Assembly (NCBI GenBank): GCA_963814585.1
Contig: CAWFDF010000016.1
Location: 1 to 64,000 of the forward strand
From: an uncultured delta proteobacterium
Lineage (GTDB): Bacteria; Myxococcota; Myxococcia; Myxococcales; Anaeromyxobacteraceae
Direction: 5' to 3'
DNA: 64,000 nucleotides
Shown here: one piece after another, positions 1 through 64,000 of the stretch
Numbering within the stretch: the stretch's first letter is position 1
Layout: the number at the start of each line of letters is the position of its first letter
Translations under genes and position numbers: made by a program
The notes under the pieces: model-generated
What the model saw: only the letters and a program-made list of their open reading frames with translations
The model's database searches: none
Told to the model about the DNA's origin: nothing

Positions 1-644
1 CGGTCCGCCTGCGGGGCCCCCAGGCCGATGGTGGCGAAGCCCAGTGGCGGGAGCACCAGGGCGAGGGCCACGGTCGGGAAGCTCCGGTCACCGGCCACCA
101 GCCGGCCGAGCGCGCCGAACGCTCCGGCCGAGGCGAAGAGCATGGGGAGCAGGTTCGCGACGTAGGAGGAGGCGCCGATCGCCAGCGGGTGCTCGAGGAG
201 GGCGCTCAGCACGAACCAGGTGTCGCCCAGGGCGAGACGGAAGTGGAGGTTGACCAGCCCGATTTCCACCGGGCGCTCGGTGATCCAGCGGGCTGGAGGT
301 AGTAGAGCCCGGCGTCATAGTGCTGCGCCGGGGTCTGCATGAGCATCAGCAGCGCGACGAGCGCGGCAGCCGCGCCCGCCGCTTCCCACCGGGTCAGCCC
401 CTCCAGCAGCCAGGCGCGGCGTCGCCAGGCCAGCACCGAGCCTGCCAACCAGACGACGGCGGAGACGGCCGGAGAGAGCGCGACCACGAAGTGGAGGCGA
501 GATCCCGAGCACGGAAAGCACGCCGAGGCCGAGCAGGCCCGACACGGCGCGCCTCAGCGCCGGAGAATCCTGGTAGTGAAGCAGGGCTCCGAAGCCGAGG
601 ACCGCCGGGATCCAGGAGGCCGTGATCAGGGCGATGAGGATCAT
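1..644 (-). CDS. Polytopic membrane protein, GT-C-like (LIC_10190-like); partial at window edge, frameshifted; paralog of 31869-33499
   Basis: Begins MILIALITASWIPAVLGFG with hydrophobic helices. Motif HYDAGLYYLQ...NLHFRL matches QYDTGYYHLQ...NVHYRLGFN of the 31869 gene. Confidence 0.6.
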
Positions 645-763
645 CTCAGGGCATGCCGCGGTGCGCGGGCGGTCAGTGCTACCACCGCGGGGAGCACGCA
701 TCGGACACCATGGAGCGGGCTCTGCAATACTGGCCCGCAAGGCCCATCCCCCCAGGAGCCGAC

Positions 764-1580
764 ATGCCCGTCTTCGAAGCATACTCCCGGTACTACGACC
801 TGCTGTACCAGGACAAGGACTACGCCGCGGAGGCGCGCTTCGTCGAAGGCCTCCTGGCGCGTCACCGGACGTCGGACGCCGCGCTGCGGATCCTGGAGCT
901 GGGAAGCGGGAACGGGCCGCCACGCCCGTCGCCTCGCCGAGCAGGGACACCGGGTCCACGGAGTCGACCTGAGCCCGGAGATGGTGTCACGGGCGCAGGC
1001 CGAGCTGGCGGCCGTGCCCCCCGAGATCCGGGCGCGGGCCAGCTTCGAGGAGGCCGACCTTCGCACCTACCGGGCCGGCCAGGCCTTCGACGCGGTGGTC
1101 TGCCTCTTCCACGTGATGAGCTACCAGACCACCCGGGCCGATCTCGAGGCGGCGCTGGCGACGGCCCGGGCGCACCTGGCGCCAGGTGGCCTCTTCCTCT
1201 TCGACGCCTGGTATGGCCCCGGCGTCCTCACCACGCCCCCCTCGATCCGGACCAAGCGGGTGGCCGGCACCGGCTACTCCGTCCTGAGGCTGTCGGAGCC
1301 GACCCTCCTGGCCAACGAGAACCGGGTGGACGTTCGCTTCACGGTCTTCGCGTTCTCTGGCGACGGCGCCGTGGAGGGCGTCACCGAGGAGACCCACCGG
1401 ATGCGCTACTGGTTTCACCCGGAGATTGTCGAGGCGGCCTGCAAGGCCGGGTTCGAGGTGGCGGAGCTGGCGGAGTGGATGACGGGCCGCACACCCGATA
1501 CCGCCTCGTGGAACGTATGCTGGGCGCTTCGTGCGGTCACGCCCCCGAACGGCCCAGGACTCGCAGCACCACCGGCTTGA
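764..1580 (+). CDS. Class I SAM-dependent methyltransferase (sugar-cluster type); frameshift near 910
   Basis: MPVFEAYSRYYDLLY...ILELGSG joined to TGRH...GVDLSPEM...FDAV...LAPGGLFLFD SAM motifs. Confidence 0.85.
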
Positions 1581-3121
1581 AGGACGCGACCACGTCCCGC
1601 CGCCGCTGCGCTCCGCCCGACAGGAGCTCTCCGGCGCCGAGCTGGATCGCGCCGAGGAGGGCCGTCGCCAGGACCGCCTCGACCAGGAGCAGCGGCCAGC
1701 TGGGCGCGAGCTGCATCGAATCGCGGACCGCGCAGCCCGCGGCCAGCAGTCCGAGGGCCACCAGGGCCGGCGCGACGAGGTGCGCCGCATAGCTGGTTCC
1801 CCGGTGCTCGGTCTGAAGTCCACGCGCCACACCAGGAAGACGAGGAGCCAGCGAAGCAGCGCCGCCAGGCAGAGGCCGTAGCCGACGCCGATCAGCCCGA
1901 GCCGTGGCACCAGGAGCAGCCCCGTGCCGACCACGACCAGGCCACTCCCGACGCTGGAAATGGCGTCCCAGCGCACCCGGCCGATCCCGAGCAGGTAGTT
2001 GGCGGGTGCCACCGCCACCATCCCGATGATGCCGGCGGCGCAGAGGAGCCTGAGCGCGGGCAGGACGGCCTGGGCGGCCTCCGGGGAGACCCAGAGCGAG
2101 ATGAAGTCACCGCCGACGATGGCCAGGACGGCGGCGCAGACGCCGAAGGCGCTGGTCAGCGTCCAGCCCGCCAGGAGCGAGAGGCGCCGCGGCCTGGGCG
2201 AGCTCGCCCCGCCCCTGGAACCGGCTCACGGCCGGGAAGAGGACCTCGCCAGCCTCGGCGAACGCGGCCTGGAGCTGTCCCGCCAGCAGGCTCCCCACCG
2301 CGTAGAAGCCGACGATGATCGGGGCGTGGTACGACCCCGAGGACGTACCGGTCTCCCCAGCCGCTGAGCAGCGCGCCGGCCGTCCCGGCGGCCTGCCAGG
2401 CGCCGAAGGAGAGCGAGCGGCCGACCAGCGCCAGGTCCAGGCTGGGCCAGGCCGCGGCCCCTGGAAGCGCCCGCGCCGCGCTCCGGCACTGGAGCGCGGC
2501 CATCAGCACGGCGACGCCCGCCTGGGCCAGCAGGACGGCGATCACCCCGCCGCCCAGCGCGGCGGCCGCGACGCCCGCCAGCGTCGAGAGCCCGACCGAG
2601 AGCGCGCCGAGGCGAGCGACGTCGGCGAAGCGCTGGGTCGCCACCAGCACGGCGTTCCAGCTGACGCTGACCAGGCCGACGAGCCAGCTGAGCCCGATCA
2701 GGCGGAAGCCGAGGGTGGCGATCTCCCTGGTCCTGCCGGGGCCACCGCGAAGAGCGACGTGGCGAGCCAGGGAGCGAGGAGCGCGAGGGCCGCGGCGCCG
2801 AGCAGGCCGGCGACCACGTTGACCAGGAGCGCGCCGCGGACGACCCCGATCGCCTCCCGGTCGTCGCCCCGTCCCAGCGCCTCGGCCACGTACTTCACGG
2901 TGGCGGCGCCCATCCCGTCGAGCAGCACCAGCGGAGCGACGGCCGCCTGGAAGAGGGCCAGCAGGCCCCACTGCGACATGCCCAGCAGCCGGGTGTACAG
3001 GGGCACGGCGACCAGCCCCACCAGGACGCGGACCACGATCGCGGCGGCCTGCCAGCTGGCGTCGTGCGCCAGGCCTGGGGGCGAGGGCTGGCGTCGTTCG
3101 GGAGAGGTGGGCCACGGTCAC
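1537..3121 (-). CDS. wzx: Oligosaccharide flippase (Wzx/MOP family); several frameshifts
   Basis: Hydrophobic fragments in alternating frames: VPLYTRLLG..WGL, LD-GMGAATVKYVAE, QRFADVA, DRYVLG, EVLFPAVS, LVPRLGLIGVG. Confidence 0.75.
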
Positions 3122-3243
3122 GGCCGGCGGGGCGCCTGGCACCGCCCAGTCGAGCGTCAGGCACGCTATTACAGGCCGGGCGTGAAGTCGACCCGGCCGG
3201 CTCGCTTGACGACCCGGGGGGGCGCGGCGACGATGCCGCCGCA

Positions 3244-3685
3244 GTGGGAGACGTCGAGACCATCGAGGTGGACGGCCAGCAGGTGGCCATCATCGTGCGC
3301 GCCGGCGTCGCCGCGCCGGGCGTCCAGTTCTTCACGCCGGGGACCTACTCGCAGCAGCTGGCCAGCATGTCCCACCCGGCCGGCAAGATCATCGATCCCC
3401 ACGTCCACAACCACGTCCGGCGCGAGGTCTTCCATACCAACGAGGTGCTGGTGCTCCGGCGCGGCCGCCTGCGGGTCGACTTCTACAGCGAGGCGCGCAA
3501 GTACCGCACCAGCCGGGTCCTGGAGGCCGGCGACGTCATCCTCCTCGTCGCCGGGGGGCACGGCTTCGAGGTGCTCGAGGACGTGGAGATGATCGAGGTG
3601 AAGCAGGGGCCGTACGCGGGCGACGCCGACAAGACGCAGGTTCCCCTACGACCCCACGGTCATCCGGGCCGGCGGGGACCCGTGA
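3244..3685 (+). CDS. Cupin-fold protein typical of nucleotide-sugar clusters
   Basis: FFTP..YSQQL, HVHN, EVL..RRGRLRVDFY, GGHGFEVLEDVEMIEVKQGPY; 3' end appears frameshifted into the next gene. Confidence 0.75.
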
Positions 3686-4811
3686 CGCCCATCCCGGTCA
3701 ACGAGCCGCTGCTCGACGGCAACGAGCGCCGCTACCTCCAGCAGTGCATCGACGAGGGGTGGGTCTCGTCCGACGGCCCCTTCGTCGCCGAGTTCGAGCG
3801 GCGCTTCGCCGCCAGGGTGGCGCGCCAGCACGGGGTCGCGGTGGCCAACGGCTCGGCGGCGCTGGAGGCGGCGGTGGCCGCGCTCGGCCTGCAGCCGGGG
3901 GACGAGGTGATCGTCCCGACCTTCACCATCATCTCCTGCGTGGCGCCGCTGGTGCGAGCCGGGCTGGTGCCGGTGCTGGTGGACAGCGACCCGGCCACCT
4001 GGAACATGGACCCGGCCGCGGTGGCGCGGCGGATCGGGCCGCGCACGCGGGCCATCATGGTGGTCCACATCTACGGCCTGCCGGTGGACCTCGACCCCAT
4101 CCTGGCGCTGGCGAAGGAGCACGGGCTGCGGGTCATCGAGGACGCGGCCGAGGCGCACGGGCAGGACTACCGGGGCCGGCCCTGCGGCAGCTTCGGCGAC
4201 CTGAGCGTCTTCTCCTTCTACCCGAACAAGCACGTCACCACGGGTGAGGGTGGGATGATCCTCACCGACGACGACGGGCTGGCCGAGCGCTGCCGCGAGC
4301 TGCGCAACCTCTGCTTCGTGCCGGGCAAGCGGCGCTTCGTCCACGAGGAGCTGGGCTGGAACTTCCGCATGAGCAACCTGCAGGCGGCGGTCGGCGTGGC
4401 CCAGCTCGAGCGGCTCGACGAGTTCGTGGCCCGGAAGCGGCGCATGGGCCGCCGCTACTCGGAGCTGCTGGCCGGCGTGCCCGGCCTGGAGCTGCCGGTG
4501 GCGAGGACGCCGTACGCCGAGAACGTCTACTGGGTCTTTGGCGTGGTGCTCACCGACGAGGTGCCCTTCGACGCCGAGGAGGCGATGCGGCGCCTGGCCG
4601 CCAGGGGCATCGGCACCCGGCCGTTCTTCTACCCGATGCACCAGCAGCCGGTGTTCCGGCGCATGGGGCTGTTCGCCGCCGACCGCCACCCGGTCGCCGA
4701 GCGGCTGGCGGCGCGCGGGTTCTACCTGCCGAGCGGGCTGGCGCTCAGGGAGGAGCAGACCAGCGCCGCGTCGCCGCGGAGGTCGGGGCCGTGCTCCAGG
4801 ACCGCTCCTGA
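3682..4811 (+). CDS. DegT/DnrJ/EryC1/StrS sugar aminotransferase (perosamine synthase-like)
   Basis: IPVNEP, NGSAAL, GDEVIVPTFT, VHIYG, IEDAAEAHG, FSFYPNKHVTTGEGG (PLP Lys), GWNFRMSNLQAA; frameshift near 4760. Confidence 0.92.
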
Positions 4812-6010
4812 TGGCGCACCTCGGCCTCTACCTCGGGACCAGCCCCCATGCCGGAGGGATGTACCAGTACGGCTGAGCGTCATCCGGGGGCTCGCTCCGC
4901 TCCTGGACGCCGGGTGGACGGTCACCGCCTTCGCCCACGACGACAGCTGGCGGGCGGACCTCCCGGCCGGGTTCCGCCTGGTGGTTCGCCCCACGGGATC
5001 CCCGGTGCCTGGGCGGCGCTTGCCTGCGGACGTGTCGTCACCTCGCCGCCTGCCGCTCGCCTATTCGGGCGGATGGACCCGATGGTCCGGGCCATCGATG
5101 CGGCCGGCTGCGACCTGGTCGTCTGTCCGGGCCAGGACGCGGTCGGATACCAGCTGCGGAGCCGCGCCCTGGTCACGGTCCACGACCTGATGCACCGCTA
5201 CGAGCCGCAGTTCGAGGAGTACCAGGGCGGCGAGTACCAGGGGCGCGACCGCTACTATCGCCGCCTCTGTCACAACGCGGCAGGGATCCTCACCGACTCC
5301 GAGCTGGGCCGGCGGCAGGTGATCGAGTCCTACGCGGTGGCCGCCGAGAAGGTCTTCGTCCTGCCGTATGCAGCACCCGAGTACCTGCTGGAGCTGAAGG
5401 CTACCGACGTCCGGTCGAAGTACGGGCTGTGGGACCGGTACTTCTTCTATCCAGCCCAGTTCTGGGAGCACAAGAACCACCTGCGCCTGCTCGAGGCGGT
5501 CGCGATCCTCAAGCGGCAGGGCTTGGCACCGAAGCTGGCGCTGGCCGGTTCGAGGAAGAACGCCTTCGCTCGGGTGGTTGCCCGGATCACGGAGCTGGGC
5601 TTGAGCGACGACGTCAAGATCCTCGGCTATGTCCCGAACGAGGACATGGCCGCGCTCTACAGGGGGCGGTGGCGACCGTCTTCGTGTCCCTCATCGGACC
5701 CACCAACATCCCGCCGCTCGAGGCCATGCTGCTCGGCAGCCCGCTCATCGTCTCGAACATCTACGCCATGCCCGAGCAGGTCGGGGACGCGGCGCTCCTG
5801 GTGGACCCCAGGAACCCGGACGACATCGCCGCCGCCATGGCTCGAGCCTGGACCGATGAGCCGACGCGCCGCATGCTGATCGACCGAGGCCGGGAGCGCA
5901 GCGCACGCTGGACCGGGGCCCACTTCGGCGCGCGGCTCCGCGAGATCGTCGGCGACCTGGTGGCCGCTCCCGGTCAGGGAGCGAGCCGGGGCGCCGCCGC
6001 CGGCGCGTGA
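4811..6010 (+). CDS. Glycosyltransferase family 4; frameshifted
   Basis: TVHDLMH, FYPAQFWEHKNH, GYVPNEDM, GPTNIPPLEAM..G.P, LVDP..PDDIA. Confidence 0.85.
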
Positions 6011-7930
6011 AGCCACAGGTCCAGGTGGGGTCGCTCGACGTCCAGTGCCCAGCCCGCCGCGCGGAGCAGCCCACGAAACTCATCCAGGCCGACCGTGGGG
6101 CAGGCGGGGGAGGACGGCGCGGGCGAGGCGGGCCGCAGCTCGCCGATCCCGCCGTGCGCCAGCGCCACGCCCGGTGACTCCGTGGCGGCGCGGTCGAGCG
6201 CCGCGGCCCAGTCACCGTCGTCCGGGCACGTGAGGTAGCGGAAGCCGAACGCGACCTCCGGTCCCGCGAGGAGCGCATCGAGCGGGGTCTCCGGCGAGGT
6301 TCCGGACACGACCCAGAGCGGATCGCCGTCAAGCCGGCGCGCCACCTCGTGCCGCTCCGCCAGCGTCAGAGCATGAAACGGACCACCCGGCCTCGAGAGC
6401 CTCAGGTCACGGATGGTCAACCAGCTGGTGACGACGAGGGCCGCGGCCAGGTTGCACCCGACGATGACCGCCAGCCACCAGCGGGCACGGGGCCGCGCGA
6501 AGGGAGTTGCCGAGGCCCAGAGCAGCGCATAGCCCGCCAGCAGGGTGAGGGTGAACCGACCGGACCAGGGCTGGTAGCTGAACAGGCCGCTGATGAGCGC
6601 GAACCCTCCCAGGAAGAGCGGGAGGGCGGTGCGACGCGCCGACCCGTGGGAGCCATGGGATGAAGCACCAGGAAAGCGACGATGGAGAGGGCTCCCGTCC
6701 GTCCGGAGTCAGGACTCGGCCAGGGCTCCCAGTCCTGGACGCTGGCGGGGAGCGCGTCCGCCTCGAAGCGCACGCCGAGCGCCGAGTACACGGGCTCCAC
6801 CAGCCCCCGCATCCACTCGCGGGAGCCTGCGGGTGCATAGCCGAGCGGCTCGAGGGCCCAGTTGGCGGCGTTGACGGCGACGCCCCTCACCGCGCCCCTG
6901 AGGTCCTGCACGGCATGACTCCGCCCCGTCGGTCCGCCAACCAGGTCGCCGAAGGCCTGGTAGACGGGTCCGATCGAGCCAGCGATCAGCGCGAGCCCCA
7001 TCGCGGCCGCGAGCGCCGTCTGCCAGGAGATGCGAGGCGGACGGCCCATCCGGAACGCGCGGCAGGCCGCCACGCCGCCCAGCAGGAGGACGAACGGAAG
7101 GACGGTCGTCTTGCAGGCGATGCCGACGGCGGAGAGCAGCCCGAAGGCGGCGAGCCCGCTGCGCGTGTCACGGCCTCGTGTCCAGGCCAGGTAGCCGGCG
7201 AGCACGGGGAAGGTAGCGGCCATGTCCGAGCTCACCGAGGAGGCACGCTCGCCGACGGCCGGGAAGCTGGCGAACAGCAGGGCGGCGAGCAGCGCCCTCC
7301 AGCGCCCCAGCCCCAGGTCCCGCCCCACCAGGTAGACGCAGGCGATGGCCCCGACCGTGAGCAGCGCGTTGACCCAGGCGGCCCCAGCCCACCCCAGTCC
7401 CAGGAGGATCTTGCCTCCCAGCACGACGTTGGCGCCAACCGGAAGGCCGACCTGCTGCCACACCGGTGTGGGGAAGGCGCCGAGGTGGCCCTGCTGCATC
7501 CAGGTCACGGTTCGAGGGATGTGGTACCAGAGCCCGTCGATCTGGCGGGTCCCCTGCCAGGCGTCGGCGGCGAGCTGGATCCCGAGGAGGAGCGCCACGC
7601 CACTCGCCAGCGCCAGGGCGGCGAGGCCCCGCCGGGTGGCGAGCCATCCTCTGGCCCGTGACCACCGGGCGGTCGGCTCGCTCGCTGCGCCGGAGGCGCG
7701 AGCCCACGGCAAGCAGGACCGCGACCAGGATCCCCGAGACGGACGTGTAGGGACCGGGCCGAAGGGCGCCGGCGTGGCCGAGGCGCCAGGCCGACTCCGA
7801 GCAGCAGGAGCTCGTAGAGCGCCAGGCCGAAGACCAGGCGCTCCGCGGGAGATCGACGTCCCACCGGGACGGCCCGGATGCAGGCGAAGGGGAGCAGCAG
7901 GTAGATGAGGAGCCGAAGCCAGGTGATCAC
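5974..7930 (-). CDS. Polytopic membrane protein, putative GT-C (ArnT/PMT-like) glycosyltransferase; frameshifted
   Basis: More than 10 TM segments, DGLWYHIPR..W.QQG loop, SDM, GIACK motif; lies within the glycan cluster. Confidence 0.55.
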
Positions 7931-7965
7931 GTGGACACCGCTCCCTCGATCGTCGGCCGGTGCCG

Positions 7966-8762
7966 CTAGGCCACGCGCCTCAGCCCGAGCCGGACCGCCA
8001 GCCAGTAGGCGTAGAGCGCCCCGACCCCGGCCGATCAGGCGGAGCCGCTGGAGCGGGCCGAGATCGAGGCGTCCGGCGTGCTCGCGCTTCACGGCCACCG
8101 CCTCCCCGATGTGCCGGAGCATGTGGGCCACCGACTTGGCGTCGGCGTGGTAGCTGGCGTGGGCCAGCGTCCGCGGCAGGTAGCGGATCCGGCGCGCCCG
8201 CGGGAAGAGCCGCAGCCAGAGGTCGTAGTCCAGCGCGAAGCGCAGGTCGGTCCGGAGGCCGGCGACGTCGACGAAGAGCCGGCGGCGGAAGAAGGTCGCC
8301 GGCTGGAGCACGGGGCTGGCGGGGTGGAGGAGGGTCTCCAGCGGCGTGACGTCCGGGACGGTGCCGTACGGGCGGATGGGTCGCCCCTGCCACGTCCACG
8401 CAGAGGCCGTTGCCGTAGACCACGTCGACGGTCTCGTCGGCCTCGAAGGCCGCCACCACGTCGCGCAGGACCTGGTCATCGGCGTACAGGTCGTCCGAGT
8501 TGATCCAGGCGATGATCTCGCCGCTGGCCCGTGCCACGCCCTTGTTGACCGCGTCGGCCTGGCCGCCATCGGGTTCCGAGACCCATCGGATGCGATCCCC
8601 GTAGGTGGCCAGGATCCCCTGGGTCCCGTCGGTGGAGGCTCCGTCCACCACGATCACCTCCGCGTCCGGCAGCCGCTGCGCCAGGCAGGAGTCGAGGCAG
8701 CGCCGGATGAAGGGCGCCTGGTTCCGCGTGGGGATGACGAAGGAGACCCGCAAGGTGGCCAT
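7966..8762 (-). CDS. Glycosyltransferase family 2; frameshifted
   Basis: VSFVIPTRNQ, VVDGASTDGT, SEPDGGQADAVNKG, WINSDD, QPATFFRR, DYDLWLR. Confidence 0.9.
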
Positions 8763-8806
8763 GGTATCAGCGCGGCGGGACGCCCGGGCCGCCAGGCCCG
8801 ACCCGA

Positions 8807-9922
8807 TCACCGGCCCGCCGACGCCCTGAGGACCTCCAGCGTCCGGCGTGCCACCTCGTCCCAGCTCCAGGGACGCCTGGTGAGCCGGGTCGGGCCGTGC
8901 TGGCGCAGCGCCTCCGCCACCTGCGCCGGATCGGCGAAGTCCACCTGCCAGCCGGCGGGCACGCCGAGCTCGTCGAAGATGGGCAGGCGGGAGACCACGA
9001 TCTTCTTCCCCCGCGCCACCGCCTCCAGCACCGGGATCCCGAAACCCTCGAACTGCGTGGGAAAGAGCACCGCCTCGGCCCCGGCGTAGAGCCCCTCCAC
9101 CTCCTGCCAGGGCAGGAAGCCCAGGTGGCGGACCGCCTCGGCGACCCCGAGCTGGCGGGCCAGGCGCCAGAGCCGGTCCCAGTGGGCCGTGCGCTGGCCG
9201 GAGAGGACCAGCAGGTGGCGCTCCCAGCCACGGCGCCGGAGCTCGGCGAAGGCGCGCAGCAGGACCTCGTGTCCCTTGTGGGCGTGGCTGGCCGACGGGT
9301 AGTAGAGGTACGGCGCGCCCGGCCGGTACGGGGCCGGCGGCGGGTCCGCGACCGGATCGAGGCCGTGGGGGACCACCTCCACCCGGGCCGGGTCCACGCC
9401 GCAGCGCGCGGTCAGGTCGCGCCGGGTCACCTCCGAGATGGCGAGGATCCGGGTGGCCCGCTCCAGGCTGGCCGGGTAGATGCGGGCCCGGAAGTGCGTG
9501 TCGAAGAGGCCGAAGTTCTCCGGCATCACCAGGTGCTGCAGGTCGTGGACCGTCATCACCGACGGCACGGCCGCGCCGATCGGGAAGACCGACTGCTGCG
9601 GGTGGAGCACGACGTCGGCGTTCGCCTCGAGGGTGCGGGCCAGCCCGCCGGCGCGGTACGGGGTGAAGGCCTCGAGGATCCGCTCGGCCGCGATTGCTCC
9701 CGCGCCGCGCGGCACCACCACGCGCCGGAACCCCGGCGTGGCGGTCCCCTCGGCCACCGTCCGGTCCATGATGGCCACCAGCTCGTCGCCGCCGGCGTGG
9801 GCCGGCAGGTGCTCGAGGAGGCGGCGCAGGTAGGTCTCGGCGCCGCCGATCCGGCCCGGCCTGAACGCCAGCAGGCTCAGCGCGATGCGCACGGCGTCGA
9901 CGCCTCTCCCGGAGACGCTCAC
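8807..9922 (-). CDS. Glycosyltransferase family 4
   Basis: GGAETY, TVHDLQH, AISEVT, HKGH, FPTQFEGFGIPVLEA. Confidence 0.9.
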   Translation of the reverse strand: MSVSGRGVDAVRIALSLLAFRPGRIGGAETYLRRLLEHLPAHAGGDELVAIMDRTVAEGTATPGFRRVVVPRGAGAIAAERILEAFTPYRAGGLARTLEANADVVLHPQQSVFPIGAAVPSVMTVHDLQHLVMPENFGLFDTHFRARIYPASLERATRILAISEVTRRDLTARCGVDPARVEVVPHGLDPVADPPPAPYRPGAPYLYYPSASHAHKGHEVLLRAFAELRRRGWERHLLVLSGQRTAHWDRLWRLARQLGVAEAVRHLGFLPWQEVEGLYAGAEAVLFPTQFEGFGIPVLEAVARGKKIVVSRLPIFDELGVPAGWQVDFADPAQVAEALRQHGPTRLTRRPWSWDEVARRTLEVLRASAGR

Positions 9923-10720
9923 CGCCGTGCACCGCCCCGGACGCGCCGCGAGAGCAGCCGGTACGCGCCCACGATCGCCGCGCTCCGGAGCCGCTTGCGG
10001 AGGCGGAGCCATGCGGGAGTCCGGCGCGTACCGCAGGAAGACCTGGTAGTCCTCGGCGAACTGGTGGTGGAAGCTGGCGCCGCTCTTGCTCGACGGGTAC
10101 CAGCGGAACGCCGCCAGCGGGCGATCCAGGAAGAGCGGCTCGGAGTCCCGGGCGAACCGCAGCCAGAGGTCGAAGTCGAAGGCGTAGCGGAGCGAGGCGT
10201 CGAGCGGGCCGACCCGGTCGGTGAGCTCGCGGCGCCAGAACACGGTCATCTGGCTGACGTAGTTCTCCAGCAGCAGCCGGTCGTAGCGGTGGGCCCGGCA
10301 GAGCCGCTCCTTGTAGGCGCTCACCCAGCGGCGGATGACCCGCCCCTCCTCGTCCACGATCGGGCAGCGCCCCTGCAGCCACATCGCCTGCGGGTGCTCC
10401 CGGAAGGCCGTGGCCACGGCGTCGAGCGCGCCCGGGCAGAGCAGGTCGTCGCTGTTGACCCAGCCGATGACGTCGCCGCTCGCCCGGCGCAGCCCCTTGT
10501 TGACGGCGTCGGCCTGGCCGGCGTCCGGCTCGACGTGGAGGGCCAGCCGGCCGGCGTACCGCCGCAGCACCTCCAGCGTGCCGTCGGTGGAGCCGCCGTC
10601 CATCACCAGGTACTCCAGCTCGAAGTCGCCGCGCTGGCCGAGCACGCTCTCCACGGTCCGCTCCACGAACCGGACCTGGTCGAGCGAGGGCGTGACGATG
10701 CTGATGCGGACCGGGCTCAT
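9919..10720 (-). CDS. Glycosyltransferase family 2
   Basis: ISIVTPSLDQ, DGGSTDGT, GQADAVNKG, WVNSDD, FDFDLWLR; 3' frameshift fuses it to the GT4 in the ORF track. Confidence 0.9.
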
Positions 10721-11115
10721 GCCGCCGGCGGTCCGGCCTGGCGCTCGGCCAGGGCGCCGAGCCGCGCCACCTCCGCCCGCAGCAGGGCGCACTCCTGGGC
10801 CAGGCGGCGCGTGGTGGCCGCGGTGGACGAGCCGGCGATGGTGATGGCCAGCACGTTGACGCCAAGGTAGAGGAGCCCGGCCCCGAAGACCGCGTTCGAC
10901 GGGACGTGGATCCCCACCAGCTCCGCGGCCGCGGCCAGCAGGGCCGGGAAGGCCGTGACCGTGATGGCCGCCAGGGTGGTGAGCAGCCAGGCCAGGCTGT
11001 CGCGCACCGAGAGCCGCTGCGTCCGGATGAGCTGGATCACCCAGGCCAGGAACGAGACCAGCACCGCCAGGGAGAGGAGCTGCAGCTCGAGGGGGAGGAA
11101 GGACGGTGCGTTCAT
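10717..11115 (-). CDS. DUF2304-like small membrane protein
   Basis: LIR..RL...SLAWL, FP.L....A.LVGI..PSN, RLAQECALL; usual partner of the upstream DPM1-like GT2. Confidence 0.8.
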   Translation of the reverse strand: MNAPSFLPLELQLLSLAVLVSFLAWVIQLIRTQRLSVRDSLAWLLTTLAAITVTAFPALLAAAAELVGIHVPSNAVFGAGLLYLGVNVLAITIAGSSTAATTRRLAQECALLRAEVARLGALAERQAGPPAA

Positions 11116-11832
11116 GGCGACGCCTCGGGGGAGCGGACGGTCAGGCCCCGGACCGGGAGGAAGACCAGGGCCAGCGACACCTTGGCCAGGTAGTAGAGGG
11201 AGCGGAGCGCGGTGATCGAGGAGCTGCCGTGGGCCCGCTCGCGCATCCGCACCGGCACCTCCACGACGCGCAGGCCGGCCCGGTGGGCCACCGCGATCGA
11301 CTCGGGCTCCGGGTAGTCGGACGGGTAGGCGCGGGCGAAGAGCTGGATGGCGGCGCGGTTCGCGGCGCGGAAGCCGCTGGTCGGGTCGGTGACGCGCACG
11401 CCGCACCGCAGCCGCAGGAACCAGGACGAGGTAGCGGATCCCGACGCGTCGCGCGGCGGTGGAGCGGAAGCCGCCCGGCGCCAGGAAGCGCGAGCCGACG
11501 ACCAGGTCGGCCTCCCCCCGCCGCAACGGCCCGAGCAGCGCCTCGATCTCGGCCGGATCGTGCTGCCCGTCGCCGTCGAGCTGGACGGCGGCGTCCGCGG
11601 AGCGGTCCCGGGCCAGCAGGTAGCCGGCCTGGACGGCGCCGCCGATGCCCAGGTTCACGGGGAGGCGCAGCACCACCGCACCGGACCGGGCGGCCACGTC
11701 GGCGGTGGCGTCGGTGCTCCCGTCGTCGACCACGCAGGCGGTGGCGTCGGGCACCTCCCGGCCCAGCGCCGCCAGCAGGGCGGGGAGGGCGGTGGCCTCG
11801 TTGTAGGCGGGGATGACGACGACGGTCTTCAC
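11112..11832 (-). CDS. DPM1-like polyprenol-phosphate glycosyltransferase (GT2); frameshift near 11425
   Basis: VIPAYNE, VDDGSTD, NLGIGGAVQAG, DGDGQHDP, VVGSRF, TDPTSGFRA, DYPEPE, EVPVRMRER..GSSS. Confidence 0.9.
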
Positions 11833-11839
11833 CGGCCCG

Positions 11840-11848
11840 AGTGTAGCA
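11840..11848 (-). promoter_or_regulatory. Possible extended -10 element (TGcTACACT), 7 nt before the GTG start, suggesting a leaderless mRNA
   Basis: Reverse strand reads GATGCTACACT-CGGGCCG-GTG. Confidence 0.35.
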
Positions 11849-11978
11849 TCGGCACCGTGACCCGGGCGTCGGGCGACCTGGGCGCACGCCGCGGTGGCGC
11901 AGGCGGCGCGGTGGTGGTATCTGGGTCGACCGTCCGCGCCGGCCCTTCACACACTCGCTGACGCGTCGCGCCGCTCAC

Positions 11979-14229
11979 ATGCACCTGCATCGCTCCGCCT
12001 TCGTCGTCCTCGTCGCCGTGCTCCTCGGTGCGCACCTGAGCGGCTGCGAGCGACCCAGGCAGCCGGCCGCCCCGCCGTCCCAGCCAGCACCGCAGGCCCA
12101 GGAGGCCCAGCCCGGCTCGCCGGCACCGGAGACGCCGGCGACCCTGCCGCTCCGCCCTCGCCCACCGCCCCGCCGGACCCGGGCCAGGCGATGGCGCCCG
12201 GCTCGTCACCTTCACCGGGGCAGGCCGCGCAGCCGCCCGCGACGCAGGCGGCCGAGGCCGGAGCGCCGGCGGGCGCGGTCCGCGAGGGCGCGCTGCCACG
12301 GCAGGTGCTGCCGCAGGCCCGGCTTCGGCGTGCTCCAGGTGCTGCTCCAGGGTGCTGCTGGCGGGCGCTGCCGCAGGGGCCGCCGCCGCGGTCGCCCCAG
12401 GCGAGCCGTCACCTACGGTCGTCCCACCCTCGCCAGCGCGGCCGGCGACCCCCGTGGCGCTGACGGTGAAGGCCCTGGGCGAGACCCGGGCGAACGTCAC
12501 CTGGGAGCCCGGATCCGGCGGGACCGAGGCGGCCCGCTTCGCGGTCTGGCGAGAGGCGGTGGTGCTGGGCACCACCTCCGAGCGCCAGCTCGTGGTCCAG
12601 GGCCTGGCCCCGACGGCCAGGTCCTGCTTCAGGGTGGTGGCCTTCGACGGCGCCGGTCGCCGGTCCGAGCCCTCGGAGCCGGTGTGCATCACGCCGCCGG
12701 ACCTCACCCCTCCGAGCGCCCCGGTGGTGCGGGCCAGCGCCCCGCGGCCCGGCGCCATCCAGCTCAACTGGGACGCCTCGTCCGACAACCTGGGCGTGGC
12801 CGCCTACGAGGTCCACCGCGGCGAGGCGTGTGGTGGGGAAGGCGGCCAGGCTGGAGCTCGTGGAGACGGGGCTGCCGCCTGGGCGCGAGCACTGCTACAC
12901 CGTCCGCGCCGTGGACGGCGCGGGCAACCCGTCGCGCCCGTCGGAGCCCGCCTGCGCCGTCACCCTCGACGTCACGCCGCCCGCGCCGCCACCCGCGGTC
13001 CGCGCCCAGCCCGTGAACGAGACGAGCATCACGCTGACCTGGGGGGTCCCCACCGACGACGTCGGCGTGGTGGGCTACGAGCTGTGGCGCGACGCCAACC
13101 TGGTGGCGAGGCCGGCCGGAACCACGGCCACCATCGACGGGTTCACCGCCGCCACCCGCGCCTGCTTCACCGTGGTCGCCCTGGACAAGGCCGGCAATCG
13201 CTCCGGGGCGAGCGCAGCCGGCCTGCGCCACCACCCTCGACCTGACGCCACCCACCGCGCCGCTGCAGCTCACCGCCCGCGCCGCGAGCGATCGCCGCAT
13301 CGAGCTCGCCTGGCAGCCGGCCAGCGACAACGTCGGGGTCACGGCCTACCAGGTGGTGCGGGGCGGAAAGGCCCTCGCCACCGTCCCGGAGCTGCAGTGG
13401 GCCGACGAGAAGGCCGCGCCCGCCGTCCGCGCCTGCTACGTGGTCCACGCCCTGGACGCCGCCGGCAACAGGTCGAAGCCGGGCAACGAGGCCTGCGCCA
13501 CGCCACCGGACCTGACGCCGCCCACCATCCCGGGCAGCCCGGCCGCCCGGGCGCTCTCCTTCGACACCGTCGTGCTCGGGTGGAACCCGTCCCGCGACGA
13601 CGTGGGCGTGACCGCCTACGAGGTGGTGCTCAAGGGTCGCAAGCCCTTCCGCGTGGCCAAGCCGCCGGCGACCGCCGCCGGGCTGGCGCCCGCGACCGAG
13701 TACTGCCTCCAGGTCCGTGCGCTTCGATGCCGCGGGCAACGGTTCGGAGCTGACCGGCCCGTCGTGCGCCACCACGGCGGTGGCCGGCGCACCCCGGGCC
13801 ATCGAGGACCTCCAGCCGATGGCCGACGGCGGGAGGCTCACCCTGCACTGGACCGCCTCGGGCACGCCCGGCGTGATCTACCTGGTCACGGTGGACGGCG
13901 GCGCCTCCCTCGGTGCGAGCGGCGAGCCGTCGTTCCGCGTGGTGGGGCTGAAGCCCGGGGAGCGCCGCTGCTTCCAGGTCACGGCCCAGGACCCGTCTGG
14001 ACGCGAGTCGCCGCGCTCGCAGGAGATCTGCGTCGCCGGTCCCGGAGGCGTGGCAGCCCCGGCTGGCGAGCCGATGATGAAGCGGACGTTCATGCAGGAG
14101 ATTCTTGCGCTGGACGTGCGCCCGTGCGCACCTGTTGCACCTCGGGTCGAAGGCGAGGACGGGCAAGCAGCCGTACCTCGGTCGGGTAGGCGGCGCACGG
14201 CTCCCGGCATGTGTTGTGCACAGGCCTAG
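11979..14229 (+). CDS. Fibronectin type III repeat lipoprotein (6 Fn3 repeats, Pro/Ala-rich N-terminal linker); multiple frameshifts, 3' end uncertain
   Basis: Lipobox LSGC; repeated D.TPP..P / W....D.VGV..Y / C..V.A.D.AGN.S units across frames. Confidence 0.75.
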
Positions 14230-14253
14230 GCCTCAACTCCTGGAGAGTCCTCG

Positions 14254-15843
14254 ATGATCCTGACAGTCCTGAGCCTGGTGCTCGCCCTCACGCCCCCCGA
14301 CGCCGTGGTCGCCCGTGTGAACGGCGAGGCCATCACGGCGGCGGTCGTCAGCGACCCGGGCCACCAGCACCCGCACCAGTCCCCAGGTGGCGGCCGACGA
14401 CCTGATCGCCGAGGTGCTCCTCGGCGCCGAGGGGGCGAAGCTGGGCGTGAAGGCGCCGGCGACGGCGGCCCCGGCCATCGACCTGGCCCGCCGGAACGCC
14501 GCCGTCGAGCGGTACCTCCAGGTCGTGGTCTACCCGGGCGTGCAGGTCCCCGAGGCCGACCTCCGCGAGCGCTTCCACCAGCGCGGCGACCAGGTCCGGC
14601 TGCTCCTGGTGGCCCGCCCCGACGAGGCGCAGGCCAGGGCCACCCTGGCGCGGATCGCCGCGGGCGCCAGCTTCGCGGACGAGGCCGCCACCTCGGTGGA
14701 CCCGACCTCCAAGGCGAAGAAGGGAGACCTCGGCTGGCTGCCGCGCTCGGCGCTCTCCGCGGCCCTGGCCAAGGAGGCCTTCGTCGCGCCGATCGGCAAG
14801 GTGCAGGGCCCGGTCCTCGCCGAGGGCGCCTGGAGCGTCTACCTGGTGCAGGACCGGCGCCTGCCGGACGAGGCGGCCTACGCCCTGGTGAAGGACCGGC
14901 TCCGCGCCGACCTCGAGCCCCAGGCTCGCTCCGCCGCCGCGGAGAAGCACCGGGCGAAGCTCGTCGCCGACCTCAAGGGCCGCGTGGACCAGAAGGCCTC
15001 GCCGCCACCGGTGACGGGCTCCAGGCCACGCCCGAGCAGTCCGCCAAGGTGGTGGCCAGCGCCGGCAGCGTCACCGTCACCTACGGCCAGGTGCTCAAGG
15101 AGCTGGGGGGCGGCCACGGCGGCGCCGGAGGATCCGGTCGCGCCTCGCCCGAGGTGAAGGCCACGCTCGCCCAGGACCTGCTCGGGCGGGCCGTGCTGGA
15201 GCAGGCCGCCATGAAGCGCTTCTCGAGGGACCCCGCGGTCCAGGCGGTTGCCGCCAGGGCCGAGCGCGCCGCCGTCGCCGCCGCCTACGCCGAGAAGCTG
15301 CGCCGCGAGGCCCCCGGGCCCAGCACGGCCGAGGTGGAGGGACGCTACGAGGCCCGCAAGCGCGACTTCATGACCCCCGGTGGGCGGCGCTGCTTCCAGC
15401 TGGTCGCGCCGACCGAGGCCGCCGTGAAGAAGCTGGCGGCCCGGGTCGCCGCCGGCGAGGACTTCGAGAAGGTGGCCGCCGACAGCTCGGATGGCCGGAG
15501 CGCCGCCAAGGGCGGCGAGGTCGGCTTCATCACCGACGACGAGATCGCGCGGGTCGAGCGGCCGGAGGGCGAGCCGGCGCTGGCCGCCGCGGTGGTGGGC
15601 ACCCCGGCCGGGCAGCTGAGCAAGCCCGTCAAGACCGCCGTTGGCTACCGGGTGGTGCGCTGCGAGCCCTACGTCCCGGCCAAGGGGGCCACGCTGGACG
15701 AGGTGCGCCACCGGATCACCATGGAGCTGAAGGGCGAACGCTCCGTCGCGGCGGTCCGGCAGAGGGCCGCGGCGCTGCGGGAGAAGGCCAGCGTCCAGGT
15801 CGAGGAGGCCGCGCTCGCCGCCATGCTCCCTCCCAAGAAGTGA
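14254..15843 (+). CDS. Parvulin/PpiC-type peptidyl-prolyl isomerase chaperone (two domains); frameshifted
   Basis: Signal peptide, VVARVNGEAIT, GASFADEA...S.DP.SK.K.GDLGW, second GEDFEKVAA..S....AKGGEVGF, SKPVKTAVGY. Confidence 0.8.
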   Translation: MILTVLSLVLALTPPDAVVARVNGEAITAAVVSDPGHQHPHQSPGGGRRPDRRGAPRRRGGEAGREGAGDGGPGHRPGPPERRRRAVPPGRGLPGRAGPRGRPPRALPPARRPGPAAPGGPPRRGAGQGHPGADRRGRQLRGRGRHLGGPDLQGEEGRPRLAAALGALRGPGQGGLRRADRQGAGPGPRRGRLERLPGAGPAPAGRGGLRPGEGPAPRRPRAPGSLRRRGEAPGEARRRPQGPRGPEGLAATGDGLQATPEQSAKVVASAGSVTVTYGQVLKELGGGHGGAGGSGRASPEVKATLAQDLLGRAVLEQAAMKRFSRDPAVQAVAARAERAAVAAAYAEKLRREAPGPSTAEVEGRYEARKRDFMTPGGRRCFQLVAPTEAAVKKLAARVAAGEDFEKVAADSSDGRSAAKGGEVGFITDDEIARVERPEGEPALAAAVVGTPAGQLSKPVKTAVGYRVVRCEPYVPAKGATLDEVRHRITMELKGERSVAAVRQRAAALREKASVQVEEAALAAMLPPKK

Positions 15844-15846
15844 TGC

Positions 15847-15882
15847 TGGGTGATTTCGCCCATGGTTGGGGGATTTACCGCT
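15847..15882. promoter_or_regulatory. Putative enhancer (bEBP-binding) sites TGGG-N8-CCCA, one full and one partial copy 20 bp apart
   Basis: TGGGTGATTTCGCCCA matches the reverse complement of 20355-20370 at 13/16 positions. Confidence 0.55.
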
Positions 15883-15933
15883 ATCCTCACCGTTGCCGGC
15901 CGGCCAACCACCTGATAGGGCTGGCCATGTCGG

Positions 15934-15949
15934 TGGCACCACGAATGCT
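15934..15949 (+). promoter_or_regulatory. sigma54 (-24/-12) promoter
   Basis: TGGCACCACGAATGCT with canonical GG-N10-GC spacing, upstream of the giant cytochrome gene. Confidence 0.7.
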
Positions 15950-16094
15950 GTGAAGCGAACGGCTCCATCCTTCTCCGACCCCGCCGGCGGCTCTCCCCCC
16001 CGGGAGCCGCGCCCGCGGCCGCGAGCACCAGGACCCGAGGAACGAATGCTCGACCGCTCTCCATCGATCGCTCCACGCTGGCCCGAAGCCCGGC

Positions 16095-19000
16095 GTGCGC
16101 GGACCCCACGGCGCCACGCTCCTCCCGCTGGCAATCCTCGCCGCGGCCGCGCTGGCCATGGGCGGGTGCTCCACGGGCGCCGGTGCCCGCGGCGGCAGCG
16201 CCGGCGGGAGCGGGCGGAAGGTCGCCGCCAAGGAGTGCGTGGCCTGCCACGCGGCGACGCTGAAGCAGCAGGAGCGGAAGCTCACCCACAAGCCCTTCGC
16301 GGACGCCAAGGGGTGCGAGTCCTGCCACCGCCGCCACGGCATCGTCGGCGTCAACGTGCTCCAGAAGGAGGAGCCGGAGCTCTGCTTCGGCTGCCACGAG
16401 AAGCAGAAGAAGGAGTTCGGGCAGGGCGTGGTGCACGAGGCCATCCGGGGTACCGGCAAGGCCAAGTGCACCTCGTGCCACGCGGCCCACTCCTCCGACC
16501 TGCCGAACCTGATGCGGGTCTCCACCAACGAGGCCTGCGCCACCTGTCACAAGAAGGCGCAGCTGCAGGGGGCCAGGGTCCACGCGCCCGCCGCCAAGGA
16601 CTGCGGGACCTGCCACATCCCGCACGCCAGCCCCCAGAAGCAGCTCCTGGTGAAGGAGGAGAAGGCGCTCTGCGGCGGCTGCCACGAGGCGGGCGACGCC
16701 AGGATGAAGAAGGCGCACGGCGGCCTCCCGGTCTCCGGCGCCAGCTGCGTCCAGTGCCACTCCCCGCACTCCGCCGCCGCCGCCGGCGGTCTGCACCCGA
16801 GCGTCCACGCGGTCGGGTCGGACTGCGCCGAGTGCCACGCGGCCGGCTCGGACAAGGCCAAGCCCTTCGCCGTCAAGAAGGCGGCGCCGGAGCTCTGCTT
16901 CGGCTGCCACGACACCCAGCAGGCCGACCTCAAGAAGAAGGTGGTCCACCCGCCTGCCGAGGGCTGCACCGACTGTCACTCGCCCCACGCCGCCAAGGGG
17001 CCCAAGCTCCTCGTCCAGGGCGTCCGCGAGACCTGCGCCGGGTGCCACGAGCCATCGCCGCGAAGCTGGCGACCAGGCCCCACGCGCCGGCCCGCGACGG
17101 GAAGTGCGCCGCCTGCCACGCGCCGCACGGCTCGGACAACAAGCGGCTCCTCGTCGCCACCGGCCCGGCGCTCTGCACCGGCTGCCACACGGCAGCCGCC
17201 GAGTGGCTCAAGGCCAAGGTGGTCCACGCCCCGGCGCGCTCCGGCGACTGCGGCGGTTGCCACGACCCGCACGGCTCGCCCAACGCCAAGCTGCTGGTCA
17301 AGGGGGCTGGCGAGCTCTGCTACGGCTGCCACCAGAAGCAGAAGGAGGCCTTCACCGGCGACAACGTCCACCGCCCGGTCCGCGAGGGCCAGTGCGCCGC
17401 ATGCCACCAGCCGCACGGCTCGGCGCAGGCCAAGCTCCTCAACGTCCCGGCGGCGCGGCTCTGCGACACCTGCCACGCCTTCGACAAGCGCTACGAGAAG
17501 ACCAAGCTCCACGCCCCGCTCGCCAGCGGCGGCTGCGCCGCCTGCCACGACCCCCACGTGGCCGGGCAGCCCAAGCTCCTCAAGTCCCCGGTCGCCAGCC
17601 TCTGCGCCGGGTGCCACGAGAAGGTGCCCAAGGCGCTCGACGCCAAGGGGGTCGTCTCCTCGCACCGGCCGGTCCGCAACGGCGAGTGCACCGCCTGCCA
17701 CGAGCCGCACGGCTCGAAGGACAAGGCCTTCCTCAAGAAGGGGCAGCTCGAGGTCTGCGGCGACTGCCACGGCGAGCTGGTGAAGCGGCTGGCGCGCCGG
17801 GACGCCCCCAGCCACGCCCCGGCCCGGGACGGCGACTGCGGTGCCTGCCACGCCGGTCACGCCTCGGCCCAGCCCTCGCTGCTGCTGAAGGCCGGGAAGC
17901 AGCTCTGCCTCGAGTGCCACGACGCCAAGGACGCGGCGCTGGTCAAGACCCACTCCGGCTACGACATCGACGGGAGCTCCTGCCTCGGCTGCCACGATCC
18001 CCACTACGGCGACCGGAAGGGGCTGATCCGCCGCGTCGGCCACTCGCCCTTCGTCAACCGGGACTGTGGCTCCTGCCACGTCGAGCCCAAGCCCGGCGGC
18101 AGCGAGCCGAAGACCGTGGCCTCCGGCCGCGCGCTCTGCGAGGTCTGCCACGGCGACACCCGCACCAGCTTCGCCAAGAAGTTCGTCCACACCGCCGTGA
18201 AGCAGGAGCGCTGCGGTGCCTGCCACGCCCCGCACGCCTCCTCCTCCGACAAGCTCCTCTCCAGGACCGGCGGGGCCCTCTGCTACACCTGCCACGACCC
18301 CAAGGCCTTCCAGAAGAAGGAGATGCACGCCCCGGTCAAGGCCGGGGAGTGCCTCAAGTGCCACGATCCGCACGCCTCCGACGCCAAGGGCGTGCTGGTC
18401 AGGACCGGCAACGAGCTCTGCCTGGGCTGCCACGCCGAGCAGAAGCGCGAGCTGGCGTCGAAGCACGTCCACGCCGCCGTCACCGGCGGGGCCTGCACCG
18501 ACTGCCACGACCCGCACGGCTCTCCGTACCCGGCCATGCTGGTCTCGTCGCGCGAGAAGCTCTGCCTCAAGTGCCACGACACCAAGGCCCCGGCCATCCA
18601 GGCGGCGCACCAGCGCTTCCCCCTGGCCGGGGTGGACTGCGCCTCCTGCCACAACCCGCACGGCTCCAGCCAGGCCGGGCTGATCCGCTCCAACAAGCAC
18701 CAGGTGTTCGGCGCCTGCGCCCGCTGCCACGCCACCACCGGCGCCAAGCCCCAGGCGCTCCTGGCCCAGAGCCCCGCGCTCTGCTTCCGCTGCCACGGCG
18801 ACAAGAAGACCGAGGTCTCCGCCAAGACCGGCGTGCACGCCGCCGCCCAGGGCGACTGCACCGACTGCCACACGCCCCACGCCTCCAACGAGAAGGGGCT
18901 GGTCAAGGGCAACAAGGAGCGGGCCGTCTGCCTCGGCTGCCACGATGGGATCAAGGGCGACCTGGAGCGGTCCAGGTCGATCCACCCGGTCAAGGCCGCC

Positions 19001-19318
19001 GGCGGCCGCTGCACCGCCTGCCACCGCCCCCACTCCTCGAGCCAGGTCCGCCTGCTCAGCCAGCCCGCCGGCGAGCTCTGCCAGACCTGCCACAAGACGC
19101 ACGCCCAGTTCACCCACCCCATCGGCAAGGGCGTGACCGACCCGAACACCGGCAAGGACATGAACTGCCTCTCCTGCCACGGTCCCCACGGGACCGGCCA
19201 GGATCACATCCTGCTCGGCAACCCGGCCCGCGGGCTCTGCATCCGCTGCCACGACGCCGACTCCGAGGACATGAAGGGGATGCGCAAGCCGAAGCCCGCA
19301 GGGCCCGCGGGAGGCTAG
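16095..19318 (+). CDS. Giant multiheme c-type cytochrome lipoprotein, about 42 CxxCH motifs (paired-CxxCH repeats), about 1070 aa; 1-nt deletion near 17051
   Basis: Lipobox AMGGC; 12 CxxCH in frame 16095 and 30 in frame 15866 after the frameshift (counted by hand). Confidence 0.88.
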
Positions 19319-19320
19319 GC

Positions 19321-20307
19321 GTGCGGCTCGGCGCGGTCGGCTCCGTCGGCCTCCTCCTGGCGGCGCTGGCGGCGCCCGGCCGCGCCAGCGACCTGGAGGC
19401 CGGCTCGCCGCTGGCGGTGGAGGAGCTGGCCCCGGTCGCCATCACCTACGGCCACTTCTACGAGGGCGCCTTCCAGGGGCCGACCGGGGTGACCTGCGAC
19501 GCCCGCAGCGGCGAGATGTACGTGGCCGACGCGGGCCGCGGGCTGATCGGCATCTTCGATCGGAAGGGCGCCCCGCTCTTCACCTTCGGCGACCCCGGCC
19601 GGCTCCGGGTCCCGGTCAAGGCCGTGGTCGATGGCCAGGGCCGGATCGTCGTCCTCGACTCCGCCGACCGGCGGCGGCTGCGGCTCTACAGCTACCGCGG
19701 CGAGTTCCGCACCTTCCTGGCGCTGGAGGGGCTGGACGCCAAGCCCAACCTCGCCATCACGGCCATCGCCGTCGACGCCCTGGGGAACCTGCTGGTCGGC
19801 GACTCGGGCCACGGCGAGGTGCTGGTGTTCGACCCGAAGGGGCGGCTCCTGTTCCGCTTCGGCAACAAGGGCAAGGGTCCGAACGAGTTCGACTCGATCA
19901 TGGGGATCGCCGCCACCGCCGACCGGATCTTCGTCTCGGACAGCGCCGGGATCGGCGTCCAGGTCTTCGACCGGCGCGGCCGCTACCTGCGGGGCTGGGG
20001 GCGCCACGAGGCCGGGCGGGAGAACGTCTCCTTCCCGCACGGCATCAGCGTGGACGGGAAGGGCCGGATCGCGCTGGTGGACTCGCTGCGCCACGAGATC
20101 AAGCTCTACGCGCCGGACGGCAAGATGATCGGCCAGTACGGCGGCGCCGGCCAGCGCCCGGGCGAGGTCCTCTACCCGGCCGACGCCTCCTTCGACGGCG
20201 AGGGCCGGCTCTGCCTGGCGGACCGCGGCAACGACCGCGTGCAGGTCCTCCAGCCGCGCGAGCCGCCGCCGCCCAGGCCGGAGCCGGAACCGAAGCCGGC
20301 GCCGTGA
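19321..20307 (+). CDS. Secreted NHL-repeat beta-propeller protein (OscD-like)
   Basis: Signal peptide; repeats P.GV..D..G.MYVAD, FG.KG.GP.EF..I.GIA, FPHGISVD, YPAD..FD..G.L.LAD.GN.RVQV. Confidence 0.88.
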   Translation: MRLGAVGSVGLLLAALAAPGRASDLEAGSPLAVEELAPVAITYGHFYEGAFQGPTGVTCDARSGEMYVADAGRGLIGIFDRKGAPLFTFGDPGRLRVPVKAVVDGQGRIVVLDSADRRRLRLYSYRGEFRTFLALEGLDAKPNLAITAIAVDALGNLLVGDSGHGEVLVFDPKGRLLFRFGNKGKGPNEFDSIMGIAATADRIFVSDSAGIGVQVFDRRGRYLRGWGRHEAGRENVSFPHGISVDGKGRIALVDSLRHEIKLYAPDGKMIGQYGGAGQRPGEVLYPADASFDGEGRLCLADRGNDRVQVLQPREPPPPRPEPEPKPAP

Positions 20308-20354
20308 TCCACGGCGGGCCCCTGGATCGGGGCGCCTCAAGTCAATTTTCCTGC

Positions 20355-20423
20355 TGGGCCAAAACACCCGGTGCTGGGGCACAAGACCCGCCCGGTGGCC
20401 AGCCCGGTGGGCCAAAGCACCCG
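20355..20423. promoter_or_regulatory. Three putative enhancer sites TGGG-N8-CCCG
   Basis: 20355 TGGGCCAAAACACCCG, 20375 TGGGGCACAAGACCCG, 20408 TGGGCCAAAGCACCCG, about 70-140 bp upstream of a sigma54 promoter. Confidence 0.6.
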
Positions 20424-20494
20424 AAGCCCTGCCGGTGTGCGGATCTGTCGTCGGATTTCTCCAGCGATTCCAGGTGGGTCCGGGTCGGTCCGGT

Positions 20495-20510
20495 TGGCAC
20501 TCCCGATGCT
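20495..20510 (+). promoter_or_regulatory. sigma54 (-24/-12) promoter
   Basis: TGGCACTCCCGATGCT with canonical spacing, 130 nt upstream of the OmcS-like gene. Confidence 0.72.
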
Positions 20511-20641
20511 AAGGACCCACATCACGAACTCACCAGATGGTCGACGTGGACCGGCGGAGCTCGCCGGGCAGCAAGCAGGCAGGGGAAGTCCGTCGCAGCC
20601 AATCGCGCAGTGAACCAGACGCCAACCGGAGTCCAACCACC

Positions 20642-21769
20642 ATGAAGAAGCTCACCTTCATCGCCCTCGCCGCCTTCGCCAGCACGGCGCTCGCCGGCGA
20701 GTTCCACACCTACACCACCCTGGTGTGCAGCGACTGCCACACCATGCACGCCAGCCGGACCCACAGCTTCGGGACCGACGCCCTCAACGCCAACGACACC
20801 GTCGTCTTCGGCGGCGGCGACACCGGCGGCCACGAGGCCCTCCTGCTCGGCGCCGACGTCAACAAGACCTGCCTGACCTGCCACGACGGCGCGCGCGGCC
20901 CGGACGTCTACGGCCTGAACGCCGGCCTCTTCTCCCCGAACAGCCGCTCCGCCGGCGCCCTGAACTCCGCCACCGGGTACATGGCCCAGCAGGACGGCTA
21001 CATGCCGTACATGGGCCACTCGCTCGGCTCGACCGCGATGCCCCCCGGCTACATCGCCGCCAACTGGAGCGCCACCTCCCAGTACCCGGCCGACCTGCAG
21101 TGCGTCCGCTGCCACACGGCCCACGGCCGCGGCACCTTCCGCAACCTGCGCGACCGCGGCTCCGACGCCGCCGTCCGCGAGCCCAGCTACGTGGTCCTGC
21201 CCGCCGGCCAGCTGACCCTCAACTACGGCTACGACGTCAACATGTTCGGCAACGACTACAGCTCCGACAGCATCTTCTACACGTCGGCGACCGGCTCGAC
21301 GCTCGGCCTGAACAAGATGACCGCCTTCTGCGGCATGTGCCACGGCAACTACCACGACGACGCCGTCGGCGGCGTCGCCCCGGACGACTACTTCAAGCGT
21401 CACCCGACCGACCAGGTCACCCTCACCCCGCGCCAGCTCTTCACGGCCGAGGCTGTCGAGGCCACCAACGTGTCGGTCAAGCTGACCTACATCTCGGGTG
21501 CGGGCGTCACCCGCGGCGCCGAGGCCGGCACCATCAACTTCCAGGCTGATCCCACCGCGACGGCGACCGTCGGCTGCCTCACCTGCCACAAGGCCCACGG
21601 CAACCTGAACTCCTTCGGCCTGTTCTTCCCCGGCAACTCGGTCGGCCCGACGGGCACCGAGGTCCACATCGACGGCAACCACGAGCAGGGCCCGGGCAAC
21701 TCGATCCGGAACCTCTGCAACACCTGCCACGGCCAGGGCCGCACGCCCGTGACGATCGTCATCCCGTAA
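20642..21769 (+). CDS. omcS: OmcS-family hexaheme c-type cytochrome (putative nanowire subunit)
   Basis: Sec signal then FH..., CSDCHTMH, CLTCH, GH, YPADLQCVRCHTAHG, MTAFCGMCHGNYH, RHP, VGCLTCHKAHG, RNLCNTCH; same order and flanks as G. sulfurreducens OmcS as recalled; orthology not proven. Confidence 0.75.
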   Translation: MKKLTFIALAAFASTALAGEFHTYTTLVCSDCHTMHASRTHSFGTDALNANDTVVFGGGDTGGHEALLLGADVNKTCLTCHDGARGPDVYGLNAGLFSPNSRSAGALNSATGYMAQQDGYMPYMGHSLGSTAMPPGYIAANWSATSQYPADLQCVRCHTAHGRGTFRNLRDRGSDAAVREPSYVVLPAGQLTLNYGYDVNMFGNDYSSDSIFYTSATGSTLGLNKMTAFCGMCHGNYHDDAVGGVAPDDYFKRHPTDQVTLTPRQLFTAEAVEATNVSVKLTYISGAGVTRGAEAGTINFQADPTATATVGCLTCHKAHGNLNSFGLFFPGNSVGPTGTEVHIDGNHEQGPGNSIRNLCNTCHGQGRTPVTIVIP

Positions 21770-21785
21770 CCAGCTGAGCAGCCCG

Positions 21786-21815
21786 GCGTGGGGAGGGCGA
21801 GAGCCCTCCCCACGC
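21786..21815 (+). terminator. Perfect 13-bp GC hairpin (terminator or mRNA stabiliser) after the OmcS-like gene
   Basis: GCGTGGGGAGGGC-GAGA-GCCCTCCCCACGC, GNRA loop, weak U tail. Confidence 0.65.
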
Positions 21816-21843
21816 TGCATTTCGTGGCATACTGCGAGGCGAC

Positions 21844-22770
21844 GTGTCGAAAGGGACGCCCATCAGGCCCGGAAGAGCGCACACCGCGGGCTGGCCGCAC
21901 GCCGCGCTGCTGCTCATGGCGCCGCTCCTCCTCGGGGGCTCCTGGCACACCTACAATCGGCTCGTCTGCAGCGACTGCCACACCATGCACAACAGCGCCG
22001 CCGGCCAGGCGATGCGCTACGACCTCGACGACACCCCGGTCCAGTACCTGCTCCGCAGCGCCAGCCCCGACACGCTCTGCCTGCACTGCCACGGCTCGAT
22101 GCCGGCGCAGGGCGCCCCCGGGGTCACGCTGCAGGAGGGCGCGGTGCCCCCCTTCGACTCGGCCGCCGGGTTCTTCACCACCGCCGCCAGCGGGGGCCAG
22201 CCGGTCACCGGGCTGGGCCACGTCGTCGGCGTGGCGCCGACCCAGGACCCGGCCGAGTACTTCTCCAGCGCGGCCATGACGCTCGGCTGCCTGAGCTGCC
22301 ACGACCAGCACGGCAACGCCCTCTACCGGAACCTCCGCCCCGGCCCCTCGGGGCGCGGGGGCAGCGCCTCGCCGCTGGTCACCGAGCGGGTGCTGGCCGG
22401 CCAGGGCGCGGCGAGCACGGTCTACGGCGCCGCCAACATCCGCTACCAGTCGGGCTTCACCGAGTGGTGCCTCGACTGCCACGACCAGTACAGCCACTAC
22501 CACGTGGACGTCACCTTCGAGGCCCGCCCCGACCTCTTCTCCTACTACGCCGCCAACGCCCTCTCGGCCACGGGGACGCCGCTGCCGCGGCCGCGCGTCC
22601 AGACGCCCCTGGTCGAGGCCGTGCCGGATCCGACCAACCAGCTCTTCTGCCTCTCCTGCCACAAGGCCCACGGCAGCGGAGCCCCCCGTGGCGTGGTCTA
22701 CCCCGACCCCGCCGACACCAGCTCGCTGTGCGCCCGCTGCCATGTGCCGCCGGCGGCGGTGGCGCCATGA
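21844..22770 (+). CDS. Second, compact OmcS-family hexaheme cytochrome (start uncertain)
   Basis: WHTYNRLVCSDCHTMHNS, CLHCH, GH, CLSCHDQHG, FTEWCLDCH, CLSCHKAHGS, LCARCH. Confidence 0.75.
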   Translation: MSKGTPIRPGRAHTAGWPHAALLLMAPLLLGGSWHTYNRLVCSDCHTMHNSAAGQAMRYDLDDTPVQYLLRSASPDTLCLHCHGSMPAQGAPGVTLQEGAVPPFDSAAGFFTTAASGGQPVTGLGHVVGVAPTQDPAEYFSSAAMTLGCLSCHDQHGNALYRNLRPGPSGRGGSASPLVTERVLAGQGAASTVYGAANIRYQSGFTEWCLDCHDQYSHYHVDVTFEARPDLFSYYAANALSATGTPLPRPRVQTPLVEAVPDPTNQLFCLSCHKAHGSGAPRGVVYPDPADTSSLCARCHVPPAAVAP

Positions 22771-24212
22771 GCCGGGTCCTGCCCGGCACGCGCCGCCTGC
22801 TCCGCGGCCTCTCGGCCGCAGCCCTGCTGGCGGCGCTGCCGCTCGTCGCGACGGCCGGCCCCGAGGCCTTCCGCACCTCCCGCCACGCCGACCCGGTGAG
22901 CGGCCCGTTCCGCGATCGCAAGTACCGGCCCGGGACCTGCCTGCAGTGCCACGGCAGCGGCGGCGCCTCGACGATGGGACCGTCCAACCGGATGGCGCTC
23001 TTCGCCGCCAACGACGACCAGCTCTGCCTGACCTGCCACCGGTCGGCCCGCGGCTCCTTCCCCGATCCCTCGCTGGTGACCCGCTCGACGCACAGCCAGT
23101 CGCCGCAGGTGGTCTGGCCCGGGCCGGTGCCCAGGGCTCGCCCGCGGGGAGACGGGGGGCGCTGCCTCAACTGCCACGACCCGCACGGCCGGGTCGATGC
23201 GCTCGGCCCCATCCCGGACATGCTGGTGGCCCGCGGCGACGACCTGTGCCTCGCCTGCCACGGCGCAGGTGGGGGCGGCCCCGACATCGCGTCCGAGCTG
23301 AACGAGATCAGCCGGCACCCGCGCGCCACCGGCGGGCCCGTGAAGGGCGGCGCCTTGCCGGGGACGGTCTGCCTGGACTGCCACAACCCGCACCTGGCGC
23401 GGCGCGAGGCCACCGGCGCCCTGGGCGGGGCCTCGGGCCTGGTGGACGGCGTCCGCCGGGTCAGGCTGATCAACGGCGCGGCCGGCTCCCTCCCCCGGCT
23501 CATCCCGGTGGGGCCGGAGGACCGCTCCCCGACCCCGGAGTACGAGGTCTGCTTCCGCTGCCACGCCGGCGCGGCGGGCGACTCGGCCACCGTGCTGGCG
23601 GCGCCGGCGGGGGTCGCGCTGGCCCCACCGTCCGGTGCCGGGGCGGTCCCGGCGGCGGGCGCCATCGCCGCGGTGGCGCGCGGCCAGGTCGCCTCGGACT
23701 TCAACCCGGCCAACGCCTCCTACCACCCGGTCGAGGCCCCGGGGCGGGACGGCGCCATCGACCCGGCCGCGTTCGCCGGCGGCTGGCGGGCCGGGCGGAT
23801 GATCAGCTGCAGCGACTGCCATGGCTCCGGCAATGGCCGGGTCCGGGGGCCGCACGGCTCCAGCTTCCCGAAGCTGCTGAAGAGGCGGTACCCGGTCGCG
23901 GCCCAGGGCGCCCAGCAGGAGCCGTCCGACCTCTGCTTCGACTGCCATGCCTGGAGCGCCTACGCGGCCGCCGGCGCCGGGCTGGCCGCCACCTCGAGCC
24001 GGTACGCCGGCCACACCTCGCACGCCGGCCAGGGCCTCACCTGCCAGGCCTGCCACGAGCCCCACGGGAGCCCGAAGCTCCCCTCGCTCCTCGCGCTCCG
24101 CACGCCGGGCCTGGTCGCCTACCAGCGCGACGCCTCGGGCGGCACCTGCACCGTGAGCTGCCACGCCAAGACCCCGCCCGCGGCCAGCTACCGGCTGGCC
24201 TACCCCCGGTAA
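22767..24212 (+). CDS. Multiheme c-type cytochrome (9 CxxCH plus 1 CxxxCH)
   Basis: Signal peptide; CLQCH, CLTCH, CLNCH, CLACH, CLDCH, CFRCH, CSDCH, CFDCH, CQACH, CTVSCH; FNP.NASYHPV motif. Confidence 0.88.
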   Translation: MSRVLPGTRRLLRGLSAAALLAALPLVATAGPEAFRTSRHADPVSGPFRDRKYRPGTCLQCHGSGGASTMGPSNRMALFAANDDQLCLTCHRSARGSFPDPSLVTRSTHSQSPQVVWPGPVPRARPRGDGGRCLNCHDPHGRVDALGPIPDMLVARGDDLCLACHGAGGGGPDIASELNEISRHPRATGGPVKGGALPGTVCLDCHNPHLARREATGALGGASGLVDGVRRVRLINGAAGSLPRLIPVGPEDRSPTPEYEVCFRCHAGAAGDSATVLAAPAGVALAPPSGAGAVPAAGAIAAVARGQVASDFNPANASYHPVEAPGRDGAIDPAAFAGGWRAGRMISCSDCHGSGNGRVRGPHGSSFPKLLKRRYPVAAQGAQQEPSDLCFDCHAWSAYAAAGAGLAATSSRYAGHTSHAGQGLTCQACHEPHGSPKLPSLLALRTPGLVAYQRDASGGTCTVSCHAKTPPAASYRLAYPR

Positions 24213-24227
24213 GCCAGCTCCGCCTCG

Positions 24228-26387
24228 ATGGAACCCCAGGCCCAACCCCGCGCCCGCGCTGCCCTGGTCGCCTGGCTGCTGGCGCTCGCCCCGGGCCTGG
24301 CCTCGGCGGCCGTGGAGGGACTGGGGGCCACCGCCACGCTCCAGCTCAACCGGTTCGAGACCGCCGACACCGCCTCCGACGCGGTGAACCAGCGCTACTA
24401 CCTGTTCTTCGAGAACCCGCTCTCGGGCCTGCTCAAGTACCGGGCGAAGCTCGGCTACATCGAGGATCACGCCAACGTCTTCACCGAGGGGCCGCGCCTG
24501 GGACAGCGGGCCGTCCAGCCGGGGCTCCAGCTCGATTACGGGCGCGACTGGCTGTCGCTGAACGGTCTCTACGAGTACCAGTGGATCGAGCGGTTCTCCC
24601 AGGTCGCCGAGTCGGTGGCGGGCACGAACCACCGGGGCTCCACCACGCTGGGCATCCAGGCCACCGAGGCCCTCCGCTTCGCGGCCCGCTTCGAATGGCA
24701 CGGGCAGCGGGAGGCCAGCACCGACGTCCGGCTCGACCGCTACCGGGCCGACGCCAGTGGCACCTGGCAGCGCGGGGTCAACTCCGTCTCGCTCGGCCCG
24801 GTCCTCGACGTCTACAAGAACTCGGCCACCGGCTACCTGCGGACCACCATCTCCCCGACCGTCAAGGCGACCTACGGCGGCACCTGGCTCGGTGGGAGGC
24901 TCAACGTCAACCTGAACGGCGCCGCCGTCTACAGCCAGATCGACGAGTCGGCCGGCGGGGCCCTGCCGGTCAGCGAGCCGCGCGAGCTGGAGCCGCTCTC
25001 CGCGTATTACGTGGTGAGCAGCACGCCCGCCGACACCACCGCCACCCCCTCCACCTCGGTCCCGGCGCTGATCGACGGGAACTACGTCGCCAGCACCGGC
25101 ATCTCGCTCGGACCCGACGGCGTCTCGTCGCAGAACCTGGCGTTCGACATGGGCCGGGTGATCACCCTCGACGAGTTCCGGGTCTACCTCCGCGACCCCG
25201 CCGGCAACCCGCTCCAGGAGGGCGGCCCGGTGACCTGGACGGCCTACACCAGCCTGGACGGGCTGCGGTGGACACCCACCAGCTCGGCCGGGTCCAGGTT
25301 CGACCTGGGGCTGAGCGCCTGGGTCATCGCCTTCACGCCGACCGAGGCGCGCCACTTCAAGGTGGTCAACTTCGGCGTCAGCCGGCTCCCCACCCTGGTG
25401 ACCGAGATGGAGATCTACGAGCACCGGACCATCCTGCCCAACGAGACCCGGACCTCCTGGACCGCCACCCAGGTGGTGGGCGGAGGCGTGACGCTGCAGA
25501 TCACGGAGAAGCTCACGGCCACGGTGACCGGCACCCTGGGGGCCAACCAGCAGCGGCCGGCGGGGCGGGCCCCGTACGACTCCATCACCGACAACTACCT
25601 GGTCGGCCTGAGCGCCGGCCCCTGGGCCGGCTTCACCTTCTCGGGCTCCTACGCCCACAACGACTTCACGAGGACCCTCTCCCCCACGCTCCGCGGGGAC
25701 CTCGGATCGCTGGGGGTGGGCTTCGTGCCGAACGAGCTCGTGTCCACCGGGCTGACGGCCTCGGCCCAGCGGCAGGATTACGGCGACTTCCGGCTCGAGT
25801 CGCAGGGGCTGTCGCTCACCGCCGGCCTGAACCCCATCAGGAAGCTGAACATCGGCGCCTATGCCGCGGTGAACTGGTCGGTCAACTACCCGTACGGGCT
25901 GGAGCAGACCGTCATGTCGGCCGGCGGCAGCGCCGTCATCCTCATGCACCGGACCTTCGACGTCACGCTGGCCGCCACGGCGCAGAAGATCCTGTCGGGA
26001 GAGGCGGACCTGATCCCGGAAGGGGTCCCCATCGTGCCGCCGGCCATCCAGCGCAGCTACTCGGCGACGCTCCGCTACCACCCGAACTCCCAGCTCGATC
26101 TGAGCGCCCAGTTCGGGTATACGGAGACCGGGGCGGCTGACGGCCCGGTCCAGAACTACCGGGTGAACTGGCTCCCGTTCCCGAACGGCGCCTTCAGCCT
26201 CATCCTCAACTACCAGCAGAACGTCGAGCCCATCTCCGGCTCGAGCCTGAGCCGGCTCTCCGTCATCCCGGGGTGGAGCATCAGCAAGCATCTCTCGCTC
26301 ACCGCCTCGGTCTTCCGCCAGTGGGGGTCGGGCCCATTCGCCGTCCCGCTCGAGACCTACTACCTGGCGCTGACCTTCTACCTATGA
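24228..26387 (+). CDS. Outer-membrane beta-barrel protein with an inserted discoidin/F5-8-like beta-sandwich
   Basis: Signal peptide, amphipathic strands, C-terminal aromatic (TFYL); central insert LIDGN...LAFDMG...YTSLDG..W...ARHFKV...VTEME. Confidence 0.7.
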   Translation: MEPQAQPRARAALVAWLLALAPGLASAAVEGLGATATLQLNRFETADTASDAVNQRYYLFFENPLSGLLKYRAKLGYIEDHANVFTEGPRLGQRAVQPGLQLDYGRDWLSLNGLYEYQWIERFSQVAESVAGTNHRGSTTLGIQATEALRFAARFEWHGQREASTDVRLDRYRADASGTWQRGVNSVSLGPVLDVYKNSATGYLRTTISPTVKATYGGTWLGGRLNVNLNGAAVYSQIDESAGGALPVSEPRELEPLSAYYVVSSTPADTTATPSTSVPALIDGNYVASTGISLGPDGVSSQNLAFDMGRVITLDEFRVYLRDPAGNPLQEGGPVTWTAYTSLDGLRWTPTSSAGSRFDLGLSAWVIAFTPTEARHFKVVNFGVSRLPTLVTEMEIYEHRTILPNETRTSWTATQVVGGGVTLQITEKLTATVTGTLGANQQRPAGRAPYDSITDNYLVGLSAGPWAGFTFSGSYAHNDFTRTLSPTLRGDLGSLGVGFVPNELVSTGLTASAQRQDYGDFRLESQGLSLTAGLNPIRKLNIGAYAAVNWSVNYPYGLEQTVMSAGGSAVILMHRTFDVTLAATAQKILSGEADLIPEGVPIVPPAIQRSYSATLRYHPNSQLDLSAQFGYTETGAADGPVQNYRVNWLPFPNGAFSLILNYQQNVEPISGSSLSRLSVIPGWSISKHLSLTASVFRQWGSGPFAVPLETYYLALTFYL

Positions 26388-26968
26388 GCCCCACCGCGCA
26401 GCGACGTTCTCGACTCCCCGGCGGACGGGCCGGCTGGCCGCTCCTGCTGGCGCTGGCCCTGGGGTGCGCGGCGCCGGGCCCGTACGTCAGCGACCGCGCC
26501 GACTTCTCGCTGATCCGGTCGGTCGCCATCCTGCCCTTCGACGACGCCTCGGGGGAGAAGCTCGGGGCGGAGCGGATCCAGCGGATCTTCATGACCGAGC
26601 TGCTGGCCCTCGGGGTCTTCGACCCGGTCGAGCCCGGGCAGGTGGTCCGGGCGGTCCGCACCGAGCGGATCGACCCCGCCACCTTCACCCCGGACGACAT
26701 CAAGAAGCTGGGGAAGCTGCTCGGCGTCCAGGGCGTCTTCGTCGGCTCGATCATCGAGTACTCCGAGGGGAAGTCCGCCTCGCAGTCGGCGCAGGTGACG
26801 CTGCAGATCCGGCTGCTCGACGTGGAGTCTGGCAAGACGGTCTGGTCCACCAGCCGGAGCGGGACCGGCGCGACGGTGACCGGACGGCTCTTCGGGATGG
26901 GGTCGCTCACCGCCTCCGAGGTCGCGCGGCAGCTGATCCGCGAGGAGCTCGAGCGCCTCGTCCGGTGA
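26384..26968 (+). CDS. CsgG/GNA1162-like lipoprotein
   Basis: Lipobox ALGC; VAILPF, LGKLLGVQGVFVGSI.EY, IRLLDVESGKTVWS. Confidence 0.75.
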   Translation: MSPTAQRRSRLPGGRAGWPLLLALALGCAAPGPYVSDRADFSLIRSVAILPFDDASGEKLGAERIQRIFMTELLALGVFDPVEPGQVVRAVRTERIDPATFTPDDIKKLGKLLGVQGVFVGSIIEYSEGKSASQSAQVTLQIRLLDVESGKTVWSTSRSGTGATVTGRLFGMGSLTASEVARQLIREELERLVR

Positions 26969-26971
26969 ACC

Positions 26972-28036
26972 ATGAGCCTCCGGGCGGCCGTCGCACTCCT
27001 GCTCCTCGCCATGCCCCCGGCCGTCCCGGCCGCCGAGGGGCGGCTGGTGCTGCTCCCGTTCGACGGCCAGGTCGGCCCCGCCTTCCGCCTGGCGGTGGCG
27101 CAGACCGTCATGGTCGCCCTGGCCCGGCGGGGGTACACGGTGGTGGGCGGCGAGGTGGCGGAGCGCTTCCTGGAGGAGCGCCGCATCCGCTACCTCGACT
27201 CCCTGACCGAGGCCGACGTCCGCGCGCTCAGCGGGGAGTTCCACGCCGACGGCGTGGTGCTGGGGGCCTTCATCGCCCTCCCCGACGAGCAGTCGCCGGA
27301 GGCCGCCCTCTCCGCCCGGCTGATCCGGGCGGACGGACGGATGGCGTGGACCGCCACCTCCGGCCTGTCGTCGCGGGGCGAGCAGCTCCGCCCCTACACC
27401 GAGGGTGGCGCCAGGGCCACCCTGCGCCCGGTCGAGCAGCTCACCGCGGTCGCCAGGCAGCTGTTCCAGGGGTTCCCCGAGAACGGCGCGCCCCTGCCCG
27501 TCCGGGTCGCCGGCTACACGGTCGGCTCGTCCCCCAGGACCTACCGGGCGCCCGGCTTCTTCCGGGAGCGCCGGCGCGTCTGCCTGCTCCCGTTCTCCAA
27601 CGTCACGGCCACGCAGGCCGCCCCCCGCGCCGTGGAGGCGATCTTCGCCCGGGCGCTCGGGGAGCGGAACCAGTTCCAGGTGGTGGAGCCGGCCGAGCTG
27701 CGCCGCGCCTTCGTGGAGGAGGGGATCTGGAGCCCGCGCTGGCTCACCCTGGACCACTACCGCCGGCTCAGCGCCCGGGTCGGCGGCTGCGCCTTCCTGA
27801 GCGGGGACATCCTGACCTACGGTAATGTGAGCGACTCCGTGGGCGGGAGCACGCCCGCCGTGGAGATCTACGTCAGCCTGGTGGAGCCGCCGGCCGGCCG
27901 GGTGGTCTGGTCGGCGCTGCACGTGCGGCGAGGCCAGGAGTACGAGCACCTGCTCGGCCTGGGCGTGCTCCAGAGCCGGTTCGAGGTGGGCGAGCAGGTG
28001 GTGCAGGAGCTGGTCAGGGGGCTCTACGCCCCGTGA
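26972..28036 (+). CDS. Secreted protein with two CsgG/TolB-N-like domains
   Basis: Two LLPF repeats, ADGVVLG, ARLI..DG...W, LVEP..GRVVWS. Confidence 0.65.
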   Translation: MSLRAAVALLLLAMPPAVPAAEGRLVLLPFDGQVGPAFRLAVAQTVMVALARRGYTVVGGEVAERFLEERRIRYLDSLTEADVRALSGEFHADGVVLGAFIALPDEQSPEAALSARLIRADGRMAWTATSGLSSRGEQLRPYTEGGARATLRPVEQLTAVARQLFQGFPENGAPLPVRVAGYTVGSSPRTYRAPGFFRERRRVCLLPFSNVTATQAAPRAVEAIFARALGERNQFQVVEPAELRRAFVEEGIWSPRWLTLDHYRRLSARVGGCAFLSGDILTYGNVSDSVGGSTPAVEIYVSLVEPPAGRVVWSALHVRRGQEYEHLLGLGVLQSRFEVGEQVVQELVRGLYAP

Positions 28037-28064
28037 AAAGGTCGTGAGACCGAAGGGAAGGCAC

Positions 28065-29915
28065 ATGAAGAAGCTGCTCCTCATCGCCGCGACGGCCGGG
28101 CTCTGCTCCGGCTGCGCCGCGCCGCGCTACCTCGCCAAGGTCAACGGCGAGGAGATCACCGGCACCGACATGCGCCGCGAGTTCGGCCGGCGCCACCGGT
28201 CGATGGAGAAGTACCTGGCGACCGAGGCCGAGGTGCGCAGGGTGCTGGACTCGGTCATCGACCGGCGGCTCTTCCTCCAGGAGGCCCGCCGCGCCGGCCT
28301 CCAGGACGATCCGGCCGTGCGCGAGGCCATCAACGGCGAGCGCGAACGCCGGCTCGTCGAGACGCTGGTCCGGCGCGAGGTCGAGCTGCCGGCCGAGCCG
28401 ACCGAGGCGGAAGTGGCAGCGGCCTACAAGCTGATGGAGCAGGGAGGGCTGGCGCGCGAGGTGGTCACGGCCACCCGGATCGAGGCCGAGGAGGTGCGGA
28501 CCCGGGCGCTGGCCGGCGACGACTTCGAGGCGCTGGCGCGCGAGCGCTCCATCGCCCGGAGCCGGCTCAACGGCGGGCTGCTGGTGCTCCGCTTCGGCGA
28601 CGCCGAGGTGGCGCGAGAGGAGGCCGGGCGCGCCCTGCGGGAAGGGGACATCTCCCCGGTCATCGAGCTGCGGCAGGGCTTTGCGGTCCTCAAGCTGGAG
28701 GAGCGCAAGCTCATCGTCCCGCCGGACCTGCCGGTGGTGAAGGAGAAGCTCTCGGCCATCCTCAAGCGCCGAAAGGTGGAGGTGCTGGACCGGGAGTTCA
28801 TCGCCGCCATGCGGGCCAAGTACGCCGCCCAGGTGGCGCCCTGCGACTTCTCGCTGGCCTCGCTGGAGAAGGCGCGCGCCACGCCGGTCGAGACCGTCTG
28901 CGCCACCTGGACCGGCGGCTCCTACACGCTGTCCGGGCTGGCGGCCAGGCTGCCGCTGGACCGGCTCCGCGCCGCCCCGCCCGAGCGGTACGACGCCGAG
29001 GTGGAGATGAGGGTCGGCGACGTGGTGGCGGAGCGGCTGCTCCTGGCGGAGGCGATGGCCCGCGGCCTCGACAAGGATCCCGAGGTGGTGGAGCCGGTCC
29101 AGTCGCTCGAGGAGAAGCTCCTGGTCGAGCTCTACCTGGAGCGGTACGTCACGCTCGAGGTGACGGTCAGCGACGCCGAGGTGGAGGCCGGCTACCTGGC
29201 GCAGAAGGCCGAGCTGATCGTCCCCGAGTCGCGCCTCCTCTCGCAGATCGAGGTGGCCAGCGCCGAGACGGCGGCCGCCGCGCAGCGGCGGCTCGGGGAG
29301 GGGGAGCGGTTCGAGGAGGTCGCCAGTGAGCTCACCACCAACGTCGAGCAGGCCAAGCGGGGTGGGCTGATCGGGTGGAAGACCAGGTCGGAGCTCACCG
29401 AGCCCTTCGCCGCGGTGTTCGAGGCGCGGCGAGGCGTGGTGGTCGGTCCGGTCGCGGCCGGGGGCCACTTCTACCTCGTCAAGGTCCTGGAGATCCGGCC
29501 GGAGACGCCGCTGGAGCGCAAGGAGGCGGAGGCCAAGGTCCGGGAGGCGCTGCTGACGGGCCGCCGCTTCGAGCGCTTCGAGCGCTTCCGCGAGCAGCTC
29601 CGGAAGGCCTCCGAGGTCGTGGTGAGCGACGCGGGCGTCCGGCGCTACCTGGAGGAGAACCCGGCCCCGGTGGTGAAGACACCTCCAGCGCCTACCGCCG
29701 GGACGGGTGGTCATGCCGGCATGGGCTCGATGCCCGGCGACATGCCGGCGGGCGGCATCCCCGGGGGGATGCCTGGTGGGCACGGTGGGCCAGGTGGCCA
29801 CGGCGGTCCTCCACCGGGCGCGAAGGCGCCCACGCCGGGCGCCACGCCGCCGGCTGCGACGTCGCCAGGTGCTGCGCCGCCGGGCCCGGCGACGCCCAGG
29901 CCAAGCACGCCCTGA
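28065..29915 (+). CDS. PPIase chaperone lipoprotein (two parvulin domains; OscH-like) with a Gly/Met/His/Pro-rich tail
   Basis: Lipobox CSGC; LAKVNGEEIT, GDDFEALARERS, GERFEEVA.ELT...GGLIGW, GPV...HFYLVKV. Confidence 0.85.
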   Translation: MKKLLLIAATAGLCSGCAAPRYLAKVNGEEITGTDMRREFGRRHRSMEKYLATEAEVRRVLDSVIDRRLFLQEARRAGLQDDPAVREAINGERERRLVETLVRREVELPAEPTEAEVAAAYKLMEQGGLAREVVTATRIEAEEVRTRALAGDDFEALARERSIARSRLNGGLLVLRFGDAEVAREEAGRALREGDISPVIELRQGFAVLKLEERKLIVPPDLPVVKEKLSAILKRRKVEVLDREFIAAMRAKYAAQVAPCDFSLASLEKARATPVETVCATWTGGSYTLSGLAARLPLDRLRAAPPERYDAEVEMRVGDVVAERLLLAEAMARGLDKDPEVVEPVQSLEEKLLVELYLERYVTLEVTVSDAEVEAGYLAQKAELIVPESRLLSQIEVASAETAAAAQRRLGEGERFEEVASELTTNVEQAKRGGLIGWKTRSELTEPFAAVFEARRGVVVGPVAAGGHFYLVKVLEIRPETPLERKEAEAKVREALLTGRRFERFERFREQLRKASEVVVSDAGVRRYLEENPAPVVKTPPAPTAGTGGHAGMGSMPGDMPAGGIPGGMPGGHGGPGGHGGPPPGAKAPTPGATPPAATSPGAAPPGPATPRPSTP

Positions 29916-29921
29916 TCGAAG

Positions 29922-31803
29922 ATGAAGCAGGGCGCGAAGGCCAGGCCGCTGCTCCTGCTGGCGGGGCTCCTGCTCGCCACCGGCCTGGCCTACACCGGCT
30001 CGCTGGACGGCGGGCTGCTGTTCGACGACACCAACCTGATCGAGCAGAACGCCGACATCCGTGATCTGGCCGCCTTCCCGGGCCAGGTGCTCCGGGAGCG
30101 GCTGGGCACCGGCACCCGCGTCCTCACCGACCTGACGTTCGCCCTCGACTACGCCCGTTCCGGGCTGGCGCCGCGCGCCTACCACGTGACCAGCCTGGCG
30201 CTCCACCTCCTGGCGGTGGTGCTCGCCTTCCTCCTCGGGCGGCGGCTGCTGGCCGGGCTCGGCTGGCCGGATCCCGAAGGTCCGGCGCTGGCGGCCGCGG
30301 CGCTCTGGGCGCTCCACCCGCTCAACAGCCAGGCCGTCAACTACGTGGTGCAGCGCGCGGAGGTGATGGCCTCCCTCTTCTACCTGCTGGCGGCCTGGCT
30401 GGTGCTGATCGCGGTGGAGCGTGGGCGCACCTGGGCCGGCGCCGCCGCCTACCTGGGGGCGCTGGTGGCCACCCTGGCCGGGCTCGACTCGAAGCAGATC
30501 GTGGTGACCATTCCCGCCGTCGTCCTGCTGGCGCTGGTGACCACCGGCGCGCCGGCGGGACCGCCGGCCCGCCGCTGGCTCGTCCGCCTCGGGCTGGCGA
30601 CGCCCTTCGCGCTGCTGGCCCTGTGGGTCGCCACCCGCACCATCCCCACGCTCTCCGGGAACAGCCACGTCGGCTTCGACATCCCCGGCCTCTCCCCGGC
30701 TGGCTACCTGCTGAGCCAGACCCGGGTCCTGGTCCAGTACCTCGGGCTGCTGGCCTGGCCGGCCGGACTCAACCTGGATCACGGCCTCACCCCGAGCCAC
30801 TCGCTGCTGGAGCCGGCGGTCCTGGCCTCGACGGCGCTCCTGCTGGCGCTCTGCGCCGGCGCGCTCGCGCTCGCCTGGTGGGGCTCACGGCCGGGCCGCG
30901 ACCAGCGGGTGGTCGCGGCCTCCAGGCTCGCGCCGTTCGGCCTGGCCTGGTTTTTCGTGGTCCTCTCGCCCACCTCCAGCGTGGTCCCGCTGGTGGACCT
31001 CATGTTCGAGCACCGGGTCTACCTGGCCTCCTGGGGAGTCGTCCTGGCGGTGGTGGTGCTCGTGTCCGCTGCCCTGTCGAGGCTGGTCCAGCCGCCGGAG
31101 CGCGCGGCGACCGCGGGGCTGGTGCTGGTCCTGGTGACCGGCGCGGCGCTCGGCGTCGCGCTCCACCAGCGCAACCGGGTGTGGGCCGATCCGGCCACCA
31201 TCTGGGCCGACGTGGTCGCCAAGGCCCCCGGCAACTGGCGCGGCTACCAGAACCTGGCCCAGGTGCTCGCCAGCCGCGGCCAGTACCGCCCGGCCGTCGA
31301 GCTGCGGGAGCGCGCCCTGACGGTCGCCCGCCAGCCCCAGGACCGCGCCGAGGTGCTGCGCAACCTGGGGGCCAACCTCATCGAGCTCCAGCAGGTCGAT
31401 TCGGGCCGCCGCCGCGCTGCTCGAGGCGGAGCGGCTCATCCCGCGGGACGCCGGCGTGCAGAACAACCTGGCCATCTGCGCCGAGGAGCTGGGGCGGCTC
31501 GACGAGGCGGAGCGGCGCGCCCGGCGGGCCATCGAGCTGGACCCGGCGCAGCCCAACGCCTACGGCACGCTGGGGCGGATCCTGGCGCGCCGCGGGGACC
31601 TGGGCGGGGCGCTGCAGGCCTTCGGGCAGGCGGCCGCCCTGAGCCCGGACGACCTGATCCCGCTCCACAACCTGGCCCGGGCCCAGGAGCTGGTCGGCCG
31701 CCCGGCGGAGGCCTGCGCCACCTGGCGGCGCTACGGCGGGGTCCGCGGCGGCGTGGGCCGTCGGGATGCCGAGGCGGCGCGGGCCCGGCTCCGCTGCCCG
31801 TGA
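29922..31803 (+). CDS. TMTC-like membrane glycosyltransferase with C-terminal TPRs; frameshift near 31400
   Basis: FDD..LI..N, YHVTSLALH, ALHPLNSQAVNYV.QRAE, SK, YLGLL.WP..LN.DH, EHRVYL, RNRVW.D, TPRs. Confidence 0.8.
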
Positions 31804-31868
31804 TGCTGGCCCCGGCTCCTCTTCCGGGCTGAAGGGCGGCGACGCCTGGGCTATCCTCGCGCCCCGCC

Positions 31869-33499
31869 ATGGCCCCCGCACTCCTCGCCTGCCTCACCTG
31901 GGCGCCCGCCCTGGTGGGGCTGGGGGCCGTCGTCCCCCACCGCGCCGATCCGGCGCTGAGGCTCGCCGTCGCCGGGCTGCTCGGCCTCGGCGTGGCCGGG
32001 GTGGCCGCGACGGTGGTCCACTTCGTGGCGCCGGTCACGCCCTGGGTGGCCCTGGCCATCTGGCTGGCGGGCCTGGCGCTGGCCGTCGCCCACCGGCGCT
32101 GGCTGCTCGAGGCGGCCGACCGGCGCCACCTGCTCCCGCTCGCCGCCCTGCTCGGCGCGGCGGCCTTCCTGGCCCGCTCCCCGGACTTCCAGTACGACAC
32201 CGGCTACTACCACCTGCAGCAGGTCGCCTGGCTCCAGCGCGCCTCGACCTACCTGGGCACCGCCAACGTCCACTACCGGCTCGGCTTCAACACCCTCTGG
32301 TCGCCCGTGGCGGCGGCGGTCGAGCTCCCCTGGCTCGAGGGCGAAGAGCGCCTTCTTCCTCAACCTGCTGCCCATCCTCTTCGCCGGGCAGGCGGTCCTG
32401 GTCGGGATCGCCGGCCTGCTCCGGGGCCGCTGGTCCTTCGCCGCCTGGCTCCTGGCCGGCGGCGCGCTCCCGCTGGCCAGCGCCACCTTCGGCGTGGGCG
32501 GGCTCTTCGTGGACTACTCGCTGGCGCTGGTGAGCTTCCTCGCCTGGGCGCTCTGGGCCGCGGCCCTGGAGCGTGGCGAGGGCGGGCTCGGCCCCGAGGC
32601 GCTCCCGGCGGCGCTGCTCTCGATCCTGGCGCTCCTGCTCAAGGCCTCGGCCGCCCCGCTCCTGGGCTTCGGCGTGGTCCTGCTCCTGGTGCGCCGCAGC
32701 TCGGTCGAGCGATCGACCTGGAGGGCGCTGGCCATCGCCGCCCCGGCGGCGGTCCTGCCCTGGCTGGCGCGCGGGGTGGCGCAGTCGGGCTGCCTGGTCT
32801 TCCCGGCGGCGCCCACCTGCCTGTCGTTCCTCCCCTGGGCGGTTCCACGTGACCGCGTGGCCGAGATCGCCCGGGTGATCGGCGACTGGGCCCGGGCGCC
32901 CGGGCTCAATGCTCCGCCCCTCTCCACCTGGGTGCCGCTCTGGCTGCCGGGCGTCCTGGCCGACTACCCGGAGGCGAAGCTGCTGCCGGCCATCTTCCTG
33001 CTCGGCCTCGCGCTCCTGGCGGTGGTCCGGCCGCGCCTCACCGCGGCCTTCGCCTGGGTGACCGGCGGCGCGGCGCTCTCCAGCGCCTTCTGGTTCCTCA
33101 CGGCCCCCGACATGCGGTTCGGCCTCGGCGCCCTCCACGCGCTGGCCCTGGCCCCGGCGGCGCTGGCGCTCGGCGGGCTCGCGCTGGGCGAAGGTCCCGC
33201 CCCTGGCTCGGGTCGCGGCGGCCCTGGCTCCGGCGGTGCTGGCGGCGGGCCTGGTGCTGGCCCTCGACGGCCAGGAGCGGAGCGGCACCACCTTCAACCT
33301 GCCGCCGTGGCGCCCACCGGTGCTGGAGTGGCCGGTCATGCCGGAGGAGCGGATGGTCCGGGTGAGGACCAGGGCGGGGGTGGTGCTCTTCGCGCCCGAT
33401 TGAGGCGAGCGCTGCTGGGCCGCCCCGCTGCCCTGCACGCCGGAGCCGGACGACGCGCTGCGCTTCGACGGCTACTACCACGTGGGGCAGCGTCCCTGA
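31869..33499 (+). CDS. Polytopic membrane protein, GT-C-like (LIC_10190-like); frameshifts and an in-frame TGA at 33401
   Basis: YDTGYYHLQ..W, LG.ANVH.RLGFN, SGCLVFP, WFLTAPD.RFG, G.RCW.APLPCTP. Confidence 0.7.
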
Positions 33500-33674
33500 T
33501 GCCCTGACCCAGGCAAGATGCCTGCTGCGAGAGTCGATCCTCTCGCTGCGGCAGGCGGCCTCGTCGGTCCGCTGCTCAGGGTAGCGCTGCTGCGCTTCCG
33601 CTGCTCCCTCCGCGGGCGCCTGCCTCGCTTCGGTCTCGGCGCTCTCGTCACGTCATCTTGCCTGGATCGGGGCA
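33500..33674. repeat. 175-bp palindromic REP/MITE-like element, copy 1
   Basis: Terminal IR TGCCCTGACCCAGGCAAGATG / CATCTTGCCTGGATCGGGGCA; core near-identical to 53756-53930. Confidence 0.85.
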
Positions 33675-33756
33675 CTTGGCGCCCTGACTTCGGACCCGGG
33701 GCCTCGGCCGCCGGGCGAGGCGACGATCGAGCCCGGCGGCGTGCTAGACGTGGGGC

Positions 33757-35570
33757 ATGGTGCGCGCCTCCGGACCCTCGAACAAGGTGGACGAGCGCCT
33801 CGGGCTGGAGTGGCAGGGCGGTGGCCGGTCCGCGGTCGGGGCCCTGCCCGGCGCGGCGCTCCTGGCCGTCGTCGCGCTGGCCGCCTTCTGGCCCGCGCTC
33901 AGCGGCGGCTACGTGTTCGACGATCACGACCTGCTCGAGTCCGGCACCGTCGTCACCGGGTCGCTGGCGAGCCTCTGGCGCGGCTCCGGCGCCGACTACT
34001 GGCCGCTCACCTCGACGACCTTCTGGCTCGAGCACCGGCTGTTCGGGGGCTCACACCTCCTCGGCCACCTCGTCAACCTGGCGCTCCACGTCGTCACCGC
34101 GTTCCTGCTGTGGCGCGTGCTCCTCCGGCTCGCCGCTGCCGGGGGCCTACGCCGCGGCGCTGCTGTTCCTGGTCCACCCGGTCACGGTCGAGTCGGTGGC
34201 GTGGATCTCCGAGCGCAAGAACGTCCTCTCCGGGGCGCTGTTCATGGGGAGTGGTCTGGCCTGGCTGGCCTACCGATCCGCGGGCGGCTGGCACCGGCAG
34301 GTCTCGGCGCTGCTGCTCTTCCTGCTGGCCCTGCTCGCCAAGACCTCCACCGTCATGCTGCCGGTGGTGCTGGTCGGGCTGGAGCTGGCTTCGCCCACAG
34401 TCTGGCCGCCGCCGCCGCCTCCTGGCGCTCCTGCCTTTCTTCGCGCTGTCCCTGCTCCTCGGCTCGGTCACCCTGTGGTTCCAGTGGACCCGCGCGCTCG
34501 CCAGCACCGGAGACGCCCGCTCCGTGGCGGAGCGGCTGCTCTGGCCGGGGTGGACGGTGGCGACCTACCTGCGTCACGCCGTGCTGCCGATTGACCTGGC
34601 GCTGCTCTACCCGCCCTGGCCGGTCTCGCCCCGGACCTGGTGGTTCGCGGTGCCCACCTTCCTGGTGGCGGCGCTGCTCGCGGCGGCCTGGCGCTGGCGG
34701 TCCGGCCCGGGTCGTGGGCTCTTCGAGGCGCTCGCCTACCACGCCACCATGGTGCTGCCGGTGTCCGGGGTGGTCCACATCGCCTTCTTCCTGTGGAGCC
34801 CGGTCGCCAACCACCTGCAGTACCTGGCCCTGCCCGGACCGCTGGCGTGGGTGGCGTCGCTCCTGGCGGGGCTCCGGCCCGGGCGGTGGCGCCGCGCCGG
34901 GGCGGTCGTCGTGGCCGGCGTCGCCGTGGCCATGGCGACGTCGACGCACCTGCGAGCCCGCGCCTTCGAGGACGACTCCACGCTCTGGGCGGCGGCGGCC
35001 AGCCAGGCTCCGGACAGCCTCCACGCCAGCTGGATGCACGCCGTGGCGCTCCGCAAGTCCGGCCAGCCGGCCCGCGCCCTCGGCGTGCTGGCGGCGCTGG
35101 CCGAGGGGGCGAGCGACGAGGGGACCCGGCACGCCGGCCGCTGCCTCTGGTTCCTCGAGCTGCGCCGGAACGGCGAGGCGCTCGAGCAGGCCCTGGCCTT
35201 CGATCGGATCCGCCACGACCACATCTTCCAGCTCGACGTCTCGATCAAGCTCCTGACCCAGGGAGGGGCGGTCGAGGCCCTGGCGCTGCTGGTGCCGCTG
35301 GCGAGGCGGAACCCGGGCAGCTGGGAGGTCCGTCACTGGCAGCGCCGGGCCCTGGACGAGCTCAGGCTCGCCGGAGGGGCCAGGGAGGCGCTGCGCGCGG
35401 CCTGTGGCGGCTCGCCGCTGGACGGCTGGAGCTGCAGGACGCTCGCCGCGCTCGCCGCGGACGCGGGCGATCGCCAGGAGGCCCGCCGGAGCCTGGCCGC
35501 GGCGCTGGAGCGATCGCCGGCGGACCCCGAGGTGGAGCGGGAGCTGGCGGCGCTGGAGGGCAGCCTGTAG
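33757..35570 (+). CDS. Second TMTC-like membrane glycosyltransferase/TPR protein; frameshifted
   Basis: GYVFDD, DYWPLT..TFWLE..LFG, HLVNLALH, FLVHPVTVESVAWISERKNVL, LLAK, VANHLQY. Confidence 0.78.
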
Positions 35571-35672
35571 CGAGCCGGACCGCGTCGGGCGGGCCTGCCA
35601 TTGCCCAGCAAGGCCGGGCGCCGAGGCGCGAGGATCGGCTCTCTCCGGAGGCATCTCGTCCGGAGCGAGGCC

Positions 35673-36830
35673 CTAGCGCCTTCCGTTCCGCTGCGAGAGC
35701 TCGGCCATGAGCGGCGCGCCGCCCACCGGCACCCAGCCGCCGCCCTCGGCGCGGAGCACGGCGTGCACCCGGAGCGGCTGGTGGCTGGTGCGCGGGTCGA
35801 GCTCCTGGTGGAGCGGCAGGTTGAAGTAGTAGAGGCGCGTGCCGGTCCCGAAGCGGAGCCGGCAGGCCGGCGTGCCATGGAAGTCGTCGGTGGAGAACTC
35901 CGGCGTGGCCACCCGGGCCAGCCGGTGCCGGGGCCCGAGGAACACCGAGGAGACGCCGAAGCCGCCCGGGACGGGGTCGCCGAGCTCGCTCCCCTCGGAG
36001 CTGTTGCCGAAGACGGTGATGGTCTCCCTCACGCCGGGCGTGTCCTCCAGGTACTCGCCGTAGAACCCGGCCAGCACGTCCCGGTAGGCGCGGTGCTCGG
36101 GCTTGGGGTTGCACTGGATCACGAAGAGCGCGTCCAGGGTCCGGCGCGCCGCGAAGTACTGCTGGTTGGCGTGGTCGACGATGAGCCGGATGTTGGAGCC
36201 GTAGAGGTCCCGGTACAGGTAGTCGAGGCAGATCAGCACCATGAAGTGGAAGAAGGCCGGCTGGGCGCGGAACCACCAGAAGTGCCGGCCCCGGTACAGG
36301 TCGCCGGACTTGTCGAGGAACTCCTCGGCGCGGAACGGGTGGCTCTTGGCCTCGAAGAACACCCGCAGCCGCCCGCTCGCCTCCTTCACCGCCACGCAGC
36401 ACCAGTTCACCGGGATGTCGGGGAGCGCCCCGGCCGCCAGGTCGCGCTCGACCGCCGGGATGGCCAGCCGGTTGTCGTCGCCGAAGCGCACCAGGGTGTC
36501 GAGGTAGGCGCGCAGCGGGACGTGCTCCAGGCCGAACATGGTCACGGTGCTGGGCCGGAAGCGTTCGCGCACGATGGCGAGGGCGTCGTCGAGCCGCGAG
36601 GCGGGCAAGGCCGCCTCCGGGAAGGTGAGGAAGTGGAGCTTCTGGAAGCGATCGTCCCGCGCCACCAGCTCGAGCACCGAGGCCACGGTGCTCCACTGCG
36701 CCTCGCGGTCCCGCAGGGCGAACCCCTGCGCGGTGGCGATGACCCGCACCGGGACCTGGGCCACCAGGCAGTGGAGGTGGTTGCCCCGCGGGTAGTCGAG
36801 GTTGACCTCGGCCTCGAGGATCTGGATCAC
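35673..36830 (-). CDS. Uncharacterised protein with a probable carbon-nitrogen hydrolase (nitrilase) fold
   Basis: FLTFPE, N.C, EAKSHPF..EE, VLICLD fit the Glu-Lys-Cys triad order. Confidence 0.55.
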   Translation of the reverse strand: MIQILEAEVNLDYPRGNHLHCLVAQVPVRVIATAQGFALRDREAQWSTVASVLELVARDDRFQKLHFLTFPEAALPASRLDDALAIVRERFRPSTVTMFGLEHVPLRAYLDTLVRFGDDNRLAIPAVERDLAAGALPDIPVNWCCVAVKEASGRLRVFFEAKSHPFRAEEFLDKSGDLYRGRHFWWFRAQPAFFHFMVLICLDYLYRDLYGSNIRLIVDHANQQYFAARRTLDALFVIQCNPKPEHRAYRDVLAGFYGEYLEDTPGVRETITVFGNSSEGSELGDPVPGGFGVSSVFLGPRHRLARVATPEFSTDDFHGTPACRLRFGTGTRLYYFNLPLHQELDPRTSHQPLRVHAVLRAEGGGWVPVGGAPLMAELSQRNGRR

Positions 36831-37066
36831 GATGCCCGCCCCCTCGGTCCGCTCCGGCCCCAGCCGCCCGGCGGCGCCCGGCCCGATCGAGGGCGCCCTG
36901 CCGGCCGACCCCTCCACCTTGCGGCGGCGACGCCGGCGGGGCAACCGGCCTCACGGGGCGCCTGGCGAGCCGACGCCGGCCAAGCCCGGGCGGGTTCTCC
37001 CGAGGCGACCCACCGCGGCGACCGGACCAGGTTCGCTCCCCGGTCGGGGGGCCCCGGACAGGCAGC

Positions 37067-37095
37067 TTGACGGATGGCACCGCGCCCAGCACATT
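37067..37095 (+). promoter_or_regulatory. Putative sigma70 promoter of the ArsR/sulfur operon
   Basis: TTGACG-N17-CACATT. Confidence 0.45.
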
Positions 37096-37120
37096 CAACC
37101 ATTCAATTGACAATGATCAA
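37092..37120. promoter_or_regulatory. AT-rich operator: ATTCAA repeats (possible ArsR site) plus an FNR-like box TTGAC-AATG-ATCAA (37107-37120)
   Basis: CATTCAACCATTCAATTGACAATGATCAA overlapping the start codon. Confidence 0.55.
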
Positions 37121-37805
37121 TATCGAGACCCGTCGTCGATCGGCGCTCGCCCACTACGGCGAGATCGCCCGCCTGGGCAAGGCGATGGCCAGCCCGGTCC
37201 GGCTGCAGCTCCTCGACCTCCTCCGGCAAGGGCCGCGAACCGTCGAGGAGCTGGCCGGCACCGCCGGCGTCACCGTCGCCAACTCGTCTCGCCACCTCCA
37301 GCAGATGCGCTCCGCCCGGCTGGTGACCGCGGCGCGGGAGGGGCGCCACGTCCGCTACCGGCTGGCGGACGGCGGCGTCTCGGAGGCCTTCGGGATGCTC
37401 CGGGGCCTCGCCGAGACCCTGCTCCCCGAGATGGACCGGCTGCGGCGCGAGCTGGGCGCGCTCGAGGCCTCCGAGCGCCAGGCGCTGCTGTCCGACCTCC
37501 GCGGCGGACGGAGCACGCTCCTCGACGTCCGCCCCGCCGAGGAGTTCGAGGCGGGGCACCTGCCCGGGGCCCGATCGATCCCCCTCGACGAGCTGCCCTC
37601 GCGCCTCGACGAGCTCCCTCGCGACCGGCCGGTTGTCGCGTATTGCCGCGGCCCCTACTGCCCGCTTGCCGCGGACGCCGCGGAGATCTTGAGTCGGGCC
37701 GGCTACCGCGCCCGGCACCTCGACCTCGGCGTCCCGGACCTGACCCCGGCACGGCCGCACCGCAGCAGCAGCGCACTCCACCTTCGCACGAGGAAGTCCC
37801 GATGA
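37113..37805 (+). CDS. ArsR/SmtB transcriptional regulator fused to a rhodanese domain
   Basis: KAMASPVRLQLLDLL.QG.RTVE.LA...ANSSRHLQ; DVRP..EF.AGHLPGA; AYCRGPYC. Confidence 0.92.
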   Translation: MINIETRRRSALAHYGEIARLGKAMASPVRLQLLDLLRQGPRTVEELAGTAGVTVANSSRHLQQMRSARLVTAAREGRHVRYRLADGGVSEAFGMLRGLAETLLPEMDRLRRELGALEASERQALLSDLRGGRSTLLDVRPAEEFEAGHLPGARSIPLDELPSRLDELPRDRPVVAYCRGPYCPLAADAAEILSRAGYRARHLDLGVPDLTPARPHRSSSALHLRTRKSR

Positions 37806-38749
37806 GAGCCATCCACGCCGCCGTCGCGCTGTCCCTCCTCTCCCTGGCCACCCCGGCCCTGGCCGCCGACGAGTTCATCGGCCACGAGGAGGCCAAGGGG
37901 CTGGTCGGAAAGCCCAACGTCCGCTTCGTCTGGGCCGACGCCGAGAAGGAGCTCGTCAAGGGGCACATCCCCGGCTCGGTGGAGGCCTACGCCCACGACC
38001 TGCACCTCCTCGACGACGTCAAGGCGTGCAAGGGCCTGCCCATGTGCGAGCCGCGCGCCGGCAAGTTCATCGGCGAGAAGCTGGGCATCGACGCCGGCAC
38101 CGAGGTGGTGGTCTACGACGGCGGCCCCGGCGTCAACGCCAGCGGCGCCTGGTTCTTCCTCAAGCTCTACGGCGTGAAGAAGGTCCGCATCCTCGAGGGT
38201 GGGCTGGCCACCTGGAAGGCCCACGGCGGGCCGGTGGAGGCGGGCCCGCCGGCCAAGGTGGCGGCCAGGCCGTTCACGCCCGCCGTCGACTGGAGCATGA
38301 TCGCCGCGGTCGACGAGGTGAAGAAGGCCAGCGGCGACGCCGCGCACTACCTGCTGCTGGACTCCCGCCACAACCTCGACGAGTTCACCGGCAAGACGCT
38401 GCAGGGCGCCCTGGCCTCCCCGGACAAGGAGGAGACGGTGAAGCGCGGCGGCGCCATCCCCGGCGCGGTCTTCTCCCCGTGGAGCAAGTACGCCGGCAAC
38501 AAGGACGGCCAGGCCGACAAGCCGACGCTGAAGACCCAGGCCGACCTGGTGAAGCAGCTCGAGAAGCTGAAGAAGAACGGCTACGACCCCGCCAAGACGG
38601 TCATCAGCTACTGCCACGTCGGCCTCGGCCGCGGCTCCTTCCAGTACCTGGCCCTCCAGAAGGCCGGCCACAAGAACGTCAAGGTCTACGTCGGCTCCTG
38701 GGACGAGTGGGGCAACGACCCCTCGCTCCCGCTGGCCGCGCAGCCCTAG
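37802..38749 (+). CDS. Secreted tandem-domain sulfurtransferase (rhodanese)
   Basis: Signal peptide; GHIPGS, LGI....VVVYD, ILEGG..TW, G.IPGA, active site YCHVGLGRGS, VYVGSWDEW. Confidence 0.9.
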   Translation: MRAIHAAVALSLLSLATPALAADEFIGHEEAKGLVGKPNVRFVWADAEKELVKGHIPGSVEAYAHDLHLLDDVKACKGLPMCEPRAGKFIGEKLGIDAGTEVVVYDGGPGVNASGAWFFLKLYGVKKVRILEGGLATWKAHGGPVEAGPPAKVAARPFTPAVDWSMIAAVDEVKKASGDAAHYLLLDSRHNLDEFTGKTLQGALASPDKEETVKRGGAIPGAVFSPWSKYAGNKDGQADKPTLKTQADLVKQLEKLKKNGYDPAKTVISYCHVGLGRGSFQYLALQKAGHKNVKVYVGSWDEWGNDPSLPLAAQP

Positions 38750-38764
38750 CGCCCGGGAGCGTCC

Positions 38765-39892
38765 ATGCTCGGTCCCTTCCTCACGGGCGCCCTCACCGGC
38801 GCGGGCTTCGGGGTGGTGCTGTACAAGGTCGGCGCCACCCGCTACTCGCGCGTCATGGGGATGCTCACCCTGCGCGACACCAAGGTGATGAAGTTCGCCT
38901 TCACCGCCATCGGGGTGGCCTCCATCCTCTACGGCCTGGCCGCGGCGCTCGGCCTGGCCGAGGGGTGGGGGCTGGCGCCGCGGGTGATGCCCTGGCTGGG
39001 CGGCGCCCACCTGCTCGGCGGCGCGCTCTTCGGCGCCGGCCTGGGCATCTCCGGGCTCTGCCCCGGCACCTGCGTGGCCAAGTCGGGCGGGCGGGGCGGC
39101 GACAAGAAGTTCGCCACCCTGGGCGCGATGGTGGGGCTGGTCGCCGGCGTGCTCGTCTACGCCGCCATCAAGGACTGGCTGCTGGCCTCCGGCGTCATCG
39201 CCGCCAACCAGAAGCCGCTCACCGTCTACGGCGAGCTGGGGCTGCCCTACGCGGCGGCGGCGCTGGCCTGGGGGGCGCTCTTCGTGCTGATCGCCCTCTT
39301 CGCCGACCGGTTCACGCCGGAGAAGACCTACCAGCCGGCGCAGCCTCGCCAGGGGCTCCTCGACGTCGTGCGCGGCGAGTGGAGCTGGGTCGCCTCCGGC
39401 ACCGTGGGCGGCGTGCTGGTGGTGCTGGCCACCGCCCAGGGCGGCTACCTGGGCTTCTCGGGCGCGCTGCTGGCGGCCACCGGCTGGGCGGCCCAGGCGG
39501 TGGGCCACCCGCTCGAGCTGGTCCCTCGCATCAACGCCGACATCGTCTGGCGCGCCGCGCTGATCGTCGGCGTCTGGCCGGGCGCCTGGCTGGCGCACCG
39601 GGTCTCCCTCCCGTCGAGGGCGGCGGTGGAGGCCCCGGTGGCCAAGGTGCTCGACCCGGCCGCCATCGGCCGCAGCTTCGGCGCCGCCACCATGATGGCC
39701 GCCGGCGCGCTCATCGGCGGCGGCTGCACCACCGGCGCCTTCATCGCCGCCTGGCCGACCATGTCGCTGGGGAGCCTGGCCATGGCCGTGACCTTCTTCC
39801 TGGTCTCCATGGCGGTGGCCGGCGGCCGCAGCCTGGCCCACACCCTCGACGTCGGCGCCGCCCAGGCGGCGGGCGACCGCGTCTATGACTGA
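38765..39892 (+). CDS. YeeE/YedE-family sulfur-compound transporter (fused halves)
   Basis: GGALFGAGLGISGLCPGT and GALIGGGCTTG motifs; multiple TM segments. Confidence 0.85.
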   Translation: MLGPFLTGALTGAGFGVVLYKVGATRYSRVMGMLTLRDTKVMKFAFTAIGVASILYGLAAALGLAEGWGLAPRVMPWLGGAHLLGGALFGAGLGISGLCPGTCVAKSGGRGGDKKFATLGAMVGLVAGVLVYAAIKDWLLASGVIAANQKPLTVYGELGLPYAAAALAWGALFVLIALFADRFTPEKTYQPAQPRQGLLDVVRGEWSWVASGTVGGVLVVLATAQGGYLGFSGALLAATGWAAQAVGHPLELVPRINADIVWRAALIVGVWPGAWLAHRVSLPSRAAVEAPVAKVLDPAAIGRSFGAATMMAAGALIGGGCTTGAFIAAWPTMSLGSLAMAVTFFLVSMAVAGGRSLAHTLDVGAAQAAGDRVYD

Positions 39893-39902
39893 GAGGCGAG
39901 CC

Positions 39903-40040
39903 ATGACCACCCAGGTCAGAGTCCTCCTCGTCGCCGCCATCCTGGCCCTGGCCCTCGGCTGGGCCGGCCTGCGACGCGGCAACCAGGCGCTCGAGCTGCG
40001 CCTGGCCAGCCAGCCCGCGGCCGGGGAGCGGTCGCCATGA
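39903..40040 (+). CDS. 45-aa single-TM protein
   Basis: RBS GAGG; MTTQVRVLLVAAILALALGWAGLRRG...; stop overlaps the next ATG (ATGA). Confidence 0.55.
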   Translation: MTTQVRVLLVAAILALALGWAGLRRGNQALELRLASQPAAGERSP

Positions 40041-40507
40041 GGCGCGCCCGCCTCGAGCCGCTGGCCTACGCCGCGGCGCTGCTGGTGCTGGCCGGGCTCC
40101 TCGGCTTCGAGGGGCGCCGGCGCGTCGAGCTGGAGCGCCAGCTGCCGGTGGAGCCGAAGGAGCTGTACCGGCTGCTGGCCAGGACGCAGGCCACCTGGCA
40201 GCTCCTCGACATCCGGCCCGACCTGTCCGAGGGCTACGACGACGCCCACGTCCCGGGCGCCCTGCCGCTGCCCGGTTGCGACCCGGCGGCCGCGCCCGAG
40301 GCGGCCCGGGCCCGCATCCTCACCACCGTCCCCACCGTGGTGATCTCGGCCGAGGGCGGCGAGCCCGGCCTGCAGGAGTGCCTGGCCCGCTTCGCCTCGG
40401 CGCGCAGCCTGGCCGGCGGCATGGAGGCCTGGAGCGCGGCGAGCCTGCCGGAGGACTCCGGCGAGTACACCCCGCCGTCGGCCAAGGCCGGCGGCGGCTG
40501 CCTCTGA
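40037..40507 (+). CDS. Membrane-anchored rhodanese-like protein with C-terminal GGGCL
   Basis: LLDIRP, YDDAHVPGA, LAGGMEAW; no Cys at the canonical loop position. Confidence 0.75.
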   Translation: MRRARLEPLAYAAALLVLAGLLGFEGRRRVELERQLPVEPKELYRLLARTQATWQLLDIRPDLSEGYDDAHVPGALPLPGCDPAAAPEAARARILTTVPTVVISAEGGEPGLQECLARFASARSLAGGMEAWSAASLPEDSGEYTPPSAKAGGGCL

Positions 40508-40571
40508 CGAGGACGGCCGGGAAGAGGGCACGCGAGAGCGCGGAACGGAGCGGGAACGGAGGGAGACCGAC

Positions 40572-43438
40572 ATGACCGTCAGCCGCAGGAGCCTGCTGAA
40601 GAGCCTCGTCGCCCTGGGCGCCAGCGGGGCCGTCACCCGGGTGCTGGCCAAGGACGGGACACCGGCGGCCGCTCCCGCCGCCCCGGCGCCGGTCGGCACC
40701 GCCGCCACCGAGGCGGCCTGGCGCGCCGAGTTCGCCGCCACCTACGGCGACGGCGAGCAGCACGGCTTCGCCTACCACTGCGTCAACTGCCAGGGGAACT
40801 GCGCCTGGGAGGTGTGGACCGACCGGGACGGGAAGGTCACCCGCGAGAACCAGTCGGCCAGCTACCCGGCCGTGGCCGCCGACATCCCCGACGCCAACCC
40901 GCGCGGCTGCAACAAGGGCGTGCAGCAGTCGCAGCTGCTGTACCAGGCCGACCGGCTCCTCCACCCCATGCGCCGGGCCGGCGCCCGCGGCGAGGGGAAG
41001 TGGAAGCGCATCGGCTGGGACGAGGCCATCACCGAGGTGGCCACCCGGCTCTACGAGACCATGCTGGAGAAGGGGCCGGCCGGGAACTACGTGCACATGG
41101 GCTCGGGCATGCTCTCCGAGGCCCGGGCGGCCTCGGTGAAGCGGCTGGGCACCCTGCTCGGCGCGGTCCGCCCCTACATCGCCAGCTACGTCGGCGACAT
41201 GTTCCCCGGCGTCTCGGCGGTCTACGGCGAGGGGAACCTCGGCTGCACCTACGACTTCATCTACGGCAGCGACGTGGCGCTCTTCTGGGGCTGCAACCCC
41301 AACACCTCGCGCATCCCCGACGCCCACTACCTGTGGGAGGCGAAGTACCGCGGCGCCAGGGTCATCGTCATCACCCCGGAGTTCAACGCCACGGCGGTGC
41401 ACGCCGACCTGTGGGTGCCGGTGAAGGCCGGCGACGACGGCCACCTGGCGCTGGCCATCATCCACCGCCTGCTCACGCAGAAGCGCTACCCCGAGGCCTT
41501 CCTCAAGAAGTTCACCGACCTGCCGCTGCTGGTCCGCACCGACACCCGCGAGCTGGTGCGGCTGGCCGAGGTCGACCTCTCCGACCCGCGCTTCGACCGG
41601 TCCTCGGCGGCGCTCTTCGCCGCCGACGAGGAGAAGTGGCACGAGGTCTTCCTGGCCTGGGACGCGAGGCGCAGGCAAGGCCATCGCGCTGCCGGGCTGC
41701 GAGGGCTCCAGCATCGACACCCTGCGGCTGGAGGACATCGACTGGAAGCTCGACCCGGCCCTGACCGGGCGCCACCGGCTCAAGCTCAAGGGGCACGGCG
41801 AGGTGGAGGTGGTCCCCGCCTTCGCGCTCTTCGCCGAGGAGCTGGCCGCCTGGTCGGCGGAGAAGGTGCAGCCGGTCACCGGCGTCCACCCGTCGGTGGT
41901 GGACGCCCTGGCGCGGGAGCTGGCCGGATCGCGGACCGCGGTCATCACCCTCGGCTTCGCGGTGGGCAAGCACTTCAACGGCATGCTCTCGCAGCGGGCC
42001 ATCGCCTCGCTGGCCGCCTTCCTCGGCCGGCTCGGCCCCAGCGGCGGCCTCAACACCGAGAACGAGTGGAGCATCACCGGCCTGGAGGCGCTCTCCGGGT
42101 TCGCCGGCCGCTACACCCACCGCTTCGCCTCCGGCTTCGTCTCCGAGTTCATGATGGGCGACGGCCTCGACGACCCGTCCTTACGACGACGCCGACGTGA
42201 AGCGCGCCACCGGCCTGGAACGGGCCGCCTGGCGCGACCAGGTCACCCGCCTGGTGGCCGCCTCGGAGGGCGACGCCGGCGCCGGCAAGGGGAAGCCCTG
42301 GTGGAAGGGGAGCGAGACCTTCCTGCTCTTCGCCGACGCCCGCTTCCGGCGCAACAAGGGGGCCTACCGCGACGCCTTCCTGGAGAAGGCGAAGTTCATC
42401 GCCTACGGCGACTTCCGCATGAGCGAGTTCGCCACCTGGGCGGACGTCCTGCTCCCCTGCACCACCTCCTACGAGGCCTGGGACCTGCGCACCAACCCCG
42501 GCTACCACCGCTTCGCCAACCTCTGCGCGCCCCCGGCCAACCTGAAGAGGGTCGGCGAGGTGAAGTCGGAGTGGGAGATCTCCACCCTCATCGCCGAGAA
42601 GCTGCAGGCGCTGGCGCTGGCCCGCTTCAAGGCCACCGGCGACGAGCGGGCCATCAAGATCCCCGACCCCACCCACACCCAGGCCGGCTTCCACGCCCTG
42701 GACCGGCTGGTCGAGGAGTTCACGCTGGGCGGCAAGCTGCGCACCGACCGCGACGCGGTGGAGTTCGCGCTCGACCACGTGGACCAGTTCAAGCCCTCCA
42801 CCTCCAGGGCCATGGTGGAGCGGGGCGGCTTCCTGGTCCTCAACGACAAGGCCGGCAAGACCTCGCCGCTCTACCCGGACCGGCCCTACAGCTCCTTCGA
42901 GAACAACCTCCACCTGAGCCAGCGCTTCGAGACCCTCTCCGGGCGCCTCACCTTCTACGTGGACCACCCGGCCTGGATCGCGGCGCGCGCCGCGCTGCCC
43001 ACCGCCACCCTGCCCATCCACCCGAGGCGCTTCCCGCTGCTGCTGATGACGCCCCACTCCCGCTGGTCGATCCACTCGACCTACAAGGTCTCGCCCACCC
43101 TGCTCCGGCTGCAGCGCGGCGAGCCCTGCCTGACGCTCAACCCGGCCACGGCCCGCCAGAAGGGCATCGCCGACGGCGACCGGGTGCGGATGTGGAACGC
43201 GCTGGGCGAGGTGGTGCTGCAGGCCAAGCTGGCCGCCGGCGTCCCGCCCGGCGCCGTGGTGCTGGAGCACGGCTGGGAGCCGTTCATGTACCGCGGCAAG
43301 CAGGGGCACAACGCCATCGTGGGCGACGCCCTCAACCTGCTGGAGCTGAGCGACGGCTGGGGCCACCTGAAGTTCGGCACCAACTGGGACGGCAACCAGC
43401 ACGCCTACGACGCCACCGTCGACGTGGCGCGGGTCTGA
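40572..43438 (+). CDS. Periplasmic DMSO-reductase-family molybdoenzyme alpha subunit, type II (Nar/Pcr/Ser/Ebd-like); frameshifts near 41680 and 42180
   Basis: Tat motif SRRSLLK; FS0 motif HCVNCQGNC...NPRGCNKG; Mo-Asp motif YVGDMFPG; WGCNP, RIPDAH, ADLWVPV..G.D, TPHSRWSIHS. Confidence 0.88.
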
Positions 43439-43451
43439 GGGGGAGGCGACC

Positions 43452-44498
43452 ATGTCCGCGAGACAGCTGGCGATGGTGATGGACCTCAACAAGTGCATCG
43501 GCTGCCAGACCTGCACGGTCTCCTGCAAGACGCAGTGGACCAACCGGAGCGGCCGCGAGTACATGTACTGGAACAACGTCGAGACCCGCCCCGGCGCCGG
43601 CTACCCGGCCGGCTGGGAGCAGCAGGGGGGCGGGTTCGACGCCGCCGGGGCGCTGCGCGAGGGGACCGTGCCGTCGCGCAGCGGCGCCTACGGCACGCCC
43701 TGGGACTTCAACCTCGACGAGGCGGCGCTGGGCAAGGAGATCCGCCCGGACTCCGAGCCGCGCCAGGGGCCGAACTGGGACGAGGACGTGGGCGCCGGGG
43801 AGTTCCCCAACGCCTGGCACTTCTACCTGCCGCGCATCTGCAACCACTGCTCCAGCCCGGGCTGCCTGGCGGCCTGCCCGCGCGGCGCCATCTTCAAGCG
43901 CGACCAGGACGGCGTGGTGCTGGTGGACCAGGAGCGCTGCGAGGGGCTGCGCTACTGCGTCGCCGGCTGCCCCTACAAGAAGATCTACTTCAACCCCAAG
44001 GTCTCCAGGTCGGAGAAGTGCATCCTCTGCTTCCCGCGCGTGGAGAAGGGGCTGGCGCCGGCCTGCGCCCAGCAGTGCGTGGGGCGTCTGCGCTTCGTCG
44101 GCTACCTCGACGACCAGGCCGGCCAGGTCCACCAGCTGGTGCACCGCTGGCAGGTGGCCCTGCCACTTCACGCGGAGTACGGCACGCAGCCCAACGTCTA
44201 CTACGTGCCGCCGCTGCCGGGACCGCCCCGCTACGACGCCCAGGGGAAGGCCATCGCCGGGAGCGAGCGCATCCCGGCCGCCTACCTGGAGGGGCTCTTC
44301 GGCCCCGGGGTGAAGAAGGCCCTGGCCACGCTGGAGGCCGAGAGGAAGAAGAAGAAGGCCGGCCAGCCGTCGGAGCTGATGGACCTGCTCATCGCCTTCA
44401 AGCAGGAGGGGATGTTCCGGCTGGGCACGGCGACCGACCCGGGGCTGGTGAAGCTGGGGCGGCGCGGCATCCGCTCGGTCGAAGGCGGGGGGCACTGA
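43452..44498 (+). CDS. Type II DMSO-reductase-family Fe-S beta subunit (NarH/EbdB-like)
   Basis: DLNKCIGCQTCTVSCK, YWNNVET.PG, FYLPRICNHC..P.C..ACP, CPYKK, EKCILCFPR, LH.EYGT.PNVYY. Confidence 0.93.
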   Translation: MSARQLAMVMDLNKCIGCQTCTVSCKTQWTNRSGREYMYWNNVETRPGAGYPAGWEQQGGGFDAAGALREGTVPSRSGAYGTPWDFNLDEAALGKEIRPDSEPRQGPNWDEDVGAGEFPNAWHFYLPRICNHCSSPGCLAACPRGAIFKRDQDGVVLVDQERCEGLRYCVAGCPYKKIYFNPKVSRSEKCILCFPRVEKGLAPACAQQCVGRLRFVGYLDDQAGQVHQLVHRWQVALPLHAEYGTQPNVYYVPPLPGPPRYDAQGKAIAGSERIPAAYLEGLFGPGVKKALATLEAERKKKKAGQPSELMDLLIAFKQEGMFRLGTATDPGLVKLGRRGIRSVEGGGH

Positions 44499-44500
44499 CC

Positions 44501-45677
44501 ATGCGCGCCCTGCTCGCCGCCGCCCTGGCCTCGCTGGCCGTCCCCCTGGCACCGGCCGCCGCGCCGCCGCCGGCCGGGGAGATCATCGAGGTGAAGGACC
44601 TCCCCGGCCCGCTCCCCGTCGACCCGGCCTCCCCGGCCTGGGATGCGCTTCCCGCCACCCGCCTCCTGGCCGCGCCGCAGCGGACCATCCGGCTCCACGA
44701 CCAGAAGGCCAACGCCGCCCTGGCCACGGCCCGGCTCCGCGAGCTCACGGTGCGCGCCGCCACCGACGGCCAGGGACCTGGCGGTGGTCGTCGACTGGAA
44801 CGACGGCACCGAGGACCGCGGCGCGGCGGACGCCACCGATCGCTACGGCGACGGCGTGGCGCTGCAGTGGCCGCTCCACTTCGGGGCCGGGGTGCGCCTC
44901 CCCTACGTGGGCATGGGGGACGATCGGCAGCCGGTGGGCGTGGTGCTGCAGCGCGCGGCCGCCCAGGGCTCGGTGGTCCGCCAGGCCCGGGGCACCGGGT
45001 TCGGCGCGCTGGCCCGCGCCGACCTGGGCCCGGTCCAGGCGGCCATGCGCCACGACGGGCAGCGGCTCGGCTGGCGCGCCGTCTTCGTCCGGCCGCTGGC
45101 GGCCGGCGGCCTGGACCTGCGGCGCGGCCTGGTCCCGCTGGCCCTGGCCGTCTGGGACGGCGGGCGCGACGAGCGCGGCGGCAACAAGGCGCTGACGGGC
45201 TGGAAGTTCCTGCGCCTGGCCCGCTACCCGCTCGACGAGGCCTACGCCGCCGAGCAGGCCTGGGGGCGCGAGGCCGGCCCGCGCGACCTGAAGCGCGGGC
45301 AGGCCCTCTTCGAGGAGACCTGCACCGCCTGCCACCAGGCCGGCTCGCAGCGCGCCGCCGCCGCCGGGCTGGCCCCCGACCTCTCGGAGCTCGGCGTCAT
45401 CTCCACCCCCGGCTACCTGCGCGACTCGCTGCGGGCGCCCAGCGAGGTGATCGTGCCGAACCCCAACCCGCGCCAGCACCAGGACCGGACCGCCAGGCTC
45501 CCCCCCGGCGCCCCGTGGCCGGCCGACGACGCCTACGTCTGGTACGTGCTCGAGGCGGACGGCCGCAGGACCTCGTCGATGCCCGACTCCGCGGCGTTGC
45601 CGCCCCAGGATCTCGCCGACCTGGTCGCCTACCTCATGACCCTGGGGGCGGAGCCGCCCGCCGGGAGGACCCCATGA
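44501..45677 (+). CDS. EbdC-like heme b gamma subunit fused to a cytochrome c domain; frameshift near 44770
   Basis: Signal peptide; W.D.T, D.VALQW, PYVGMG, GFG, W..VF.RPL, AVWDG...ERG.NK; then CTACH...SMP. Confidence 0.82.
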
Positions 45678-46081
45678 AGCCGATCCTCGCTGCCGCGCTG
45701 CTCTCGCTGATCACGCCGTCCGGCCCGGCCCGCGCCGAAGGTCCCGGCGAGGAGGTGGAGGTCACCGCCGGCGTGGTGACCGGCCTGGACTGCGCCCTGC
45801 AGGCCCGCGCCAAGGGCGAGCTCAAGCTGCTCACCTCCTGCCCGCCCGCCCAGGCCGCCAAGGGGCTGGTGGTCTTCGACGTGGCCGAGAAGCGCATCTA
45901 CCGGATCGCCGACAAGACGGTCCGGCGCTACCAGCTGGAGAGCGCCTTCGGCGGCGGCAGCATCGACTTCACCGGCAAGGCGGTGAAGCTGGACACGGCG
46001 AAGGACATCACCACCGTCGAGGTGGCGGAGTTCTCGATCGCCAGGCGGCCCAAGCCCGGCGCCTTCAAGGGGTGCCTGTGA
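45674..46081 (+). CDS. Secreted hypothetical protein ending in FKGCL
   Basis: Signal peptide, ATGA coupling to the upstream gene, three Cys. Confidence 0.7.
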   Translation: MKPILAAALLSLITPSGPARAEGPGEEVEVTAGVVTGLDCALQARAKGELKLLTSCPPAQAAKGLVVFDVAEKRIYRIADKTVRRYQLESAFGGGSIDFTGKAVKLDTAKDITTVEVAEFSIARRPKPGAFKGCL

Positions 46082-46100
46082 CGGCGCCGCGAGGGGCGCC

Positions 46101-46973
46101 GTGAGCGAGGGGGCCGCCCTGGTCCAGCTGGGCGGGCGCCAGGAGGTCCCCTTCGGCCACACCGCGGCGCCGCACGACCGCGCCCCCTGGGCCCGCCACG
46201 TGGTCCTCTTCACCAGCGGCAAGGGCGGCGTGGGCAAGTCGACGGTGGCGGTCAACGTGGCCAACGCCCTGGCGCAGCGTGGCCTGCGGGTCGGGCTCCT
46301 CGACGCCGACGTCCACGGCCCCAGCGTGCCGCGCATGCTGCAGCTCGAGGGCGAGCGGGTGCGGTGGAACGACGCCGGCCGGATGGTCCCCGCCGAGAAC
46401 TTCGGCCTCCGCGTCATGAGCGTGGGGCTGACCACGCCGGACGCCGACACGCCGCTGGCCTGGCGCTCCGCGGTGGCCATCACGGCGCTGCTCCAGCTGC
46501 TCGACGACGTGGCCTGGGGCGAGCTGGACGTGCTGGCCATCGACCTGCCGCCCGGCACCGGCGACGTGCCGCTCACCCTGGCGCAGGAGCTCCGCGTGGG
46601 CGCCGCCGTGGTGGTGACCACGCCGCAGCTGGTGGCCACCGACGACGTGCGGCGCGCCCTGCGGCTCCTGCTCGAGGTGGGCGTGCCGGTGGCCGGCGTG
46701 GTGGAGAACATGAGCGGCTTCGTCGCTCCCGACACCGGCGTCCGCCACCACCCGTTCGGCGAGGGCGGTGGCCGGGCGCTGGCCGGCGACTTCGAGGTCC
46801 CCTTCCTCGGCGAGATCCCGCTCGACCCGGCCATCTGCGCCGCGGCCGACGCCGGGACGCCCATCGCCGCGGTGGGCGGAGAGGCGCACCGGGCCCTCTT
46901 CGCCGGCCTGGCCGAGCGGCTCTGGACGTGGCTGGAGTCGCGGGCGGCTGGCGAGGCGAGCACGGGCCGATAG
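46101..46973 (+). CDS. mrp: Mrp/ApbC/NBP35 Fe-S cluster carrier ATPase
   Basis: SGKGGVGKST, DADVHGPS, WG.LD.L.IDLPPGTGD, VTTPQ, GVVENMS; lacks the usual CPxC. Confidence 0.9.
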   Translation: MSEGAALVQLGGRQEVPFGHTAAPHDRAPWARHVVLFTSGKGGVGKSTVAVNVANALAQRGLRVGLLDADVHGPSVPRMLQLEGERVRWNDAGRMVPAENFGLRVMSVGLTTPDADTPLAWRSAVAITALLQLLDDVAWGELDVLAIDLPPGTGDVPLTLAQELRVGAAVVVTTPQLVATDDVRRALRLLLEVGVPVAGVVENMSGFVAPDTGVRHHPFGEGGGRALAGDFEVPFLGEIPLDPAICAAADAGTPIAAVGGEAHRALFAGLAERLWTWLESRAAGEASTGR

Positions 46974-47026
46974 GCCGCCAGCACGGAACGAAGATTCATC
47001 CTTCAGCGGGACCCCTGCCAGGTCGC

Positions 47027-47056
47027 TTGACCTGAAACCAAAACTTATTCTATGAA
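47027..47056 (+). promoter_or_regulatory. Putative sigma70 promoter of the sco-cox operon
   Basis: TTGACC-N18-TATGAA in an AT-rich island. Confidence 0.4.
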
Positions 47057-47065
47057 GTCCGACTC

Positions 47066-47079
47066 TTGACCGCGATCAA
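47066..47079. promoter_or_regulatory. FNR/CRP-family box
   Basis: TTGAC-CGCG-ATCAA versus the consensus TTGAT-N4-ATCAA. Confidence 0.6.
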
Positions 47080-47127
47080 TCAAGCTCCTGGAACTACCCG
47101 TTTTCGCGATCCTTCGTCCAGGCCGGG

Positions 47128-47959
47128 ATGGCGCTCCCTGGTCACGATCGGGTCGCTGGCCGCCGCAGCGCTGGCGGCCCCTCCTGCCCTGGCCCAGACC
47201 ACCGACCAGCTCAAGCGAGAGGTGGCCAGCATCGGCGTCGAGGAGCGGCTCGGCGCCGCCGTGCCCCGCGCGGCCACCTTCACCGACTCGGAGGGGCGCC
47301 CGGTCACGCTGGCGGAGCTCGGCGGCCGGCCGCTCCTCCTCTCCTTCAACTACACCAGCTGCCCGCGGCTCTGCGGCCTGCAGCTCTCCGGCCTGTCGCG
47401 GGCGCTGCGCGATCTCGGCTGGAGCGGCGACCGCTTCGGCGTGCTGACGGTGAGCATCGACCCCGACGAGCAGCGTCCCCAGCTGGCCCGCTACAAGCAG
47501 GCGCACGTGCGCGAGGCCGGCGGCAGCGACGGCGCCGACCGGGCCTGGCGCTTCGTCACCGGGCCGAAGGCCGACGTGGACGCGCTGGCCGAGGCGGTGG
47601 GCTTCAAGTACCGCTACGACCCGAGGACCAAGGAGTACGCCCACCAGGCCACCCTGGTGGTCCTCACCGGCGACGGGCGGGTCAGCGGCTACCTGCACGG
47701 CATCAGCTACCCGGCCCCGGCGCTCACCGCGGCCCTGGCGCGGGCCTCGTCGAACAGCGTCGCCACCACCGAGGAGCAGCGCAGCGTCGGCGGCTTCCTC
47801 CTCACCTGCATGGGCTTCGACCCGGCCGACCCGGCCCCGCTGGCGCTCAAGGCCATGCGCACCGGCGGCACCGCCGCCCTGGTCTTCCTCGTCTCCTTCC
47901 TCGGCTACCACGCGCTCCGCGGCGCCAGGCGCCGCCGCCTCCAGGAAAAGGCACCATGA
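47128..47959 (+). CDS. sco: SCO family copper chaperone (start probably ATG 47128 with a 1-nt error)
   Basis: [31 protein letters not shown]. Confidence 0.88.
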
Positions 47960-48929
47960 CCCTCGCCCCCGGGCTGCTCCAGGCCCTCCTCCTCGCCGGC
48001 CCCGGCTACCTGCCGGAGCGCGCCTCCAGCGTGGCCGAGGGGGTGGACCACGTCTTCGGCTTCATCTTCTGGGTGAGCGCCGTCTCGCTGGTGCTCATCG
48101 TGGCGGTCACGGTGGTCTTCGTGCTGCGCTACCGGGCCAGCGCCTCGCGCCAGGCGCCGGAGGCCTCGCCCGACCACTCCACCCGCCTGGAGCTGACCTG
48201 GTCCGGCATCCCGCTGGTCCTGGTGCTGGTGATGTTCGGCCTCTCCACCAAGGTCTACCTGGAGATGACCTCCAACCCGCCCGGCCAGGCGCCGGCCCAG
48301 GTCAAGGTGACGGCCAAGAAGTGGTCGTGGTGGTTCGACCACCCGGACGGCATGGGGGCCAAGGACCTGCACCTGGTGGTGGATCGCCCGGTCGAGCTGG
48401 TGCTGGCCTCGATCGACGTCGTCCATTCCCTGTACGTGCCGCAGTTCCGCCTCAAGCAGGACGCGGTCCCGGGCCGCTACACCCGGATGAACTTCACCCC
48501 CACCAAGGCCGGCACCTTCCCCATCCTCTGCACCGAGTACTGCGGGACCAACCACTCGCAGATGCTGGCCGAGGTGGTGGTCCACGAGGACCAGGCCTCC
48601 TACGACGCCTGGGCCGCCGAGGGGCGCTCCCCCACCCTCTCGCTGGTCGACCAGGGGCACAAGGTCTTCGACGAGCGGGGCTGCACCGCCTGCCACAGCG
48701 AGGACGGCTCGGAGGGGCTCGGGCCGACCGTCAAGGGGCTGTGGGGCAAGACCGAGAAGCTGGTGGGCGGCGGCACCGCCGTCGTCGACGAGAACTACGT
48801 GCGCGAGTCGATCGTGGCGCCCGGCAAGAAGATCGTGGCCGGCTACGACGACCTGATGCCGCCCACCCCGCTCGAGGAGCGGGACCTGCTGGCGCTCATC
48901 GCCTACCTGCAGAGCCTGAAGGAGAAGCC

Positions 48930-48933
<4 letters not shown>
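47956..48933 (+). CDS. coxB: Cytochrome c oxidase subunit II with fused cytochrome c (caa3)
   Basis: [27 protein letters not shown]uA motif, C-terminal CTACH. Confidence 0.95.
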
Positions 48934-50596
<1,663 letters not shown>

Positions 50597-50600
<4 letters not shown>

Positions 50601-51301
50601 GCGGCCCGGCGTCACCTCGGCCGGTGGCGGGCACCGCCTCGCCCTTCCTCGCCAGCCACTTCCGGAGCATGGGGGAGCAGCTCGACGCCAGCAAGCTGGG
50701 GCTGTGGCTCTTCCTGGCCAGCGAGCTGCTCTTCTTCGGCGGGCTCTTCGTGGCCTACGCCGTCTACCGGGCCAACCACCCCGAGCTGTTCCACTACGCC
50801 CACCACTTCCTCGACTGGCGCCTGGGCGGCCTCAACACGCTGGTGCTGATCGGCAGCAGCCTGACCGCCGCCTGGGCGGTGCGCAGCGCGCAGCTGGGCC
50901 GGCAGCGCGAGCTGCGGCTCCTGCTGGTCGCCACCCTGCTGCTGGCCAGCGTCTTCCTGGTGGTGAAGTACTTCGAGTACACCCACAAGCTGCACCACGG
51001 CGTCTTCTGGGGCGCCGCCTACCACCCCAGCGAGGAGATCCTGGCCTCGCTGCCGGCGGCGCTGCGGGCGGCGCCGGTCCCGGCGCACCTCGGCACCTTC
51101 TTCAGCATCTACTTCCTCATGACCGGCCTGCACGGCATCCACGTGCTGGTCGGCATGGGGCTGTACCTGTGGCTGATCCGGCGGGCCGGGCGCGGCGACT
51201 TCTCGCCCGGCTACTACGTCCCGGTCGACGCGGTGGCCCTCTACTGGCACCTGGTCGACATGATCTGGATCTTCCTCTTCCCGCTCTTCTACCTGATCTG
51301 A
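50597..51301 (+). CDS. coxC: Cytochrome c oxidase subunit III
   Basis: [38 protein letters not shown]. Confidence 0.95.
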
Positions 51302-51312
51302 CGAGGCCGGCC

Positions 51313-51691
51313 ATGAACGACCACGCCGCTCCCCACGCCGCGCCGGCCGCCGAGGCCGCCCCGCACGCGCTCCCCGCCTCGGTGCTGCTCGGCACCGCCG
51401 GGGCCCTGCTGGCGCTCACGGCGCTCACGGTGGCCTCCTCGCGCCTCGACCTGGGCCCCTTCAACATCGTCCTGGCGCTGGCCATCGCCGGCCTGAAGGC
51501 CTCGCTGGTGGCCATGTTCTTCATGCACCTCAGGTACGAGCACCGCTTCCAGGCGGTGATCTTCGTCTCGGCGCTCTTCTTCGTGGCCCTCTTCGTCGGC
51601 TTCGTGGTGTTCGACACCATGCAGTACCAGCCGGACCTGAGGGCCGCGGTGGAGGCGGCGGCGGCCGCTCCCAGCCCGTCATCCCAGGTAG
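51313..51691 (+). CDS. coxD: Cytochrome c oxidase subunit IV (3' end uncertain)
   Basis: LLALT.LTV, LAIA..KASLV..FFMHL.YE; in-frame stop missing, TAG at 51689 is one base off frame. Confidence 0.85.
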
Positions 51692-51768
51692 CCCGTCCCT
51701 CCCAGGTTGCCCGTCCCGGCGCCACCACCTCATCGGGCGCGGGGGGGGGGTCCTGCTTCCTCGCGGAA

Positions 51769-52353
51769 CTAGAGCGAGAACTTCACGCCGACGTTCCAGT
51801 AGAACGAGCGGGTGGCCCCGACGTCGACGGTGCTGACCTTGCTCAGGTCGGTGAGCGACCACTCGTACTTCAGGTCGGTGAAGAGGAAGAGGAAGTCGAG
51901 GCCGGCGCCCACGAAGGCGCCGTAGGTCGGGCTCTCGAAGTCCGACTTGGTGAGGCCGGTGACGTTGACCGCCGTCACCACGAAGGCCGAGGCGCCGCCG
52001 AAGGCTCGCAGGGCGAAGTCCGCCTTCGGATCGCCGATGAGGTGGAACCCGACCATGGCGGGGATCTGCAGGCCGGTGATGCTGGTGAAGTCGATGCTGC
52101 CGCTCGGGGTGGTGGAGGTGATGTCCGCGCTCTTCTGGGAGTAGAAGACCCCGCCCTCGAAGTAGAGCGACTCGCCGAGCAGCACCGTGCCGCCCAACTG
52201 CCAGCCCGCCTTGCCGCTGGCGGTCCCGCCCTGCGGATCGGAGGCCACGTCGGTGAAGGTGAGGCCCAGCGCGGGCTTGAGCTCGAGCGCGCCGGCCAGG
52301 CCGGGAAGGAGGAGGGCGGCGAGGAGGAGGGCGGTGGGCGCGAGACGGTTCAT
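51769..52353 (-). CDS. Small outer-membrane beta-barrel protein
   Basis: Signal peptide MNRLAPTALLLA...; LQIP.MVG, GAFVGAGLD, DLKYEW.L, C-terminal VGVKFSL. Confidence 0.8.
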   Translation of the reverse strand: MNRLAPTALLLAALLLPGLAGALELKPALGLTFTDVASDPQGGTASGKAGWQLGGTVLLGESLYFEGGVFYSQKSADITSTTPSGSIDFTSITGLQIPAMVGFHLIGDPKADFALRAFGGASAFVVTAVNVTGLTKSDFESPTYGAFVGAGLDFLFLFTDLKYEWSLTDLSKVSTVDVGATRSFYWNVGVKFSL

Positions 52354-52579
52354 GGCGGGGCCTTTCCGGGGGAGGGCGCAACGTTCGGGCCGCGGTGGCG
52401 CTGCGGCGGGGCGTCGAGGGCTCCCCTCACGGTAACGACGGCGGCGTGGCCGCGCAAGTTCGCGTCCGGACGGGCGCCGGGCGTCGGAGCGGTACCTGGC
52501 CGCGAATCCGCCTCGACTTCGTTGACCAGCCGCGGCGGTCCTCCCTAGGATGCCGCTCAGTCCAATCGCGCTGGAGGGG

Positions 52580-53695
52580 ATGATGCTCAGGACGCTGGTG
52601 GTCATGGTGCTGCTGGTGGCTACGACGGCCCGCGCCCAGGAGGGTGCGGCGAGCCCGCCGAAGCCGGAGGCGCCCAGGAAGACGCGGATCGCGGTGCTGG
52701 ACGTGCAGTACGCCGGCGCCGGCGACCGCAAGACGGTGGAGGGGCTCTCGGCGCTGCTGGCCTCCGAGGTGGCCCGCCGGCCCAACCTGGCGGTGCTGGC
52801 CGGCGCGGACCTGCGGGCGCTGGTTGGCTTCGAGCGGCAGAAGCAGCTGCTGGGGTGCACCGAGAGCGCCTGCATCGCCGAGCTGGCGGGGGCGCTCGGC
52901 GTGGCCTACCTGGTCTCCAGCGAGGTCTCCAAGGTGGGGACCACCTGGCTGCTGAGCCTGACGCTGCTCGACGCCGGCAAGGCCCAGGCGCTGAACCGGC
53001 TGACCCGCAAGGCCTACTCCGACGACCAGCTCGTCGAGGAGACCTCCACCGCCGTGGACGAGCTGCTGAAGGCGCTGCCCGCGGCCGGCGCGCCGCTCCC
53101 GCCCTCCGCCCAGGCGCCCCGCGCCGAGCCGGCCCCGGCGACCCAGGCGCCCGGACAGGTCCCGCCCGGCTTCCACCGGCACGACGGCTTCTTCCTGCGC
53201 CTCCACCTCGGCGTCGGCGGGCTCAAGAGCAGCAGCGACACGCTGGACTTCTCGGGAACCTCGGGGAGCTTCGCGGTCGCGGCCGGCCTCTCCATCATCG
53301 ACAACCTGGTGCTCTACGGCGAGATCTTCGACGACGTGGCCACCAGCCCCGAGGTGAAGTTCAACGGGCAGCCGGTCACGGCCAGCGGCTCGGTCACGCA
53401 CGCCCTCATCGGCTACGGGGTCGGCCTGGCCTACTACTTCGTGCCCTTCAACGGGTACATCGGCCTCACCGCCGGCGTCGGCGGCCTCAGCCTCGAGGCG
53501 GACGGCCAGACCTACAGCACCGAGAACGGCCCGGTGATCCGCCTCAGCGTGGGCAAGGAGTGGTGGGTCTCGACCGACTGGGGCATCGGCGTGGCCCTCA
53601 ACCTGGTGAAGGGCAGCGCCAAGGACTCGCCGCCCGGCACCGAGACCTTCAGCAGCACCTCCTGGAGCGTCGCCTTCTCGGCGACCTACAACTGA
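52580..53695 (+). CDS. Secreted protein: N-terminal TolB-N/CsgG-like domain plus C-terminal beta-barrel
   Basis: RIAVLD, GC.E.ACIAELAGALG, HRHDGFFLRL, GKEWWVS, SATYN end. Confidence 0.7.
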   Translation: MMLRTLVVMVLLVATTARAQEGAASPPKPEAPRKTRIAVLDVQYAGAGDRKTVEGLSALLASEVARRPNLAVLAGADLRALVGFERQKQLLGCTESACIAELAGALGVAYLVSSEVSKVGTTWLLSLTLLDAGKAQALNRLTRKAYSDDQLVEETSTAVDELLKALPAAGAPLPPSAQAPRAEPAPATQAPGQVPPGFHRHDGFFLRLHLGVGGLKSSSDTLDFSGTSGSFAVAAGLSIIDNLVLYGEIFDDVATSPEVKFNGQPVTASGSVTHALIGYGVGLAYYFVPFNGYIGLTAGVGGLSLEADGQTYSTENGPVIRLSVGKEWWVSTDWGIGVALNLVKGSAKDSPPGTETFSSTSWSVAFSATYN

Positions 53696-53700
53696 CGGTG

Positions 53701-53730
53701 CCGCCCGGGCCGGGGCACGGGCCCGGGCGG
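53701..53730 (+). terminator. GC-rich hairpin between convergent genes
   Basis: CCGCCCGGGCC...GGCCCGGGCGG. Confidence 0.45.
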
Positions 53731-53755
53731 TGAGCCGGCGCGCCGGCTGGAGCCT

Positions 53756-53930
53756 AGTGCGTGCCGGCAAGATGCCTACTGCGAGAGCCAATCCTCTCGC
53801 TGCGGCAGGCGGCCTCGTCGGTCCGCTGCTCAGTGTAGCGCTGCTACGCTTCCGCTGCTCCCTCCTCGGGCGCCAGCCTCGCTTCGGTCTCGGCTCTCTC
53901 GTCACGTCATCTTGCCTGGGGCGCGGCACT
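53756..53930. repeat. 175-bp palindromic REP/MITE-like element, copy 2
   Basis: Core near-identical to 33500-33674; GGCAAGATG/CATCTTGCC IR, different outer stem that still pairs. Confidence 0.85.
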
Positions 53931-53946
53931 CGCGGCCCGGGGGCTC

Positions 53947-54504
53947 TCAGGGCCCGGCGCAGCCGAAGGCCCGGTTGGAGCGCCGCGCCGCCGCCAGCTT
54001 CGCCTCGCTGGCCACGTCCTCGCGCGCGGCGGCCAGCGCCCGCGGCCAGTCGATCACCTCGCCGCCGTGGTCGCGGACGAAGGCGGCGGCCGCCTCCGGC
54101 GTGGCGAAGGCCCACTTCGGCCGCGCTGCCATGACGGCGCGCTTGCGCCCGCCCATGACCCAGGTGGCGGTGGTGCTCTCGAGGAGCTGGTGGGTGTCGC
54201 GGTCGGCCACCAGCAGCTCCTTCACCGCCTTGCCAGGGTGGGCGTCGAGCTCGGTGACGGCGCAGTGCAGGCTGCAGGTGCCCACCTCGCTGCCGTCCTG
54301 GTAGCGGACCAGGGCCCGGCTGAACCCGTAGGCCTTCCGGTCCATGCCGCAGTAGCTGCACTCACGGTGAAGAGGGACGTCCTCCTGGCCGGCGGCCAGC
54401 GCCCCGGCGGCGGCCAGCGCCCCGGCCAGCACCAGCCAGGCGCGGGGCCGCCGGATCGGCGCCCGCCCGGCGGCCTGCGGGCCACGGCGCGGCGGGGCGC
54501 TCAC
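53947..54504 (-). CDS. nosL: NosL-family protein
   Basis: CSYCGMDR, GTCSLHC, VAD, WV.GG....VM, AF...A.AF...HGG. Confidence 0.8.
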   Translation of the reverse strand: MSAPPRRGPQAAGRAPIRRPRAWLVLAGALAAAGALAAGQEDVPLHRECSYCGMDRKAYGFSRALVRYQDGSEVGTCSLHCAVTELDAHPGKAVKELLVADRDTHQLLESTTATWVMGGRKRAVMAARPKWAFATPEAAAAFVRDHGGEVIDWPRALAAAREDVASEAKLAAARRSNRAFGCAGP

Positions 54505-55055
54505 GGCAGGGCCTCCAGGACGGACTGGAGCTTGCTCCGCGTGTACTCGCCGTTCATGCGGACCACGTGGTCCCGGTCCACCACCACCACCGCCATGCCC
54601 GCCTGGTAGAAGCGCTCGACGGGGGCGCCCACGTCGGCCAGCACGGTGAAGCGGGTGGTGCCCCAGCCCGAGGCGGCCTGCGCCGAGCCGGCCGCGTCGA
54701 CGCTGCCGGAGACGTAGTCGAGCGCGAGGAAGGGGACGTCGGGGAAGGCGGGCATGACGTAGCCCTGCATGTCGCTCATGTGGCTGTCGCAGATGGGACA
54801 CCACATGGTGAAGTAGAGGACCGCGCCGCGCGCCGAGCCGAGCGTGGCGTACAGCGAGACCGTGCCCCCGGAGACGTTCGCCAGCGTGAAGTCGGGCGCG
54901 AGCTGGCCGACGGCGGGGCCGACCGTCCCCGGCACCACGGCGGGCCGCTCGTCGGCGCCAGAGGGAAAGAGATCGTCGCCCACGCCGCCGCAGCCGGCCA
55001 GGAAGAGCAGGAGGCCGAGCAGCGGCGCCCCGATGCGGCGCTCAGCGCAGCACAT
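54501..55055 (-). CDS. Thioredoxin-like (TlpA/peroxiredoxin-like) lipoprotein
   Basis: LAGC lipobox; VGQ.APDFTL; FTMWCPIC. Confidence 0.8.
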   Translation of the reverse strand: MCCAERRIGAPLLGLLLFLAGCGGVGDDLFPSGADERPAVVPGTVGPAVGQLAPDFTLANVSGGTVSLYATLGSARGAVLYFTMWCPICDSHMSDMQGYVMPAFPDVPFLALDYVSGSVDAAGSAQAASGWGTTRFTVLADVGAPVERFYQAGMAVVVVDRDHVVRMNGEYTRSKLQSVLEALP

Positions 55056-56010
55056 ATCGAGCCCCCAGCGTGACGATGTCGGTGGTCGGGAAGTTCCGCC
55101 CCCAGCCGTTCGCCTGGATGGCGTGGGACCAGGCCAGGCGCGCCGACCAGTCCTCGTCGGTGCCGGCCCAGGTGAGCGTGCCGGTGACGGCCGACTTCTC
55201 CATGCCGCTCGACGGATCCGGCGCGCCGGCGATGGTGCCCGGGTCCTCCCTGAGCCAGGAGATGGCGCCGCTCAGCGCCAGCGAGGTGCCGCCGGTCCCC
55301 AGGAAGGTCCGGTAGCCGAGCGAGCCGCTGGCCAGGGCGCGGTTCCCCAGCCGCTTGCGGTAGGGTTCGACCCAGTTCCCGTAGAAGCGGTTGACGGGCC
55401 GCTCCAGGTAGAGGCCGTAGGCCAGCGAGGCCGAGCCGCTCCAGGCGCGGTAGCTCTTGTCGAGCATGACCGTGGCGTCGAGCCGGTAGAAGCCGCGGCC
55501 GGTCACGTCGAAGCTGCTGGCCACGTCGTCGTAGGGCGAGAGGCCGGTGGGGACGGTGAGGGTGGGGCCGATGGTGACCGACGGGATCAGGTCGCCGGCC
55601 GTGGCGGCCCGCCAGGCCGATCGCTCGGTCCAGGCCTCCCACCAGAGGCTCAGCGACGAGTCGCCGAGCCCACGCGTCTTCGAGGCCTGCCCCGAGTAGA
55701 CGTTGCTGTTCCAGACATACGGGACGGTGACCGCGGCCTGCCAGGGGCCCGAGAGCCGCCAGGCGCCGGTGAGGTTGAGCCGGCCCTGGAAGAGGCGCGA
55801 GCCGGGCGGATCCGGCCGGTGGACGCGGCCGGTGTCCCAGTAGCCGTCGTACTTCTCCAGGTCGAGCGACAGGTCGAGCAGGGCCCGCTCCCCCCGCGGC
55901 AGGACGCTGGCGCCGCCGCCGCCGCCACCGCAGCAGGACGCGGCCCGGGCCTGGCCGGGGACCGCCAGCGCCAGGAAGAACCCAAGGACCGCTCCCCACC
56001 TCGTGACCAC
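55042..56010 (-). CDS. Outer-membrane beta-barrel transporter-like protein with N-terminal CC motif
   Basis: Signal peptide then ASCCGGG; VPYV, GLGD, .PTG, TG.G; C-terminal GARYVLR. Confidence 0.65.
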   Translation of the reverse strand: MVTRWGAVLGFFLALAVPGQARAASCCGGGGGGASVLPRGERALLDLSLDLEKYDGYWDTGRVHRPDPPGSRLFQGRLNLTGAWRLSGPWQAAVTVPYVWNSNVYSGQASKTRGLGDSSLSLWWEAWTERSAWRAATAGDLIPSVTIGPTLTVPTGLSPYDDVASSFDVTGRGFYRLDATVMLDKSYRAWSGSASLAYGLYLERPVNRFYGNWVEPYRKRLGNRALASGSLGYRTFLGTGGTSLALSGAISWLREDPGTIAGAPDPSSGMEKSAVTGTLTWAGTDEDWSARLAWSHAIQANGWGRNFPTTDIVTLGARYVLR

Positions 56011-56212
56011 GCAGCTCCCTCTCGCAGCGGCCGATGCGGCCACGTGTCGCACCACGCGCCGCCTCCCGCGACCGGCCGGACTCGCCCACCGGTGAGCCTA
56101 GGCCTCCCTGGGCCCGGGGCGCTGCGTCCAGTTGTCACAAACATCGGTAAGAGAAGGCTTTCGGGTGCCCGACCTTGATAAGGCCAGGGCTTCTCCTGGG
56201 AGGGACCCGACC

Positions 56213-57091
56213 ATGAAGACCACCACCCGCGCCGCGCTCGGCGCCGCCTCGGCGCTGCTGCTCTCGCTGGCCGCCTGCGAATCCACCACCACGGAGTACG
56301 TGACGGTCACGGCCCCGGCCAGCACCTACCTGGTCGAGTACATCCCGGGGATGATGGACTCGGTGGTGGGCAAGTCCACCTTCAAGCTCCGCGTCCGCAC
56401 CCGGGCCGACTCGCTGCCGGCCACCGGCCTGGCCATCTCGCTGAAGCCGGTGATGTACATGCCGACCATGACCCACGGCGCGCCGGCCGACGTGGTCACC
56501 GAGTCGGCCACGCCGGGCACCTACGACTGCGCCGTCTACTACCTGATGATGTCCGGGGGCGGCATGGGGTACTGGGAGGTCACCGCCACCATCGGAGCCG
56601 AGAAGGCGGTCTTCGACCCATCGGTGGGCATGGCCATGGGGCCGATGGGCGAGTCGGTCCGCGTCAACCTCTGGGGTCCGACCGACGTCGGCATGGGCGG
56701 GATGGGCACCAACAAGTACTTCCTCTTCCTCGACGGGCCGCTGACCGCCGCGGCTGGGTCGCTGAAGCTCCACGTCTCGCGCAGCGAGAACATGATGATG
56801 GACTTCAAGCCGGTCTACGTCGGCGCGACCCTGGCGGCGCCGACCGGCGCCGTGACCAGCGTCACGCTGGCCGCCTACGCCACCACCGACACCGCCTTCA
56901 CCACCCCGCTCCCCGCGGTGCACTCGGCCAACGGCCACTGGACCATCGACCTCTCGTCGCTCGGCCTGATGGCGGGGACCCAGGCCACCGTCAACCTGAA
57001 GCTCAAGGTCAACGGCGAGGACAAGACCACCGACGGGCTGGTAGTCTCCGCCACCAACGCGTCGATCCCCTTCAAGGCGACGCCCCAGTAG
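56213..57091 (+). CDS. Met-rich YtkA/FixH-like lipoprotein (putative copper binding)
   Basis: LAAC lipobox; P.MYMPTM.HG.P, GTY...YY.M.S....GYW; many Met. Confidence 0.65.
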   Translation: MKTTTRAALGAASALLLSLAACESTTTEYVTVTAPASTYLVEYIPGMMDSVVGKSTFKLRVRTRADSLPATGLAISLKPVMYMPTMTHGAPADVVTESATPGTYDCAVYYLMMSGGGMGYWEVTATIGAEKAVFDPSVGMAMGPMGESVRVNLWGPTDVGMGGMGTNKYFLFLDGPLTAAAGSLKLHVSRSENMMMDFKPVYVGATLAAPTGAVTSVTLAAYATTDTAFTTPLPAVHSANGHWTIDLSSLGLMAGTQATVNLKLKVNGEDKTTDGLVVSATNASIPFKATPQ

Positions 57092-57122
57092 CTGGAGCCA
57101 GGCCGGGCACGAGGAGCGGGCG

Positions 57123-57587
57123 ATGTGGTTGGCGAGGTCTCTGCTGACGATCGCCCTGCTCCTCGCCGGCCCCGAGCAGGTCAAGCCGCTGCCCGGAGAG
57201 AAGTGCCCGGTCTGCGGAATGTTCGTCGCCCGCTACCCGGACTGGGTGGCCGGGGTGCGCTTCGCCGACGGGAGCCGGGTGCTCTTCGACGGCGCCAAGG
57301 ACCTCTTCAAGTTCCTGTTGCGCTACGAGGACTACGGCCCGGCGGCGCGGCGCACCGACGTCGCGGAGATCTTCGTCACCGACTACTACACGCTCAAGCC
57401 GGCGGAGGCCCGCGCCGCCTGGTACGTCACCGGGGCCGACGTGCTCGGCCCCATGGGCGACGAGCTGGTCCCCTTCGCCCGCCGCCAGGACGCCGAGGAG
57501 TTCCAGCGCGACCACCACGGCCGGCGGCTGCTGAGGTTCGACGAGATCACCCACGACCTGCTCAAGGCCCTGGACGGCGAGCGGTGA
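57123..57587 (+). CDS. nosL: NosL-family protein
   Basis: KCPVCGMFV..YP.W, FDG.KDLF, VTDYY, YV.G.DV.GPMG.ELVPF, F..DH.G. Confidence 0.88.
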   Translation: MWLARSLLTIALLLAGPEQVKPLPGEKCPVCGMFVARYPDWVAGVRFADGSRVLFDGAKDLFKFLLRYEDYGPAARRTDVAEIFVTDYYTLKPAEARAAWYVTGADVLGPMGDELVPFARRQDAEEFQRDHHGRRLLRFDEITHDLLKALDGER

Positions 57588-57657
57588 CGGCGCCCGCCAC
57601 ATGGCCAGGGGCCGGCGGAGTCCGCCGCCGCGGGGCACCGCCCACCCGGAGGGCGCC

Positions 57658-57939
57658 GTGAGGCCCTCCGACCGGCTGCTGGTCGCCGTGGTGCTGGCCG
57701 GCCTGGCGCTGCAGGCCTGCTGGCTCCACGCCCTGGGACGCCAGCGCGAGCGCGGCGGCCACGCCGCGGCGACGGCCATGGTCCGCCGGCTCGGGCTCAC
57801 CGATCTCGCCCTCTTCACCGAGGCTCGCTACACCCGCCACCCGACCCAGGCCGACCGCTTCGCGCCGTTCCAGGACCACCCCGGGGCGCTCGAGCACTTC
57901 CCCTCCGGCTCGGTGGTCGCGCCTCCGCCAGCGCCATGA
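57658..57939 (+). CDS. Small membrane-anchored hypothetical protein
   Basis: TM helix then LTDLALFTEARYTRHP.Q.D..APFQDHP..LEHFPSGS; coupled to the ABC permease. Confidence 0.6.
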   Translation: MRPSDRLLVAVVLAGLALQACWLHALGRQRERGGHAAATAMVRRLGLTDLALFTEARYTRHPTQADRFAPFQDHPGALEHFPSGSVVAPPPAP

Positions 57940-59075
57940 CCGCTCGCGCCTGGCTGGAGCGTCAGCGCTCGCTCATCGACTACACGCTGGCCTCGCTGGG
58001 CCGGCGGCGTGCCAAGAACCTCTCGCTGGTGCTGGTCTACGGCCTGACGGTCTTCGCCGTGGCCTCGACGCTCTTCCTCACCGAGGCCCTGCGCGCCGAG
58101 GCGGCCGCGGTGCTGAGCGGCGCGCCCGACGTGGTGGTGCAGCGGCTCGCCGCCGGGCGCCATGACCTCATCGCGGCGGCCGAGGTGGAGAAGCTGGCGG
58201 GCATCCGTGGCGTGGAGCGCGCGGTGGGCCGGAGGTGGGGCTACCTGCACCGCTCGGTGAGCCAGGCCAACCTCACGGTGATGGTGCCGGAGCGCTTCTG
58301 GGGAGCCGACGGTGAGGTGGTGGTCGGCGAGGGCGTGGCCCGGGTCGAGCAGCTGCGGCCAGGGGCCAGCATGCGGCTCACCGCCTCGAGCGGCGAGGGG
58401 CTCGACCTCACCGTCCGTGAGATCATCCCGGCGGAGACCGCGCTCGTCACCACCGACCTGGTGCTGGTCTCCGAGGCCACCTTCCTGAGGCTCTTCGAGG
58501 CCGATCCGGCCCGCTTCACCGACATCGCCCTCACCGTCCCCAACGCCAGGGAGATCCCCAAGGTGGCGGAGAAGGTGCTGCGCCTGGTGCCCGGCTCCCG
58601 GGCCATCACCCGCCCGGAGATGCTGCGGACCTACCAGTCGATCTTCGACTGGCGCAGCGGCCTGGTCACCGTGGTGCTCTCCACCGCCATCCTGGCCTTC
58701 GCGCTGGTGGCCTGGGACAAGGCGGCCGGCCTCTCGGCCGAGGAGCGGCGGGAGATCGGCATCCTCAAGGCCATCGGCTGGGACGTCTCGGACGTGCTGC
58801 TGGTGAAGGCCTGGGAGGGGGCGGTGGTGTCGGCGGCGGCCTTCACCGGGGGCGTGGTGGCCGCCTACCTCCACGTCTTCGTGGGCTCGGCGGCGCTGTT
58901 CGCGCCGGTCCTGGAGGGCTGGTCGGTGCTGACGCCGCGGCTCCACCTCACCCCGGCCCCGGGCGGCCTGCAGCTGGCGACGCTCTTCTTCCTCACCGTG
59001 GTGCCCTACACGGCCGCCACCGTGGTGCCGGCCTGGCGGTCGGCCACCACCGACCCCGACGCGGTGATGCGGTGA
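57936..59075 (+). CDS. ABC transporter permease (FtsX/MacB/LolE type)
   Basis: EERREIGILKAIGW, PAWRSA..DP. Confidence 0.9.
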   Translation: MTARAWLERQRSLIDYTLASLGRRRAKNLSLVLVYGLTVFAVASTLFLTEALRAEAAAVLSGAPDVVVQRLAAGRHDLIAAAEVEKLAGIRGVERAVGRRWGYLHRSVSQANLTVMVPERFWGADGEVVVGEGVARVEQLRPGASMRLTASSGEGLDLTVREIIPAETALVTTDLVLVSEATFLRLFEADPARFTDIALTVPNAREIPKVAEKVLRLVPGSRAITRPEMLRTYQSIFDWRSGLVTVVLSTAILAFALVAWDKAAGLSAEERREIGILKAIGWDVSDVLLVKAWEGAVVSAAAFTGGVVAAYLHVFVGSAALFAPVLEGWSVLTPRLHLTPAPGGLQLATLFFLTVVPYTAATVVPAWRSATTDPDAVMR

Positions 59076-59761
59076 GGGCGCTCATCGAGGCGCGGGCGCT
59101 GCGCCGGGTCTTCCACCAGGGCCGCCCGGACGAGCTCGAGGCGGTCAAGGGCGTCGACCTCTCGGTCGAGGCGGGCCGGATCACCGTGCTGCGCGGGCCG
59201 AGCGGCTCGGGAAAGACCAGCCTGCTGGCCCTGCTCGGCGCCATGGCCCGGCCGACCTCTGGCCGCATCTTCCTGGAGGATCGCGAGCTGACCAGCCTGC
59301 CGGAGCGCTTCCTCACCGAGGTGCGCCGGCGCACCTTCGGGTTCGTCTTCCAGCAGCCCCACCTGGTGCGCGGGCTGTCGGCCCGGGACAACGTCATGCT
59401 CCCGGCCTTCCCGCTGGGAGGCCCGCGCCAGGCCCTGGAGCGGCGGGCCGCCGCGCTGCTCGAGCAGCTCGGCGTGGCGCACCGGGCCTCGGCGCGGGCC
59501 GACTGGCTCTCGGGCGGCGAGGCCCAGCGGGTGGCCATCGCCCGCGCCCTGGTCAACGACCCGCGGGTGATCATCGCCGACGAGCCCACCGCCAACCTGG
59601 ACAGCGCCCTCTCGGCCGGCTTCATGGAGATCGCGGCGTCGCTGCGCGCGGCCGGGAAGACCCTGCTCCTCGCCAGCCACGACCCGCTGGTCTTCGAGGC
59701 CGGCGTGGTCGATCGGGTGGTGACGATGCGCGACGGGCGGATCGAGGCCGGGGCGCCATGA
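59072..59761 (+). CDS. ABC transporter ATP-binding protein (LolD-like)
   Basis: GPSGSGKT, GFVFQ, LSGGEAQRVAIARAL, ADEPTANLD, SHD. Confidence 0.95.
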   Translation: MRALIEARALRRVFHQGRPDELEAVKGVDLSVEAGRITVLRGPSGSGKTSLLALLGAMARPTSGRIFLEDRELTSLPERFLTEVRRRTFGFVFQQPHLVRGLSARDNVMLPAFPLGGPRQALERRAAALLEQLGVAHRASARADWLSGGEAQRVAIARALVNDPRVIIADEPTANLDSALSAGFMEIAASLRAAGKTLLLASHDPLVFEAGVVDRVVTMRDGRIEAGAP

Positions 59762-60750
59762 TTCTCAACCCGGCGGTCATCGCCCTGGCCGGTGGCGCCG
59801 TGGTGGCGGCGGTGCTGGTGGGCGGCGCGGCCGCGCAGGGCGTCGGCATCCTCCAGTCCTGGGACCTGCGGAGCGGCTCGGAGCGCCAGCTCCTGCTGGA
59901 GCGGCGCACCGCCCTGATCTCGACGCTGGTCGGCCACGCCCTGGCCTTCCAGGTGCTGTCCCTGTTCCTGTTCGTCTTCACCGCCGACGCGCTGGCCCCG
60001 CAGTTCACCGGGGCCATGTGCGCGGCCGGGTCGCTGGCCGCCGATCCCCACGGCTACCCGGCGCTGCTGCTCATGCTGGCGGCGGCGGTGGCGGCCGGGC
60101 TCTGGCTGATCCTGGACCACGCCGACGGCCTGGGCCACGACTACCCGCTCCTCCGCGTGAAGTACGCGCTGCTGCTCCTGGTGGCGCCGCTCCTGGTGGC
60201 GGCCGCGGCCTGGGAGGTGGCCTGGTTCCGCGGCCTCCAGCCCGAGGTCATCACCTCCTGCTGCGGCAGCCTCTTCAGCCGGGCCGGCCGGGGCGCCGGC
60301 GCCGGGCTGGCGGCCCTGCCGCCCGGGCTGGCCGCCGGGCTGCTCGTCACGACGGTGGGCGGCGCGGTGGCGGCCGCGCTGCACTTCCTCCGGCGCGGCC
60401 GCGGCGCGGTAGCGCTGGCGGTGCTCTCCGCCGCGGCGCTTCCGGCGGCGCTGGCGGGCGTGATCGCCTTCGTCTCCCCGTACGTGTACGAGCTGCCCAC
60501 CCACCACTGCCCGTTCTGCCTGCTGCAGCGCGAGTACCACGGGATCGGCTACCCGCTCTACGCGTCGCTGCTGGGCGGCACCGTGGCGGGCATGGGCGCG
60601 GGGCTGCTGGCCCCGTTCCGCCGCATCGCCAGCCTGGCGGCGCCGCTGCCCACCCTGCAGCGCAGGCTGGCCGGCCTCTCGGCGGCGTTGCTCGGCCTCT
60701 TCGCGGCGCTGGTGCTGTGGGCGGTGCTCACCTCCAACCTGCGAGCCTGA
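59758..60750 (+). CDS. Polytopic membrane protein with Cys/His motifs
   Basis: GAMCAAG, TSCCG, YELPTHHCPFC.L. Confidence 0.75.
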   Translation: MILNPAVIALAGGAVVAAVLVGGAAAQGVGILQSWDLRSGSERQLLLERRTALISTLVGHALAFQVLSLFLFVFTADALAPQFTGAMCAAGSLAADPHGYPALLLMLAAAVAAGLWLILDHADGLGHDYPLLRVKYALLLLVAPLLVAAAAWEVAWFRGLQPEVITSCCGSLFSRAGRGAGAGLAALPPGLAAGLLVTTVGGAVAAALHFLRRGRGAVALAVLSAAALPAALAGVIAFVSPYVYELPTHHCPFCLLQREYHGIGYPLYASLLGGTVAGMGAGLLAPFRRIASLAAPLPTLQRRLAGLSAALLGLFAALVLWAVLTSNLRA

Positions 60751-60952
60751 GCTGGCAGGGCCGGGCGGAAAGGCCGGGCCAGGCGCCTGCGCGGCCCCGA
60801 CCCGTCCGGGTCTGCCGGGTCCCCTGCCCACGGGGCGTGGCGACGGCTGGCCCGGCCGCCATGGAGTGGAGTAACATCGACGCGCCGTCGAAGTCCCCGC
60901 CGTCGAGGTCTTCGTCAACGTGTCGCAGGGCTGGAAGGGAACCGCTCCTCGG

Positions 60953-61435
60953 ATGCTTGGCCTGGCTCACGGGATCGCCAGTCGGCTCGCCGCCGCCGCG
61001 GTGGCGCTGGCCCTGTCCGGCGCGCCGCAGCTCATCGAGCCGCCGGAGCACGCCAGGGGCCATCGCTGCCAGTGCCCGGTGCGCAACGGCCACCACGACT
61101 GCGACTGCCCGCTCTGCCACGCCGAGGCGGCCCGGATCGGCAAGTCCTCGGAGATCGATCCCAACCTGCCCGCCTGCCACCGGGCGCTGGCGGCCAGGGC
61201 CCGCGCCGACGCCGACCAGTCGGCGAAGCGGAGGGCGGCCTCGGCGCCGTGCCTGACCTCCACCTGCGGCAGCTCGGACGAGCGGCTCCGCTCACCGTCG
61301 GCCGCCGACGGCTTCACCATCCCGCCGCCGTGGCAGCTCATCGTCCGGATGATCACCGCGGACGTGCCGGCGGCGCGCGATCTCGTGCTCTCCGCCCTCG
61401 GCGAGCCCGAGACCCCGCCCCCGAAGGGCGTCTAG
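60953..61435 (+). CDS. Small Cys/His-rich exported protein with a C-terminal poly-Pro motif (DUF2946-like)
   Basis: Signal-like N-terminus; HRCQC...HHDCDCPLCH; ends PETPPPKGV. Confidence 0.55.
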   Translation: MLGLAHGIASRLAAAAVALALSGAPQLIEPPEHARGHRCQCPVRNGHHDCDCPLCHAEAARIGKSSEIDPNLPACHRALAARARADADQSAKRRAASAPCLTSTCGSSDERLRSPSAADGFTIPPPWQLIVRMITADVPAARDLVLSALGEPETPPPKGV

Positions 61436-61693
61436 CCCGCGATCGCGCCTCCTGAACGGCACCTGGGACGTCCGGCGACGGATGACCAGGCGTGGAGGCT
61501 TGCGAGCGCGGGCCCTGGACGATTCGGCCCCGGAACCCCGGGATCCGCCGCCTGCGGGCAGCGGGTTCACCGGCCGGTCCCGCCGGGATCCGTCCAGCGC
61601 CGAGGTCGCGCCCGTAGCGGTGTTCTCTCTCGAACTCGAGGGTGAGGCATGTCCACGAATTCCGATCGGCTCCTCCAGCGTGGAGGAGCCGCC

Positions 61694-62146
61694 ATGAAGC
61701 GACGACTTTTCAGTCCGGCCGAGATCGCGGAGGCGCTGCAGGCGATCGAGGCCGGGGTCCGGGTGCCGGAGGTCTGCCGGCGCCTGGGCGTCTCGGAGGC
61801 CACCCTGGACCGCTGGCGGAGGAAGGCCGGGCTGATGCAGAGGCCGGCGGAGCCGGTGGTGCAGGTGCCGCTCGACCTCGACCAGGCCGCCAACCGGATC
61901 GCTGGGCTGGAGCGGCGGCTCGAGGCCTTCCGCATGGTCCTGGTGACCCTGCTCGAGCCGCCCGCGATGGCGCAGGCCGCCCGGCTCCTCGAGACCAACC
62001 TCTCGGTGAGCGCGCGGCGGGCCAGGCGGCTGCTCGGCCTCCCGCCCGTCAACTCGCCCCAGCTGCCGCGCCTCGAGGTGGGTGAGGACGGCGCCGTGGG
62101 ACCGCCGGCCTCGCCGATCCTGCTCCGGAGCGGGAAGGAGGCCTGA
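61694..62146 (+). mobile_element. IS3-family OrfA-like HTH gene without the catalytic OrfB (remnant or domesticated)
   Basis: MKRRLFS..EI...L...EAG..V.EVCRRLGVSEATL.RWRRK; VSARRARR resembles the OrfB start; no DDE domain. Confidence 0.65.
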
Positions 62147-62271
62147 TGGACGACGCGCGCGCCCCCTTTGGGTGAACCAGGCCGACACCCCACGAACACG
62201 GGACGGGAACCTGCCGCCGATCTTGGCGGTTTCATTGCGATATCGATCCCGCGCAGGTACCGTGTCGCGCA

Positions 62272-63363
62272 GTGATACCGTTCCCGTGGCGCCACGAAGC
62301 CGACGCCGCCGCGCCCTTTGCGGCGTCAACCGATTATTCCTCCGACGCCGGCTGGCTCTTCCTGTGGTTCCCCACCGCGCCGCCGCTCCAGCGCGCCGCC
62401 GACCTGCTGCGCGACACCGCGCATGACACCACGCTGTCCCGCTCCTGCCTCCAGGTGCGCATCGCCCCGGACGGGCTCGAGACCTGTGTCCAGCTCCTCG
62501 GGTCCGGGCTCGGCGAGGCGGTGGCGCGCCGCGCCCGCGCGCTGGTGATCCCCGGCGGCGAGCGGCCCACGCTCGACGATTTCGGCCGCATCACTTCGCT
62601 GCACGAGCTCAACGTGGCGGCGCAGACCGGCTGGCTGCTCGGCCAGTTCGAGTCGGGCAGCATCACCAGCCACTTCCACCCCATCGTCCACGCCGGCGAC
62701 ACCACGCGGGTCTTCGCCCACGAGGCGCTGCTGCGCGGCCGCGGGCGCGACGGCAAGCCGCTGGAGCCGCTCACCGTCCTGCAGCGGGCGCGCGAGGCCG
62801 GGCTCTTCCAGGAGCTCGACCTGGCCGCTTGCTGCTGCGCCATCCGCGAGTCGGCCTACCTGGCCGACGACGTCACCGTCTTCATCAACTTCTCGCCGGC
62901 CATGATGGACGACGCCAAGAGCTGCCTCAGGGCCACGGTGGCGGCCATCGAGTCCGCCGGGATGGCGCCGCAGCGCTTCGTCTTCGAGGTCATCGAGGCC
63001 GACCGCATCGAGGACGCCGACCACCTCAACGACGTGCTCGACTGCTACCGGAGCGACGGCTTCCGGGTCGCCCTCGACGACCTGGGCGCCGGCTGGTCCA
63101 CCCTCAACCTGGTCCACCGGCTGCGCCCGGACTTCATCAAGCTCGATCGCGAGCTGATCAAGGACGTGCACGCCGACCGCGTCAAGGACCTGATCGCCAG
63201 CAAGCTGCTCGAGATCGGCCACGGCCTCGGCATCAAGACCATCGTCGAGGGCGTGGAGCAGGAGCAGGAGCTGGAGTGGGCGCGGCAGCGCGGCGCCGAC
63301 TTCGTGCAGGGGTTCCTCATCGCCAGGCCGGGTCCGAGCGCCCGGCCGGTGGCGCGGGGGTGA
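62272..63363 (+). CDS. EAL-domain c-di-GMP phosphodiesterase (start uncertain)
   Basis: FHPIV, HEALLR, FIN.SP, FEV.E, DDLGAG.S, PDFIKLDR, EGVE, QGF. Confidence 0.9.
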   Translation: MIPFPWRHEADAAAPFAASTDYSSDAGWLFLWFPTAPPLQRAADLLRDTAHDTTLSRSCLQVRIAPDGLETCVQLLGSGLGEAVARRARALVIPGGERPTLDDFGRITSLHELNVAAQTGWLLGQFESGSITSHFHPIVHAGDTTRVFAHEALLRGRGRDGKPLEPLTVLQRAREAGLFQELDLAACCCAIRESAYLADDVTVFINFSPAMMDDAKSCLRATVAAIESAGMAPQRFVFEVIEADRIEDADHLNDVLDCYRSDGFRVALDDLGAGWSTLNLVHRLRPDFIKLDRELIKDVHADRVKDLIASKLLEIGHGLGIKTIVEGVEQEQELEWARQRGADFVQGFLIARPGPSARPVARG

Positions 63364-63364
63364 C

Positions 63365-64000
63365 GTGCACCCGCGCCTGCGCCGCCAGCTCGCCGAGCTG
63401 CTCGATGCCGACGAGGCCACCCGGCCCTCGCTGAAGCGGCTGTGGCGGGAGATCGAGGCCGAGTACCGCCGGGCCGACCAGGACCACGCCGCGCTGGAGC
63501 ACGCCCTCGCCCTGGTGACCGGCCTGGTGCGCCCGCCCGCCGCGCCCGAGGCGTCTCCGTCGCCGCTCCAAGGCCACGCCGCTGTCCCGGCTGCGCCGCC
63601 AGCTCTTCGAGCGGGCCCCCTTCGCCGCCCTCCTCTGCGACCGGCACCTGCAGGTGCTGGCCTGGAACGGCGCCGCCGAGCGCCAGTTCGGCCACGCCGG
63701 GAAGGACGCGGTGGGGCGGAGGCTGGCCGACCTGCTCTTCTCCGAGAACGACCGGGCCGCGGTGCAGCGCGAGCTGCTGGGGCACCTCGAGCGCGGCGAG
63801 GTCGACCAGTCGCTTCGGGTCGCCTCGCGCCGCTCCGGAGAGGCCCGCCTCGACGAGTGGACGCTGGTGCCGCTGCCGGACCGGGACGGGCACCCCATGG
63901 GCGCCGCCATCCTGGTGCGGGAGCCCTTCGCCTCCGACGACCGCTACGCGGTGGCCTGGCAGGGGACCGGCGACGGCATCTTCGACTGGGACCTGCGCTC
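63365..64000 (+). CDS. PAS-domain signalling protein, 5' part (runs off the window; probable frameshift)
   Basis: VHPRLRRQL coiled N-terminus; WN.AAE..FG....AVGR PAS; RY..A..G..DGIFDWD. Confidence 0.7.
   Translation, partial: MHPRLRRQLAELLDADEATRPSLKRLWREIEAEYRRADQDHAALEHALALVTGLVRPPAAPEASPSPLQGHAAVPAAPPALRAGPLRRPPLRPAPAGAGLERRRRAPVRPRREGRGGAEAGRPALLRERPGRGAARAAGAPRARRGRPVASGRLAPLRRGPPRRVDAGAAAGPGRAPHGRRHPGAGALRLRRPLRGGLAGDRRRHLRLGPAL

What the first reader, a model, noticed from the sequence alone, without database searches (positions are those of the whole stretch)
14254..29915. Complete cytochrome-nanowire locus (OmcS family plus osc-like assembly machinery) in a non-Geobacter-looking genome
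Seen: co-oriented PPIase, roughly 42-heme cytochrome, NHL propeller, two hexaheme cytochromes, a 9-10-heme cytochrome, a beta-barrel, two CsgG-like proteins and a PPIase lipoprotein, the 3' genes overlapping or nearly abutting. Known: Geobacter OmcS nanowires depend on a companion (osc) cluster with an NHL protein, channel-like proteins and a PPIase chaperone. Inference: this locus secretes and polymerises a divergent cytochrome filament. The giant lipoprotein cytochrome and second PPIase are extras, and no ATPase is visible within the locus.
Basis: partly seen in the sequence, partly recalled or inferred. Interest (0 to 1): 0.85.

Follow-up and report, generated by a model that had tools for sequence, protein, structure and literature searches.

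The report
Variant OmcS cytochrome nanowire gene cluster
A bacterium outside Geobacter carries a real, conserved but rearranged version of the known gene set for making conductive cytochrome filaments, in which two relay proteins are fused into one 42-heme protein and an extra ten-heme protein may cap one end of the filament.

Summary
The genes are real and conserved. Both hexahemes are OmcS-family (profile E 1e-21 and 4e-23; model Z 12.1; all twelve His positions kept). Barrel, two CsgG-like proteins, the PPIase lipoprotein, the NHL protein and the giant cytochrome each have a homolog in the reference osc cluster. The first hexaheme has its own sigma-54-like site, ribosomal-type codon bias (99.8th percentile) and the fastest change between alleles, so it is the likely major subunit. 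Frameshifts in the window are assembly errors. The same order recurs in relatives and metagenomes. Filaments, secretion and binding are inferred, not shown. This scan found osc-like loci, and a hexaheme-partner fusion, before on other DNA. Verdict: new variant of a known system.

The parts
11979..14189 (+). Fibronectin-III repeat protein with a lipobox-like signal; broken in the window, intact (711 aa) in C6; probably an accessory of this cluster type
   Evidence: homologs beside the same cluster type in L255 and L064; partly missing in C1
14254..15843 (+). First PPIase (two PpiC/rotamase domains), variable extra; two single-base assembly indels
   Evidence: Pfam rotamase; indels near 14351 and 14998 absent in C6 and C1; orthologs at the same place in G292 (35%) and G373 (66%)
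15934..15949 (+). Sigma-54-like -24/-12 site before the 42-heme gene
   Evidence: pattern chosen after seeing the site; kept in C6
16046..19318 (+). 42-heme cytochrome = OscI (hemes 1-26) fused to OscJ (hemes 27-42), lipobox-like signal peptide; two assembly indels
   Evidence: (OscI 37%, E 2e-120)
19321..20307 (+). NHL beta-propeller, homolog of the NHL gene upstream of omcS in the reference cluster; not OscD
   Evidence: (E 1e-14)
20356..20423 (+). Three related 14-15 nt direct repeats upstream of the hexaheme 1 promoter; candidate activator sites
   Evidence: found only here and in the C1 and C6 copies; pattern written from the sites
20495..20510 (+). Sigma-54-like -24/-12 site before hexaheme 1
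20642..21769 (+). Hexaheme 1 (375 aa), OmcS-family; likely major filament subunit
21844..22770 (+). Hexaheme 2 (308 aa from GTG), compact OmcS-family; likely minor or adaptor subunit
22767..24212 (+). Decaheme cytochrome (9 CxxCH + C-terminal CX3CH), no osc counterpart found; stands where OscD stands; candidate end cap or adaptor
24228..26387 (+). OscE-like predicted outer-membrane beta-barrel (719 aa) with an inserted F5/8-type (CBM32-like) domain
   Evidence: (E 2.6e-9 over 184 aa)
26384..26968 (+). OscF-like CsgG/LpoB-type lipoprotein
   Evidence: (30%, E 1e-27)
26972..28036 (+). OscG-like two-domain CsgG-type protein
   Evidence: E 1e-10
28065..29915 (+). OscH-like SurA/PpiC PPIase lipoprotein
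   Evidence: 22% over 535 aa, E 3e-15
29922..31803 (+). Membrane protein with C-terminal TPR repeats, often beside osc clusters; one assembly indel; a glycosyltransferase role is a recalled resemblance only

Best explanation
This is a divergent subtype of the OmcS/osc system that builds a surface cytochrome filament. Shown: gene identities, homologies, the OscI-OscJ fusion, the missing OscD ortholog, conserved order. Inferred mechanism: all proteins are exported to the periplasm and heme-loaded; the two PPIases chaperone the loop-rich hexahemes; the OscE-like barrel with the two CsgG-like proteins forms the outer-membrane exit and anchor; hexaheme 1, driven from its own sigma-54-type promoter, is made in excess and polymerises head to tail, each subunit giving the His three residues after its first heme motif to heme 5 of its neighbour, as in OmcS; hexaheme 2 and the decaheme are minor parts at the heme-6 end of the chain; the self-ligated 42-heme protein is a single-chain periplasmic relay that feeds electrons to the base. 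The cell would use it for electron exchange with minerals, humics or other cells.
For: OmcS is the top solved match for both hexahemes: profile E 1.4e-21 and 4.2e-23; hexaheme 1 model (pLDDT 74) Z 12.1, rmsd 4.7, 249 aligned, next hit Z 5.4. Twelve His columns are kept in 109-110 of 110 hexaheme 1 homologs and 112-121 of 121 hexaheme 2 homologs, with OmcS N-terminal spacing. OmcS takes one ligand from the neighbour (PMC6584659, PMC7096707, passages). Locus L253 (G115), whose hexaheme is identical to 6EF8, gives a homolog for 8 of the 10 window genes at E of 1e-8 or better. 18 of 18 26-heme proteins align best at heme 1 and 14 of 15 16-heme proteins at heme 27 of the C6 42-heme protein. Same ten-gene order, intact, in G373 and G292. 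Hexaheme 1: sigma-54-like site, codon score at the 99.8th percentile of 2297 frames against 18-91 for the other 12 segments, highest dN/dS of 14 segments (0.67). Hexaheme 2 is fused in frame to the decaheme in L029 and to a decaheme-like part in L039. The genome holds 55 open frames with 3 or more heme motifs (duplicated copies included) and cytochrome c assembly genes.
Against: No filament, location or binding was observed. Identity to OmcS is only about 24%; Foldseek gave E 2.4e-3 and TM 0.40. The hexahemes fall in a 55-row group apart from the 89-row group that holds OmcS, OmcT and OscC (rows seeded separately, midpoint root). [quoted passage not shown] OscD was not found (best 30 bits against 400-670 for full-length orthologs). 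The OscE match covers 184 of 719 residues and the barrel fold was not modelled. OmcS filaments were reported in Shewanella given omcS alone (bioRxiv 10.1101/2023.10.26.564108, abstract), and omcS deletion did not impair Fe(III) oxide reduction (PMC11077965, abstract). The window decaheme has 20 conserved His for 10 hemes, so it lacks the spare His that an anchor would need; 16 of 25 homologs have it. Strict sigma-54 pattern: only 3 of 26 hexaheme 1 upstream regions, two of them this genome's copies.
Confidence: 0.62

Rival explanations
1. A fixed porin-cytochrome conduit, not a long filament: the decaheme sits in the barrel as MtrA sits in MtrB, the 42-heme protein feeds it, and one or a few hexahemes form a short surface terminal.
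For: A ten-heme gene directly precedes a barrel of about 700 aa in 13 of 53 barrel loci with a classed upstream gene; the best structural match of the decaheme model is the Mtr complex chain 6r2q_A, Z 6.3, rmsd 4.3, 199 aligned; only OmcS itself is known to polymerise (PMC12977616, passages).
Against: That model has pLDDT 54.5 and Z under 8 is common; no MtrB family match in the genome; the barrel's homolog is OscE; hexaheme 1 looks made far in excess of the barrel and keeps the His used between subunits in 110 of 110 homologs.
Confidence: 0.2
2. Filaments are made by the osc-type route, but serve mainly as an electron store, adhesin or biofilm scaffold and not as the long-range respiratory conduit.
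For: PMC11077965 (abstract) finds no need for cytochrome filaments in Fe(III) oxide reduction; the cluster is patchy (decaheme in 12 of 92 family genomes, 0 of 12 others of the genus), lies among surface-glycan genes and its likely subunit changes fastest, as surface antigens do.
Against: A conserved 42-heme relay and a decaheme in the same cluster are a large cost that fits electron flow across the envelope.
Confidence: 0.13
3. A decaying or misassembled locus with no working product.
For: Five single-base frameshifts in the window; three copies in one assembly; C1 has 258 private gap columns and C6 has a break in the decaheme.
Against: Each window break is intact in both other copies; ribosomal L2 is split too; dN/dS below 1 in all 14 segments; intact orthologous clusters in G373 and G292.
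Confidence: 0.05

Closest known systems
omcS-companion (osc) cluster of Geobacter sulfurreducens, GSU2505-GSU2493 (Shen et al. 2025, Cell Chem Biol 32:239; not held, known here through passages of PMC13194489, PMC12977616 and PMC13712944)
   Same: OmcS-family hexahemes; barrel - OscF - OscG - OscH in the same order; NHL gene directly upstream of the first hexaheme; 26+16 heme relay. Names D to H are given here by gene order between oscC (GSU2501) and oscI (GSU2495).
   Different: OscI and OscJ fused, placed upstream and with a lipobox-like signal; no OscD or spermidine-synthase-domain gene found; a decaheme between hexahemes and barrel; a second PPIase; hexahemes shorter and about 24% identical to OmcS, in a separate branch.
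OmcS filament subunit (PDB 6EF8/6NEF)
   Same: Six CxxCH in order, twelve His, N-terminal H-x6-CxxCH-xx-H spacing, same fold.
   Different: Shorter loops (375 and about 290 aa against 432); hexaheme 1 family has two further commonly kept His (89 and 82 of 110); polymer not shown.
Canonical osc clusters in the same family (G019, G254, G256; named Anaeromyxobacter records L155, L158)
   Same: Same core barrel-F-G-H; OmcS homologs in Anaeromyxobacter dehalogenans are already in print (PMC10954620, passages).
   Different: They keep OscD and separate OscI and OscJ, and their best hexaheme is about 49% identical to OmcS; the window's OscF-like protein is only 31-33% identical to theirs.
MtrAB-type porin-cytochrome conduit (PDB 6R2Q)
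   Same: Decaheme gene next to a barrel gene of about 700 aa; weak structural likeness (Z 6.3).
   Different: No MtrB/PioB family match; the decaheme is 481 aa with its own motifs.
OmcE nanowire gene clusters (PMC13712944, passages)
   Same: Multiheme relays, propeller, barrel and a filament subunit, often followed by glycosylation, methyltransferase and TPR genes, as here.
   Different: Tetraheme subunit of another family; that paper finds no anchor or tip candidate inside omcE operons.

Membership tests
OmcS family | Six CxxCH motifs in a secreted protein with sequence homology to OmcS | tested here: met
OmcS family | Twelve His ligand positions, including the His three residues after the first motif (OmcS mature position 16; that this is the His given to the neighbour is recalled, the papers read say only that heme 5 gets a neighbour's His) | tested here: met
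   papers
OmcS family | OmcS fold | tested here: met
   hexaheme 1 model Z 12.1, rmsd 4.7, 249 aligned; Foldseek E 2.4e-3; hexaheme 2 not modelled
OmcS family | Orthology to OmcS itself and not to its paralogs | tested here: not met
   separate branch from OmcS/OmcT/OscC (FastTree, 144 rows); hexaheme 1 scores slightly better on OmcT and OscC than on OmcS
OmcS family | Polymerises into an extracellular conductive filament | not testable with these tools
osc cluster | OscE barrel, OscF and OscG channel-like proteins | tested here: met
   E 2.6e-9 (partial), 1e-27, 1e-10; Pfam CsgG/LpoB/GNA1162 hits on both sides
osc cluster | OscH PPIase chaperone | tested here: met
   (E 3e-15)
osc cluster | OscI (26 heme) and OscJ (16 heme) | tested here: met
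   present as one fused protein
osc cluster | NHL gene | tested here: met
osc cluster | OscD YNCE-type beta-propeller between hexaheme and barrel | tested here: not met
   absent from the locus in all three copies; not found in the genome by family, protein or a 37-sequence profile; genome 91.7% complete. OscD is also missing between hexaheme and barrel in 13 other loci
osc cluster | Gene between omcT and oscC (1035 aa, spermidine synthase domain; presumably oscB) | tested here: not met
   not found with this query; only 6 hits among 259 loci held, so it is not a general part
osc cluster | Criteria used by Shen et al. 2025 to call an osc cluster, and whether their survey holds this subtype | not testable with these tools
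   paper not held
MtrAB/PioAB porin-cytochrome conduit | MtrB/PioB family barrel | tested here: not met
   (the control rang only weakly, in 1 of 14 genomes)
MtrAB/PioAB porin-cytochrome conduit | MtrA-like decaheme fold | tested here: inconclusive
   low-confidence model, Z 6.3

The most novel reading that the evidence does not exclude
A pilus-like cytochrome heteropolymer with dedicated parts: many hexaheme 1 subunits, one hexaheme 2 adaptor and a terminal decaheme that caps the heme-6 end and takes the place of OscD, fed by a single lipid-anchored 42-heme rod long enough to cross the periplasm. It would supply, inside one operon, the anchor or tip protein that the nanowire literature lists as missing.
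Probability: 0.3. Interest if true: 0.75.

Novelty: new variant of a known kind. Interest (0 to 1): 0.42.

Why it matters
The system is published as widespread, and this scan has met osc-like loci before, so its presence outside Geobacter is no surprise. The value lies in the differences. How OmcS-type filaments are capped, anchored and charged is stated as open (PMC7096707, PMC12307469, PMC13712944, passages). This subtype gives testable candidates: a major subunit marked by promoter and codon bias, a minor subunit naturally fused to a decaheme in other genomes, and a natural OscI-OscJ fusion showing that these two act end to end. A filament structure of a subunit 24% identical to OmcS would also test how far the OmcS fold keeps polymerising.

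Tried and rejected
Shen et al. 2025 and Wang et al. 2019 were not held; their supplements may already list this subtype. Eight literature searches ran; none listed a description of a 42-heme OscI-OscJ fusion or a decaheme in an osc cluster, which holds for that library and those terms only. Idea that the 42-heme protein ends in an unligated heme that takes the first hexaheme's His: rejected, its His budget closes in blocks of 9+17+9+7. Idea that OscD and the decaheme exclude each other: rejected as a rule, both occur in L008/L009, L015/L016, L018/L019, L037/L038 and L051. Idea that hexaheme 1 is hypervariable across three copies (68-78%): the C1 figure is mostly indel error (95% at DNA level); only the C6 comparison was used, one pair, no significance test, and high GC3 inflates the ratios. 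Single-sequence PDB searches with hexaheme 1, barrel and decaheme found nothing; profiles were needed. ESM Atlas gave unnamed clusters for the barrel (named beta-barrel clusters only at 0.76-0.77) and generic multiheme clusters for the decaheme. No sigma-70 promoter; terminators at chance level. Sequencing runs: no RNA holder listed; six DNA runs with shares of 0.05-0.10; four were laid and gave only short pieces, with none of the listed indel rows at the gene frameshift sites, so they were not used. The downstream membrane-TPR gene got TPR hits only, no glycosyltransferase family. A maximum-likelihood tree did not finish; FastTree was used, on 144 of 167 distinct hexahemes after near-duplicates were dropped.
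Full report
Observation. The ten genes are present and co-oriented. Family scans give rotamase domains for the first and last gene, paired-CXXCH repeats for the giant cytochrome, NHL repeats, CsgG/LpoB-like domains and an F5/8-type insert in the 719-aa protein; no ATPase family appeared in the 15 pieces scanned. There are 63 CxxCH motifs in the cytochrome genes and 4 in all other frames of the window. Five single-base indels break the first PPIase, the giant gene and the downstream TPR gene. The assembly holds two more colinear copies with the same flanks, on 22-24 kb contigs C1 (93.6%) and C6 (90.9%). The five indels are missing from both, and both read 42 hemes in one frame. Ribosomal L2 is split in the same way. 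Other small contigs overlap large ones likewise, so I read C1 and C6 as co-binned strain haplotypes; true paralogs are not excluded.

Organism. Unnamed. Canonical clusters from its family group with named Anaeromyxobacter records, so Anaeromyxobacteraceae (Myxococcota) is inferred. The genome is 91.7% complete, with 55 open frames of 3 or more heme motifs, duplicates included.

The hexahemes. Hexaheme 1 alone finds nothing in the PDB; hexaheme 2 finds OmcS at 6e-9. Profiles of 110 and 121 homologs put OmcS first at 1.4e-21 and 4.2e-23. The hexaheme 1 model (pLDDT 74) matches OmcS at Z 12.1, rmsd 4.7, 249 residues, next hit 5.4; Foldseek is weaker (E 2.4e-3, TM 0.40). Twelve His columns are kept in each family, with the spacing of the OmcS N-terminus. 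OmcS has 12 His ligands, one from the neighbour at heme 5 (PMC6584659 and PMC7096707, passages); that the donor is the His three residues after motif 1 is recalled. Both hexahemes lie in a 55-row branch (support 99) apart from the 89-row group with OmcS, OmcT and OscC (FastTree, rows seeded by two different searches, midpoint root). They are family members, not OmcS orthologs. PMC12977616 (passages) warns that only OmcS among its paralogs is known to form a wire.

Comparison with the reference cluster. Shen et al. 2025 was not held. PMC13194489 (passages) gives oscC = GSU2501, oscI = GSU2495, oscJ = GSU2494 and the proposed roles: OscH folding, OscE/F/G secretion, OscD morphology. PMC12977616 gives the eight-gene block GSU2500-GSU2493 and 26 hemes for GSU2495. 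Locus L253 of G115 carries a hexaheme identical to 6EF8; I named its genes D to H by order. Against it: barrel-OscE E 2.6e-9 over 184 aa, first CsgG-like-OscF 1e-27, second-OscG 1e-10, PPIase lipoprotein-OscH 3e-15, giant-OscI 2e-120, NHL-upstream NHL 1e-14, hexahemes 1e-8 to 5e-13. The first PPIase is only weakly related (5e-4), and the decaheme matches only through generic heme repeats.

The giant cytochrome is a fusion. Canonical loci have a 26-heme gene followed by a 16-heme gene. In a register scan, 18 of 18 distinct 26-heme proteins aligned best at heme 1 of the C6 protein and 14 of 15 16-heme proteins at heme 27; in seven other 42-heme proteins the figures were 18 of 18 and 7-14 of 15. 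Ten distinct 42-heme proteins besides this genome's were seen; a lipobox-like signal is present in some and absent in others. The His budget closes within the chain. At about 8 A per heme (recalled from OmcS and MtrA) a straight chain would be about 33 nm, more than a periplasm; linearity was not modelled.

OscD is missing and a decaheme stands in its place. OscD is a YNCE-type propeller. Family, protein and profile searches found no ortholog in the genome. The 9-10-heme gene has nine CxxCH and a C-terminal CX3CH kept in 21 of 25 homologs, with ten conserved distal His. Among 53 barrel loci with a classed gene upstream, that gene was OscD in 27, a hexaheme in 13 and the decaheme in 13; 12 of those 13 read hexaheme 2 - decaheme - barrel with no OscD (some loci are near-duplicates, and kin are not independent). 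Five other locus groups hold both OscD and a decaheme homolog. In L029 hexaheme 2 runs into the decaheme in one frame with no linker; L039, its sister in the tree, is similar. This places the decaheme at the heme-6 end of hexaheme 2. A spare His after the first motif, which could ligate hexaheme 2 heme 5, is present in 16 of 25 homologs, L029 among them, but absent in the window protein, which counts against a strict anchor role here. The decaheme model was poor (pLDDT 54.5) and its best match, MtrA at Z 6.3, is weak.

Division of labour. Two sigma-54-like sites are the only matches of the pattern in 64 kb (expected 0.09), one before the 42-heme gene and one before hexaheme 1; I chose the pattern after seeing them. 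The strict pattern occurs upstream of 3 of 26 hexaheme 1 genes (two from this genome), 0 of 15 hexaheme 2 genes and 11 of 93 other OmcS-like genes (0.48 expected); a looser one finds sites about 100 nt before hexaheme 1 in L263, L264 and L074. Three repeats upstream are kept in all copies. Hexaheme 1 scores at the 99.8th percentile for ribosomal-type codon use in both C16 and C6; the other 12 segments score 18-91. Between C16 and C6 it has the lowest identity (77.8%) and the highest dN/dS (0.67; barrel 0.54, 42-heme 0.18) (one pair, ranking only). This is the pattern expected of an abundant surface subunit.

Distribution. The same ten-gene order is intact in G373 (followed by the TPR gene) and G292, and the order from the 42-heme gene to the OscH-like gene in metagenome loci L031/L032 and L047. 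The decaheme rings in 12 of 92 family genomes, this one included, and 0 of 12 others of the genus. OscF-like genes ring in 21 of 201 phylum genomes, 18 of 27 in the family; the three weak-scoring ones that I opened are canonical clusters. Source names of hexaheme homologs include Deltaproteobacteria, Armatimonadota, Thermoanaerobaculia, Nitrospinota and Anaeromyxobacter. The locus sits among surface-glycan genes, as many omcE clusters do (PMC13712944, passages).

Mechanism and rivals. Best reading (0.62): an osc-type route exports and anchors a hexaheme 1 filament with hexaheme 2 and the decaheme at one end, charged by the 42-heme relay. Rivals: a fixed porin-cytochrome conduit (0.20), a filament with a mainly structural or storage role (0.13; PMC11077965, abstract), a dead locus (0.05). 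OmcS filaments in Shewanella given omcS alone (bioRxiv 10.1101/2023.10.26.564108, abstract and opening text) weaken the need for the companions. Which end faces the cell is unknown.

Verdict. A real, conserved, new variant of a published system. OmcS homologs in Anaeromyxobacter are in print (PMC10954620, passages), and this scan has noted osc-like loci in other genomes. Interest 0.42; 0.75 if the cap model holds (probability 0.3).

Noticed in passing
G000 C1, C6 against C16:9939-35037: Three colinear versions of the whole region (87-94% DNA identity) in one assembly, probably strain haplotypes; C1 lacks about 1.27 kb (window 11799-13067) and about 0.75 kb near window 33650-34400.
   Followed up: partly
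window 37074-45677: ArsR-rhodanese regulator, YeeE/YedE-type transporter and a DMSO-reductase-family type II enzyme whose alpha subunit is in two genes (40572-42200, 42197-43438), with an Fe-S subunit and a heme b subunit region joined to a cytochrome c domain. Whether the split is real or an assembly break was not checked.
   Followed up: no
window 47066-52548: SCO1, COX2 with cytochrome c, COX3 and COX4 domains: a caa3-type oxidase operon.
   Followed up: no
window 1-11950 and 29922-35256: Surface-glycan island around the cluster: methyltransferase, DegT aminotransferase, GT1/GT2/GT4 genes upstream; membrane-TPR and LIC_10190-family membrane proteins downstream. Filament glycosylation is possible, untested.
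   Followed up: partly
G000 C14:170279-179632, C14:232125-235967, C8:540103-544566: Other very large multiheme frames with 58, 29 and 28 CxxCH motifs.
   Followed up: no
alignment A2 columns 39, 228, 259: Three extra His that come and go largely together in decaheme homologs (16, 17, 17 of 25) and are all absent in the window protein; a possible extra metal or ligand site.
   Followed up: partly
L117-L121: A Nitrospirota-labelled contig with six tandem OmcS-type genes.
   Followed up: no
L028:1994-4138: A 715-aa, 12-heme protein whose first half is hexaheme 2-like and whose second half is another multiheme module.
   Followed up: partly
L224 (G023) and L057: Rearranged versions of the subtype: in G023 the 42-heme/NHL/hexaheme 1 block points away from the hexaheme 2/decaheme/barrel block; in L057 hexaheme 1 precedes the 42-heme gene. 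Hexaheme 2 stays with the decaheme in both.
   Followed up: partly

Follow-up and report, generated by a model that had tools for sequence, protein, structure and literature searches.

A conserved operon combining an exported molybdenum enzyme with sulfur-transfer proteins and a cysteine-tailed partner, most likely serving oxidation of protein-bound sulfur

Gene content of the operon

The sequence analysed, referred to here as the window, was a 64,000-nt stretch from an uncultured delta proteobacterium (GCA_963814585.1 CAWFDF010000016.1:1-64000). All operon genes described in the initial annotation were found on the + strand at 37113-46973, and all features given below are on that strand. A likely promoter (TTGACG-17 bases-CACATT) with an overlapping inverted repeat, putatively an operator (TTCAA-N8-TTGA), was located at 37067..37111, directly 5' of the ArsR start. 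The strict pattern was present in 14 of 22 regulator-bearing relatives and 4 more deviated at the first base; a consensus promoter scan returned no promoter in this region. The first gene (37113..37805) encoded an ArsR-family repressor fused to a rhodanese with the loop YCRGPYC (PF01022 and PF00581), a probable persulfide sensor. It was accessory, occurring in 23/80 loci, none of them from Aquificota.

The next gene (37802..38749) encoded an exported sulfurtransferase with a signal peptide. Two rhodanese domains (PF00581) and a catalytic cysteine in the C-terminal domain loop identified it as a tandem rhodanese. This residue, Cys271 in the loop CHVGLGR, was conserved in 74/74 sequences, the longer loop YCHVGLGR in 64/74, and a Cys76/Cys82 pair was also invariant. 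The best solved match was the thiosulfate sulfurtransferase 3aax (E 2e-26), and the protein scored below the cut-offs of the MST and ExtH models (ExtH 46 bits, cut-off 200). A YeeE/YedE-family membrane protein followed (38765..39892, PF04143), with Cys99 and Cys321 in 76/76 sequences and Cys103 in 71/76. Its identification as TsuA was rejected (29 bits on NF052577 against a cut-off of 400; no cysteine in the N-terminal loop), and no TusA/TsuB-like gene was seen among recurring neighbours (clustered ORFs of at least 90 aa). A 45-aa peptide without cysteine (39903..40040), with one hydrophobic transmembrane segment, had a similar ORF at the same place in 69/79 loci. The TM-anchored protein encoded at 40037..40507 has a rhodanese fold (best Foldseek E 2e-6) and invariant Cys81/Cys115, and its active-site loop holds no cysteine. 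All 80 sequences examined ended in GGGCL, and the cysteine of this tail is the candidate working residue; model pLDDT was 92 overall and 51 in the last block, a flexible tail.

Three enzyme subunits were encoded downstream: a Tat-exported alpha subunit of the type II DMSO-reductase family (40572..43438), assigned by family models and the motifs HCVNCQGNC and YVGDMFPG; an iron-sulfur beta subunit (43452..44498; TIGR03478, 516.7 bits, cut-off 480.7); and a gamma subunit (44501..45677) with a signal peptide, in which a heme-b (EB_dh) domain (PF09459) is joined in one chain with a class I cytochrome c (PF00034). Met, Lys and CxxCH of gamma were invariant in 67/67 sequences, and the fusion was also found in an Aquificota locus. 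No delta chaperone gene lay between beta and gamma in the window operon. Single extra bases interrupted alpha at 41673 and 42183 and gamma at 44773. They were absent in the 92%-identical relative L017 and in short-read contigs of close relatives, and the three insertions are probably assembly errors; the intact alpha of a relative had 957 aa (92% identity). The secreted 135-aa protein encoded at 45674..46081 was assigned an OB fold by modelling and fold searches and had no Pfam or NCBIfam match. It carried a Sec-type signal peptide, invariant Cys40/Cys56 and, in the model, a flexible tail which ended in FKGCL in 67/67 sequences. We propose it as a sulfur carrier. Neither cysteine tail was noted in the initial annotation. 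An accessory Mrp/ApbC-like Fe-S carrier ATPase (46101..46973, PF10609) was the last gene initially described. Starting 92 bases 3' of it, domain matches revealed SCO, coxB (with cytochrome c), coxA and coxC of a second aa3-type oxidase (47066..51301).

Affiliation of the alpha subunit and conservation of the cassette

The FS0 motif HCVNCQGNC...C and the YVGD motif of alpha aligned with PcrA D170, ClrA and NarG, and the Asp ligand was invariant (57/57). Together with the His-Cys-Cys-Cys FS0 motif and this Asp ligand to Mo, the NarH-like Fe-S beta subunit (TIGR03478) and the soluble Met/Lys heme-b gamma subunit (PF09459) place the enzyme among type II DMSO reductases. Alpha scored 714 bits on TIGR03479, below the cut-off of 985, as expected of a branch outside the seed of that model. 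The initial annotation had proposed a new enzyme, and two trees, which held no true PcrA, SerA or DdhA sequences, agreed with this: alpha formed its own clade (support 100) on a long separate stem; a Ddh-like group was its sister, the Clr/Ser, Ebd-like and Nar sequences lay apart from it, and Ser/Clr was the next group out. The nearest group, beside which and not inside which the window alpha fell, carries HC[IV]NCxGNC, which we take to be the DdhA motif and on which the Ddh identity of that group rests. Identity was 37% to the representative of this group and 34% to ClrA; Campylobacterota alphas formed a sister sub-branch at 47-49%.

Nar, Ebd, Clr/Ser and Pcr were rejected as identities for alpha. 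It gave <140 bits per piece on the narG model TIGR01580 (cut-off 1084) and was far from NarG in both trees. Its pieces reached 168 and 90 bits on the Ebd model NF042978, against 2000, and were separate in the tree from EbdA-like sequences. For Clr/Ser, where the comparison covered ClrA and not SerA, it lay outside the ClrA clade, and the ClrD present in L102 had no delta chaperone counterpart here. The aromatic gate F164/Y165/W461 of PcrA, a protein aligned but not placed in the trees, reads Ile/Ala/Trp in alpha. Ile/Ala at the first two positions were invariant in the family (57/57) and would widen the substrate funnel. Mis-annotation as nitrate reductase, foreseen in the initial annotation, was seen in part of the family: 5 of 120 relatives of the Campylobacterota-type sequence, among the matches listed, were labelled 'nitrate reductase / nitrite oxidoreductase' (JGI), and a Thiovulum operon was named 'nar' (PMC9938260). 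It did not extend to the closest relatives, which were labelled 'DMS dehydrogenase' or 'complex iron-sulfur molybdoenzyme'.

The operon is a real, widely conserved gene set. A core of eight genes (exported rhodanese, YeeE, peptide, anchored rhodanese, alpha-beta-gamma and secreted protein) was near-invariant across 80 genomes of four phyla. In loci with enough contig, the exported rhodanese adjoined in 71/71, YeeE in 75/75, the anchored rhodanese in 79/79 and the secreted FKGCL protein in 65/66. This grouping is not due to chance. None of 50 sister-clade loci carried the core sulfur genes, nor did the loci of ClrA and of Haloferax Nar, so the association with sulfur genes noted at the outset withstood the synteny survey. 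Mrp occurred in 29/80 cassette loci and also in 25/50 sister-clade loci, and is therefore not specific to this system.

Predicted docking, genomic context and proposed function

Complexes were predicted with the intact proteins of L017. The pair of FKGCL protein and alpha scored 0.88, and none of 3 controls exceeded 0.00. The mark used for this score is reached by 116/157 solved complexes and 2/215 mismatched pairs. At least 72% of contacts were common to the runs, with partner pLDDT of at least 86. The predicted interface includes tail residues 128-135 together with alpha residues 142-144 and 438-442, the alpha positions that correspond in the alignment to the gate F164/Y165/W461 of PcrA; the tail is thus predicted to reach into the enzyme. 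However, the 25 best-resolved contact pairs belong to the OB domain and not the tail, the model has no cofactor, and the output gives no contact partner for the cysteine, which counts against the carrier-linked reading proposed below.

Among the 17 closest loci, 14 had the SCO-coxBAC block adjoining the cassette, and in the other three the contig ended. This aa3 type lay beside the cassette in 5/5 cassette genomes and was found in 1/5 cassette-free genomes; the window genome holds another aa3 set on C12 (57%). The second oxidase is the probable electron sink. Sulfite-dehydrogenase-like genes stood beside the cassette in 15/80 loci, in at least eight arrangements and two subfamilies (13 SorA-like, 2 SorT-like), although all 15 scored below curated cut-offs. 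In an even sample of 301 Myxococcota genomes, such genes occurred in 14/33 cassette genomes versus 37/268 others; in 11 of these 14 genomes the distance to the cassette was about 13 kb or less. These neighbours, the oxidase and the repeatedly recruited sulfite dehydrogenases, point to oxidation. Among 131 Aquificota genomes, SoxB was found in 28/33 cassette genomes and a SoxC or sHdrB-type match in 0/33, while 56 of 59 other SoxB genomes had an sHdrB-type match; the pattern follows family lines and amounts to one contrast, not 87. The cassette was present in 33 of about 36 Hydrogenothermaceae-type genomes.

Other observations count against a sulfur-oxidising module. In the window genome (91.7% complete) neither SoxB nor SoxY (PF13501) was detected, and there was likewise no match to an FCSD/SQR-type domain, DsrA or SorA, which leaves the sulfur source and sulfite sink of the host unexplained. 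The other common neighbour was a quinone-linked, NrfD-anchored Mo enzyme of Psr/Phs-like type, 3' of the cassette in 25/80 loci, which could point to reductive or disproportionating chemistry. It was present in 32/33 Aquificota cassette genomes, and its close orthologue among the 301 Myxococcota was limited to cassette genomes (12/12); there was no match in the window genome or its 44 sampled family members. It occurred together with SorA in 0/33 Myxococcota and 17/33 Aquificota cassette genomes, and 7/33 Myxococcota cassette genomes had neither. The one transcriptome checked, from Sulfurovum indicum, gave no link to the cassette.

We consider it probable, though by no means assured, that the cassette oxidises carrier-bound sulfane sulfur to the level of sulfite, a SoxYZ/SoxCD-like function built from unrelated parts. 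Among the three substrates suggested in the initial annotation, protein-bound sulfane sulfur gains most support, from the cysteine tails, the predicted docking and the sulfite-dehydrogenase neighbours; for a Se or As-S oxyanion no support was obtained. By the chemistry of its family, the exported rhodanese would take sulfane sulfur from thiosulfate or polysulfide and become persulfidated, thiosulfate leaving sulfite. From this rhodanese the sulfur may pass to the cysteine in the tail of the FKGCL protein, while the anchored GGGCL protein probably ferries sulfur between periplasm and YeeE, giving the ArsR-rhodanese sensor access. In the predicted complex with alpha, the tail of the FKGCL protein would lie in the substrate funnel, where the Mo centre would move water oxygen onto the outer sulfur, up to the sulfite level, much as DMS dehydrogenase acts on a thioether. 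Electrons would pass from FS0 through the beta clusters, heme b and the fused heme c to an oxidase, here the co-located second aa3. Where present, the genetically linked SorA/SorT-type enzyme may clear sulfite. Met/Lys-ligated heme b has a potential of +256 mV in EbDH and +324 mV in Ddh (PMC8840923). Such potentials disfavour reduction of polysulfide or thiosulfate. In Ser and Clr, however, the same heme-b gamma serves reduction, and the direction can therefore not be read from the architecture alone.

It is less likely, indeed rather unlikely, that the enzyme turns over free anions of sulfur (sulfite, thiosulfate or tetrathionate) or small organosulfur compounds, for example DMS or methanethiol, and that the FKGCL protein is a permanent subunit, a plug, or a reactivating factor by which the Mo site is sulfurated or shielded. 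A score of 0.88 and a large OB-domain interface suit a stable subunit equally, the nearest tree group is Ddh-like, a rhodanese by itself releases sulfite from thiosulfate, and the cassette is without the delta chaperone of the sister clade. Yet the Sec-type signal peptide excludes a cytoplasmic chaperone role for the FKGCL protein, a free-sulfite role makes the linked SorA/SorT genes redundant, and the same tail type occurs on two separate proteins; we also know of no sulfido ligand in Asp-ligated type II enzymes. The recurrence of the second Mo enzyme (25/80 loci, 32/33 Aquificota cassette genomes, 12/12 Myxococcota orthologues) would suit a module forming the oxidative or reductive half of a disproportionation or reduction with that enzyme, or reducing high-potential sulfur (carrier-bound thiosulfonate, tetrathionate). 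We think this more doubtful still, since in the window genome and 44 family members the second enzyme is unmatched and the aa3 oxidase adjoins instead. The absence of any overlap with SorA among Myxococcota cassette genomes suggests that the second enzyme may be a further sulfite sink, but both occur in 17/33 Aquificota cassette genomes.

A Ser-type reductase of selenate or another chalcogen oxyanion, with the relay handling selenite or selenide, appears improbable. Ser/Clr is the next group out, the exported rhodanese matches ExtH weakly (46 bits versus 200), and a YedE-like protein carries selenium in Methanococcus (PMC11582611); against these stand the 34% identity to ClrA, a different FS0 motif and cysteine in all 67 + 80 tails examined. 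The frequency among Hydrogenothermaceae-type genomes (33 of about 36) and the linkage to sulfite dehydrogenases and an O2 reductase also fit bulk sulfur and not trace selenium. Least credible of all is a periplasmic nitrate reductase. The labels on relatives (PMC9938260 included), the shared subfamily and the Asp ligand speak for it, but the narG model score (<140 bits per piece versus 1084), the distance from the NarG clade and the separate NarGH-like locus on C8 of the window genome do not, and nitrate reduction leaves the fixed sulfur relay unexplained.

If carrier-bound sulfur is indeed oxidised, the cassette might, we suggest tentatively, represent an undescribed bacterial route of sulfane-sulfur oxidation beside SoxCD, reverse Dsr, sHdr and persulfide dioxygenase, in which a DMSO-reductase-family enzyme acts on protein-bound persulfide from a new OB-fold carrier. 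It might then supply the sulfur-oxidising step that is missing in Sulfurihydrogenibium and Persephonella, and probably the one in Campylobacterota resembling Thiovulum as well, and roughly one in ten Myxococcota genomes might belong to cryptic sulfur oxidisers.

Comparison with known systems

The gene set joins an exported Mo enzyme to sulfur-transfer proteins and a cysteine-tailed partner, and as judged from sequences and models most likely serves an undescribed bacterial oxidation of protein-bound sulfur. The enzyme resembles DdhABC of Rhodovulum sulfidophilum and the Ddh/Ser/Clr/Ebd group in its Tat-exported alpha, His-Cys-Cys-Cys FS0, Asp ligand, Fe-S beta and soluble Met/Lys heme-b gamma, and by analogy with Ddh would place water oxygen onto sulfur. 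It differs from that group in the cytochrome c fused to gamma, the fixed sulfur-relay genes and the predicted docking partner. The Ddh-like sister locus L147 has a delta chaperone between beta and gamma, which the window and L131 are without.

In Sox, a molybdoenzyme that delivers electrons to cytochrome c receives its sulfur from a periplasmic carrier whose flexible C-terminal arm bears a cysteine (PMC10045233, PMC11582611). The proposed model is analogous, with a tail-cysteine carrier that would present sulfur to a cytochrome c-linked Mo enzyme, and the invariant FKGCL tail and predicted docking are consistent with SoxYZ-style covalent sulfur on an arm cysteine. There is no homology: the FKGCL protein forms a barrel of the OB type and gave no match to SoxY, and alpha belongs to the bis-PGD DMSO-reductase family, whereas SoxC belongs to the sulfite-oxidase family. 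Loading is proposed to be by rhodanese and not by SoxAX, and no SoxB was detected in the cassette or the window genome.

Around soxT1A in Hyphomicrobium, PMC11582611 describes a YeeE-family protein accompanied by a rhodanese, by an ArsR-type repressor and by a small membrane peptide that contains no cysteine. The cassette resembles SoxT1A/SoxT1B and TsuA modules in the same combination. Unlike in those modules, its rhodaneses are exported or membrane-anchored and not cytoplasmic, and, unlike TsuA, YeeE apparently keeps two of three cysteine positions and has the additional Cys103. Ca. Thiovulum stygium, a sulfur oxidiser reported without sox, dsr and apr, has an expressed six-gene 'rhodanese-narG-narH' operon, published as a nitrate reductase, in which one gene is without annotation and another encodes a cytochrome c (PMC9938260). 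Its set of rhodaneses, 'narG', 'narH' and cytochrome c gene is similar to that of the cassette, and the two, compared by published description and not by sequence, likely belong to the same family.

Gene content, reading frames and conservation of the cassette

The window belongs to a 4.3 Mb genome, 91.7% complete, whose nearest named relatives are Anaeromyxobacteraceae. Every gene that the initial annotation had listed for the cassette (37113-46973, + strand) was found, and all are co-directional; the cysteine tails of two accessory proteins had been overlooked there. Stop and start codons overlap at several gene junctions. The alpha coding sequence is spread across three frames in the window and that of gamma across two. 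Aligned at the DNA level with L017, an intact relative at 92% identity, the window shows a single extra base at each of 41673, 42183 and 44773. None of these bases was present in the contigs from three short-read DNA runs wherever the site was covered, the reads being those of close relatives and not of the window strain. Because the extra bases are missing from both L017 and the relatives' short-read contigs, a pseudogene reading was rejected for all three sites; we treat the bases as assembly errors. In RNA run X17, relatives' contigs about 90% alike cover several of the genes; they carry no strand or level information and were not counted as evidence.

Two stretches 5' of the cassette were also inspected. 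Membrane proteins with TPR-like C-termini, encoded in series at 29922-35570 (+), have apparent repeated frame changes, suggesting further one-base assembly errors. A 423-aa ORF divergent from the operon (35673-36944, -) has no Pfam or NCBIfam match; it carries FPE...K...ICLD motifs, which we take to resemble a nitrilase-fold hydrolase. It neighbours the cassette only in L017 among the best 80 of 527 loci.

In the genome collection, an alpha profile built from 31 relatives gave 527 stretches that were confirmed; the best 80 of these were examined as loci. Their hosts were Myxococcota, Bdellovibrionota, Hydrogenothermaceae (Aquificota) and a few Pseudomonadota. When counts among these 80 were restricted to loci with enough contig room, the exported rhodanese was present in 71/71, YeeE in 75/75, the anchored rhodanese in 79/79, beta in 71/71, gamma in 66/67 and the secreted FKGCL protein in 65/66; the sole locus lacking gamma and the secreted protein, L051, is broken. 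The 45-aa peptide has a counterpart at a like position in 69 of 79 loci, and gene order is identical in a complete Aquificota genome. ArsR (23/80) and Mrp (29/80) are accessory to the cassette among the same best 80. Among 50 loci from the closest other group, and in the ClrA and Haloferax Nar loci, profiles of the four sulfur proteins found no match; 34 of these same 52 did match the gamma profile. The association of sulfur genes with alpha noted in the initial annotation is fixed in the cassette loci and unmatched in the 50 control loci.

A TTCAA-N8-TTGA repeat lies just 5' of the ArsR start, overlapping a plausible promoter; searched for as a strict pattern, it was found again in 14 of 22 relatives. 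A promoter and terminator scan of the region returned nothing useful. Because of this operator repeat and the rhodanese domain of ArsR, repression relieved by persulfide is suggested. Such repression and relief are described, in the accessible part of PMC11582611, for ArsR proteins elsewhere that have YeeE-like transporters as neighbours.

Position of the alpha subunit

Alpha carries a Tat motif, an FS0 motif and an Asp aligning with PcrA D170; gamma retains both heme-b ligands, Met and Lys, and has a fused c-type heme. In a FastTree phylogeny of 76 rows and a quick IQ-TREE of 30 rows without bootstrap, both built without the named PcrA, SerA and DdhA, the window alpha, the other cassette alphas and Campylobacterota sequences formed one clade (support 100, stem 0.48-0.49 in both trees). 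Its sisters were, in order, the single sequence P0124, an HC[IV]NCxGNC group, which by its motif we take to be Ddh-like, and Clr/Ser. Nar and Ebd-like rows fell outside in both trees. The novelty first proposed for the enzyme was borne out to the extent that alpha lies outside the Clr/Ser, Nar and Ebd-like rows of these trees. Alpha is within the type II DMSO reductase subfamily and, by these trees, appears to fall in none of its characterised groups. A separate NarGH-like locus is located on contig C8 of the window's genome.

The Campylobacterota sub-branch of alpha lies at 47-49%. Two of its members, P0125 and P0127, have long branches and have lost FS0 cysteines or other conserved motifs; from sequence, we read them as paralogues that have degenerated or as copies in decay. 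A large type II group of marine and sediment origin (L146-L195), with the HC[IV]NCxGNC motif and a delta chaperone, probably comprises Ddh relatives.

The cysteine-tailed proteins and the predicted complex

The anchored rhodanese has no loop cysteine and ends in GGGCL in 80/80 sequences (the window and 79 loci, excluding L089, which lies at the edge of its contig), and the secreted protein (45674-46081, +) ends in FKGCL in 67/67; both sets, drawn from the best 80 of 527 loci, are free of selenocysteine tails. In each protein another two cysteines are invariant and probably form a disulfide. Models of both showed a well-folded domain with a low-confidence tail: a rhodanese fold on a membrane helix for the anchored protein and an OB-type barrel with generic matches only for the secreted one. 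For the latter, Foldseek returned nothing at E 0.001, the ESM Atlas gave unnamed clusters only, and the best structural match was a generic OB-fold (Z 6.5, rmsd 3.0, 76 residues aligned).

Complex prediction for the L017 alpha and FKGCL proteins, with a 57-row alignment each and no cofactor in the model, gave a score of 0.88 versus 0.00 for the best control. Of 157 solved complexes, 116 reach the score mark, as do 2 of 215 mismatched pairs; these figures are approximate when one's own alignments are used. Runs shared at least 72% of contacts, with partner pLDDT of at least 86. The prediction supports binding of the FKGCL protein to alpha. The contacts resolved best lie between the OB domain and alpha 314-330 and 716-723; also listed at the interface are tail residues 128-135 and alpha 121, 142-144, 162, 438-442, 444, 580 and 876. 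Alpha 143, 144 and 439 align with PcrA F164, Y165 and W461, a tunnel gate according to a figure legend in PMC6650914. The alpha gate is Ile/Ala in 57/57 sequences and smaller than that of PcrA. Since tail residues and gate-aligned positions both stand in the interface lists, we infer that the FKGCL tail may enter the substrate funnel of alpha.

Reaction, neighbouring genes and significance

In Ser and Clr, the same architecture runs reductively with high-potential acceptors. Heme potentials reported for this type in the available text of PMC8840923 are +256 mV for EbDH and +324 mV for Ddh; if such values hold for the cassette gamma, low-potential sulfur acceptors would not be reducible. Of the 17 closest loci, 14 have a second aa3 oxidase 3' of the cassette, and the other aa3 set of the window's genome is on contig C12. 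The window-type oxidase adjoins the cassette in 5/5 cassette genomes tested and was found in 1/5 cassette-free genomes. In the nearest relative, L017, an 857-aa repeat-rich gene (16464-19037), RCC1-like by eye, separates Mrp from SCO; tight coupling of the aa3 block to the cassette is thus not obligatory.

Sulfite-oxidase-family genes occur within 15 of the best 80 of 527 loci, upstream or downstream and on either strand; all score below cut-off, SorA being the best match for 13 and SorT for the other 2. The latter, SorT-like sulfite dehydrogenases with fused SorU-like cytochrome c, lie directly downstream of the cassette (L050:16218-17888 and L067:15955-17565). In an even sample of 301 Myxococcota, such genes were found in 14/33 cassette genomes versus 37/268 others; by hand count, 11 of the 14 were on the cassette contig within about 13 kb. 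Fisher tests overstate significance in this analysis, kin not being independent.

A Tat-type, Psr/Phs-like second Mo enzyme of some 1095 aa (L085:15854-22395), accompanied by an Fe-S subunit, an NrfD anchor, a TorD-like chaperone and a ferredoxin, passed no NCBIfam cut-off. It lies 3' of the cassette in 25 of the best 80 of 527 loci, never with a sulfite-oxidase-family gene in one locus. Its close orthologues are almost confined to cassette genomes (12/12 in Myxococcota, 32/33 in Aquificota). A plain replacement of SorA fits Myxococcota, where 12/33 cassette genomes have the enzyme and none of the 12 has SorA (0/33 with both), and fails in Aquificota, where 17/33 have both. Four Aquificaceae-type genomes checked do not share the enzyme, so it was not equated with Aquifex Soe/Sre. 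In the window's genome (91.7% complete), searches for SoxB, SoxY, an FCSD/SQR-type domain, DsrA, SorA and the second Mo enzyme found none of them; the module here would accordingly have to use thiosulfate or polysulfide supplied externally and give off sulfite.

The cassette occurs in 33/301 Myxococcota by the carrier profile and 33/131 Aquificota by alpha, in even samples. SoxB was found in 87 and SoxC in 1 of the 131 Aquificota; 28 of the 33 cassette genomes have SoxB and none has SoxC or an sHdr-type match. HdrB matches were sorted by E-value band among the matches listed, 52 secondary matches being left out. Each cassette genome (33/33) has a single HdrB-like match, a succinate-dehydrogenase-type subunit in the one locus read, and 56 of 59 cassette-free SoxB genomes have a match in the true-sHdr score band (an sHdr cluster in the one locus read). 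No genome combines the cassette with an sHdr-band match. Because this split follows two families, it is one contrast. The pattern fits the statement, in the portion consulted of Tamazawa et al. (PMC4912159), that Sulfurihydrogenibium genomes have no known genes for elemental-sulfur oxidation.

The full-text literature, with subscription journals mostly outside its coverage, yielded no test of or name for the cassette; PMC13490349 deals with different clusters. Excerpts of a Sulfurovum indicum transcriptome gave no link to the cassette, and its S0-induced rhodaneses were rejected as members, having unrelated gene neighbours and no adjoining Mo enzyme. Thiovulum, reported without sox, dsr and apr, expresses an operon called nitrate reductase, whose six genes comprise rhodaneses, 'narG', 'narH', one for a cytochrome c and one without annotation (PMC9938260, in part); this operon probably belongs to the cassette family.

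The cassette combines a type II enzyme with a sulfur relay and a putative new carrier. From its sequences and models, we lean towards oxidation of carrier-bound sulfur as its function. If so, the DMSO reductase family gains a protein-bound substrate, which none of the characterised type II members has in the sections seen of PMC10100899, and a new carrier fold; 'nar' calls now feeding nitrogen-cycle inferences would be corrected, and sulfur-oxidation potential would extend to the 33/301 Myxococcota, of soils, wetlands and sediments. Since the 33/131 Aquificota include a cultured species, S. yellowstonense (L070, partial contig), the Sulfurihydrogenibium sulfur-oxidation question is directly testable. 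The cassette most likely works as SoxYZ does with SoxCD, built of unrelated parts.
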